A DNA stretch of 64,000 bases, taken from the NCBI GenBank assembly GCA_964247055.1, contig OZ176053.1:2790001-2854000 (forward strand). The letters are read 5' to 3'. A program made the translations under genes and the position numbers. The DNA comes from Paragordius varius (lineage: Eukaryota > Animalia > Nematomorpha). This document shows, in pieces, positions 1-64,000 of this stretch. Position 1 is the first letter of the stretch, and every line of letters starts with the position of its first letter. The notes below the pieces were generated by a model. That model was not told the origin of the DNA and made no database searches. It worked only from the letters and a program-made list of their open reading frames with translations.

Positions 1-395
1 TACTTTTCCATAATTTAGTCAACTTGTTGGCAGCTGACTTCCCTTATGGTAATGATATGCAGCGTTTTATATCTGGCGTGAGGAGCCGTTGATATCTATT
101 GGAGAGTCTTAAAATAGTATTTCATTTACTACTTCTGCTGAGTCGTCTATGGTTATATTAGGTTTGTTTTTTAATAAACTTATAACTTTGGTCTCTAAGG
201 ATTGAGGTTCAATCTATATCTTTTAGTTTCTTCTCTTACTAACCTTATCATATTTAAATTTTCTACATTATCTGCGATTAGGGCGTCCTCTGCGAATGTT
301 AGATTGTTAATCTTTCTCCCTCCTATCCTTTGGCTCTCTTTTCTCATGGTCATTTGAACAAATATTAAACAAGTATGGTGAGGGGATCAATTGAA
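1..395 (-). mobile_element. Degenerate RTE-like non-LTR retrotransposon, reverse-transcriptase fragment
   Basis: Manual minus-strand translation gives LIPSPYLFNI ... RIGGRKINNLTFAEDALIADNVENLNMIRLVREETKRYRLNLN*RPK ... DIKRCI ... KSAANKLTKLWKS. This matches RTE RT motifs (SPxLFN; GRxINNLRYADD; GLxLNxxKTK). Stops and frameshifts are present; truncated by the window edge. Confidence 0.75.
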
Positions 396-405
396 ACTAG
401 ATTTC

Positions 406-616
406 TAGATGATTTTCAAAGGGCATAATTTTTATATTACCATCTATTAATGGCCGCAAAAATTATTTATCTTGTCCTAAGGGCTGTGCACAATACCGAT
501 AAAAATTCCATAGCTGCTTGACACATTTGCAGATATATGTGCTCAAAATATGTGTATCAAAAAATTAATAAATAATTAAGGACCATCATTTTAAGGGCAC
601 CGGTTTAGTACCACTC
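406..616. mobile_element. Short Buster/Charlie-type hAT MITE remnant
   Basis: Right end GGTTTAGTACCACTC resembles the CAGTGGTACTCA TIR of the 8587-14359 element. Internal TAGCTGCTTGACACATTTGCAGATAT resembles 8676-8700. No clear TSD. Confidence 0.4.
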
Positions 617-1867
617 ATCTAAGGCATTTTCTCAATTATTTTTATCACTTAAATTATTTCAGATAAATTTACCCAAGATTAGGTTGTTTTGGGACATCAA
701 TGGTATTTAATTAATTTTATAAAAAAATGCTAATAATTTTTTATCAGTTTTATTGATTGACAAAACATAAAAATACATTTGCGATTGTAAGTCACTTATA
801 GTACGGAAATTGAAACGTAACGAAATTACCAAAAACATGAACAATATTTATGTATTAGTTACACATTACATATGGGTGTTATGTTATCTCTACATGTGTT
901 TATAAATTTTTTTTCGTTAGAGGCGAGCTAAATTCTAGTACGTTGACATTCAAATTTTGTTATTAATTTTATACATTTTTTATTGCTTTTTTACATTTTT
1001 TTTCCTATGCTCCATGATTGTTTACGTGTTCGCCTTCCCTTCTTTTTTACATTATATGTATTTTGGATATTTTTGTAATGTTAAAAAATGTATGTTTGAC
1101 TCATACATATGTATACACCATTTTGTTTACAGATCTTTTTATATACAATTGGATATACGGAGGTTAGTAGTAGCTAGAAAATAATTTTTAAAAAAATTCT
1201 AAACAAAGAGAAAACGAAAACAAAAGAAAGGTGTATGGTACATAACAACTAACTTCCATTAGATACACTACCCATATCCAAAATGCTATGTAAAAATATT
1301 ATAAAATAATGAAATTCGTTTCCCTATTCATAATAACGAATGTGCTTTGCTATGATAGCCAGATTATATTTTTGTTAAACATTATTTTTTTAATCTTTTT
1401 ATTCTTTTTTATACTTATTAATGAATTTTACGATTAGGATATGTAGTTACAAGGGCAGTAGTTGGAGCCAGCAGTAATTTCAAATTTATACATCACGTTT
1501 TTAATTTTATATTACAAAGTAGTAATGTGCTCATTTTTAAATATTTTGTAATATGGGGTATTTTATCTCCTCTTTTTATCCCTAAAAAATGTTTATTGTA
1601 AAATGTATAAAGGAAAAAAGAAATCGATACGGACAAAATTATGTTTGCTGTAATGTGCTTACAATTTTTGGGTTGTGCTTTTTCATGTGTCCCAAAAACC
1701 ACTTATTTTTGTCATTGTCATATCTACATATACAGCATACTTTTATCCTTGACCATGAATTAAAATGTCTCATCATCCATTGTATGGTACATATTTCTAC
1801 TCTACATCGATTGTAAATTTTGTTTGCATATTTTTTATCTGCATCTTCGCAACTATTTAACTCTTAA

Positions 1868-2236
1868 CCCATTAAGTTAATTTTTAAAAACCCATTATTA
1901 TACGTCATAATGAATCCGCAATTTTGGTTAATCAACCGTATTTACATAAATGTAAAACCTCATTAGTCAAATTTATTCATGGCTACTGTGCATTGTTGTT
2001 GCATTGCGTTTTAATTAGAGGAATTATTGATTTCTCTAAACTTATCAATATGAAACGCAGTGACATTGCAATGCAGATTAGAAATGACAATTACGGCAAT
2101 CGGTTAATTAATGAAACGAGTAGTGACATTGCATTGTGATTGCATTGCGCTTATCAAAAAATTATCGCATGCCTTAGCAATGCATTGTCAATACTTAATT
2201 TGATCATCATATACCTTGGGGTCTGCAAACTATGGG
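1868..2236. mobile_element. Possible piggyBac-like MITE
   Basis: TTAA|CCCAT ... ATGGG|TTAA boundaries; interior rich in repeated (G)CATTG(C) motifs. The TIR match is only 5 bp. Confidence 0.3.
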
Positions 2237-2800
2237 TTAATTTTCCGTTTATATTAAATATTGATTCCGGAATAGTATACTGCAAAATAAAATATCGAAA
2301 TTCCCTGATTATCTACTCTTATTAATATTTGTTCTGTAGGTGTTCAATCTTTTGTCGTACATACACCAATGATTGAGCTTTCTCGCAAGTTTCTCGATTT
2401 TTGTAGAAAGATTTTTTTACGAAATTGTCATAGATTATACGATAAAGTCAAGTTTAGGACTTCATCAAATAAGATAAAATGTAACAATTATTTATACTGC
2501 GGGCCGAACAGTTAATAAATGTTGATTTATTAGATATCTTATATAATTAAGTAAAAAAAATTGTTTGTTTCTAGAGGACAACTAGTATTTCTAAATACAG
2601 TATGAAGTATTCATTGCTAGTTTATCTCTAATTATTGCCTCTATATTGAGCAAAGGGCAATATTGTGGCTTAAATTTTTTTTGGTATTATTAGCCCAATT
2701 ATTATACTCTTTGCTGTCTATGCTATCTAGCAATATTTAAAATTAGAATTTTTATTGAAATAAGAAAAAAAGTTCATACATGAATTTAAATTTTAGATTA

Positions 2801-4330
2801 TAGTATGAGTAGGTATGTATAGAAAGTTATTAATTATTGCCGAATAACATATGCAGCAAAGAATTATTTATTGGCTAAAAGTAGTAAAAAATGAAAAAAT
2901 TAACTACAAGCCAATAATACTGCCCTTTGTTGTATGTGCTATTTGGCAATAATTAATATCTTTCTAGCAATGTATACTAAAGTGACCAGATAGGCTGTTT
3001 TTCGCAGTACAGTACTGGATTTTTAGAAAAAAACTGCGACTGTACTGCGCCCACTTTTGTACTGCTTTTTGAAATTAAAAAAAAATAATTACTTATGAAT
3101 ATATATTAATTACCTTTTTTTAAAAAAAATAGTTTGTAATTTCATATAGTACCTTCTGTAAAAATAAACCCATAATTTGTAAACATATTGTTCATTTTGC
3201 GGTAAAACACTAAGATTGGCCTATTTTTAAATGGTTAATAGTTTATCTTTTGCTCGAATTATACATAAAATTCGATTTTAAATCGGTCAACTCTTATAAT
3301 TGTAGCCTTTCTCACATTGGCGAAACTATAAATCTCGGACTTCACCGTAAGATTCAGGCTAATGGCTCTTTCACTCGGGGCTTCCGCAAATAGAGGTGCC
3401 TCAAAATTTAAAATTAACAAAATTAATTTATGATATTTTAATAAATGTTTGATCAAGGTTAGAATTATTTTTTGTTAAAATTATCAAACGGAAAATTATA
3501 TAGAAAATTGTTATTTCCGTAACTATTTAAAATTTAATATTATAATATATGATTTCGTAATAACCTTTTTTTCGTAAAAGGTTACGTTTTCTATTCTCAT
3601 TAGGTGTGAGGTATGATACTTAATTTTTTTCCTAAACTTTATGTTTATTAGTTTTCTTATTTTTTGCAACAAATATTGAGATATTTTGTTGAATACTTCT
3701 AACAATTTGAAGCATGATGGACATGGTTCTCTTTAAGATATAATAAAACCCTTTTTTTAAATAATTCGATGTTGATCATAGAGTTTTAATTAAAGGTGTT
3801 TGCTTGCAAATTTTGGTGAATTTTCGTAAAAAAACACCATTTTTATGTAACCTAAATTTAACGAACGAATATTTTAATTAAAATTTTGATTGAGAAATTA
3901 GCATTATCGAATTATATAAAAATGTTATAACAACCGTTTATATCGTTTCCATCATGCTGAAATTATATATGCTTCAACAAAATTTGCTAAAATCAATTCG
4001 AAAGTATGCATTTAAAAAATATATTTAGTTGATATAAAAATTTAGCATATATTCAAAACTATTTGGAATTTTTGCGATTATTTTGAGAGAACACTAGTTT
4101 TAAGAGAGCCAAAAAATTTGGGACTTTCAGAGCCCACATCTAAAAACCAAAACCAAAAGCACCATGCCCGATATTTTCCTAGAGTATATATATTTCATCT
4201 GGAAATTTTTTTGTGGAAACTGTGTTATATACCACACCTATGGTGTAAAAACAGGCAAAGTATATTTTAATTTTGTACTGCGTTCAAGTTTAAAATATCT
4301 GGTCACATTAATGTATACTTAATCAGAATG
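2801..4330. mobile_element. Tc1/mariner-type MITE family A (TIR CAGTATGAGTAAGTATACATTGCTAGAAAGTTATTAATTATTG), split by a hAT insertion
   Basis: Matches the intact copies at 30737-30912 and 42906-43098. The right TIR is broken at ATGTATAC and resumes, degenerate, at 4319-4330. A further fragment lies near 2597-2670. Confidence 0.75.
2978..4310 (-). mobile_element. Deleted Blackjack-like hAT element with decayed transposase
   Basis: TIRs TAAAGTGACCAGATA / TATCTGGTCACATTA (14/15) and perfect 8-bp TSD ATGTATAC (2970-2977, 4311-4318). The minus-strand ORF 3259-3456 (LILNFEAPLFAEAPSERAISL) resembles a hAT C-terminal dimerisation motif. Confidence 0.8.
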
Positions 4331-4849
4331 CATATGAAATGGTTGTTTATTGGATCAATATATGGCAAAAAATTTTTTTAGAAGAAAAAAGTCAAAAACT
4401 TAATATTTAATTATTTACTCTTAATACAAAAATTATCAGATTATACTATACCTGCCGGAAGTAATTATAATATGTTTTACAAAGATAGACAAAGAGCTGT
4501 TTAAAGGTCAACATTTATATTTTTACTAAGACATATGATAGAACATAATATTGACCAAAATTCTTCTAAAGGGCTAAAAAACATATTTTTATTGTCCCAC
4601 TTTATACCGTTAAATATTTAATAGCTTTTTGACCCATTTGGAGATTACTGCAAATAAGTGTATCAGAAAATAAATGAATAATTTAGAACACTGAAAAAGC
4701 AATTTTAAGACCGCATTTGGCCCGTGGGCTGTTTAAATGCTACTGGTTTAGAACTAACACGCACGTTTTTAAATTAAATTCATTCTTATGTCGTAAAGGA
4801 ATATTTTGCATCGAATTTAGACGAGTGAAAGTTGATTTTTCTAAATCCA

Positions 4850-5240
4850 AAGCGGAAAAACCATGACTTTTATCTTTCCAGTATTTCCACAATAAGGCCA
4901 AATCGTTTGGTCAGAAAACTATGATATACTATACCCTGTATGACTAGAGCGGTATTGCGTATCATAAACTCCTTAAGTTCAGTTAAATAACAATATCGCT
5001 AACAAAACTAATTAAAAGCAGGCATCAATCGAAAAACAATCGGAATGAAACATGGTAAAACGATTTTGCTATATGACGATTATCGCATCAACAAGTGTAT
5101 CTTAAAATCGATGAGAAATTTCCGATTCTACTGAACTCTCATGACCTAGGCACACCCTCGCGAGCAGGACTTTATTTGTTGGAAAATGGCTTGACAAATG
5201 GTTTCCCGCAAGAGTCAACGGATTATCTGTCCCGGCATTT
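4850..5240 (+). mobile_element. Probable degraded LINE RT fragment
   Basis: Plus-strand LTNGFPQES..LS resembles the RT motif NGxPQGSxLSP; an AYDTVSH-like remnant lies near 5070. Very decayed; abuts the foldback element. Confidence 0.4.
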
Positions 5241-5245
5241 AGATA

Positions 5246-5957
5246 TACCATTTACACTTCAAGAGTGTCCTTGAACAATTCAAGTTGGTCCTTGAACAAT
5301 TCAAGTTGGTCTTTGAACAATTCAAGTTGGTCCTTGAACAATTCAAGTTGGTCCTTGAACAATTCAAGTTGGTCCTTGAACAGTTCAAGTTGGTCCTGTA
5401 AATTTATAAATTTTGATTTAACCATAATTTTTGCATTATTTTTTTATTTAATTATTTATTAACCTAATTTTCTTTATTTTATATATTTATTCATATAAAA
5501 ATAAATTTTTTTATTGAAAAACCACTTTTTTTGTTTAAAACTATTTTTTTTCAATTGAACAAAATTATTGACTTTTAGATGTTTTTAATGAAAAATTTTA
5601 ATTAATAACCCAGAAAACTTATATATTTTTTCATTTCGTGTTAAAATCTTATAAATATCTAAATTTATTTTAAGAAATTAATAAAGATATACGGTTTTTC
5701 AAAGATTAAAAGTTGATATCGATTTAAAATTTATGTTAAATAATAGAAAATAGGTTAAAAACAATAAAATAGACGAATTATTTTCGATTTGATTGATAAA
5801 AGTTAAAAACAAAACAAAAAAGTTAAAGGACCAACTTGAATTGTTCAAGGACCAACTTGAATTGTTCAAGGACCAACTTGAATTGTTCAAGGACCAACTT
5901 GAACTGTTCAAGGACCAACTTGAATTGTTCAAGGACACTCTTGAAGTGTAAATGGTA
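5246..5957. mobile_element. Foldback-like element whose long TIRs are built of 21-bp tandem repeats
   Basis: TA|TACCATTTACACTTCAAGAGTGTCC ... GGACACTCTTGAAGTGTAAATGGTA|TA. About 6 left and 5 right copies of GTCCTTGAACAATTCAAGTTG in opposite orientation, around an AT-rich core. The SLNNSSW repeat ORFs derive from this array. Confidence 0.85.
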
Positions 5958-6062
5958 TATTACCTGTGAGGCGTATGTAATAATATTATGAATAAAATAA
6001 AAATTGATATTCTATTTAAAAATTCCATATGTTTTGAAAATCCTGTAACATTTATGATGGTA

Positions 6063-6065
<3 letters not shown>

Positions 6066-6102
<37 letters not shown>
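6066..6102. repeat. (AT)n microsatellite
   Basis: Pure AT dinucleotide run. Confidence 0.95.
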
Positions 6103-6106
<4 letters not shown>

Positions 6107-8849
6107 CATATATTTTATCTTCTGGGTTGCTTATTTTTTCTATTATTCATATTTTTATTATTTTTCGATGTTTAAATAAAGTTTTAATTAATTGCAATGG
6201 CTATAAAAAGTAAATCGACCAAGATGCCAGTTATAAAGGGGAGACTATGAAATGGAAATTTTACAGATTAACCCTGCCAAGCGGTTAATTAAAAATGCTC
6301 TGTAATTATTTATTCATGCGGCCCTTGATGATATTTTGCTAATGCGGTCCATAAAGTCATTTGTGTTGCACCTGATTTTTACCTAAAAATAATTCAATGC
6401 CTCTATGTGTTTTTCAGTAAATCCGATACTTTTTTAACAAACAAATCCATTTAGACGGGCGGGGTTTAACTGAGGCGCTAAATGCCTATATTTATTGAGC
6501 AATCATAATTAAATTAATAAGCTGATACCTTTTTGACAGAATTGCATTTAAAGTCAAAATTTATTAAAAACCTATGTTTCTGGTAAGTGTGTGGGAATTG
6601 GGTGATTAAAAAAGTCTCTCGTCACTTTAATTCATTTATATAATTGGTTCACTTTCAGAAATTTGAGTCAATTCTAAAAGTTCATTTTCAAACGGACGGG
6701 AATACCTGCCGACATGTATATATTACATCCCTTTTTAGCCATTAAGAATCCCAAATGGCCAATAATAGCTCTCGTTCCTGCATTTGATTATTAAAACTTT
6801 AATGCCATACACTACTGAGTAAATATCGCGATTTTTGTGAAGTTTTGTTTTTATATAATTAAAATCTCATTTGTTTTTCCATAATACTACTAAAGTAATC
6901 CTTTGTTTTAAATATGCATAAAAATTAATATTAGGTTTAGTTGAATGTAGGTATTTTTTTGTAAAAGCCTGGTTTAATGACTCATATAATGCAATATTTG
7001 TTGGATAGTAATGTTTTTTTTGAATGTCAAAATTAAAACAACATTAAATCGATAATTAATTGTAAATATTGTCAAAGTTTGATTTTTATAATTGAGCGGG
7101 CTTTGTGCGCACATATGTAATGTTTGATAATTTCATTATTAACACTTGGATATTTCAGTCTCTCGATTCAAATTGGGGTTGTTGAATATCCCACACCTGT
7201 TTAAAAAATACTTTAAAAATATGGAAGGAGTCGAAACCAAAGTTTTCAGTTATATAACATTAATATACCAAAATATTAAAAAAAAATTCATTTGAAAATA
7301 CTTCATATTACTTATTTAAGGTAAAACCCAAATATAAAATTTTAAAAATGACATGTTTGCATTAGCTTAATTAAAAAAATAAAACAAAATAAACCACTTT
7401 TGTTTCTATCAATGTTTGATGTGATTAAAATAAAAATACTCTTTAATTCTAGCTTTAAAATTAAATAAATTCGTGCAAAAATGCTGCAAAATAAAAATGG
7501 GAAGTAGTTGATATGGAAATTTCTTTCGAACTAAATTTTATTTAGATAATTCGGCTTATTATTTATATTAGGATAAAACATAAATTTAAATTGGACCGTT
7601 TCTTTTAGTAGTTTTTTAATAGCTTAAATAGTAGTCTGAGATATTTAGATACCCCAATTTGGATCGAAGCTTTTTTACTTCGTGACATTCCTTTTTTAGT
7701 CCTGGGTGACCTATCAAGAGATTATTTCGTATGAACTATTCGTTTGAAAGCTATAGTTAAAATTAATTATCAAACATTGTTCTCATGTATAGATAATAAA
7801 GCTTATATTTTTTACAGTTTTGTGACTTATTAAGACAGCTACAAAACAATGAATGAATAGTTGATATTAAAATCAAAACAGATCATTTGCTGTTAAATAT
7901 AGCCTGAAAGGTTTATAAAATTAATTCTTACACTTCTAACCATAATATAATATACATTTATTTGCCTTTTGCATTACCAATTTAAAAAATATAAAAAAAT
8001 GGCGACGAAAAAGTTTGAGTCCGAATTTTTTAACAATTTTAAATTTTTTAAAAAATTTGTATAATGCGCCATTAAAGGCTAAAGTAAGCATATTTATAAA
8101 TTCGGTAATACCTGCCCACCCTAACCACCGCCAATTTCTTAATCTTAACCTTTATTTTTGTTAAATAACTTATTAAGAGCATATTAATCAGAAAATCATG
8201 TTTTGAAATTTTGTTTTCTCGATTTTGCGTGAGCAAATTTTCTAATTATATCTTTTTTATCCATTTGATCCGCCATCTTCGCTTAAATTTCTAGTAACAA
8301 TAAATTGCTCAACCTTTTCAGCCATCTTGCTTATTTCAAACTTATTTCAGATACCTAAGTAGAACTTCTGAAAGGTCCCATCGTTTTATAGCCAAAAAAT
8401 GTATATATTGCCTCCAGAGTTGCAAAAAAATCAGATTCTTCTCTACAAGATTAAATAGATTTATGAATAAATTTAGATTATGAGCGGCGCAATGAACATA
8501 AACTACCTGGGGCTGATCCTATCTCAAAAGATATTGTACTCGATTGTAAGTTCCGCTCACACTGGCTCCATTATAACCCTCTACACCAGTGGTACTCACC
8601 AAAAAAATTTGACGGGCCAAATAAAATATATTTTTTTTTCGAGGGCCATGAACCTTATAATGGCAAATATTTCATAGCTATTTGACACATATGCACATAT
8701 TTATACTCTAAATCAGCACAATGAATTTTTTGCGGATCGCATGAAATCCAGCTAAAAACTTGTATTACACCACCTAATTTAAAAAATTAAAATATTTTGA
8801 TATTATTTTCATATTAATTAATAATTTTTGGCAAAATTGGTTTCTCATA

Positions 8850-10300
8850 CAGGCCATTCTTAATAAGTCATCCATATGTCTGTCTGTATTCTTGACATAC
8901 TTCATTTTTGAATATGCCGTCTTACACGTGTAAGTTGAGGGAAAAACAGTTAGGATAACTTGAGCGCATCTTTTATATCTTCATATTTATGGCACATATT
9001 GGCAAAACTCTGCATATCTTTTTTCTCCACGATTTCCCTAGAATATAGCCTTTAAATTGGAATTTTTAAAATCTACGGATTCAATGATATGCGCCTGATC
9101 AAACCGAAGTGCTTAAATTGCTTAATATTGATATTTCCATATGCCATAAATTTTCAACGAGTTTTAAGCATTTTTTAATATTTCTAAATTCTTGAAATTT
9201 GAGTATCTCATTGGATAAAAATGTTTAATGATTGTCTATTATTAACCGTGGTAAATTCCATATTTTCTTCATGAATCGTTTTAATTTTATAAGTAATGTC
9301 ACAAAGGTAGGCTAATAAAACCCACCCACTATTTTCCTCGTCAAACTTTCTGTCATCTTTTATAAATAATATAATTTCATGTCTTAAAACAAAAAATCTG
9401 TTTAATACTTTGCTAAGGCTTAGCCATCTCACAGCGGTGTACAGACTAATATCAAACTAACTGTGGATCTTTCAGAAGGTTTTTGAATTAACGGCGGTTG
9501 AATTTGCCACAGATGTGATTAGCTATATCCACAACCGTTTTAATTACTGAATTGAGTGATTCATCTTTTACACGCGTAACAAATTTCGCTGATGAATAAA
9601 GCAGTGAAAGATATATAATTATATTTGTTTTTCGAAAGAACTTTGTTTATTCCAATCTTAGAGGGACAACCATCTGTGCAGATCAAAACCATAAGATATA
9701 CCATTATTATTGAAAAAAAGTGCTAATTATTTCGAGAATCACTTCCTTTCGTGGTATTATTCATTGGTAAAATTTTTATTTATTCCTCGTTGATTATGTT
9801 GTTGTAAAATCTCACGAAGAGCGCACATTAAGTTGTTGAACTAATATTGCTAGAATCAATAGCAATACTACTATATTTGCACTTTTTCAGAACGAATGTT
9901 TTGTTAAAAATATATTTAGACATATCTTCAATGCGTGAAGCACATGTTGAATCAGAAAAGTTGTTTTTGCCTCATGATTTGATCTTTATTATGGAATTTA
10001 TCAAATCAAAAAGTGCAACCATTTATTAGACATTCTTTTTAGTTGGAAATCTGTAAACGGTTTTATATTTTTTCCTAAAATATAGCAAATTTTATACGAA
10101 GCTAATGTTACAGCTTTTTCCTGGTAAAGCTATGGACATAATAGATTTTTCTTTTTGGTATAATTCCATAATCTTTTTATATTTTTCGTTTCTTTCCTCA
10201 TGATTTTCTGGTATTTTATGAGAATGATGGATTGTAAAATGTGTTTCAATTTTAAATTATGTTGTCTTTACATACAAGGGAGGTAACAACATTTTTATTT
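8850..10300 (-). pseudogene. Decayed Buster-type (ZBED5/GTF2IRD2-like) DDE transposase
   Basis: Manual translation across frameshifts: LASYKICYILGKNIKPFTD; QLSDSTCASRIEDMS; SIAIDSS; LICTDGCPSKIG; FHCFIHQ (CxxH); LYTAVRWLSLSKVLNRFFVLRHEI..LAYLCDI; VFPSTYTCKTAYSKMKYVKN, where the catalytic E position reads K. Confidence 0.85.
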
Positions 10301-11057
10301 TAAACGACAAAGAATTTATCTTCTTATTCTTTTTAAAACAGCGATTTTTATCGGATAATATACGTTTTTTAGCATTAGATGTCATCCTTCAATTTATGTG
10401 TAAATATTATGCAATTTTTTTCAAAAAAATAAGAATATGTTTTCACTTATGCTATAAAAAAACAGGTCGAAATTTAATAAATGAGAATGAGTTCGGATAG
10501 CAATGAAAAGAATATGTATATGCAAGTTTGGATGAAAGGCTTGCTTAAATAAAATGGAATGCAATAAAAATTTCAAATAGAAAAGAAAATAGTATACAGA
10601 AACATCGTGTGCCAAAATTTTGAAATCATTTTAATGTAGGCATTTTTTTCTAATTTTGGGTAAAAAATAAAAATTAACAAAATTTTATCTTAAGAAAATA
10701 AATTAATATTATAATAAGCGAATATTCGTTTATGTGTAATTTAAAAATTCTTTAATAAAAAAATAAGTATCAATATGGCCATAGGTAAGGTGACCAGACG
10801 TCCCGCTTTTTCACATTTTGTCCCGCGTCCCGCTACGTTCTTAAAATGTCCCGCTTTTTCACGATTATATAAAAAAAATTTTTTTTTAATACAAATAAAT
10901 TTTTTTATCCGTTTAAATTTTTTATCATTAAATATCTTTAAAATCTATTCAATTTTAAATTAAAAATTTTTATTTTTAAATTAAAAATATTTATTTTTTT
11001 CGAATTTAGATCATATGATTATACACTTTGCTTCCTACTACTACTGTCATCATTATC

Positions 11058-11430
11058 AAAAAGCCAAGTTAATACCACAAATCTCTAGAAAAGATAAATT
11101 AATACCACAAATCGGTAGCTTACACGTTTATTTCAGAAAATTAAGGTAATATAATATTTACTATGCTATTTAGTTTTATTACTTGCTAACATATCAAAAA
11201 GCCAAATTAATACCACAAATCGGTACCTTACACGTTTATTCCAGAAAATTAAGATAATATAATATTTATTATACTAATATTTTAGTTTTATTACTTGCCA
11301 ACATTATTAAAAAGCCAAATTAATACCACAAATCGGTAGCTTAAAAGACAAATTGATATCACAAATCGGTACCTTACACGTTTATTCCAGAAAATTAAGG
11401 TAATTTAATATTTATTATACTAATATTAGT
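11058..11430 (+). repeat. Imperfect tandem repeats (~110 bp) upstream of the transposase
   Basis: About three copies of AAAAGCCAAATTAATACCACAAATCGGTA(G/C)CTTACACGTTTATT(C/T)CAGAAAATTAAG(G/A)TAAT, plus extra half-copies. Confidence 0.85.
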
Positions 11431-11438
11431 TTATAAAT

Positions 11439-13276
11439 ATGAGCACAAAAAGAGGTTGTAAATTCAACGATGAATTAATGAAAGATTTTCCTTTTATCAA
11501 AAAAACGAAGAATGATCAATCATCTGTTAAATGTCTTATATGCGAGGGGGAATTCACCCTAGCATATGGCGGCAAGCATGATATTACAAAGCATATAAAA
11601 ACACAGAAATATAAAAAATATTTAGATATGGCGGCATTATCTTACAAAATGAGCGATTTTTTTCGAAAAACCGCTTTTGAAGAGGAAGAAAAGAATTTGG
11701 CACTAGCTTAGGGCGTGTTATCTTTTCACACCTTTAATCACAATCTATGGATTGTACCTCACAGGTTATTCGCACGTTATTCCATAAAAAATTTACATGT
11801 GCCCGTACAAGGCTGAAGCCATAGTATGCAATGTCCTTTCGCCACATGCATTTTCTGAAATACAAAAAGATTTGCTGAAAATTAATTTCTTATCCCTATA
11901 CTCTGATGCATCAAATCACCATGAAACAAAATTATTTCCCACTAAGATATTTTGATTCAGAAACCGGAGCAAAAATTAAAATTTTAGATTTAATTTCTCT
12001 ACCCGATGAAAATTCCCAAAAAAATTTACTTCAATAATGCATATTCTAGAAAATAATTTAATAGACAAAATTATCGCATATTGCGCAGACAACACCAATA
12101 CGAACTTCAGTGGAAAAGCAAGGAGGGGAACGAATATTCATAAATTAGCAGATAATCTTAATCAAAACATTATTGGCGTTGGGTGTGCAGCGCATTTACA
12201 CAACGCTATTCAAACAGCTGCTGATTTGTTACCCCTAGATGTGGAAAATAGTTATTAAAATATATATCTTTTTTATATATACACGGTACGCGTTGAAACG
12301 CTTAAAGAATTCTGTGAAAATTCAGAAGTTCAATATCAAAAAATGCTTGGATATTGTAAATCTCGTTGGTTAGCTTTTATGCCAGCTATCGAAAGAATTT
12401 TAAAAATGAAGGATCCTTTAAAATCTTTTAATTATCACAGGACAAATGTCCTACAACTTTAAAAAAGTTTTTTGAAAGTGATTCTTCAAAAATATGGTTA
12501 GAATTCTTACATAATCAAGCTTCTCTCTTTCAAAATGTTATTAAATTTATAGAAGGTGACAAAATTTCGGCAATCGAAGTAGCCAATGAAGTTAGTAACC
12601 TAAAATTCCAATGTCAAGAACGGTTAGAAAATAATTTTATACCATTAACCATCCGCAATATAATAAATAATTTAGAAAAACAAGGCTTAATAAATCGCCA
12701 AGATATCCTGTACCATATAAAAATGTTTTATACAAACTGTAAAGATTATTTGGAAGACTGGACGACGCAATTCAATGAAATTAATCATTTTCATTGGATA
12801 ACATTAAAATCATAATTGGTGCGATGTTCAAAAATCATTTGATTATATCTGCTCCCAAAAATTCTGAAAAAGTAATCTTTCAGAAAATGATATTTTTCTG
12901 AATTATCATTAGTTAAAAGATATATTAATAATGAAAACTTAAATTATGGACAAAAGTAAAATATACAGTAGAAAAGAAATGGTTGGAAATATTTCATCAT
13001 TTTGAAGCCAACTATAATACATACAATAATATTTTAAAAATTGTGGAATTCGCACTATCTTTGCCTGGAACCAACGCTGCTACTGAGCGCGTTTTTTCCA
13101 CAGTAAATCAGGTGTGGACATCGGAAAAATCAAATTTAAATGTTGAAACTTTAAATCCCATTTTATCTGTCAAATATAATTTGACAAATTTCTGTGAAGA
13201 CTTCTACAATATTTTAAAAAATGATGACAATCTTCTAAAACGCATTCACTCAAACAAAAAATGTACCAAAGAATAA
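11439..13276 (+). pseudogene. Frameshifted hAT transposase
   Basis: ORF pieces 11439-11711 (BED-like VKCLICEGEF..KHDITKH), SDASNH, 12037-12258 (YCADNTNTNF..GVGCAAH), KSRWLAF, and 12983-13276 (SLPGTNAATERVFS). Multiple stops and frameshifts. Confidence 0.9.
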
Positions 13277-13327
13277 AATATTTTCTAATATTTATAAAGT
13301 TTTTATATTAAAAAATAAACTAAATTA

Positions 13328-14142
13328 CTTAAAATAAGTCTTCATAATTTGTCAAATTATATTTGAACACATAAAATGGCTTTTATTCAACATTTAAATT
13401 TGATTCCGTGTCCTTGCTTAATTTACTGTGGAGCGTTCAATAGCAGTGGTTCAGGTAAAGATAATGCAAATTCTACAATTAAAGTATTATTGTATGGAAC
13501 ATAATTTGATTAAAAATGATTATAACCATTTCTATTCTATGTATTTTTTTCTGTTGTCCATAATATAAGTTTTCATTCAATATATTTATTTAATAATGAG
13601 ACTTCATAAAAAAGTATCATTGTGCACCGTCTTGTCTTCCAAATAATCGTTTCTGGCTGTATAAAACATTTTTATATTCTGGCTATTCATTGAGCCTTGT
13701 TTTTCTGGATGCTTTATAATATTGCGATTAGGTAATGGTATAAAATTATTTTCTAACCTTTTTTGACTTGGAATTTTGATCTTTGTCCTGTGATAAAAAA
13801 AGGATTCTAGGAGATCACATTTTTATAAATATTTCAATCGCTGGCAAAAGAGCTAACCAACAGTTCTACGCTATCCAAGCATTTTAACAACTAAATTTTC
13901 CACATCCAGGGGTAACAAATCAGTAGCTGTTTGAATAGCGTTGTGTATCTGCCAATAATGTTTTTATTAAGATTATTCGCTTAATTGATAAAAATATTTT
14001 TTGCCGCTTCTTGCATCACCCAGAGCACTTTGTGATGATTTCGTCTTTATTATTTTTTTTCTAGAATATTACAATCACTTCACCCTTTGTTCGTGCACAT
14101 GTAAATTTATTGTATAAGATACAAACAACTTGTAAGGCACAA
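13328..14142 (-). pseudogene. Inverted, internally deleted second copy of the same transposase
   Basis: The reverse complement aligns in blocks to about 11750-13218: 14085-14142 to 11750-11820, 13895-13985 to 12145-12255, 13620-13680 to 12715-12770, and 13328-13500 to 13020-13218. Confidence 0.8.
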
Positions 14143-14429
14143 ATTTTTTTATATTTATAATGTATTTATGTTAAAAATAAATAAATATTACAATAGATTT
14201 TTTGTATAAACATTTTTGGTTGTAACCCCCAATGACCCCCCCCTTCTCAGATTTGTCCCGCTTTTTCCTTCAAAAAATCTGGTCACCTTAGCCATAGGGC
14301 AATTTTAAAGCACTCTTAGGGCCGCATGCGGCCCGCGGGCCGCGGTTTGAGTATCACTGCTCTACACTTATCTAATGATAAATTATAGTTTTTTAAAGAC
14401 TCCAAAGCCTAAAAAAACACTTCCTTTAT

Positions 14430-15453
14430 TTCATTTTTTTTCGCCATACCTGTTTCCTAAATATCGAAATATGTGACTTAATTGATCTTTTTTGCTATAT
14501 CCAGAGTAGTGTCTAAAATGAGAGTGTAAAAAGTCGCCTCTTTTATTTTAGATAAAATTACTCTCTCAAACTCGTTGCAATGCAGTCTATAATTTCCTCT
14601 TGTATTATTGGACTCAAATATTTAATGTTAACCTTAGGTTTATCCAACACTTGCTTCATTATACTATCATATTTTGCAAGTTGAAGCTGACTTATAAAAT
14701 AACCATTGTAGATATTATCAAAAGTTTCACGATACCACGGAAAGACAGAGAATTTTTTGACAAAGATAATGTTATATTAACTAATCTTTCTAATACATTA
14801 ACTCAAAAATTTGTTTCGTTATTTAAGTTGTTTTTATAATCCCGCTCAATCGTCTTACCCTCTTTTCATTTATCATAAATAGAGCAGAAGTCCATGTGAT
14901 ACTCCTTCATGTATAGAAATTTTTTTGCATAGCGCTTTCAATTCCTCACACCCTCTCTCCAAATGTCATTACTGTCATTAGAGAACATCCAGCACGGTTC
15001 ACAATAGGCTGCATCAAAAATTTTATTGTAACATATCCATGATCTTTTTACAAGCCCAGATTTATGTCTGAAAATCAACGATTTTCTTGAAAAGGATCTC
15101 TTTTAAAAGATCCTGGGGGGTGAATTAAACGATATCAGAATATGTTTTTCAAATCAAACGACTCAAACTACGTTCATTAATATAACTCAAACTATCTAAA
15201 TCATCCACACTTTTGTTGTTAATCATACCCTTTTTTCATTTTGCTAGAGCTAGCATGAGGGCTAGTGACTCGAACTATCCAAATTATCTACACCATTGCT
15301 TTCAACTGTTTTTTGTTTCTCGTGTGAGCTAGCATCATAGGACACATTTTTCGAAATGGGTTTTACAAAATCTGTCATTTCTTTCATTTTTGAAACGCCT
15401 ATTGTGTTTTCCTTCGCACTTTTTCGTTTTTGCGCTCCGCTTAAGTATGGCAC
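14430..15453 (-). pseudogene. Decayed hAT-Tip100 (ZMYM1/DUF4371-like) transposase, N-terminal half
   Basis: MPYLSGAQKRK start; KRSWICYNKNFDAAYCEPCWMF (TTF-type zinc finger); VLERLVNITLSLSKNSLSFRG; KYLSPIIQEEII; FYTLILDTTLDIAKKDQLSHIFRY. Stops present. An end-like motif GGTTCGAAGGCCTG at about 16065 may belong to it. Confidence 0.85.
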
Positions 15454-17544
15454 TCAGAAATAAAATTTTTTTTAGAATTAAGTATGTAATAATTTTTTTT
15501 AAAACTATGCGGTTATTATGAAAACATGATGCGAATCTTCAAAATCTTTAAGTTAAGAGGTCGGCAACCTTTCCTTTTGTGCGGACCCCAAGGTAGTGAC
15601 CATAATATTTTTAAAATGATAAAACATAAACTATGACGTGCAGTAATTAACATGGGCATAATTATAAACCTATTTTACTATGACTTAATTCCTAATTCAT
15701 GAATGGGATAGCTTGTTTAGTGAAGCTTTCTCTATTTCGCTCCTTTGCATGGTCACATATTCGTTTTTCATATAAAAACATTGACAATATATGCGCGGAA
15801 TACGGGCCTACCTAGGAATCGCAGCGGAGAAACATCTTCACTAAAACTAATTCCTAAAAGTTGTATTGGAATTCGGATAAATAAAATTTTGACAGCTCTT
15901 TAGTCAGAATAATAAAATATTTTTTATGGAAATATGGCTTTTTGAAATTATGATAACCGGGATTCGAACTGGTCCCAAAAAAGTGGAATAGAACCGGGCT
16001 CTAATTTAAAAATGGAACAGGAATCGATTCCAAAAACAGGAACCAGGTTCTGGTTCGAAGGCCTGATAAATATGTATAAATGTACTAATTAAATGGAATC
16101 AATGTGCGGACCACCAAGATTTTTAAATTAGTGTGTGGTGAAAGTTTATCGAAAATTATATGTTTTAGAACTAAAAATAAATTTGAAAATAACATTCATC
16201 AAAGGTATAAAACATTATAAAAATAATGCACATTAATGTATACCAGCTAACAAATTTAGGCCAATTCACTTTACAGTAAATATGAAATAATAATCATTGT
16301 GTAAATGTATTTCATTCAGGATTCATCCATTGAAAAACATTTTTTACATAATTATTGTTATTTTTCATATTTTGCTGTAATATTAAAGTTAGTTGGCCTG
16401 CATTAAATTGCACATAATCAAAATGTGAGATTACTTGCTAGAGAATATTGTTATGATTGTTTTTCTTTTTTCCCTCCTTTATTTGTTCACTATTTAAACT
16501 GCCAATAAAGGAACTAACAATATCATTATGGCCAAAATGAAATGGATACTGAAAAATGCATTTTTTGCTCTGCTTTTTACTCAATAATATTATGAACCCG
16601 TTTCCTCATAAAAATTAAAAAATTGTCTTTCACACTAGATTGAAAAACAAACTATAATTTTACGTTATAGGAATATATTAATGCAAATGAGATTTAATTT
16701 GTAATTATTTTAATTTAACAGAGGCAAAAAAATTGATTATTTTAATTAACAGAGGCAAAAAAATTAGATCTGTCAAAATTTTGTGAATTCTCACAAAGCT
16801 ATAATACTATAATTTTTAATAACAAGATTATTTAGGACTCAAAAATTTATAAGCTTCACTTAATTTTTGGTTTTAACTATCTATTTTAATTTATTTATTA
16901 TTAACTAATTTCACAGGGTCACTGTTTTGCTTTACCGCCCCCGCACTGTTCCCCATAGCTACCCGTAGTTTAGCTACTGATTATAATTCACCACCAAAGA
17001 TTTTGTATAAATTGATTTTTTGATTATGCGCCTTCTTTATCAAAATTTTACTAAAAAATATTATAGTTTATAGAAATCAAATGCTAGTTTGTAATATATC
17101 ATTTTAAAGAGTAAAGAATCCATAAAATGCATTCTAATATGTTTTGCATTCATTAATATTAGAAATAGGAAGCGACAAACGCACGAAGCGAAAGCGTTTT
17201 TCTTAATTAATATATTTTTAAAACTAATGAATGAAAATAGCTTTCTAGAAGGCGTTGATTGTCCAAAAAAGATAATACAAATTTTTTTTGATTAAAACAT
17301 TTATTTATTGCTTTAAATCATTCAAAACAGCCATTTTTTGGTTTGTTTTTTGAAAAATCACTATCTCATCATTATTATTTTATTTTGTGTACGAAGCTTA
17401 TAATTTCAAAATTTTAATAAAAATATAGTTTAAGGTTTTATAATTCATATGAATTTTCTTTTCTGTGTCTTTATGTGTCAAACCAGTGGTTTCCAACCTT
17501 TTTTGGTTACGAACATCAAAAAAAATTAAGATAAAATTTTTTAA

Positions 17545-18141
17545 TCTATATATTTATAAAAATGGAAAATGCTGGCTTTGTGATCTGTTTCCGAAAAACC
17601 GGTAGACCCATTTAAATCCAAACATCGAAAAAACATGATTATTAATGAATGCCCCAACAAAAGCTTCGCCCTTTTTTTGAAATGGCTCCCAGTTTGGGCC
17701 CACCCCGTGTAAAAAACGGGTTTTATGAAATCAGAAATCCACAAAAATCGTGTCTTTGAGACAATTTTCCGGAAAACGTGTTGGACCATTCAATATCAAA
17801 TATGATTTTTTTTACTTATTTTCGATTGCGCCGAACATAGTCGTCTCGCTTTTTTAATTTAAATCCTCTTTTTACCCGCTACCCCCGTAAAATGCTATTT
17901 TTTTTCAAAAAAAATTAAGTTCACAAAAATAATTTTTTGAATCTATTTTTCCCCCAAGTAAACAATATATTAGTATGAATGCCCCGTTTTGAAATTCCTA
18001 TGAGATCATAGCTTTTAAATATATTTCGAAAGAATCCACATATGTGGATCATTTTGTTGTCCCTTTATTCAAATAGCCCCCCCCCCACCAGAAGTCCGAA
18101 GGACTTCCTCGGGCTGCGTAGCAGCACTAGATTTACGCTAG
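17545..18141 (+). mobile_element. Non-autonomous Helitron, copy 1
   Basis: A|TCTATATAT 5' end and CTAG|T 3' end, inserted between A and T. Hairpins GAAGTCC-GAA-GGACTTC and GCTGC-GTA-GCAGC lie just upstream of the end. Clear second copy at 40450-41007. Confidence 0.8.
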
Positions 18142-18208
18142 TAATATCATAAAAATCATAATCAATGAAATCCTATCTGCAATGTTGAAATATTTTTTCC
18201 ATTTCGGG

Positions 18209-19469
18209 CAGAGGCGTAGCTTGCGTTTCTGGCGCCCGGTGCATGAATCCGTGATGGCACCCCTTACCCCTTGGATTTTGAAAAATAATCAAATTTAAAA
18301 CGTGAGCGGGAAGAAATGTGCCGTCATAAACAGAAACATGTGAAAATAAACACCCCATTGAACAAGACGGCTTGCTTAGCAAAGGTATCAGTAATTAGTT
18401 TAAACTCGATGTTATATAAAAGCAGTATTCAAACTCCATCCAAAGTTGTTGGGGAGAGGTATTTTTAATCATTAATTATCTGAAAATATTGAGCCGCCGT
18501 TGGCAGCAAAGTCGAATTGATATTATAATTATTAGCATTATGCAAAAATGATTGTAGTTTATGTGCGGTATAATTTTCTTTCAATTTTCGTTTTTTATTT
18601 TGAGAACCGGTATATTTAAGCATTACCGATAATAATAATTCAATTAAATAATTATTTTTCATATTTAAACTATTATCTTATCCTGCCCTTCGAGGGAACG
18701 ATTGGTATAAAACCTTAAAATATTAATGCTTTAATATAGTATAAAGTATGAATTTCAGCCGGAACCGTTTTAGGGTTCAATTCCAAGTCAGTTTTTTCTG
18801 ATTTCTGTTTTTTCATTTTTTAATGAAGAATTTTTATTTCCAAAACGGTTCCACTATGTTTTGATTTAAAATCTCAATTTTGCGTTTTTTTGACGCAGAT
18901 AAACAAATATACGTTAAAACTATGAAAATAAACAATATAATTGTTTAACGGTTTAATCATAACTCTAGTTCTTTAGATATTAATAAAATATATTTGATGG
19001 CCATATGTTAAAATATATTAAGCTGTGTGAGTCATTTGGTATAATAAAAATAATTGAAAATAGATAAAATAAATGTAAATAATATTTGATATTTCTCAAA
19101 TGGATGATGGAATAATGAAAAAAGAAATTTCAAGAAGAAAAGAGTTCCGACGCAGCAAAAAAATGGTTACAAGGGAAACAAAAAGAGGAAAAAAAAACAA
19201 CGGCATAATGTATTTAGATGTAGACGGAAAGAAAAATTAACAACATTTATTTTGGAATTTGCTCTTTCTTATAATATCAATATTAAATTTGAATTACCTA
19301 ATGAGTGGGCATCGAGGAAGCATTAACCACTCATAAATGGGTGATTTTTTTAATGTATCAAAAATAATAACTTTAATGCTTATTTTTAAAAATAAAATCA
19401 AAACTTTTTAAAATCCGATCCTCACTAAAGCGCACGGTGCACCAGCGCTCCTTCCCCCTTATGCCACTG
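18209..19469. mobile_element. Non-autonomous hAT (Tip100-like CAGAGGCGTAG ends)
   Basis: TIR CAGAGGCGTAG / TTATGCCACTG; TSD ATTTCGGG / ATTTCCGG (7/8). The internal minus ORF contains MLKYTGSQNKKRKL, similar to Tip100 transposase N-termini. Confidence 0.7.
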
Positions 19470-19689
19470 ATTTCCGGAACAAATCTTGATAATTTGAACC
19501 GGAGTCCTCATTAACCTTCAATTTGTTTTCTATTTTAATTTTTTTAAATTCTCCAAATTTTTTGTGCCCCCTAAGTTTTTCTATAACCTCTAGGGGGTCG
19601 CCTTCGTTTTGGGAACCATTCTATTAAACATCTAACATAATATAAAACGCTATAATTAATTTCTCCGAAGAGAGAGTATCTATTTTATA

Positions 19690-19720
19690 CCGCGCCAGTA
19701 CAAAATATCTGGTCACATTA
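19690..19720. mobile_element. Solo right end of the Blackjack-like family
   Basis: AAAATATCTGGTCACATTA is identical to the right end of the 2978-4310 element; no partner end found. Confidence 0.5.
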
Positions 19721-20258
19721 TATTTATATTAATGTTAGATGTGATCAATAGAATATATACTTAAATTTTAGGGTTAGAAAAAACACGATATTTTGCAAAA
19801 ATGTTTAAAAAAATGGCATCATAGTATTTTGATATAAAACTTTTCATTCCAAACTATATTTTATTAAGATATTTCAACTTATTTATATGACCTGGGGTAT
19901 TTAAATGAGATTTGAATCCAAGTGTTAAAATGTAATTTGAAAACTTTACAAAGTCAATTCTGCCTGTTGTATCCTAATTTAAAAAATGAAGAAAAAATTG
20001 CGAGGTGGAAATGAGGATTTTCTGCAATTTTGTATTTTTTCAAAAATTGTAGGCGGTTAAAAGAAAAAAAATCATTTTAATTTGGCCCAAAAATTATATT
20101 TATTAATTTTTTAGTTTTAAATGGCTTATATAAAACTATCCAAAAACGCAATGTAGTATTAAATCGCTAACAGGCGATGTGCATATTATGGTATAAAAAT
20201 ATGTTTAACTCTGGAAGCTTTCAAATTACATACATATATTTGGAACAAAAGCAAAAGG

Positions 20259-20518
20259 TAGAGGCGTAGCCTGCATTTCTGGCGCCCGGTGCATGAATCC
20301 TTGATGGTTCCTTCTCCCCATATGCGATCCCTGCATTAAAAAGATAATAAATTCCGTGGTCACGACGAATAAAAATGGGTAATTTATATATGAATTATTT
20401 AAAAATAATAATTTTAAATACCTATTTTTTAAAACAAAATTAAAATTTTTTAAAATCCGGCACCCCTTCAACTGTGTCGCGCCGTGTATCAGCCCCTCTT
20501 TCCTTAGCTACCTCTCTG
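20259..20518. mobile_element. MITE derivative of the 18209-19469 family
   Basis: Near-identical left end AGAGGCGTAGC..TTTCTGGCGCCCGGTGCATGAATCC; right end TAGCTACCTCTCTG; TSD unclear. Confidence 0.6.
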
Positions 20519-20914
20519 GAGTAAAGATTTAATTGAGCGCTTTATTTTTGAATATAAAATTTTAAGCAAGGCATTTTTTATATATTCCATAAAATCTAGC
20601 ATATCATCGCAAAACGGCTTTTTGCTTATATTTTAAAATTAAATCTTTTAGTGAGGAAAAACAAATTTTTCTTATATCGTATTTTAGTGATGTTTTGCAA
20701 TGAAGCCCTCAACCATAAAAAATTTATTTAATATAATGTTTAATGCGGACCAATTGTCAAGAAAAGGTAATACCTTCATTAAAATACTCATATGAATCCA
20801 AAGGTATGTGGTTGGATGTTTATTCTGCAATTTCTTTCAAAATATATATCTAAAGTTTTTTACTTATGAATCAGACTTTATACCCTTATCGCAATAGTCG
20901 CATGAAGAAAACAC

Positions 20915-23900
20915 ATGTCTAAATTTGCGCCTCTTATTACACTTTTAAATGATAAAAATGCCAATGATGAGATTAAAATAAAAGGTTTGCAGGATATAAG
21001 TGAAAAATTGGAAGGGATTATCAATAGTGGGGAATATGGAGCTTTTCTCGAAGCGGCTACTCCTTGCTTTCTAAAAATACTTAGCGAAGAACCTATCAAT
21101 TTTATTGGCGAAAGTTTGGAGCATCAGATTCGTAAACAAATCTTGGATATAATATACCGTGTTCCTTGCAATGAAAACATGAAAATATTTTATAAACAGA
21201 TATTAGCTAATTTATTTACGCTGCTTAATTATGAAAATGAAACCAATTCTTTAATCATTGTGAAAATTATTCTTGAATTATTAAAACAATATCGTCCTCC
21301 TTTATCAAATGAAATACCACAATTTTTACAATTCTTAAGTGCAAAGATTAAGGATTTGAATAATAACTATCGAGCCGTTTTTAATCCCAAACCAAACATT
21401 TTTTTGGATACTTTGAAGAAGGATCAAATTGATTTTTTGTTAAAAGGTTTATATTCATCCACACTTGTCAGTGTAAATCAAGGAAACGATAAACCACCCC
21501 ATCAATTTACTCTAATTCCAAAATCTTTTTATTCGCTGAAAGTTCTTTCAGAATTACCAATTATAGTCGTGATCATCTATCAATTATATAAACCTAATCT
21601 CCACCAAGACATTGGTAATATGATACCGGCTCTGGTTCAATACATTAGTATTGACTCAAACAGTGCTGTAAAAAATGGACCTGCAAATTATGCAGCCAAT
21701 AACCCAATCATGCTGCATGATATTCATTGTGAATTCGTTACATCTCAAATCAAAATTCTTTCCTTCATTGCCTATATCATACGACCGTTTCAGGAAACGT
21801 TAACCCAGTTCTCTGAAGATTTAGTTAGCGGGATAGTCGCTTTATTACGTAACTGTCCGCCCGAATTAGCTAACATGAGAAAGGAAATTCTTATAGCACT
21901 GCGGCACTTACAATCTACAAGTTTAAGGATTAAATTTGTCCCATACCTTTCGGAGATTATGTCGCAACGTTTGCTGTTGGGAAACAGTGTCACTTGTTTT
22001 GAAACTTTATGGTTTGTTTTCCTGATCATTATTCCTTAATTAAATATAATAAAATTTTGACCGATTTTTTTATTATTAATTGGTTAACGATAAGTGAAAA
22101 ATTATAATCGCGACTTAAGTTTAACTATTATCAATAGCTATGCACAATTTTTTATATTTTATATTATTATTACAATATACAATTATCGCTAGATTTTTGA
22201 TTTTTAAAAATAATTATAGGCCAGAATATATTAAAATATACGAAATAATCCCTAAAATTACGAATACTTTGATTTTTAAGATTTAAATCTTGACTCAAAT
22301 TACTAAATAAAAATAATGTAGCTTTATTAGGCGATCTTTCATTTGCTTATTGAATGTTTTTATAAATATATGATAAAAGTTTTGTACGTCATGTTTTAAA
22401 TTTTTTTAGCCAAACTGATAATCGCCTGCATGGCCTATTTTGCGAAATTTATTTCTCTTCTATGGCGTTTATCCCATTTTTTTGAGATTCAAAAACTTAT
22501 TCTTTATTTATTAAGTTTTATTAAACGCAGATGTTCTTAACGTTTGTTTAGATGTTAGCTACGATTTTCTTTTCACATTTTGTAAAAATGATCAATGCTT
22601 ATGATATTATAAATAGTAAAAAACTTATGTATATTCATATATTTATTTTAGCCCATTAGCTTATAGTTCACTGGCGGATATGATTCATCATTTACGTCAA
22701 CACCTTACTTTGGCTCAGCTAATTTTGGCCGTTAACGTTTTTTCAAGGAATGTACAGGACGAAACTTTACCATATAGCATTCAAAACGTTTCCTGTAAAT
22801 TACTCCTTAACCTGGTGGAATGTATAAAAATGAGAACTGAAACGGAAAATGATGAAAAGGTTTTAGCATATCAATTTTATTATTCATATCTATCATACAT
22901 TAGATGGTATAGCGCAAGTTAAAATGGACTATTAAAGTTACATTAATTATTAATCCAGGACCATTTTAATCCCAAATATCTTAAAAAATAATTTTAGCAT
23001 TGGATGAAATTAAAAAATTTGCATTTCTTAAAGTTTTATTTTTTTTAAAAGTAAAATTGTAAAAAAATCCTCATTTCAAACTTTTTTACCTTCATCATTT
23101 CTTTAGTTTTTTTAAAATTGTGAATACAACAAAAATATAAACATTTATAGAAAGCTTTTAATTTACCATTTACTAGCAGATTTTAGATATTGAGTTTTTA
23201 TATTAGCTGTTTGCTTCTTTCATGTTTTTGCCGAAGTTGGGAGTATAGAAAATAAAAACCTCTAGTTTTAAGTTTCTTGTCTAATACAAGAGGAGAGGGT
23301 TGAATTAATTTTAACATGAAAAGCTTTTAAAACAATAGTTTGTTAGTACTATAAGCTATGGGTTAGAAAACTACCCCAAAACCGCGTTTATAAATATAAT
23401 GAAGTAATAAAAATGATGATTATTAGAATGGGCCTAAAATGGTTTTAATTGTTGATCATTGTATTGTTTGGGCAAAAGGCATGTTCTAGATGCAAATTTA
23501 GCCGGTACTTTTGCTTAAGTTATAAGAAAGCAGTTAATTTGATTATACATATATGCTTATTAATTATGAATGCATAGGGGCGCCTAACACTGGATCGTAT
23601 CTTGCGTACATTTATTCGGCGATTGGAAGTTATGGTGATGTATAAAATACCAGCTCTACGGGCCGACATTATAAAATTGGTGGAATCGAAGGGTATTACA
23701 AATACGTTTCAGGTTGCGGAAAACTTTTTGACTGTCTTGAATTACGAAGCTTTAAATAAATTCATGGACAATACAAATAGTATTCTCAAGTCACAACGAG
23801 TGACAGACAGCAGCAGTGATCTAATAATTTCATTATCCACTACGGCTATTTCCCTTTACAATGCAAATAATGACTTAAAGATTTTGTTTAAAACACTCGT

Positions 23901-26900
23901 CACGGGTGTAAAAACGGTTACTTGGGGCCTACTTACCTGTAAGATTGGTGTTAATCCCTACATTTTACAATCTAAGATGTTACTCCCTCACGAAATTGAT
24001 ATATACTGCGATTTCGTCAAGTATTTTTTTGCCTTTGTCCTTGTGTACCAAGAGTTTAGTTTGCAATCCGAGAATGGGGCATTAAAAACTTTTTTTACCA
24101 TCTACAATGCCATGGCGCACGATAAATGGACAGCTAGTAACAATTGGCACAGCAGTGCAGCAACTATAGTGAAGGATCAAAAAGAATGTTTGGATACGTT
24201 AGTTGGTGTCTTTCTCATGCTTAATCCCGTTTCCTTTTATGAGATATTTTATGGGATGTCGGAATGTTTGATTGAATCAGTCCTCAAGGATAATAATCTC
24301 ATTGTCCTGTTCAATTGTTTCCTGGCCAGTTCAACGACTTCACCACCCTTTACCACAATCCTCATGGATTATTTGTTGGATCATCTCAAGGATATGGGTA
24401 CTGATCGAGCTAAGGGATTACTTTACCTCAAAATTTTTAAGCTTGTGTTCGGTTCAGTTTCATACGTTAATTCCGAAAATGAAATTATACTCAAAATGCA
24501 TTTATCGTACATGGTTAACTCCAGCATACAATATGCATTAGAAACACGGGATCCAACCAATTTTTTCCTTCTACTCCGTTACCTGTTTAGATTTATTGGG
24601 AATGGGACGCACGAGAATTTGTACCAAGAATTTTTACCGATCTTACCGACCCTCCTACAAAACCTAAATCTTTTTTTAAGTTCAGGTAATAATATTAAAA
24701 TTACTTTCCCTACCAATTATGTGGCATACGGTGCTTTAGAAGGTGGTAACATAATAAACTTGTACACTAGTAATAGCAATAGTAATTATAATAATAACCA
24801 TATTGGTGCAAACATTAAAAAGTCTACAGAAGATTCATTGAATAAACACGTAAATGCATCAAATAATACGACAACGGTCTCAATCAGTACCCTTAATTAT
24901 TTGTATGACATTTTCCTTGAATTGTGTTTGACCGTACCGGTTAGGCTTAGCTCTTTACTCCCGCACCTGCCATTGTTGATGGATCCGTTGGTCAAAGCTT
25001 TAAACGGTTATAACTCGTTTCCTTCCTCCTTTGAGTTGGAGGATGGAAATACGCTCAGTATAAACTCATATCCGCAATCCAGCCAATCAGGAGGATGCAT
25101 ATGTGCTACCAATTATAATTTGGTCAGTCAAGGCCTGAGAACCCTGGAGCTATGTGTCGATAATCTCCAACCCGAATTTTTGAGGGAACATTTAGATCCG
25201 GTTAGGGGTTCGCTGGTTCAAAGCCTTTGGCAACTGTTGAACATTAATAGTAACAATAACAATGGTAGTGGTATGGGTGGCAATGTAGGCTCACATCACC
25301 ACTTAGCTACCGGTCAAAATAGCAATACAACATCTTTAAACGGAACTATTAATCAAAATGCACATGTAAATAATGGTTTTAACAATAATAATAATAATGT
25401 TACAACTCCAACGGGAGGACATGGGCGGGATGTCTCCTCTACTTCCAATCTTAATTCTAGCGCCGTTGTAAATCCTTTGATTGATACGGTCATTCCACAT
25501 ACTTCTTTTCGTCTGCTGGGTAAATTTGGTAGTTCCAACCGATCATTCTTTAAGCATCAGATGCTATCGTATGACATTGCCGACGGGCGTAAATACATGA
25601 TTGGTCTAGAATTTGTCGAAGGTGTTGTAATTGAAATCCCAATCGATGCCATGATTGATATTGCCTTCCAAACTCTCAACAAACTTACGGCACATTGTGA
25701 TGAGTTACGAGCTGCTTGGAGCATTGTACACACCTTTTTATCCATAAACATATCCATTGATTATGACAGTGAATCCTCATTATGTCAAATATTGACTCAT
25801 TCACATTATACCACTGGAGAAATCAATGCCGCTGCTGTATTTAACTTTAATGCAACTTCATTTGTCAAACTTGATACAGTTAAGCGAACTCACCGGCTCG
25901 CTCTAGCCTCATTATTCTTGGGTTCGGCCATTAAAGAGTTACATTCTGAAGTTATGCCAACACTTATAAATATAGTTAATCATTATGCCTTGTACGCTGT
26001 ATCACGGCAAGCTGGTCCTCTAAATACAAAATCTTTTTCTTGCAATGTTAATAATTTGGATGATATTAATGATGAATACAATCAGGCTGGAACATGGGAG
26101 GTCCTGGTTGAGGCTTTGGTAGATTTAATTTTGGGTCACGCCGACAAAGAACTCTGTAAAACGGCTATCAAAGGTTTACTCCGGATCATGCATGCTTGTC
26201 AAACAGTTTTGGGTTCAATGGAACGCGTTTTCCGCTTACCACTTTTGCGGTATGTTTCTGAACGAATCGTTAAATTGTGTTACGCATCTCCTTGGTTCCG
26301 TAAGTATGGTGGTTGTATCGGCATAAATTTTTTGGTCATAAAGTGTCCCCAATTTTGGTTTGAGGCACATCACCTTGAGTATATGCGAGCACTCTTTTTC
26401 GTGCTAATGGACCTCACCAATGATGTTTCGAATGGGACAGTTGCATTAGCCAAATCTGCCATGAAAAAACTGGTGAATATCTGTCTTTCTTACCACCAAA
26501 CAAAAGGGAATGCGGAGAATGACTTAACAACGGAAAATACGTGTTTAGCCTTAATGACGAAAGAATTTATCACTCGACTTGCTTCACCTATCAAATTAGT
26601 GCGTGACGAAGTTATGGATCGTTTAAGACAAATTGCAAGTCATCAAAAACAAAGCCTAAATCAAATTATGAGGCCATACGACTACCTCATCTACGATCAA
26701 ATCCCACCCAAAAAACATTTACTCCGTCATCAATCAGTCAATTCACAATTTGGGTTAATGGATGCCATCATATTTTGTTCAGAAATTAAATTTGAAAACA
26801 AAAATGATAATAAACCTGATAATGATAACGATAATATTACTGAGACTCAAATCAACAATTCTTCCGTTTCCGAATCGTTAGGACCCATATTTACCCTGGA

Positions 26901-29900
26901 TTTGAATTTGATTGAACATAGGGTATTTTTTACCGAACTTATTTCCCTGTGCGAAGCTGAAGAAAATTTATTGTTACGTCTCCCGTGTTACAAAAATTTA
27001 AATAATGACATAACTGAGTTAAAATGTAGTGCCCTGAAAGCCTTGGTATCTTTCCACTATCTCACCCAATATCACGATAAGATATTTACCATTCTGTTCA
27101 AAAGTTTGAATGGATCTAATTCTGATATTCAGCACGTTGCATTTGAATGCCTTATGGTTTTTGTCCGTTCTCATACGGTAGATATGGAGGTTGTACATCA
27201 ATCGATCCGTAACTTATTACTCATGTTGGGTGATCATAGAAATTTAACACCCGCCTTTTTAACTCGGCTACTGTACTATGCACGTCTCTTTCCCAATACG
27301 TTCAATGAAAAATTTTGTGAACACTTGTTAACGCACATGATAACTTTGCTTAAAGTGTTGTCCACGAAATCGGGTATTAAAACGCATGCACATGAACTTA
27401 AGGTATGTTGCGAAATACTTAAAATATTTAAGGCATTGCCTTTAGCATCAATCCACGTAATTGATTCCATGTGTACTCAATTGTTGGCCCTTGATCCAAT
27501 ATTTTTGAGGGAGATATGGGTGTTCCTACAAACAGATCTAAGACAAATGCTTGAATGTTCGCCCGAGAACACTTGCAAATACTTTTTTAGGGCTATCAAA
27601 TCAGGATCTCCTGAAAATGCTACGTCTTTGTTCATAAAATTACTGAAGAATGATAATAACAACAATGGTATAAATACCAACAACACTTCTAGTTTAGCAC
27701 TAATCCAACATCTTACTCATAATATGTCCACATATTTTGAGGATATTCTTCAATTTATCTCAAACAATGGTGACATTAATAAATCTTCGCCTTCACCAGC
27801 AGTTGACGATGTGACAAAATCATTCGTACCCGAAATGTTTGTGCTAAAACACCCGGAAATCCATGTATTAAATTGTATAATTAAAATTTTGTATGTGATA
27901 ACCAATAGCACAGAGACAGTTGATCTAACAGACACTCTTTTATCAAGCTTGATCCAAGTGTGGGAAAATGCTTGCCCTACTGATCCTACTATATTTTATG
28001 TAGATCACACTTTGTGGGATATGCCCAAACAATTTTGGAACATTTTATTGCGTTTCGTTTTTCAGCACATCGATGATCAAAAGGGGAAACTCTTTAATAT
28101 TTTTAACCTTTTTGCACTGCATCACGAATTCGATAATGATTTCAAAGATAATTGGCTTAAAAAAATTCAAGGGCTATCTAACGAACAAAGAATTTCCATT
28201 TTCACATTTTTTATTCATGACGTTTTTAAGAATAGATACATTAATGGGACCACATACCCCATGTTTTCAGAAAGTGTTATAGCCCATATCATCATCGTTT
28301 TTATCTTACCAATGTTAGAAGATGCAATTGAGGATGTAACGTTTGCCAGCTTGCTATTCAAAGAAAGTGTTAATACTGCCTTTTCGCCTTCTACTATGCA
28401 AGTTAGTAGTGAAATCTTAACTACTGCTTTTGATGCGTTTATTGATATTTGTGTTAATCCTACATCGGAAGAATTAAGAATCCAAAAATCTGGAACGAAT
28501 TCTTCCACTGGCAGTGTAGTGTCAGCAAAGGGTGGCCAAACTAATCTTCAACCTATCCGTAACAATGAACTCAAGATTTGTGTATTTAAGCTTGCCATTT
28601 TATTCATAAAACATTTTAATTCCTCTCCGACTATGGAGTGTACAACGATTATGACTCCGTCGACATGTAGTGCTCCATCCCTAGATCAACAATCCCCCTT
28701 GCCCAATTTATTGGCATTTTCACCCTCATCAAATATGACACCAGTTATTTCGTCTTCATCAACGCTAAATTTAGCATCTCCAATAATTTCCACTACTGCC
28801 TCACTTAATCCGCAAACTCCGACAAACTCTGGAGCTTTAACAAGTATTACAACATCCCCCAATCGCAAACAAAGCATTATGTTACGCAAATTGATTACTT
28901 TTGCATGGCCATGCATACAAACATCGAACAACAATAATAGTACAATAACTCACACAGGCACGTCAACTCCGTCCCAACAAACAACACCAAACATTATAGA
29001 TCCATCGGTTAAATATCATGGACATTTGTTATTGGCACATATCATTGAAAAATTTAGTATACATAAACGGATAGTTATACAGGTACTCCATTCTCTACTA
29101 AAGGCATCAGGGAGCGAAGCAAAAACCATCGTTAAAAAAGCGTTGGAAGTTTTGATTCGAGCGCTACATCAACCCGATAGCAGGGTAGAAAATGGGCCAT
29201 CACTCCTAACTTACTGGACAAAAAAAATTATGATTGAAGAGGGACATACCCTGAATCAACTTGCACACATTTTACAAGCTATTCATTTGACACAAGATGT
29301 GTTCTACGATATCCGCCATTCATTAATCCATCTCATCTTGGGTGCTATGGCAAAGCTTGGCTTCAGTGCCAACAATGTCACAAATGAAAACAAAAAATTG
29401 GTTGTGGAACTTTGTGAGGATATTATTGTGTGGGAAATGCGAGCACTAACTACCCCCACTCCTGGCCCAGCAAAGCATGAGACGACCAATGAGGCACTTG
29501 ATAATACGGCAAAAATTGAAAGTCACCAAGACAATAATACTGAGGGTATAACTAGCAATCCATTATTATCAAAACCATTAGGTGCCCTCATAGGTGAAAG
29601 CATTATCAATTTTTTGATACGATTAGCAAGCCCTGTCATAGATATAACATCGCCGCCCTCATCTTCTGCTACTACGTCAGGCTCGAGCACTTCCGGTTCA
29701 ACGGGATCAGCTGCTGCTAGTTCTCAACAACAAAGTTATGGAATAACTGCATTAACTGGTGCCACCGATTTAGTGCACACTAAATGCTATACTTTGCTCA
29801 AGCTTGCACTCGCCCTAAACAATTGGACCGATTACGGTAAAACGACGCAACAACAGCTAAAGCTTACGTGGTTAGATAAAATTTTTAATCTCCTTGATGG

Positions 29901-32900
29901 GATACTCAATTTCACACAAAGCTTTATTGTGGTAGGACCGATAGCTCTTAAAGGAGCTACTTCCACGTCAAATAATACAACTACCAATCCTAATCTTAAT
30001 AATAATAATAATATGACTACAGCCGTTCCTCAAACCCAACAAAATGTAAATTTTAATGCTCAACAGGTTCAACAAATTCGTATGAATATCAACGCCCTTA
30101 TATATTTTGGTGAAGTTTTGGTATCCTGTCATGTCCTTGAAAATTTGTCGCGACCAAAAACTGACAATGATAAGACGCAAACGTTTGACAAAAGTCAGGA
30201 TGGTTTGATACGGTACAATGCTATGTTGGATGACCATTTGTCACTTAAACAAATAATTAAGGTTTTTTACTTTTATTACGGTGTATATCTAAATACTCAT
30301 AGTGGCCCTTTTACATATTACAATAAAAATAAATAATCAACTGTAAAAATTACATAATTAGATAAAATGATAAGATGTTTGTATGTTAATTATTTTTTTG
30401 GCTATATAAATGCCTATTTATGCCGCAATCATAATTTAACAAATGATTAATATGAAAAAATTGCGTTTTTTTGATAAACACATTTATATTAAAATACCAA
30501 ACATTTTTTAGTTATTAATATTTTACAATATTTCGAAAAAAGTATATTTTGTAAAAAAATTAAATATTTTTAAAAGGCTTAAAATATTTGTTTCATTTTT
30601 ATTTGAAATGAGTTAAAAAGGATTAATCCCTTCAATCATTTAATACAAGTTATTAATCAATTTCAATACCTATTTTATCGTCTCTGAGATCTTAAAACAT
30701 AAAATATTTAATAATTGGCATGCATGCATATATATACAGTATGAGTAAGTATACATTGCTAGAAAGTTATTAATTATTGTCAAACAAAAGGAAGTATTAT
30801 TCGCTTATAGTATTTCACTTTTTCTATTATTAAGCAATAATACTGCCCTATGTTGTATTTACTATTTGGCAATAAGTAATAACTTTCTTGCAATGTATAC
30901 TTACTCATACTATATATGTATATATTTCATTTATAGGTTTTATCTTGTTTGTTGTCATACTCGTTACCAAAAATTAGTACGCTCAACAATCTAATATCTG
31001 CTGGCACAGGCCTCGAATCTGAAAATTTAAACCTTTGGCCCGATCATGATTTTTTGGTCATTAGGATATTTGGTAGGCGACTTTTTGCATGTGTTCAATC
31101 GTTGTTAGCTCAATTACTGCAATTTGCCCCCATTATGTATGCGGGGATTGGTTTTCTTGACAGAAGCAGTTCTTACCCTCAAGGAACCATACATTGTTAT
31201 TCAAAGGAGTTGGAAAATTTTTATCACAATCTTACTGCCCTGATTGGGGAACACTTGGGCGCATTGGAAAAGGCTGTTTCTGGCAATCAGTTAACACCCT
31301 TTTTACATCACATACTTTGTCTCCTAAGGTTGTGTTCCACTGATCATACCATATACATTGATAGGTATATCCCATCACTTATGAAAATTTTGCAGAAGCT
31401 GGTTAAAGATCACATTTTAGCATCTTGCAATAATTTGAACAATGGACAACAGTCTGCAATCAACAACAATACAAATAACAATGTAAACGATTATGATAAC
31501 TCCAACATCAACAACGGCAACAAAGAATACATTCCATCTGATGTTAAGCCCAGGGATTGTATCATACAATGTCTCATGTTACTCAAATCTCGATTAGGTA
31601 TCCTGAACAATGAGATGCGAAAAAATTACATTGGTAACATACTCATTGGGCTGATTGAAAAATCGACGGATATTGAACTCCTTATTCACATCATCGATAT
31701 TATAAAGGAGTGGATAAAATTGCCATCATCGCCTGTCCCACCTCGTTCAACTTTTACGAGCCCTATTTCAGCCATTAAAAATGCATTACCTGGTTATGTA
31801 CCGCCCCCAAGCCATAGTACTTCACCAGGTTTCAATTCACCTTCCATGCGTGAAAAAACGATTATTCTCGTTAAGCTTACACACAGTTTAGAAAAACGAT
31901 TTATACATGATAACAATAGCAATAACACTAATAATGCTAATATCCAAACCTTGAGATACAAATATTTGAATCTCATGGCCATGGTTTATCAGGAGCCTGA
32001 TTTGATTGGAACCGATTTGGTAGCCAAGTTGGAGACGGCTTTCTTTTCAGGCCTAAAGCATTGTGATCCTGGCATACGGCAAAAATTTATGGATTACATG
32101 AATCAAAATATCAAGAGGACCATATATGATCGTTTATTGTACATTGTTGCTAGTCAAAACTGGGAACCTATGGGAAACTATTATTGGGTTAATCAATGCA
32201 TACAATTACTTATTTTTTTAGCTAAAAAGGATGCCAAGTTGCGTAATATGTCACCTACGCTCATGGTTCCTAGCATATCAAAAATTATGTATAAAGGGAA
32301 ATATGCCTCTGAATTACATACTAAAGGCACGGAACAGGGTTTACTCAAAAATTTAGGCGATCTTACCTTGAGCCCATTCGATCTTAATGCACATCAAGAA
32401 AAAAATAATGATGATAATGATAATCACTTAACTTTGAATTTAAATACGGAAAATGGACAAAACGTTTCAAGTCTTTCCTCATATTCAGATTATATGACGA
32501 CCCCTGATCTAGAAACCGATTTAGACTCTCTGGTGGTAGATATGATAGCTTCGGATGGGGTCGAAGTAATAGGATCATCTAATTTGATTGCTGAACAGAT
32601 GGTAAGTGACGATCATAATAATTATAATAATAAGGATACCATTTCAGTAACGCAACAAAAATTGTTGAAATTAATAGCTAAAGAAGTTGCATTTATAGAG
32701 GAAATTAAACGGGGTGACTCTCTTAAACAAGCGCCATTGGTTGATGCTATAGTACTCTTTGCTTATCAATCCCAAAAGTTATGTGAACATTTATGGATCC
32801 AATTGATACCACAGTTTTGGAACATACTTAACATCCTGCAAAAACGGGCCATGGCCCAAGAATTTCAATTATTTTTCTTGAGCGGGTGCCATGTGTTTCA

Positions 32901-35900
32901 AAAAGATTGCCATCCTAGCGTAGTTCACACCTTTTTCAAAGCCTTTTACCAATGTGACACGCACAGGGTTAGATTTGAACCATCCATCATTAAGTATTTG
33001 GCTAAAGCTCATAACATTTGGTATCCGGTCCTACTTCAATTGGAACACATGAATGATAATTACAATGCTTTAATTGATGTTCAGCAACATCAACAACAAC
33101 CTGCTTGGGATGATGTTGTAAAAAATCGAAGCCAAACACTCGTTAAAAGACTCAATGAGCTGGAGGAAAGCCAGCGTACAGACAATGAGCTCGTGATCGA
33201 TATAGATTCTTTGCGCCCACTGTCACACAAACAAGAAATCCATGATACACTTTCAAGCTTGTACACAATGTTAGGGGAAACGGATATGGTTTATTCACTT
33301 TGGTCCCACTCCAGCAAACATCCTAAAACGGCTAGAGCCCTTATGCACGAATTATGGTACAATCATTTAGATGCCCTGGAACAATGGGAAGATTTGATGA
33401 CGGAAACGGTGGAAAAATGGGAACAAAACACAAACAACCAGCAGACTGAAGCGGTTGACGACAATAATATACATATCATGGATAATGATTCGGAATTTAA
33501 GCTTTGGGAAACGCATTGGATTCAATGTATGAAAGAACTTGATAAATGGGAAACGTTGGAATGTTTTGCATCTAGTCATGATCATGACATGACTGCCAAT
33601 GTCCACACTGAAAATGTAAATGAAACCTCAATTACATCAGGAGGAAGTGATACTCAATATCGTCCCCAACTCGTGCTAGATTGTGCCTGGAAATGGGCCG
33701 ATTGGAATGCCATGAAGGAAGCCCTAACGGCCGTACAAAAAAGTTGTCCGCGTGAATTGGCTTGGAAAGTTAATTTGTGTGCCGGTTATTTAGCACTTTC
33801 ACAGTCCGATGAACACCACCTCGCTATGATGGATAGGATAGTTGAAATAACTACAGGCTTAGCTGTGCGAGAATGGAAACGTTTACCCCACAATGTTATA
33901 TCCGTAGGGGCCCACGGGACTCTGTTAAAGGCAACCCAAAAGGTGGTCGAACTCCAAGAAGCTACACAACTACGTATCTCATTGCTGTACAATCAACAAC
34001 AATTACAACAAAGCCATAATATGTTGTTAACTGGTTACGGTAGTAACAATATGAGCCCACCCTATAAAAGTAAGTTGATACGTTTTTTTATATTTATCGG
34101 ATATTAACTGATTTCCCTTTAATGGAATAAACAATACCGTTTTATCCACAAATTTTAAATCTTATTACGAGGGATGTCCAACTGTCCAACACTGGCTTCG
34201 TGTAACAATGAATCCAACGAAATCACATTCAAAAAATACATGGCAATAATTATATTTATTTAGATTTCCTAATGTAACACCAAAAAAATTACGATCGTTT
34301 CATCAATTTTGGCTAGTTTGTTGTTAAAATTAAACACTAGAAACCAAATTTTTTTAAAATTATGATTTCAATTTGGTAATTTTTAAATTTTTCGTCTGCC
34401 GTACAAAATATCTCGGAGAGGGCTGCGTGTTGGACATCCCCCTGTTTTAAACCAAAAACTTTATATGTAATTTCCAAACGGTATGTCAAAAATATTAAAA
34501 TTTTCCTATCTCTTAAATTAGATACTACGGGGTTAAATTCAGAACTTGGATCTTCTTCATCTGAAACGCTGGCCGCTCATCAAAGTTTAATGTCACAAGG
34601 GAGTGGTGGTGGGAGCAGTAACACAAGCCTACCAGTCAATTTTATGGAGCTTAGGTCCATAGTTAAAACCTGGAAAAATCGGGTCCCATTGATTTCCGAT
34701 GACTTTTCTTACTGGCACGATATATTTTCTTGGAGACAACAACAATTCAATTACATGATAACTATGTTTGATACTTCGACGGCTGCTGTTAACGGAAGCA
34801 GTAATAATAATAATTTGAATAATAATTTGAATATGATGGGTGATAGTAGTGTGTTAGGACCAGGTGCAAGTACAAACAATAATCCTTTGCTTATTTCTAC
34901 GCATTCCTTGGCCCAAAGTTATCTTCATTTGGCCACGGTGTGCAGGAAACAACGTAAACCCCGTATTGCTCTGGAAGTGTTGAATAAATTGATCATACCA
35001 AGCGGCAATAACAACATAAATAATAATGTAATCGTTACTGATTGTTTTAGGAAAATCAAACAAACCCTCAAGTGTTACCTTGAACTCTATTACATGGATT
35101 ATTTACAGCAAAAAACGTATGGAGATATGGAGGACCATCCACTAGATCAATTACAATTGTTTGATGCCACCATCCATAAAATGTTGACCAAAGAAATGTT
35201 GTCTGAAATTTTTGCGCTCAAGGGTTACGCCTACACCCTACAAAACAGTAGTTATGATGAAGCGGAACGAGCTTTTTCAGCAGCCATACAATTCTCGGAT
35301 ACTCACTTTAAATCTTGGGGGATTTGGGGTGAGGCGTTGGCCGCACACTTTTGGCAACGCTTAGATTTCAACAATTATCAGCAGAATAAAGAGGTTCGTG
35401 ACCGAATAGCACAGGCCGCCAATCAAGAGCCTACGACGACGACGACAAATCCTGCTAACACCTTATCTTCACATAACAATAATGATACTGATAATGATGA
35501 GGATGAAGATGTGCTTTCATGTCACCCAAGGTTACCCTATAACTTTAACATTGCTAAATCGGCCATAAATGCTCTGTTACAAGCCTGTAGATATTCCAAC
35601 GAAACGAAAGTTAATCGTTATTTGGCACACATTTTATCACTCCTCAAGTACGATGATGATAAATGCACACTGGCTGAAACGGTCGATAAATACTTGACAA
35701 TTATTCCATCGTATCATTGGTTACCCTGGATCCCACAACTTTTGATGAGTCTTGAACGTAAGGAAGACAGTTCGTCCGGGAAATATATTATGAATATAAT
35801 TACACATTTTGGACGCACCTATCCACAAGCCATATTTTTCCCAGTTCGAACTTCATTCCTATCCCTTAAGATGGAGTATAAAGAAAACAATTTTAGTGCA

Positions 35901-38408
35901 TCCATATCTTCTGGTGGTGACGCAGCAATAGCCTCTACAATTAATACCGAAATTGCTAAATCCTCATTTACTATTGCAACAACAACATCATCATCACTCC
36001 TCGACAATAAAAGTAGTATCCCTCAATCATTACAGGGTGATAAATTATCATCAGATAATGTTCTAATCTCGTCTACGTATTCCTTTTCCTCCGAATCATT
36101 GAATCGAATCATAGATGCAGCACCTAATACACCATTTATGGTTTCTGCTGTAAGTCCTCCGACTATTTCAATAACCTCATCCGCATCTCTTCCAGAAGCT
36201 TCGGCACCAGATGGGGAATTCAAGGAGGATACAAGAGAAACCAACAATCTTTCAACTACTACCACTGCAACAGATTCATTTGTATCATGTTCTGCTACAA
36301 GTACCAATGAAAGTTTTGCCTTACATACTCAAGCTCCTCCAACTATTGCGGAAAAATCTATTTTGTCTTCCTCTAACATTTCCACCAATGTCACAAATTC
36401 ACCCATATATTGGTGTCGAAGGATTTTACATGTGTTGCGAGAGTTACATCCAACCACCCTATATACACTGGAGGGATTGGTCGATCAACTTATATGGTTT
36501 AGGGAAACTTGGTTTGAGGAACTCCTACAATATTTGAAGCAATTACTTGTTAAAAGTTACATTGTATTGTTTCATATACTAAAGTTGTATGGTACTAATT
36601 ACTGTCGTATCAAAGGTGATGATACACACATTGTCACACAAGACAACATTGTTATGATTCCGTATGGTGAATGTACCGTTGATTCCGACTTGAATCCTAT
36701 CCTTTCTTACATAACTAGCATAATGACAAAACTATTGACGACCTTTGAATCTGGCATTGAAAATTTAGCCAGTCTCCCTAATAAAATGTCAAATTCTTCG
36801 ACGGAAACCTCAATAAAACGGGCGCAGGCAACACTCAAAGATCCGGAATACATGACACTAAAATCCAAATTTTCGCAAGATTTTGGATTTGTAACAAGTA
36901 AACCCGGGCTTGAATTAGCCAACGTTAATCTGCTAACTGTACGTCTTAAGGAATGGATATCATTACTTGAGCGTAAGATTAAACGTGACCTCCCCAACAC
37001 ATATTACATGGATGATAAATGTTCACTCCTTAATAATTGGCTTCTTAACGATGTGGAAATCGAGTTACCAGGCCAAATCAAGTATTCCAAACCATCACAG
37101 TACAGTGTTAAAATATGTAAGTTTTTACCAACCATAACCGTAGATGATAAATCCTCATCTCAATCGTGCCGTAAAATAAGTGTACGTGGTAGTGATGGTC
37201 GTTTATACAGTTATTTAGTGCTAAATGATAATTTGTTTCTTTCCCCGTATCATTCGTATGCCATAAAGCCTTGGGAAAAACGCAATTCATCGCATTTGAG
37301 GACCGCCACAAGTCAATTGTTTCGACACGTGAATGGATTGTTTTCCAAAATTCCAGAGTGTGCCAAACGACAAATGGCTTTCAAACTTTCACGCATGGTA
37401 ACTATATCACCCCATATGACATTGGTGGAAACGGATGATACCCTGATATCTATCATGGATATTTACGATAATTATTATCAGGGCTTGATTGAAAAAATGG
37501 GTAGTGTTTCAGATCCTACTTGCACCGCTAACAAAAATCAAAAAATGAATGTTTGTGTTGAGAATGCGCTTTCTCAATATTATAACCGTTTTTTTGATAA
37601 AATGGAAAGCTTGCATGAAAGGGAATCGCTTCAAGCACTTCTCAATGAGTCATACCATGAAGTTTACAAGGATCATTTCGCGTCTTCCGACAAATTATTA
37701 CTGACATGGGCTCAAAAAACTTACATAAATTCTGGTGATTTTTGGCAATTCCGTAAATCTTTTGCCATAGATTACGCTTCTCTTTCTGGATTTTCTTCTG
37801 TATTTGCTCTTTTCCCTATTGGTCTGGAGCAAAATATATTGTGCTTGAATAAGTTAGCTTGTGTGGGTGTACCCTTTTCATCCCAAATTGATATTGCCCA
37901 ATTATTGGGTAAAGCTATGAATGAAAATGCTCAACCGGACACATTTAATCTGATTCGATTAACGCCAAACTTAAGTCAATTTTTAAGCGGTACCATCCGT
38001 GGCCCATATTTCCAAGCAATGAAAGCCATGGTGCGAGCTCTTTTTGACCGAAAACACAAACTTGATGTATTTCTCCGAGCTTTTTTCAACGATTTACCCT
38101 ACTTGAACTTGAATGTGGCAGCCATTAAAGATGAAACCGAATCCAATGTACAAGATATGGCCATGGATCCAGAAATTAATGGTGTTGCACAATCCTTGGA
38201 TGATTTGGTACAAAGACAGTCTGACATAAATCTCATAACGTTTACGGAAACTATGAATCTTATCCTTAAAGCCATTACCCATTCACTTAGACACATGTCA
38301 CCCTATCATGATGATATTAGAGCTGATGCCTTATATAAAATTGTGGAAGAATCTAGACACATCACAAACATTACCCAAATAAATCCACTCTTCTATCCAT
38401 GGATCTAA
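20915..38408 (+). CDS. TRRAP: Transformation/transcription domain-associated protein (TRRAP/Tra1/Nipped-A), PIKK-family pseudokinase, 5002 aa predicted
   Basis: Exons 20915-22011, 22652-22859, 23578-30261, 30937-34069, 34522-38408 (15009 nt; all introns GT-AG with matching phases). Hallmark motifs: SLKVLSELPIIVV, ELCLTVPVRLSSLLP, LVSQGLRTLELCVDNL, PPKKHLLRHQ, KYHGHLLLAHII, YWTKKIMIEEGH, QNWEPMGNYYW, WIPQLL, WFRETWFEELL, RLTPNLSQFL, FATC end INPLFYPWI*. Confidence 0.95.
30737..30912. mobile_element. MITE family A, in TRRAP intron 3
   Basis: TIRs of about 45 bp (CAGTATGAGTAAGTATACATTGCTAGAAAGTTATT...), flanked by TA. Confidence 0.9.
34168..34444. mobile_element. Buster-type hAT MITE, in TRRAP intron 4
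   Basis: GAGGGATGTCCAAC ... GTTGGACATCCCCCTG inverted ends; a related end lies at 50083. Confidence 0.65.
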
Positions 38409-38497
38409 TAATTTATCATGCATTAGTTACATATATTTATTTTTATTGTAGTATATTTAAATTTATTATACCTTACAATTTGTATTTAGATTATTCT

Positions 38498-38501
<4 letters not shown>

Positions 38502-38537
<36 letters not shown>
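38502..38537. repeat. (TA)18 microsatellite between the TRRAP and SRP72 3' ends
   Basis: Pure TA run. Confidence 0.95.
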
Positions 38538-38541
<4 letters not shown>

Positions 38542-38636
38542 TAAATAAAGTATCAATAAATATGTAAACGATAAATTAATTTATTGACTAATTATAATCA
38601 ACATTAAAATCCCAATATTGTTGGTTGTTGGCTAAT

Positions 38637-41600
38637 TCACCATTTTCCGCCTTTCTTTTTTTTCTTTTTAATGGGTACATTCTTAGAAACGTTTCCAACC
38701 AGAGGTGCTTTGTTACTTTCAAGACCTTGTTTACCATCATTTTGGTTTAAAGCGCTAAAATATGATTAACATATATATAATTAATATTTACATCATTTAA
38801 TTTTAAAATCATATCTATGCACAAATTTTTAAATACTTTTCTTCTTCTTGACTTGGAACTGCACCCTGTGTACCTTTGTCTAAAAAGCAGAAAAAATAGA
38901 TTAAAAAAAGACATTAAACTAAAAGAAAAATATTTATTTGAAGAAAATCATATTTTATTTATTTTTTAATGATCGACCACTCTTAGTATTATAAATCAAG
39001 ATTGCTACATAGTAAAAAAGTATTGTTTTTATATAAAATATTTGTATTTAACGTTTTCTTTTTATTAATTTATACCAGAAATGATGGTAATAATATATAA
39101 AACAGGTTGATATTTCCCTGATTCAAGTTCTACAATATATTTTCATAAAACGATAACGTAAAAAATAGTTTAGGCTTCAAAGATTTTTTTGCAAAAATAT
39201 ATTTTAATTCCAGTGTTTTGGCCATAAAATAGTTTAATTACACTGCTCAACAAGGTTTTGCACCACCCCATTATTTTGCATTTTCTGATACCTATTGGCA
39301 TGGAAAGGCCAAAACAAAAAAGAAATTTGAGGCCACCAATAAGATTTTTCCAAAATTTAATTTTTAAATTTGTATTTAATTCAAAAATAACAATCATTCC
39401 TCGTGTACATATGTTTAAATATTCAAACAAGCAAGTCGATACAAGTAATATTCCATGCATGGATAACAAATTCTAGGCATTAAATAAGATACTAAACAAG
39501 CTAAGAGCCAAAGTATTAAAAATCTAAAAGGGGCTTATGTATAGTGTGATAGATCCGGGCGGCTGCACAAGCTCTGCATATCCCCCAAGCGATCCTATAA
39601 TTATGCCAGATATGGCAAAGATAACAATAAGTAATCGTAAAGTCCGATAAGAGAGACTTGCAAGCAAAACCGTGGCAAATTGACATGTCAAACCAATTTA
39701 CAGAATAAAGTTAGATAAATTCTACAATTAAATTGAATATAAATTAGGTAAATACAAATGGTCCAACCCCATAATAGTAAATTCTACTAAAAGTGGCTAC
39801 ACAACATCCATCTGAAATTCAAAATACAAAACAACCATTAATTTTAAAAAAATAAGGTATATCCACTAGGTATAAATAAAGGATTTTTTATAAGAACCAA
39901 CTCAAGAGAAAAAGTTTAATAAGTACTCGAAAGAACGAAATCTAACAAAAAAAATATAGCCTATCTGAAAGCCGAAGGTTTAAACCATAGAATGCCTTAT
40001 TTAGTATTTTTTTAAAAATTTTTTATATGTAAAAATTCACTTGAAAAAAAAAGACTAAATTTTGACGTTTAAGTCCGTACTATTTTTTTCTCTCTGATAT
40101 TTAAATGACATATTTATATTCAAAAGATAGAGTTTAAAATGCTTTATTAAATGATATTAAGTTTATAATATAATAACATTTCATTATAAAGTTATATTTA
40201 ATTTTCTCTCGATTTTCTCTTGTTTTTGAAAAATTGAAAAACCTATAAAATAAAATTCTGATTGGCGGGATCAAAATTTTTTTAAAATTCGGTTTTAAAA
40301 CACTGAAATTAGTCATAATTTAAAAAGTTTGAGTGGTGGTGCTTATAAATGTCCAAATTTGTCGACTAGTGTTATATTTTTTTTAGTTGCATGTAATAAT
40401 TGTGTATTTTTAAGAAAATATTTAAATTATACGGACTAACAAAATATAATCTATATATTTACAAAAATGGAAAATGCTGGCTTTGTGATTTTCCGGTAAA
40501 CCGGTAGACGCATTCAAATCCAAATGTCGAAAAAATATAATTATTAATGAATGCCCCGACAATAGCTTCGCCCTTTTTTGAATTAGGCCCCCAGTTAGGG
40601 CCCACCCCGTGTAAAAAACGGGTTTTTTTGAAAACAGAAGTCCACAAAAATCGTGTCTTTGAGACAATTTTCCGGAGAACGTGTTGGACCATTCAATTTC
40701 AAATATGATTTTTGTTTAGTTATTTTGGATTGCGCCGAACATAGTCGTCACGCTTTTTTAATTTAAGCCCTCTTTTTACCCGCTCTCCCCGTAAAAGCCA
40801 TTTTTTCAAAAAAAGTCCACAAGTAAACAATATTTTAGTATGAATGCCCCGTTTTGAAATTCCTATGAGATCATAGCTATTAAATAATGTTTCGAAATAA
40901 TCCACATATGTGGATCATTTTATTGTCCCTTTTTTGAAAAAGCTCCCCCCTCCCCCAGAAGTCCGAAGACTTCCTTGGGCTGCATAGCAGCTAAAGATTT
41001 ACGCTAGTAACAAATATTTTTTTCCAAATACAACCATATTTTGTTCCTTAATTTTTCCTATATAAACTTAATTAAAATTGTAAAATAATGGATTGTGTTA
41101 CCAATGTACATCTCTATTCTTTACTTTCCACTTTCAAACAATGAGTTTTATTTAATATATCAAGTTTTAAAAGTATGATTATCTTTTAGAAAAAAATATT
41201 TGTCTTTATATTTTTACGTTTGTCCTTATAAATTCAATTTTTACTGTAATTAATTTCGATTTGTGAATTAATAGATACAAAAAAATAAAAAACTAAAATA
41301 ATATTTGATAATTTTTAAATTAAATGCATACTGATATCATCCTTGCCTTTGTTTCCCTTCTTTTTCCCTTTGCCTCTTTTTATTGCGGTGTTGATGTTGG
41401 CTAATTATGATTTTGTCAAAAAATTAAATTTATACTTAAAATGTTAATGTACAGTAAAAATCTAACATATAATGATAAAATTTAAAAATTAAAAGGACAA
41501 TATTATTAAAGAACAGCGGACAGCCATACCTTTTTTTCTATATAACCGCAATCCTTACAATTGTAAACTGTAAACCATAGTTTATTAATAAAATAAGTTA

Positions 41601-44600
41601 GAATGCGTATGAAATAAAAGAAGAATTTTAATTTTCGACTTTTACTGAAAAGTCTTTATCAAAAAAAACTCAATTTTGCTGTAAAACCATAGGTTGCCTT
41701 AACAAAAACAGGGTTTAATAAGTATGATGATGGCTGCTGTTTTTTTTGTTAAAAAATAATTTGTCCTATAGAGAATATTTAGTTTTTGTCATTTTTTACT
41801 GCATATTCACAAAGTCAAACAACAATAAACTAACTATTATTGCTGGTGCGTAAATGTCGGGGTAACCAGCGCTCAGGATCAATTCCTCTCTCCATGGATG
41901 AACCTGCTGCTTCATAAGTATAAGGTTGATTGGTTTCGAACATTTCGCCTTTTGCCATTTTTTTAGCAGTTATATGGGCTAAGCGTCGCCTTTTATTCCG
42001 TGCATTTCTTTGGACCCTATAATGCTGACTGTGATGCGTACCTTTAGTGTTGGCTGCTTTAACAACATTAACCAAAACATCGGTTTGACCGGTCGAAACG
42101 GTTTCTTGAGCCGGCGGTTTTCTAGTAAGGGGAAAATAAATTTTTTGATTACATCTATATATGTTTATAAAAGGATGTTTTTGAATAGATTTATGAATTA
42201 AAAGAATAATTTTCCTTTTTTAATACCGACCGATGCAAAATATAAACCATTATATGAATATTTGATAAAGGGCAAAATGACAAATTTCTTGAAATTTTGT
42301 AATGTCATTAACAGCCAAAACCTCATTAAATCATTCTTAAATTTTATATATAGCAAAAAATATTACCTTTCAGTTTTCTTTTTAGGAACATAAGACCTAA
42401 ACACTTTTTCCTTATAACTATCTATGATATGACTCGCTTCAGTTTCCCCAATTTCTACAACATTCTTTGATGACTTTTGTTCAGCGCCCTTTTCAGTAAG
42501 GAAGGAAAGGTATCTAATATAATGGGAAGTACTCATTTAGCAGAAAAAATCTAATATTTTTAACATACTTTGTACTGTAAAATTTAAAAAATATAATAGG
42601 TTATTAGAAAAACTAAGGTACCTAAATATGTAATATAAAATTTTTTATTATTTTTAATTTATGTCTTTATAATTTTAGATTTTATTTAAAAATTATGGTG
42701 GGACTATATTTAAAATACTTTTCACTCCGTTCATCATTTGACATTTTACAAAGTTTATAGAGGATAAGCGAAAAATCTCTCCTTGTATTCTGATCCATTT
42801 CACTAAAGAGAAATGATATAAACTAATTGGTATTTATCTTTAATATTTCTAAATACAGTTGTCATGAACTGATAATGAGTTTTTAATATAGAGGTTAACC
42901 AATTACAGTATGAGTAAGTATATATTGCTAGAAGTTATTAATTATTGCCAAAAAGCATATGCAGCAAAGAGAATTATGATTGGCTAATACTAGTAAAGAG
43001 TGAAAATAACAACTATAAGCCAATAATAATGACTTGTGTTATATATGTTATTTAACAATAATTAATAACTTTCTAGCAGAGTATACTTATTCATACTGTA
43101 CTTCATTATCATATATTGTTTGATCTACAATAAGTATTAAATATAAACGTTTTAAAGTTAAAAGTAACTTCCCAGTAATTTATGTGATTTAAGCTTTCAT
43201 AATAACTCAAAAACAATATAAAACATTTTACAAATTATTTTCAGAATAATATTAAAATATATTGAATATTATTGTGGATAAAACAGAAAATCCATGTAAA
43301 TTTGATCTCTTAAATTTCAATATTTCCCCGCATACGGTGTCATAAAAAAATTTACAGTAAAAAAATAAAAATGTGTAAACACAGTAAATCCCAAAATATA
43401 TGGCTAAAAATTAAAATAACCTTGTAAGAATTTCAATGCTATCTATGATATTTTTCATAAACAAATGAAAGGGTTGATCTGCGGAATTTGTATTTTTGTC
43501 ACCTAATTTTCGGACAATTGAATATGCATCCATAATCGTTGACCAGAGTTTAATCATGTAATATTTGTACAAAGCATTATTCTAGATGAAATATAAATTT
43601 TATATAGATTTTTATTTTTTTTCAATCAAAATTTGCAAATATGTGGAAAATAAATACTAAATCTTTATAAAATAAAACAAAAAGGTTAAATTAATAGTTT
43701 TCATATAATTATTCTATCTTTTATCTTCCTTTTATTTTAAAATTTGATTATACCCTATTCTGGAAGGCTGATAGAAAAGCTTTAAGATATATGTTGGCAA
43801 TCTCAATCGATTGTATTATTGCATCTCCGTTAATCTTTTTAGATTTTTTGACTAATAAATTTTCATTGATAGGTTGTGGAGTTTTACGAGGGCTGTCTTC
43901 TTTCATGAAATTTTTTGATTCTTTGCATAACCAAACCATATTTTCCACCTTTGTGCGATTTAATTTCAAAAATTATGATTTTATATTTAATTGTCAAAAA
44001 ATTACGTTTCGATATAATATTAATTTGGATTTGGTACTTTTAAAATAATTTATTGAGAAAGAGATTTATTGATAAAATCTACTTAAATATATCTTTGAGA
44101 TACATTATTTAAACATGAAAACTAAATACCATCTTTGGATTGGTATAGTAATTAGGTTGTGACTGCAAGTAATCCTTTGATTCATTAAAACGTTCTAAAA
44201 TAATTAATTTAAAAAAATATTTTAAAATAATTAATATAAAAAATATTATTTGGCATTCATTAAAAAAGTGGTCAATTGTATTCTTGTGTTAAAACATATT
44301 TATACTTGTTCATTTTAAAAAATATTTAGAATTTGTTATTAATCTTGGTCTATATTTCATAACAGTCATGACATATTTTAGCTAAAAAAGCATTTATGTC
44401 ATATTGCTTAAGATAAGCCACAAAGTAAGGAAGTGATTTGACAAGATATTATTAAAATAAAGTCACTAAACATGTCTTTCTTTTAACATTCCATTTAAAA
44501 CAGTAGATAAAAATTAATTTAGGCTCAATGAAAGATTATTTATTAAAGTAGAGGTCAAATTCCAAAAAATAGGTAAATATAATGTAATAATAATCTAACT

Positions 44601-47600
44601 CAATTTCACAAGAAGTTTTAGTTTTAGAGCAAACAGTTCGGGATTTAAAATATCTTTTTGTGTTCCTTCCATAATCTAAATTGTGTTATAAAAAATGAAA
44701 TAAAAAAATAATTCATTTCAATATATGGTGTGTAAGATATTTTTTTTAAGATATATAATTAACATTAAAAATTGATATTAACGGACAAAACATAAAATTA
44801 TAAAGATAAACATTATAAACGACAACCATACTTTTTAAATTTTCATTTTTTAAATATATTATTAAAAAAGCAAAATGCGAAGTAGATATATATATATATA
44901 TATATAACTTAAACAATCAATTTGATATTTTACCACCGTAATTATATAGCTTATAGAGGAAAAAATAAGGTATGAAATAGTATGGTTGTCTTTTGAAAAA
45001 AATATTTGTTTTTATATTTTTCCGTTTTGTCCGTATAATATCACTTTATAAGCATTTAAAATTGTGAAGGCAAAACAAACCATAGGAAAAATAATTTTTA
45101 GGGAAATACAGCCATTTTTATATTTATAAGTCTAATTTTGATATAAAAGATTGTTTTGGTGTTACAAAATAGGGCATAGAGATGTAAATTAATAACACAT
45201 CCTCATAATTTATTCACAACTATAAAAATTTGGTTTGTAAATAAAAAATGGTTACTTTTTTTAAAAATAATCGTTTTTGATTTTCTTGTCTATTAAAATC
45301 GAATTTTTAGTTTTAAAACTTATTTAAATACTGTTGTACTACTTTAATGATATCCAAAGCTTCCGTATATTTTTTAGATTGACATAATAGAGCAATGGTT
45401 AAAAGATTAATATCTAGTTCCTCTTGAACATTCAGTGGATTAAATTTGGTTTTATAGTTTTCGATGCCGTGCTTTGCAGAATCAATCTATAAATATTTAG
45501 AGATATTTCTTAATAATTGAATAAAGTATAAAAAACTATGATATATATTTTTTCATTACATAAATATTTATATACCATTTACAATTTAAATTCCCGCTTG
45601 AACAATTCAAATTCACCCTAATAATAAATTATGTGTATTTAGGCTAATATAACTAATCATTCATATAAAATATATTTTTACGGCATATTTTATTATTTTT
45701 TCAGCATTATATAAAAATTTTAAACAGAATTTTATTTAAAAATATTAATAAAAGTAATATTTAATATTAAAAATACACATAATTTATTTAAAGTGTGAAT
45801 TTGAACTCTAAATGGTATATTATATTTTTCATATTCGTTCGTATGAATATATACATTCTCTTCAACAAAATTAAATTCAAATTTACATCAAAAATAAACT
45901 TTTTAAAATATTAATACTTTTTTAAGAAAAAAGTTATTTGAAAATCTTTCAAAGTATTCATACCTGATTCAATTTAATGTTACATATAATGAGATTGGAA
46001 TAAAGATCTTTGTATTGATTAAGGGATAATTGCTTTTTAGCGTCATCTGACTTGACAAAATCCTCCAATCGTTTAATCCAATTTTTGAGCTCATTTTTAT
46101 TGTCACCCAAATTACCCTAAAAAGACAATGTAATAAGATAAATAATTAATAATTACAAAATAATTTTTTAATTTGAGTACAATAAAGAAAAATTTATAAT
46201 AATCATTTTGTTATAAAAATGTTTTTTATATTAAAGATTCAAAAAGTGTTCCCCCTAAAAATGGGTATAAATGAAAAGTCACTGTTTTTTTCATAACAAA
46301 ACAATTTTTAACCTAATAAGCTATAATTTATAAGAATATTACTTTATTGATCCATGCATTAAAGTGTAAAAGTATCTTATTCGCTGGTTCTATATGCTCA
46401 TTTCTATGTTAAAAAAAGGAAACAATAATTAACAAGAAAAAATGTCACGAGTGAAATAAATTATAATTTGTTCAAATATATAAAATTGTTTGACCCTTCA
46501 TAATTATTATTATTATTATTATTAAGATTCATTATTATATAAAAGTGTTTGAAAAAATGTTAATAAATAATGTAAAACACACTATTTTAATAAACATAAT
46601 TTATTTGAATATAAAGACTAATCTAAAAATAATATAACATGTTTAATTTAAAGCCTATAAAAAAAATTTTATGAAAAAAATTATTACTTTAAAAGCTGCT
46701 GATAAATTTCCATTGATTTTTCATTATCAACCTGTTTATCACTAATCTGCAATGCATAAGCCATCTGACCCCTGGAAAAAGAGTTATATTAATATATGCC
46801 ACAAAATCTTATGGTTACAATTAGAACACAACTATAACCCTAAAAATAAATCAATAACTTTTAAATTAGGTATAAAAACAGAGCTATAAAATTTCACTAA
46901 CACTTCATTAAAAACTGAATTTTCAAATTTTGATAAAAAACTACCTTAGTGCAAATCGTTCTTCAGCCCATGACTCATCATTACCAATTAATTCTAATGT
47001 GAAAGCAATATTTAAGTTATAAATCAATTTTTTTGAATAAAATAATTATAAAATCCATTACTTTCAGCAGTTTGTAAATGTTTAAGAGCACTGGTGACAT
47101 TTTTAGTGTTAATTTGCAAAAGTAGTGTTGCCAAATTAAATAGGGCATCATATGAATCAAAAGTTAATTTTTTAGTTTCAAACATCTAAATTCGTTAAAG
47201 GATTCTAAAATACCTGTAAATTATCTGGATTCTTTGTGTCGTAAAATAGACTTGCCATTAAATTACAGCATCTTTCATCTTTATAAAAATCCTAGCATAG
47301 CATGGATAATAAAATTAATAAACTTACAGAATGACTCATTATATCGAAATATAATTTGGTACAATGCCCATAATCTTCTAATTTATATAACTAATATTGT
47401 CATCTAAAAATACTAATTGTCCTTTCATATCTTGATGTTCGATATTAACATCCTTTAGAGCTTTTAACATTTCTAAGGCTTCCTTAACTTTATCCATTTT
47501 AAATTGACAATAAGCCTTTTCTAAACGATATGATCTAAAAATAAAATATATTACTAACTTGAAATTATTTTGATTAAGAGCAGTAAGCGCATCATTGTAA

Positions 47601-47770
47601 TTTCCATTCAAAATAAGACAATAAATTTTAATTAAAATCGCTTCATTAATCTCAGTATCATTGTCTAAAAGAGTATAATTAATTAGATAAATACTATTCA
47701 AGATTTTTAATGCTTTAACATAATCATTATTTTCCACGCAATCCTGTACAGATATTATTTCTGAAGCCAT
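38637..47770 (-). CDS. SRP72: Signal recognition particle subunit SRP72, 767 aa predicted, 21 exons
   Basis: Exons (minus strand): 47770-47695, 47664-47559, 47534-47414, 47390-47328, 47291-47214, 47185-47062, 46993-46945, 46771-46688, 46403-46343, 46116-45964, 45486-45343, 44675-44600, 44194-44130, 43948-43754, 43581-43421, 42802-42719, 42513-42367, 42121-41835, 41400-41332, 38879-38837, 38754-38637 (2304 nt, phases consistent). Motifs: LEKAYCQF, GQL|LYKLE, DERCCNLMA, GQMAYALQ, DPERWLP, KGTQG, C-terminal KKKKKKGGKW*. The middle exons (12-17) are less certain. Confidence 0.9.
40450..41007 (+). mobile_element. Non-autonomous Helitron, copy 2, in SRP72 intron 19
   Basis: A|TCTATATATTT start and CTAG|T end, terminal hairpins, colinear similarity to 17545-18141. 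A small internal fragment also occurs near 51660-51700. Confidence 0.8.
42906..43098. mobile_element. MITE family A, in an SRP72 intron
   Basis: TA|CAGTATGAGTAAGTATA ... TATACTTATTCATACTG|TA. Confidence 0.9.
45573..45817. mobile_element. Foldback-like family, short copy
   Basis: TACCATTTACA ... TAAATGGTA ends with one CTTGAACAATTCAAATTCACC unit. Confidence 0.75.
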
Positions 47771-47871
47771 GTGGAATGCGATATGGTTAACAGTCAAATA
47801 TGTTTACATTCATATTCAAATAAGTTATTTTTTTCAAAAGTAAATGATTTTTTAAATTTTTTATTGTCCAT
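47771..47871. promoter_or_regulatory. Putative bidirectional promoter and 5' UTRs shared by SRP72 and SLC2A13
   Basis: Only 101 bp separate the two divergent start codons (47770 minus, 47872 plus). Function is inferred from position only. Confidence 0.55.
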
Positions 47872-50800
47872 ATGAACCAAAATGATAATATTAATCAAAC
47901 GCAAGACCTTTCTAATGTAAGATCTTACAATGAGCAAGATTATTTGTTGGATAATGGGCGAAGAATTCCCAAAATCGTTTATTTCATTGCAATATTTTCG
48001 GCAATCGGTGGATTTCTATTTGGTTATGATACTGGTGTCATATCTGGGGCTATGTTATTACTTAAAGATCATTTTAATTTATCAACCATGTGGCAAGAAG
48101 CGATTGTTAGCGCAACCATTGCGTCTGCTATATTATTTGCGTTATTAGGTTTTAGATATTTTTTAAAGTATCTAAATTAACTTTTAAACTTATTATCACG
48201 CATAATTTTTTTATTTTAGGTGGTTATCTAGCCGATTTGATTGGGAGAAAATGGACGATTCTAGCAGCAAGTCTCATATTCACCCTCGGTTCCATAAGTC
48301 TGGCGACATCTTTAACCAAAGCCTCTTTGCTAACTGGTCGAACTATTCTTGGTTTTGGAATAGGTAAACAGTAATTTATTGCATAAAAAACTTTAAACAT
48401 ATTTTTTTGATGTAAATCAGGGGTGTCCAACACGAAAGGCTTCGCGGGCCGTATTTTAGGCACAAAAAATCCGGCGTATTTGAAATTATATGGGCATTCA
48501 TAATTATATATTTCATACATAAATCTGATGCAAAGATAAAATAACAATTTTTCTTTAGTTTTTTTTTACTTTTTGCCAGGATGGATTTTTTGAAAATTTT
48601 AGCAAAAATATCAATTTTTCCAAGATTTTATGGGTATATCGTTAAAAATTAAATTTCTGAATTGTTCGCGGGCCGAGTGTTTGACACTCCGGTTCAAAAT
48701 ATAAAATTTTAACTTTTAATTATTTATAAGGTTTGGCCTCAATGTCAATACCCATGTATATTGCTGAGATGTCTCCCCCTGAGCTCAGGGGTCGCCTTGT
48801 AACTTTTAACAATGTTTTTGTCACCGGTGGTCAATTTATAGCAAGCCTAATAGATGGCATATTTAGTTATGATCGTATAAACGGATGGAGGTATATTGTC
48901 GCATTAGTTTGATAATTTTGAATTAACCACACTTGTTTTTGATTTTTTCCATATTTCGAAAGTGTGTTTGATAAATATATTTATTTTAAATTTTTACGTA
49001 GCATTTCAATTTTCTTATGAGTGAGACAGATATAATTATATCATTACTTTTTTATGACATGTTGGTGTTTGACTTTATGTCTCTGCGTTATGTCACATAA
49101 TGCTATCTATATACTTACATCTTTGTAAGGTCAAACTTTTCATTGAATAAAACAAACATTTTGGAATTCAATTTTATTCTTCATTCTGCAAGTTTCTTTT
49201 AATAACATAACATAAAATAACATAATTTAATAATTTCTAAATAATCCCATTTTATGGTTAAAGGATGACCATGACTTTGAAAAAAGAGAGAGAGGGAGAT
49301 GCTATATATTGATGTAATTTAGTCAATATGTTTCCTTACAGTAGCGTATGGCATAAAACCATATTAGTCCATAAAAGAATAAAAAAATGTTTTTTTAAAA
49401 AAAAACAAGGGGATATTATGGATACGTGTATATACAACTAGGCTTGTTAATAAAAATTTTATTCTTTTATGGACTAATAATGTTTTAAGCCATACGCTAC
49501 TGTATAATATCTATTGAGTGTACAAGAGACGAAACGTCTCTCTACCAGATAAAAACTAATTATTATTCTATAAATAATATAATGAAGATTAATTTGTTTT
49601 ACGCCTTCCTATGTATGGTAGGTAAATTTTTCCTTCCGTATGCAAAAAAAGGAATTTACGTGTTTTAAAATATTTTTATACCCCCTTTCTGGTGACAACA
49701 TTTTTTGGTGACAAAAAAAGTCATAATAATTAATATCGATTTTAGTTGGTGTGGATGATATATCTTTATATTTAGCCCAATAATATGTTATTTTAAAATT
49801 AACCCCTATTTAGTCGAAATAAATTATAAACCAAACAGGAGAATGAAGGTGGCGTGTGTTCCAAAAGAAACCCTTGAACCTAATTATTTTAGCACTATAC
49901 TTTTTTGCCTAATATTTTTAATTAGCCTTGAAATATAAAAAATAAGTATAAGTAAATATTGGGTGTTTAATTAATTTGGTAAATAGTAGAATTAATAAAG
50001 ACAAGTAATTCATTGCATTTTTGTTTAAATTTTTTAGCGCGTATAAAAAAGCTACCGTACTATTAGGTCTTTTTTTCTAAGGCAGGGATGTCCTACATAC
50101 GTAGCTCTCCAAAATATTTTTGTAGCCCTCGATTTAAAATAATAAATATAATGAAATCTAAGTAAAATTAATTTTTTTACACAAATTTTTCTGATATTCT
50201 TCCCCCAATTTTGGCAATGAATTTGCAAATTTTGTTGACTAAATAGTAGTTTTTAAAAGTCTTATCTTAGAAAGTTAATAAAATATATATTAATTCCCAT
50301 ATATATTTTGCGAATACGCCCCGAATTTAAAAAAACATTTTATTGTTAGGCATTAAAACTTTAAACCAGGGTTCCCAATGAAAAGTAATTAGTGGTATTC
50401 TAAGATAACAATCCCTATATAAAAAGATTTAGGTTATAAAATATACATACAATAGCTTATGACAAACAATATTAAAATTTTTTAAAAAAAACAACCCTAG
50501 TTTATATAGACATATCCATAATATCCCTTAGTTTTTTTTAACACAAAAAACATTCTATTCTTTTATGGACTAATATTGTTTTGTGCCATACGCTACTGTA
50601 TATGTATATATTAGTTAGCTTGTAAATTAAAAATCTCTTTTTATAAAAAATCATGAAATATAAAATCGCTTATCTTTTCCAATATGTTTTTCAACGTTTA
50701 AAAATCAATATGGCTGCTACGCTTCCCTTTATTCACCTGGTATGGGTTTATCTAAGGAACGAAAACATCCCATGTATGCAATATTTATTAGAATTTATAT

Positions 50801-53800
50801 TGTGTAATTTTCTTACAATAAAATAAAAAGGACTCTATTTGCAAAATAAATAATTTATAAATCATATGGACGGATATAAAAAATCTTTATTATATACTGG
50901 ATTTTTGATATGATTTTAATTTTGATCATATTATCATGCCATCGACTTCTTTTTGATTCTTTTTAAAATTGTATTTAACAAATTTTTTATTTTAAGCACA
51001 TTGATATAAAAGATAAAATTGTTTTAATTAAAACCTAAAATTTTTTTTATTTTACCTAGCAAATTAATAATTTTGTGTATTGTGCCGGGTAGAAAACATT
51101 AATAATATTTTAATAAGATATTTATTTGTCTTGAATCATATGTAAAAAAAGATGTATATTATTAAATATATATATTTAGAGTCGCCAAAATAGATTTTTT
51201 TATGTTGAAAATATAAATATGGATAAATACCATTAACTTTTTGAACATTTTTCCAAACAACTTTTATTCACGACGTCGATGAATATAGGAAAAAGCTTTT
51301 TAGCTTTAATGCCACGCGTAATTGTTTCTAATGAAATATAATGATATTTTTAAGAGCAAGTTACTAACTTTGAAAATTAATACTAAAGTATTAATGGATA
51401 TAATGATTTTTTTATGTATCTGTAGTACTTAACTCTCTTGGAACAAACTAATCCTTTGTAAGATGTGAAGTAACAAAAAAGCTCTTATATAGGCAGTTTA
51501 TCGATAAAAAATTTATGAAATATGGTGGATTTTTTAGACAATTTTTTTGGCAAACATATAGGTTTATTTTAAAGGATATTGAAAGATATTTAATTTCAAA
51601 TGCGACGATTTTAATCGAGTTAATAACTAAATTAGCCCTTAATTTAGACTTTTTTTAAATAAAAGTCCACAAAAATCGTGTTTTTGAGACAATTGAAAAA
51701 GGTATATAGGCTAAATTTCAATATTTATTTTTTTTTCTTTTTCACAAAATATTTTGATTTTTTTGGTCCAAGTTATCAAATATAAAATCAGTAGTGGTTT
51801 TCTACCTAGTATAAAGTCACAAACTTTAATTATCCGCGAATAGAGCTCCACCCTCTGTAAAATTGTCTCAGCATATAACTATAACGTAGCTTTCTATTTA
51901 ATTTTCAGAAGTCGTGAGTCCACTTGTATTTAATAATTTGTTTTTCAATTAATTTCCGGTTAAATTCAAATAATCCAGTTTGTTTTATATCAACCGCTTG
52001 GCTTGGCGCAACTAGGGTTGTGATTTTGACCCCCTTTTTTGAAAAAGGGGGTCAGACCTAGGTCCGACCTAGGTCTGACCTAGGTCATACCATATGTTAT
52101 TCCCAATAATAAATAACTACACACATAAATATTTGATTAAATCACATAAAAAAGGTTTTTACATAAAGTATATATTTTTTTAAAATTATTTCACCAATAC
52201 TAATAATTTAAATTTCTAAAATTGACGATCTTTTCTGGAAACATACATAAAGACTTATAGAAAATTTCAAATCACAGAAAGCTAAGACTAAGAAAAAAAT
52301 ATGGATATATTGAAACCTATGCTCTAATTATTTAGATTGTGTAAAAACGAGTCCTTGTCCATGAACTTAACGTTAACTTAGGATGGTTCAAAAAAATTTT
52401 ATACTTGAAAATTTTTTATACGATTTATTAGATTTAATATATAATCGTGCTCACTACATTTAAAATTTCAGTAATCTTATTAAGTTTAATATATTCTTTA
52501 ATCAAATTATTTAAAATGTGACATTGGCATTTATGCCATATTATTTTAGGATTTTCTTTATTAATCAAATTTTGAGCAGCCTTCATGTTCGCTGGAATTA
52601 TCGGTCACAATGGCATTAATTTTTAAATTTCAAATATCTTTTATTGGCTCCATTACGTGATAGAAACATTCGGCAGTCTTATTATGATAAGATGTGTCAT
52701 AAAAAATGATTAAGATCCTTGGCCAATAAATAATATTAATTTGCTTCCTACGAATATTGGTAAAGGGATCGACGATTAATGAAATATTATTTTTAATTCC
52801 AATAACTTCTATTTTTATATCTTCATAACACGAATCTATTAATTAATTGATCTGTTTTCTATTTGGAATAGCATAATTAGGTTTAAACTATGAATGAAAC
52901 TCCGTAAATGTTTATTTTCAACTATGTTAAGAGTTGAGGATGTAAAAATAAATTTTGCTAAATGTTTCTGGCTAATTTCTCTTAATAACAGAAATTTTTA
53001 AGACTAATTAAGAAATTAAATAATTAGATTTGCTTTCGACCATCACCCTCTGTAATTTATTTCATGAACTTCTTTTAGATGTTTCTTCATTCGGTTTTTA
53101 TTTATATATATATATATAGTGTAGTTGCATTTCTTGCATGTAACTTGATTTTTTTGATCGAAAAATTTTCACAAGGCTGATTTCATTATAATTTAGGAAG
53201 TAAAGAAAAGATGTGTATCATATTATATTTAAAACAAAATAATACATATATAGATACTATAAGGTTTTGTTTTCCTAAAAATTGTAAAATTAAAAAAATA
53301 AAAAATTAAAAAAAATAAAAAAAATTGACCTAGGTCATTTTTTTTCGTGGTCATGACCCTAGGTCATTGACTAATTGGCACAACCCTAGGCGCAACCTTT
53401 CCTAAATAAGTCATCATAGAAAACTAATGTGCGTATCCTTAAAGCAACCTTATGAAGTAATATCAATCATGGTTTTGTAAGTACCCGTATAATGGCAAAT
53501 TACCATTTACAATTCAAATTCACCCTTGAATAATTCAAATTCACCCTTGAACAATTCAAATTTACCCTCGAACAATTCAAATTCACCCTTGAACAATTCA
53601 AATTCACCCTCGAACAATTCAAATTTACCCTTAAACAATTCAAATTTACCCTTGAACAATTCATAATATATATGTTTTTTAAGATTAAAAATTACCTGTT
53701 TTATATATATTTAAAAATAAAAGTTTTGTTTTATATAATAATAATACTGAAAAAGTAATTAACTATGCCATAAAAATATATTTCATATTAATAATAATGA

Positions 53801-56800
53801 GTTATATTAGTTCGAAAACACAATTTGTTTTTAGGGTAAATTTGAATTGTTCAAGGGGGAATTTGAATTGTAAATGGTATATTTTGGCTAACTTCTGGGT
53901 TAAGCCCCACATTTATTACGCTAAAATTTCATGTTATTTATATATGGCATATATCTTCTTGATACCCTTTATTCACACGTCATACCTTTCAAAGTAATTT
54001 TGTGTCGAGTGATGATTTTAAGATATAATTTCTAACGAAAAAACTGGTATATAAAATAGATCTATGAAATATTCCTTATTGTATAGATTGCAAGCAACTG
54101 CACTTCATATTTAAGAATGCTGCAATTGCAAAACAATTGACCACTTAAATACAATAAAGAATATTTTAATCCATTTATACATGTGCTGAAAGAGGTCTTC
54201 TAGTAATAGGCGTTTTTAAATAATCTATGAAAATTATTTTCAAGCAATTCCCAGAAAACGGTAAGGAGACCTATTCGAAATTCAATCAAAAAATATTTTC
54301 TTTCATTCCTTATGAATATAATAATTTCAATTACTCAATCTTTATAACTCTTGGAAAAAAACAAATTATTTCGACCAAATGACATCGGCGCGTGATGGCA
54401 CAATTAGGATATATTATGTAATGAATTACAGTAGCGTATGGCATAAGACAATATTAGTCCGTAAAAGAATATAAAAATGTTTTTTAAAAACAAAAAACAA
54501 GGGGATATTATGGATATGAGTATATACAACTAGGTTTGTTTTTTTAAAAAAAGCATTTTTTCATTCTTTTCTGGACTAATAATGTTTTATGCCATGCGCT
54601 ACTGTAATTTATTTTAATGTCACACTTACTAAATGTGTAACATAAAATTTTAATGTACTGAGGCTACAGTAGCCTATGGTAGGTACTATGTCCATAAACA
54701 TAAAAACAAAAGTAATGGTAAAATAAAATAAAAAATATATTGCCTAATTTAAACTGTTATTATCATGCGTTATTAAATGTAATAAAATAAAATAATTTTG
54801 AGTTAGAACTATAAAGATGAGATTGGATATTGGTTTAGAAAAAATATAATAGGTTGAATGTTGGAATTCGCTAAATTTGAAATTAATTTACCGTATACAC
54901 ACATTGTTGGATAATTGCTAATATAGTTGCTTATATTATAAAACTAAAGTTAATGTTTTAAGAGAGGAATAAAATTGTAATTTGATTGATCCCTTGTTTT
55001 TTACCCATACACTACTGTGTTGCTGATTGGACAAAGTGCATGCTGTAATGTTATTTCAATCAAAATAATTAAGTTTTAAAAATCTGCAAGTACATATATA
55101 TGTCAGTTGAAATCATTTTATATATCAATATATATATTTTAATCCATTTAAGGCGGTTTATTAATCCAAACTTTCAAATTATTACTTTTTTTACAATAAT
55201 TCAATTTTTTTCATTTCAATCGCACGTAATAACACACAATAAAACTTTTTGTTTCGATAATAATGTGGTATAGATACATGTTGGGGTTAGCAGCTATCCC
55301 AGCTTTCATACAATTCTTAGCCTTCATATTTATGCCCGAGAGTCCGAGATGGCTCATTAAACGCGGGAGGGATGGACAAGCCAAAAGTGTTTTAGCCCAA
55401 ATTAGTGGGAGTGTTGATCAGGCCCAATCCTCATTCCAACAAATCAAACTTTCAATTCAATCATCAGCTGATTTGGAACAACAAAGGGCAAATACCTCTC
55501 ACCACGATACAAACTCTAACCAACAAGGTATGGCAAACGAAAACTCAAATGTTTTAAGAGTTTTATATAATAATTTTTCAAGTTAAATGGATTGAGTTTT
55601 TAATTTTAGCTATATAACAACAAAATTTCTTACATATTGATATTGTTAATTATCGTTTATTTATCAGAAAGCCAAAAGTTTTTGATGTAATAATTCGTTT
55701 TTTTAATATTAGGATTTTACGGTGATACATCTTTTATAAATATAGTTGTTATTATATCATTTTTTGTTAAATTTAGCATCCATTATCGTTCAAATATTTC
55801 GCAATCCATCGACCAGGCGCGCACTTTACTTGGGCTGTTTTTTGCAAATCATTCAACAACTTTGTGGAATAAATACTGTTATGTAAAAAAAATTATTATT
55901 ATTCCCAATTTATTTTACATAAGATAGTAATATTGTTGATATGGACCTTATTTATGGGCAATTTCAGTATATATAATTAAACTGTTTTAATAACAAATTA
56001 TAAAACTTTATAAAACTAATAATATGACTGTTATATGTACTAACTATGAATGTCGCATCATTTCTTGGAAATTTTTATTTATTTACATGTCAATTTAAGC
56101 AATTGACAATTGTATATTGCTTTACTTTACCTAAAATTACCCTATTTTACACACTGAAAATTGTATACAGGTACTATTCGGCCACAATCATAGAGATGTC
56201 CGGTGTTCGAGACAAAAGTATGGCCATTTGGCTTTCAGCTGCCACAGCGTTCGTAAACTTTTTGTGCACATTCATCGGTTTATATTTGGTAGAGAGGGTG
56301 GGCCGTAGAACATTAACTCTAGCAAGTCTTGCAGGTTTTTATTTGAAATACTCACACGAAATGAAATAATTATTTTTGAAATGTATTCATTGTTGAATAA
56401 TGTTAAAATTACTGGAATTTGGATATACCCATGTATAAAATTTTATTTTTTATTAATATTGTAAAAGGCTTAAAAGTATAGATTTACAATGAAAAAAAAA
56501 TTAATGATACAATATTTTTTTATTTTTTTCAAGATAAGTTAAATTTACTTATTTATTTTTTGTTTTTTGATTTAAAACAATAAGGTATAACAAATCAATG
56601 TTTATAATATACCCCAAAATTTTAGTCTTTAGTGTTACTTTTTTGTTATAATTTTAATTTTTACTGTAAAACCTTTTGAAGATTAATAAAATATCATTTA
56701 TTATACGAAAGGGTAATTAATAAAAGATATGCCTTGGCTATTTCAAATTTTATTTTATTGGTTTTAACTTTTATAATTATTTTTCTCAATCTAGGTGTCA

Positions 56801-59800
56801 TAATGAGTTTAGCTCTTTTGGCAGTTGGATTTCAGTTAGCGGCATTTTTTTCGCCTTCTATTACATATCACCCCGCTATTTTTGCCAACAATGTATGTGA
56901 CAAATACAGGTAGGTACATAATTTCTAAATTACAAAAACAATTTAAATGTTATCCAAAAATAATTGGTTTTTATTATTAAAAATGAAGGCTACATACATC
57001 TAATAAACCGTTTAAATTTTATATCATATATCAGTAATTATTTTTTAATAGTAATTGTTTTTCAAAGTTTTATATTTGAAATGAAATGTAATATAATTAT
57101 TTCCTTAGATCCTGTTCTACTTGTGTGGAAAATCGTGATTGTGGTTTCTGTTACTTTATGGAAGCAAGCATAGATCATAAACATCCCTTTATCATGAATG
57201 GCTCCTGTTTACCTGTGCTGAGAGATCCGTCAACACAATCGTTTATGAGTCAATGTTCTAATCATCAATTTGAAAGCCCAGTAAAAAAATAGTCAATATT
57301 AAACCCCATTTATTATCTATATTTGTTAACAAAGTGTGAATTTTAATTTTATAATTAGTATAGGTGTTGTAAGAAATTTCGATAATGTCATCCACAGACA
57401 AATGGGGAAAAGTTTTTTTCTTTATTACAAACATAATTTTTTATTTTTTGATATAGGTAATTGCTTAAACCCTATGAGATTATATTTATTAATATGATTT
57501 TAATTTAATGTAACGGTATCAAATTTTATCAAGTTTTAATAGTATACAATATGTTAGCTTTTTGATACTATTATACATAAACATTTTTTGGCAAAATTAC
57601 ATATATGTTAGGATCCCAAAGAAGGCGTCAAACATGAAAGACGTACCCGTGCTAATTCTGACGATAATAAGCGACGAGTATATATGAGCAGTCTTAACAT
57701 GCTAAATCTTGATATAGATGGTGATCAAAATTATTATGATAATGTTGATATTGGGAATGAATATTCCACCCAACAAGGCAAAGACTTAAATGTTAATCCA
57801 TCACTACCCTTACAAAGCGAAAATGATTTTAATATAAATGAAAATGATAATAAGCTTGAATGGAGCAATAATTATTGTCCAACACCCTATTATTGGATAC
57901 CGATTGTGGGATTGTTCTCTTACCTCTTCTTTTTTGCACCAGGTTTTTTCATATAAACCCTTTAATTTTGAAAAAATGCTTTTTGGGTTTTTCAGGTGGG
58001 TTTAATTTAAATATATTTTTGCATAGGTTTTTTAATATCCCATAGGTTTTTTTCTCTAAAAATGTGTTATGAATGGAAATTTAATCAGTACATCTATAAT
58101 GCTCTATAAAATATTCCGGTAATTTAATATGCTTTTATGTATTTATGAAGGATTATATTTATTTAAAGTTGATTGAGTCTTATTTACTTTACGCATTATG
58201 CATTATTTTAAAAAAGTTATGCACTATATTATTCCACACTCTAATGTTTATAAAATGTAATTAAAAATAGTCTCTTTACATTTGGGCCATTTTATTACAG
58301 GGATATATTTCTATTGTTGATGGGGATTTTTTACTTATAATCATTTGCAACATATAAAAGCCAACCCAAATTTAAAATATGAACAATTGGATTTGTGCCC
58401 AAGATACTTCGTGCTAGCATAAGGCATGAATTGAAATAACAGAAAGTTTTATTATATGGCGACTATGACATTTACTAAAATATATAAGTTAACGTGCAAC
58501 CGTATTACGAAAAGTACACTCAGTTATCAGTTTGATATTTTTAATATTTAATAAAATAGTTATGATTTAATTATCGAAAAGCAATAAGCCTAACAACATT
58601 TAAGCACGCACAGTAATGAAAATTCGTGATGTTTTATTTCTTATATAATGAGTTTATCTACTTGTTGTCAATAAAATTATGAAAAAAACACCCCATTTGA
58701 CATGAATGGCAATCAAAAAATTATGTCAAAACATTAATCAAATAATTATTAGCACAAAAACTATTGTCTTTTATTTTTTTTATATAAGGTTAAAAATTCT
58801 ATTATTAAAATATATATTATAAATAAAATTATTGCGGATAAATACTAATAATGAATATACAATAACTCCATATTACATTCCCGTTTTTAATCTATAATAT
58901 TTAAGGGTAAAAATTAATTTTATTTTTAGGGATGGGACCTATGCCATGGACAATTAATTCGGAAATTTATCCCATGTGGGCTCGATCAACTGGTAATTCG
59001 ATAGCATCTGCATCCAATTGGTTTTCAAACTTATTGGTATCAATGACATTCCTCACATTAACCGAAAGGGTTGGGAAACATGGTAATATATATACCATTT
59101 ACAGTTCAAATTCACCCTCGAACAATTCAATTTACCCTAAAATATGTGTTTTTTAAGGGTAATATGACCTTTATTTCATAATATTTTTAAAATATGATAA
59201 TTCTGTTTAAAATTAATATAATGCTGAAAAAATAATAAATTATGTCTTAAAAATATATTTCATATTGATGATGAGTTATATTATCCCGAAAACACATAAT
59301 TTATTTTTAGGGAGAATTTGAATTGTTTAAGGGTGAATTTAAATTGTTCAAGGGTGAATTTGAATTGTAAATGGTATATTATAAACTAAAATTTAACGGG
59401 TAGAAAACATATGTGATAATAATTTAACAAAAAAGAAAAAAAACAGTAAATTTTTGAATAAATCCATATTTGTCCTTATTTTTTTACCTCATTAAAATTG
59501 TTAGCGGTTTAATCTTCCCTGAACTACAAAGCATATTTTTAGGTATTATATGAAATAAGATGAAGAATGGTTAAATATTAGAGGTTTTTAGTCTGTCTTT
59601 ATTAAAAAACATGCATTTTGCTGTTTATTCCGTATTATGTATATACTCTGAATGACAAAAACCTAAAAAACGAATATAAAATTTTTAATTTCTTCACACA
59701 TATTTGTAATATGTTTATCAAAATTAGCCTATTATTTTGTAAAACTTATTTAGTGACATTCTGGATTTACACCGTATTTGCTTGTATCGGGTTTATTGGT

Positions 59801-60175
59801 ATTTATATATGGCTCCCTGAAACCAAGGGAAAAACATTGGAACAAATGGAAAATTTATTTTCGACACCATCAACCACGTTATCAACGCCGCAAACCAATA
59901 GCTCATCATCTAATGATAATGCAGGCAACGATAATAAAGGACATTATACATCCCAACAGGGTTACTACAAAAATTTTATAATGAATTTCTTTGGGTATCC
60001 TGTAAATTTTTATAAAAGCACTTCTCTGGCTTCTACATCTAACCCTAGTGTGGTAGGTATACTGGGCGGTGGTAACAAAAATCAGTCACCAGACCCCAAA
60101 AATGTTAAATATTTGCACGTTAAAAGTGGTATACGAACAAGCAAATTATTACAACATACTGATTCATCTGATTAA
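47872..60175 (+). CDS. SLC2A13: Proton/myo-inositol cotransporter (HMIT), MFS sugar porter, 765 aa predicted, 11 exons
   Basis: Exons 47872-48148, 48220-48363, 48731-48890, 55274-55527, 55777-55882, 56171-56334, 56795-56909, 57109-57280, 57612-57942, 58930-59082, 59754-60175 (2298 nt). Motifs: [48 protein letters not shown], Cys-rich loop [43 protein letters not shown]-terminal dileucine motif EQDYLL. Confidence 0.93.
48418..48692. mobile_element. Buster-type hAT MITE, in SLC2A13 intron 2
   Basis: CAGGGGTGTCCAACAC..CGCGGGCCG / CGCGGGCCGAGTGTTTGACACTCCG ends. Confidence 0.7.
49339..49502. mobile_element. Tc1/mariner-type MITE family B
   Basis: TA|CAGTAGCGTATGGC..ATTAGTCCATAAAAGAAT ... GCCATACGCTACTG|TA. 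Confidence 0.9.
50450..50598. mobile_element. MITE family B, reverse orientation, left TIR decayed
   Basis: Intact right TIR TGGACTAATATTGTTTTGTGCCATACGCTACTG|TA; the core is the reverse complement of the 49339 copy. Confidence 0.75.
52013..53388 (-). mobile_element. Deleted hAT element with DUF659-type transposase remnants, in SLC2A13 intron 3
   Basis: TIR TAGGGTTGTG / CACAACCCTA; perfect TSD GGCGCAAC (52005-52012, 53389-53396); subterminal GACCTAGGTC palindromes. Minus-strand [41 protein letters not shown] near 52490-52620. Confidence 0.9.
53501..53879. mobile_element. Foldback-like family copy
   Basis: TACCATTTACA ... TGTAAATGGTA; about 7 left and 2 right units of CCCTTGAACAATTCAAATT(C/T)A. 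Confidence 0.85.
54429..54604. mobile_element. MITE family B
   Basis: TA|CAGTAGCGTATGGCATAA ... TTATGCCATGCGCTACTG|TA. Confidence 0.9.
59093..59376. mobile_element. Foldback-like family copy, 10 nt downstream of an SLC2A13 donor site
   Basis: TA|TACCATTTACA ... TGTAAATGGTA|TA with 21-bp units. Confidence 0.85.
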
Positions 60176-61417
60176 ATAAAGATTTTAATTATATTTCTGT
60201 TTATATCCAATACTATCATGTAACACTTGATATATTATTTAATTTTATATTAAAACAAATTCTATAGAGAGTGAGGCAATAAATATTTTAGGTAGTTTTT
60301 TTACTACATATACACATTCACGGTAAAAAATTAATATATTTATGCAGACAAAAGGTAAAAACTAAAAGACAAATATTAATTTTTTAATACATTAACTATA
60401 TAATTACAATTTATATTATATAATGTCCCGATTTACCTCTTTAATTTTTCGTAACCTAAAACGATTTAAATTCAAAAATCAAGAATGAAAAATATGGTTG
60501 TATTTTATTAAAAACATATATTTGTCTTTAGTTTTTACAATTTGTCTCCTTCATAATATAAATTTTATTGTGATTGCCATATATTTTTATGATTACTTTT
60601 AGTGTCGTGAAGTTATTCCGTATCTCTGTAGTCAATGAAGTGAATGTGCTTGAATCAAATTATTTTGTGATAACATTCTGTTGATATATCCTATGTACAT
60701 TTGTGCAAGCTATTAGTATTACTGTATGGCAATTGATATGTATTTTATTATGTTGCATGAATCATATTTTATGTGGTGACTCTATAATAAATTATTTGCA
60801 TTAATATTTGCGGGTTAAAAATTAAACTTTTTTGACAATACGAATTTGCTATTTAATTAAGACATAATTAAGGTACTATTTTTATCCGCTATTTTTATAT
60901 TCATTCTTTCTAAATATTGAAATAAGGGAATCAGGTTTGAAAGCAAAACCGTTTTTAGGGATCTAGTCATTTATGAAATCGTTATTGATCGAAAATTATT
61001 GGCTAAAATACGGCTTTGTTATTATTTCAAACATTAATTTTGATTTTTTCGACTTTATGAAACTGTGCGGCAAAAACGGGCATCTAAATGTTCATGAATC
61101 ATATATGAGATAGCTAAAAGCTTTAGGATAATGCCTATCAAAATGACAAATGTGGTAAAAATATTGGAAAAATACTTAAATTTTTCTGCTATTAAATCAA
61201 AAAATGGTATTTATACAAGAAATATTGTACAATGTAGAAAAAGGCATCAATTAAATTTTATTCGTTAAAATGTAGCATGAGGATAAATATAAACGCAAAT
61301 TATCGATAAAACTTTTTTATTTTTATATAAAGTCAAGACTTACAATAATTTAGGCTTAAAAATCCACTTTGGCGTCAATTCCAATAAAAACTTTTAAAAA
61401 AATGAAAAACTCATATA

Positions 61418-61678
61418 TATCATTTAAACTTCAAATTTACCCTAAAATAAATTATGTGTTTTTAGGATTTAAAATACCTATATTTTGTTTATATTTTTAA
61501 AAAAATAAAATTTTGTTTAAAATTAAATAATACTGAAAAAACATTAAACGCCATAAAGATATATTTAATTTTAATGATGAGCTATATTGGCCCGAAATTT
61601 CATAATTTATTTTTAGAGATTTGAATTATGTAAGGATGAAATTGAATTGTTCGAGGGCGAATTTGAATTTAAATGGTA
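61418..61678. mobile_element. Foldback-like family, decayed copy
   Basis: TATCATTTAAA ... TTTAAATGGTA ends; same internal sequence as the 59093 copy. Confidence 0.75.
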
Positions 61679-61964
61679 TGTGAGATTTTTTTTTGATCAT
61701 TTGGACCAAAACAAAATGATCGTATGGTTTTAACAATTTTATATATTGCAATATTTAGGCTTACAAATCGATGCAGAAAAATACATCTATGTTAATAAAT
61801 ATTTTGGTATCATTATGGATATTTATTAATAAAAACTGAGTAGATAGATCTTTTCTGCATTGAATAATGAAGTATTTATGTATATCCAATGTTTTATAAA
61901 AATTATACGTTACTTCTGCTTATGGCGAAAAACAAAAGATTTATTTTTATATTTTAAACGCGAT

Positions 61965-62168
61965 ATGGCGCCCCCCTGCCCCTCCATGCAACATCTTGCA
62001 TTCTGAAATAATAATCAAATTCAAGCCTTACTCATAAAATTTTTTATATATTGTTTAAAAAATAAGTTTTAAAAACCTATTTTTTTGAAATAAAATAAAA
62101 AATTTTAAATCCGGCACCCGTTCAACCATGACGTCCGGAGCATCAGCCCTTCTTTAACTACGCCATTG
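61965..62168. mobile_element. Remnant (right end) of the 20259-type MITE
   Basis: AAATCCGGCACCC..CATCAGCCCTTCTTTAACTACGCCATTG resembles 20455-20518. Confidence 0.45.
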
Positions 62169-63378
62169 CTAATGAGAGATATAATTGCGATTTTTTGATT
62201 TCGGATAATAGTAATTTTTACTATTATTATAATGGCATTTATAATTTCGCTATTAAATCGAATCTATATTTTGCCAAATTATTTAACTTTTAATCGAATA
62301 TGTGGAGAACAAAAATTTTAATATCTTATTTTGTCCAACTATTTAATACCCATATTTTATATTATACTACTAAAAGTTAGACAAATTATTAAAGTATTAT
62401 GATGCTTTCCTAAAATAAATGATAAAAAATTTCAATTTTCCAAGACCAGAAAATGGTTTTAATATCGATTTATTGTCATATATATATATATATATTCCTA
62501 CGAAAATCACTTTTTATAATATTTTTGGGTATTCGTGTAGCACAATATAAAGTTTGGGTGTGAAATGAGTGGATAATTTTTTTAAAAAAAAAATTAACAA
62601 TTTATGAGAAAATTCTTTAAAAATTGATTCCAATATCATTCGTAAATGAGAAAAAAATAAATGCAAAATATATAAAATTACATAGAAATAATTTAAGGCG
62701 AGGTAAACATAAAACTTTAAAGGGCGTATACGGGAAAAAATATATGATGCAATTATAAAATGAATAATAAAATCGCAGTAGTATTTAAGTAGTTTGGATA
62801 GATAAAGGCTAATAGGTATAAATATTGTAAATCGATATCGTAATTAATAAGCCAGGAATGGTCGTATTTAGGTATTTACAAAAAAGATAATAAAAATGAA
62901 AATGTGAAAAAGTTTTTGATTTTTGTTTTTTGTGTTCGCGATCCATTAGAATCTTTTGAAAAATGCAGCAAATTAAGTGTAGGGTCCTTAGATATTTTTA
63001 AAAAAATGCCCAAAATTATGGTATGTTATGATAAAAGGGACGGTAGGGTTTTGTACAAAAATGATGTGTATATATAAATAAATATATTAACAATATATTT
63101 ACAAATTATATGTATTTTTACACATATTTTGAAGAAGTAAAACAAAAAGTTTAGATAAAGGCATTTTCATTTTTGATCAAAATTTTTTGGCGGTAAGAAG
63201 TGTATTTGTACATACATCAATGGTATAGAGAAAGGTAATTAATTTGGCTATTAACTTTAAGCGGAACAATCGCCAAATTTTATAGCTAACTATGTGGTGT
63301 GTGATTTTACATTAGTCAACATATTATTGACCAATTAAAAAAGGAGAACGTGTAAATAGGGTAGTGCACTTTATAATA

Positions 63379-64000
63379 TTACATAGATTCAAACATATCA
63401 ACTCGCATTTTAGTGTTTCCTTGACGGATTTGTCGTAAAGTCTTATACTTATCTCTGCCCTGTCTGACATTTTCTGTGTGAATAAGGTCGTTTGTTGTAA
63501 TCTTTTGTGTATCTTGTGAACTAGCTAAGTCAGCACCCAAGGACTAAAAAAGAATTATTCATATATTAAAAATTATTAAAATTTTAAGCCAATAAAAACT
63601 CAAAAGTTGATATAAACACCTTAGTATATCAAAAATACTTTCTTTAACAAATCAAAAATAAAAATCAAATGACATAATTAAATATATTACAGACTATTTT
63701 ATGCAAATTTAACTTGTATATCTTTTAAATTTCAATATATATAATGAATATTATTAAAATTATAAAAATTTTATTTATGTTATATATAACTACGTATACT
63801 TACCAAATATTATGACCTAAAAAGGATTTTAACTAAAGTTAAACGACCAATATGATCTATAATTATATAATTATATACGCACTTTTAATTGCGACTGAAT
63901 TTTTTCGTTTTTCTCGAGTTGAGTTACACGATATTCCTCCTGTCTATACATTTCATCCGTCATCATGTGTTCATTGTAATTCAAATCGGCACCAATGTGA
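63379..64000 (-). CDS. MSN: Moesin/ezrin/radixin (ERM) protein, last two coding exons; the gene continues beyond the window
   Basis: Exons 64000-63883 (..[19 protein letters not shown]) and 63543-63379 ([54 protein letters not shown]), joined by a 339-nt GT-AG intron. Classic ERM actin-binding tail with the regulatory Thr (KYKTL). Not in the ORF track. The symbol indicates family, not strict orthology. Confidence 0.92.

Follow-up and report, generated by a model that had tools for sequence, protein, structure and literature searches.

Introduction

To our knowledge, animals were long held to have no introns shorter than 30 nt. Ciliates and the Bigelowiella nucleomorph possess GT-AG introns of ~15-30 nt, which are near the physical minimum size and are removed by a conventional spliceosome. 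These are unicellular organisms or reduced genomes with uniformly short introns, and a bias against stop-free lengths that are multiples of three has been reported for them. Human 'ultra-short' introns measure 43-65 nt, and SPF45/RBM17 is reported to act on them in place of U2AF. In a survey of 51 animal genomes, myxobolid myxozoans and Dicyema were the only groups with introns <30 nt (PMC13644364, Mol Biol Evol 2026). The median intron of the myxobolids (Henneguya, Thelohanellus, and Myxobolus) and of Dicyema japonicum is 22-27 nt, nearly all introns are tiny, and positional conservation has been used as an argument for the tiny introns of myxozoans too (PMC13644364). The first-pass annotation of the DNA studied here had named dicyemids as the animals with such introns; this background is updated by the myxobolids.

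The locus described in this study is an SRP72 gene in a 64-kb window (the whole stretch of DNA analysed) from a relative of Nematomorpha, a lineage outside the published myxobolid and Dicyema set. Six putative micro-introns of 23-36 nt were recognized in it. As in myxobolids and Dicyema, they appear to be canonical spliceosomal introns of at most ~30 nt or so in an animal, at conserved positions flanked by conserved exons; past GT, the donor motif is weak (three of the six start with GTATTT), and the organisms are parasites. Unlike in myxobolids and Dicyema, the six share a transcript model with introns of 68-2452 nt, and the surroundings are repeat-rich. The median intron of SRP72 and its neighbour gene, taken over this one window, is not below the ~30 nt that marks myxobolids and Dicyema. 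The bias known from ciliates and nucleomorphs is not obvious, two of the six micro-introns being stop-free multiples of three. The human 43-65-nt introns likewise leave no room for a normal polypyrimidine tract and coexist with long introns, but are about twice as long as the micro-introns here.

Materials and methods

The SRP72 model was resolved exon by exon in the 5' half and at the 3' end. Placement is rough in ~44600-42000, where candidate exons occur in order, as judged by eye from the human sequence. Vertebrate SRP72 was compared with the locus using tblastn and MAFFT. One vertebrate SRP72 locus (L002, GCA_050626445.1) served as the outgroup for intron positions; a second locus (L001, Orcinus orca) was rejected as a reference, being an intronless retrocopy. 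Logan contigs covering the locus came from four runs (X2, X5, X11, and X12) with three organism labels, all of DNA type. The lack of a joint in DNA-type contigs says nothing either way about splicing. Polymorphism tests drew on a partial list that shows 40 out of the 84 variant sites.

Results and discussion

The SRP72 gene occupies 38637..47770 on the minus strand, as do all its features given below, with ATG at 47770 and the stop codon at 38639-38637. Its identity is supported by human SRP72 structure chains 5m72, 5wrv, and 7nfx, which matched the exon 1 piece with E-values of 3.8e-9 to 3.4e-8 and bear out the name proposed at first pass. Pfam scores stayed under the cut-offs: PF17004 (SRP_TPR_like) reached 28.5 bits against 35 on the 119-aa exon 1 piece alone, and PF08492 reached 18.2 bits against 25 (E 0.0032) at the DPERWLP motif, in an ORF piece where the domain is incomplete. 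The domains are colinear with those of vertebrate SRP72, the same protein, starting with the N-terminal TPR region and reaching the DPERWLP (41880-41860) and KGTQGA motifs. The protein is very divergent, with ~30% identity to vertebrates. Among 1.8 billion representative proteins, exon 1 had just four matches, of which three were vertebrate SRP72 fragments and the other was an unrelated TPR protein, and it had no match in a word-indexed search; vertebrate SRP72 as the query returned vertebrates only and no nearer relative. The reading frame is open for 372 codons from the ATG and again from the fourth-last exon onwards to the stop, where the Lys-rich tail ends in GGKW. The gene is apparently complete and intact and under purifying selection.

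Fifteen introns were resolved, six of 23-36 nt and nine of 68-2452 nt, and all of them (6/6 and 9/9) start with GT and end with AG. Five of the micro-introns are introns 1 to 5 of SRP72, and the sixth lies mid-gene.

Three of the micro-introns had been noted at first pass, and their sequences were reproduced letter for letter at the coordinates given. Exon 3 (47414..47534, ending in MKGQL) is followed by a 23-nt intron (47391..47413; phase 0, GTATTT...TTAG), whose retention would cause a frameshift. Exon 4 (47328..47390; 63 nt, LYKLEDYGHCTKLYFDIMSHS) is followed by a 36-nt intron (47292..47327; phase 0, GTAAGT...CTAG), whose donor is the consensus GTAAGT. Exon 5 (47214..47291; 78 nt) carries an in-frame 3-nt deletion polymorphism at 47230 and is followed by a 28-nt intron (47186..47213; phase 0, GTATTT...TTAG) and exon 6 (47062..47185; 124 nt). 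Removal of the three segments gives the same continuous reading as quoted before. The first segment had been described as frameshifting and the other two as carrying in-frame stops. All three are indeed obligate, but the 28-nt segment also shifts the frame (28 mod 3 = 1) in addition to its in-frame TAG, and the 36-nt segment has a single in-frame stop, the terminal TAG, which is the 3' splice site itself. The alignment to SRP72 runs without a gap across the 23-nt junction and with a one-residue gap across the 36-nt junction, resuming in the exon past it (DFYKDERCCNLMA vs DDYEEERKTNLSA). A 36-nt alternative to the first of these introns would leave the frame as it was and meet stops. The minus-strand dinucleotide frequencies (GT 0.040, AG 0.052) give a probability of ~0.002 that a fixed segment carries both termini; three successive obligate segments with GT and AG are therefore more than chance would provide.

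Three further micro-introns were recognized. A probable 30-nt intron (47665..47694; phase 1, GT-AG) separates exon 1 (47770-47695) from exon 2 (47664-47559), and a probable 24-nt intron (47535..47558; phase 2, GT-AG) separates exon 2 from exon 3. Both are in frame and stop-free in the reference. The 24-nt segment is the weakest of the six; it would add eight residues, most of them opposite a gap in human SRP72 in the exon 1 alignment. A 20-nt alternative to it, read by eye, gives a frameshift. The third, a 30-nt intron mid-gene (45290..45319; phase 2, GTTTTA...ATAG), is obligate, since retention brings a stop after one codon. With this segment removed, the frame runs on into 45289-45256 and then, past a probable 580-nt intron (44676..45255; phase 0), into the exon 44675-44600, in which PELFALKLKLLVKL resembles human PENAAEIKLTMAQLKI (compared by eye with the printed P0010 sequence, not aligned). 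URAY-type motifs were seen by eye in the 23-nt (TGAC), 28-nt (CTTTAAC), and 30-nt (TCTAAT) introns, although chance matches are expected at 75% A+T.

The ordinary introns of the 5' half measure 68 nt (46994..47061; phase 1), 173 nt (46772..46944; phase 2, spanned by an X2 DNA contig), 284 nt (46404..46687; phase 2), 226 nt (46117..46342; phase 0), and 477 nt (45487..45963; phase 0). At the 3' end, a 434-nt intron (41401..41834) is placed after the DPERWLP exon, a 2452-nt intron (38880..41331) lies between the Lys/Gly-rich exon (41400-41332) and the KGTQGA exon (38879-38837), and the last intron has 82 nt (38755..38836). Two 22-nt candidates, 46342-46321 and 38836-38815, lead to stops, so the 226-nt and 82-nt introns, respectively, were used. 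Tiny introns had been said to stand alongside introns of up to 6.4 kb. They do stand next to far longer ones, but the longest, of 6383 nt, belongs to the neighbouring transporter gene, and the largest resolved in SRP72 itself is the 2452-nt intron. The 477-nt intron contains a high-copy palindromic MITE-like repeat (~45570-45830), with a word depth of up to 2.4 million in X2 and three other copies within the window. The DNA around SRP72 is repeat-rich, and the genome is AT-rich (75% A+T in the sequence).

Intron positions were compared with those of the vertebrate locus. The 23-nt intron coincides with vertebrate intron 3 in exact position and phase (GQL|LYKL vs GQV|LYRL), and the 68-nt intron likewise with vertebrate intron 5 (TAE[K]L vs EAE[E]L). 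The 30-nt segment at 47665..47694 and the 24-nt segment have the phases of vertebrate introns 1 and 2; each lies one residue off, beside an alignment gap that spans four residues in the case of the 24-nt segment. The 284-nt intron lies near vertebrate intron 7 in the same phase, so that introns 1, 2, and 7 agree in phase within 1-3 residues. The 28-nt intron has the phase of vertebrate intron 4 but is aligned 4 residues downstream of it. Neither the 36-nt nor the 173-nt intron has a counterpart in this one outgroup locus, and vertebrate intron 6 is missing here. The chance of at least two exact coincidences is ~0.002, and that of at least four same-phase coincidences within one residue is ~4e-5. 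At matching positions, the introns measure 215-1962 nt in the vertebrate and 23-68 nt here.

Contigs of X2, X5, and X11 are colinear with the locus through one or more segments, with point differences only and the same length in the rows listed; the 23-nt intron, for example, is passed by DNA contig X2 record 22. Collapse of longer introns, which had been raised as a possible refutation, was thus looked for and not seen. In RNA-labelled runs of the species, the fraction of locus words present was 0.00. Across the four DNA-type runs, there was neither a joint at a segment nor a DNA contig from which a segment was missing. Among the variants displayed, the exons show coding-type constraint: synonymous changes make up 8 of the 15 exon variants listed, where 18-27% would be expected (P 0.002-0.026), and the indel in the exons measures 3 nt. 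Hypervariability marks the 30-nt segment at 47665..47694, in which 4 of 30 sites vary, compared with 15 of 701 in the exons (Fisher P 0.006), and the X5 haplotype has a TAA in its retained frame. The 28-nt intron has two variable sites, neither at GT or AG, and none of the variants listed hits a GT or an AG.

The six segments are very probably genuine U2-type GT-AG introns, reduced nearly to the minimum size (23-36 nt), in a functional SRP72 gene. An unusually flexible spliceosome or a distinct micro-intron class, as put forward at first pass, would be conjectural. The canonical GT-AG sites, together with the placement of one of the three noted segments, and nearly of two more, at an ancestral position, fit ordinary introns that shrank. 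The 23-nt intron, at least, would descend from an intron of the bilaterian ancestor, and the two in-frame segments of 30 and 24 nt are probably of ancestral origin too. Removal would most likely be by the ordinary spliceosome, with recognition across the intron. A 5' splice site, a branch-point A ~9-13 nt before the 3' AG, and the AG itself would fit within ~23 nt, which is also the case in other tiny-intron lineages.

The number of micro-introns may be smaller. It is unlikely, though less so than any rival to splicing itself, that the 30-nt segment, the 24-nt segment, or both are coding and only the obligate segments are introns. In the reference, neither contains a stop and each has a length divisible by three, and HMMER aligns the retained reading of the 30-nt segment partly to human SRP72 (NSIYLIN vs NKILQIN). 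Against a coding role stand the GT-AG termini and the near coincidence with vertebrate introns 1 and 2 in both, and, in the 30-nt segment, the four variable sites and the haplotype with the in-frame TAA; the 24-nt segment has no such polymorphism support.

Explanations other than introns fit less well. Were the locus a decaying SRP72 pseudogene, the segments would be frameshifting insertions and stops that resemble introns by accident. Any of the three noted segments, if kept, truncates the protein, which is as divergent as described, and no RNA was seen, the runs that cover the locus all being DNA-like. A pseudogene is nevertheless improbable given the GT-AG termini on all six short segments, two intron positions identical to those of vertebrates, exon variants that lean synonymous with an indel of 3 nt, and C-terminal motifs and a stop codon intact 9 kb downstream. 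Low-complexity AT-rich sequence is error-prone, and an assembly or sequencing artefact (collapsed longer introns or small indel errors) would also produce short segments; since independent DNA contigs keep the segment length in the rows listed, we consider it highly improbable. Somatic removal at the DNA level (IES-like programmed elimination) or a recoding bypass deserves almost no weight: the GT...AG termini and shared positions indicate spliceosomal introns, and the four runs showed neither joints at the segments nor DNA contigs free of them.

A further possibility, which we put forward tentatively and hold to be rather doubtful, is that a large, repeat-rich ecdysozoan genome harbours a size class of its own, made up of 5'-proximal micro-introns (22-36 nt) with cap-proximal or U2AF-independent recognition. 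Since gene finders and BUSCO-type searches cannot model such introns, the universal-gene 'loss' published for Nematomorpha would then stem in part from faulty annotation. For Gordionus, metazoan BUSCO completeness is 71.6% according to the genome paper, in which the word 'intron' does not occur.

Returning to introns shrunk near the minimum size, indirect evidence of several independent kinds strengthens the case that a third animal lineage has introns <30 nt. If confirmed, a hairworm-like ecdysozoan would be the third, independent lineage, with 23-36-nt and kilobase introns in one transcript, and would offer a natural system for studying the lower size limit of spliceosomal introns where the long-intron machinery is still used. 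Micro-introns break ORFs for standard gene predictors; hence, gene counts and claims of 'missing universal genes' in the phylum call for a fresh look, with the minimum intron length set to 15-20 nt.

The head-to-head neighbour of SRP72 is an SLC2A13/HMIT-like sugar transporter gene on the plus strand (ATG at 47872). Its introns measure 71 nt, 6383 nt (48891..55273, the '6.4 kb' intron of the first-pass annotation), and, between exons 2 and 3, ~360 nt. SRP72 was absent beside the matches to this gene in loci L003 and L005-L008 of other organisms (36-43% G+C). The first exon of the transporter gene is better conserved than SRP72, and its best named match is Gordionus sp. (Nematomorpha).

SRP72 gene and its probable micro-introns

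Three short GT-AG segments on the minus strand, of 23 nt (47413-47391), 36 nt (47327-47292), and 28 nt (47213-47186), are very probably genuine and obligate micro-introns in an intact SRP72 gene, a reading well backed by indirect evidence. Their positions, lengths, and GT and AG ends, as reported in the first-pass annotation, were all reproduced exactly, and the continuous reading quoted there was obtained once the segments were removed. If retained, the 23-nt segment would put the sequence out of frame. The length of the 36-nt segment is divisible by three, and its final codon, TAG, serves both as in-frame stop and as 3' splice site. The 28-nt segment, previously credited with an in-frame stop only, holds an in-frame TAG and additionally shifts the frame.

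The open stretch 47770-47414 matched human SRP72 structure chains (E 3.8e-9 to 3.4e-8) and, with a score below the family cut-off, the SRP72 TPR-like Pfam family. The exon pieces lie in the order expected from vertebrate SRP72 proteins. In the 3' half come first the DPERWLP motif, from the RNA-binding domain (PF08492 match below the cut-off, E 0.003), then a KGTQGA exon, and finally a lysine-rich tail with GGKW-stop at 38637. Given the ordered exon matches, the 3' motifs, and this stop, the predicted gene spans 47770-38637 and looks complete; between ~44600 and 42000, candidate exons are in order and only roughly placed. G+C content is 20-39% across the window and ~24% near the gene.

All introns of the model have GT-AG termini, and six rather than three of them are micro-introns (23-36 nt). 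Besides introns 3, 4, and 5 (23, 36, and 28 nt; all phase 0), these are the candidate introns 1 (30 nt, phase 1) and 2 (24 nt, phase 2) and intron 11 (30 nt, phase 2). Intron 11 is obligate, with a stop one codon in if retained. Within "exon 1", the 30- and 24-nt segments keep the frame and contain no stop, and hence are not obligate from sequence alone. The others are introns 6 (68 nt, phase 1), 7 (173 nt, phase 2), 8 (284 nt, phase 2), 9 (226 nt, phase 0), and 10 (477 nt, phase 0), the probable intron 12 (580 nt, phase 0), and the last three resolved introns at the 3' end (434, 2452, and 82 nt). Five of the six micro-introns are thus introns 1-5, clustered at the 5' end, and lengths grow towards the 3' end; a cap-proximal explanation for the clustering would be speculation.

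Independent DNA data and sequence variation

Assembly collapse and a pseudogene were considered as alternatives to spliced micro-introns. The assembled contigs of four sequencing runs (X2, X5, X11, and X12) were compared with the locus over 45250-48400. The runs matching the locus contained 80-86% of sampled words, against a ceiling of ~45% for fully spliced RNA over the sampled stretch (estimated from exon lengths). Contigs stayed colinear across the micro-segments as well as across ordinary introns and the intergenic spacer (for example, X2 46735-47231 and 47238-47421, X5 46959-47427, and X11 47398-47670). The four are DNA runs and bear on the genomic sequence only; none of the SRP72 locus was present in the RNA-labelled runs of the species. 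These independent contigs, which carry three different organism labels, confirm the genomic sequence of the micro-segments and so exclude assembly collapse.

Variants were classified on the gene model from a partial list (40 of 84). Among those listed, exons had 15 variable sites in 701 bases, and 8 of the 15 were synonymous, compared with 18-27% expected (P 0.002-0.026). The one listed exon indel, at 47230, measures 3 nt and was found in two runs; the affected exon is flanked by the 36- and 28-nt introns. The 30-nt segment (intron 1) had four variable sites (Fisher P 0.006 versus exons, listed variants) and the 28-nt intron two. None of the listed variants altered the GT or AG of an intron. 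In the X5 haplotype, variants in the 30-nt segment of intron 1 make a TAA in the retained frame, so this segment cannot be coding in that haplotype. These variants are as expected of a functional gene translated in the spliced frame, and they argue against a pseudogene.

Two neighbouring substitutions in the X2 allele, at 47192-47193 within the 28-nt intron, convert GA to AG. The new AG precedes the 3' splice site by six bases; it could compete with that site and would shift the frame if used.

Intron positions and splicing mode

Seven N-terminal introns of a vertebrate SRP72 locus (GCA_050626445.1) were placed on the spliced reading by means of a MAFFT alignment. Two acceptor positions were afterwards adjusted by eye, with phases unchanged. 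Among the three introns first annotated, the orthologue comparison bore out only the 23-nt one exactly: it corresponds to vertebrate intron 3, at the same residue pair in phase 0 (GQL/LYKL versus GQV/LYRL). The 28-nt intron is in phase 0 like vertebrate intron 4, but four residues downstream, and neither the 36-nt nor the 173-nt intron has a counterpart in vertebrate SRP72 (this locus, one outgroup). The 68-nt intron corresponds to vertebrate intron 5 both in the codon that it splits and in phase (1). Beside alignment gaps, the 30- and 24-nt segments are offset by one residue from vertebrate introns 1 and 2, respectively, and agree with them in phase. The offset is two to three residues for the 284-nt intron, which agrees in phase with vertebrate intron 7. 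Vertebrate intron 6 is missing from the gene in the window. With 8 introns against 7 over 759 positions, two exact coincidences would be expected by chance with a probability of ~0.002, and four same-phase coincidences within one residue with ~4e-5. Conserved intron position has also been published as a validation argument for myxozoan tiny introns (PMC13644364). In Orcinus orca (GCA_937001465.1), the "SRP72-like" model P0002 is an intronless retrocopy, with residues 104-501 uninterrupted.

One micro-intron donor is a perfect GTAAGT and three begin GTATTT, which pairs weakly with U1 past position 3. All six micro-introns end in TAG. URAY-type branch motifs occur 9-22 nt from the 3' end, but such matches are expected by chance in sequence this AT-rich. 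The simplest reading is that ordinary U2-type splicing, with intron definition close to the minimal length, acts on introns that have shrunk and are partly ancestral. An unusually flexible spliceosome or a distinct micro-intron class, as proposed in the first-pass annotation, would be a further hypothesis.

Introns below ~30 bp are generally held to be absent from animals; among 51 genomes, myxobolid myxozoans and Dicyema japonicum were the only ones in which they were found (PMC13644364, September 2026). Unlike in those cases, intron length is bimodal here within single transcripts. Nematomorpha are not mentioned in that study, the word intron is not used in two nematomorph genome papers, one of them on Gordionus montsenyensis (10.1101/2023.06.26.546503), and no paper on hairworm or nematomorph introns was found by title or abstract. 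On this literature, micro-introns appear to be unpublished for this lineage.

Neighboring gene and other features

An SLC2A13/HMIT-like sugar transporter gene (ATG at 47872) lies head-to-head with SRP72. The 101 nt between the two ATGs (47771-47871) are probably a shared bidirectional promoter. The transporter gene has introns of 71, ~360, and 6383 nt. Its first exon was most similar to an unnamed Gordionus sp. protein (Nematomorpha; identity 57% over the full length, E 7.6e-25), which ranked above mollusc and other matches. The G+C content of G. montsenyensis, 26.9% (10.1101/2023.06.26.546503), is similar to that of the window. The DNA thus probably comes from a nematomorph or a near relative other than G. 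montsenyensis.

A palindromic MITE-like repeat of ~260 nt, which matches its own reverse complement, is located at 45570-45830 within SRP72 intron 10. Further copies (72-79% identity) occur at 53639-53882, 59085-59347, and 61399-61679, and the word depth, enormous in each of the four DNA runs, reaches 2.4 million in X2. At 53493-53755, in the 6.4-kb transporter intron, short units form a tandem array that adjoins a copy of the repeat and has ~40-nt stretches in common with the repeat end; one frame reads NSNSPLNNS... At 24000-38000, G+C content is clearly higher, 36-39% compared with 20-30% elsewhere, and the minus strand carries long open frames; this block may represent a foreign insert or a large transposable element.
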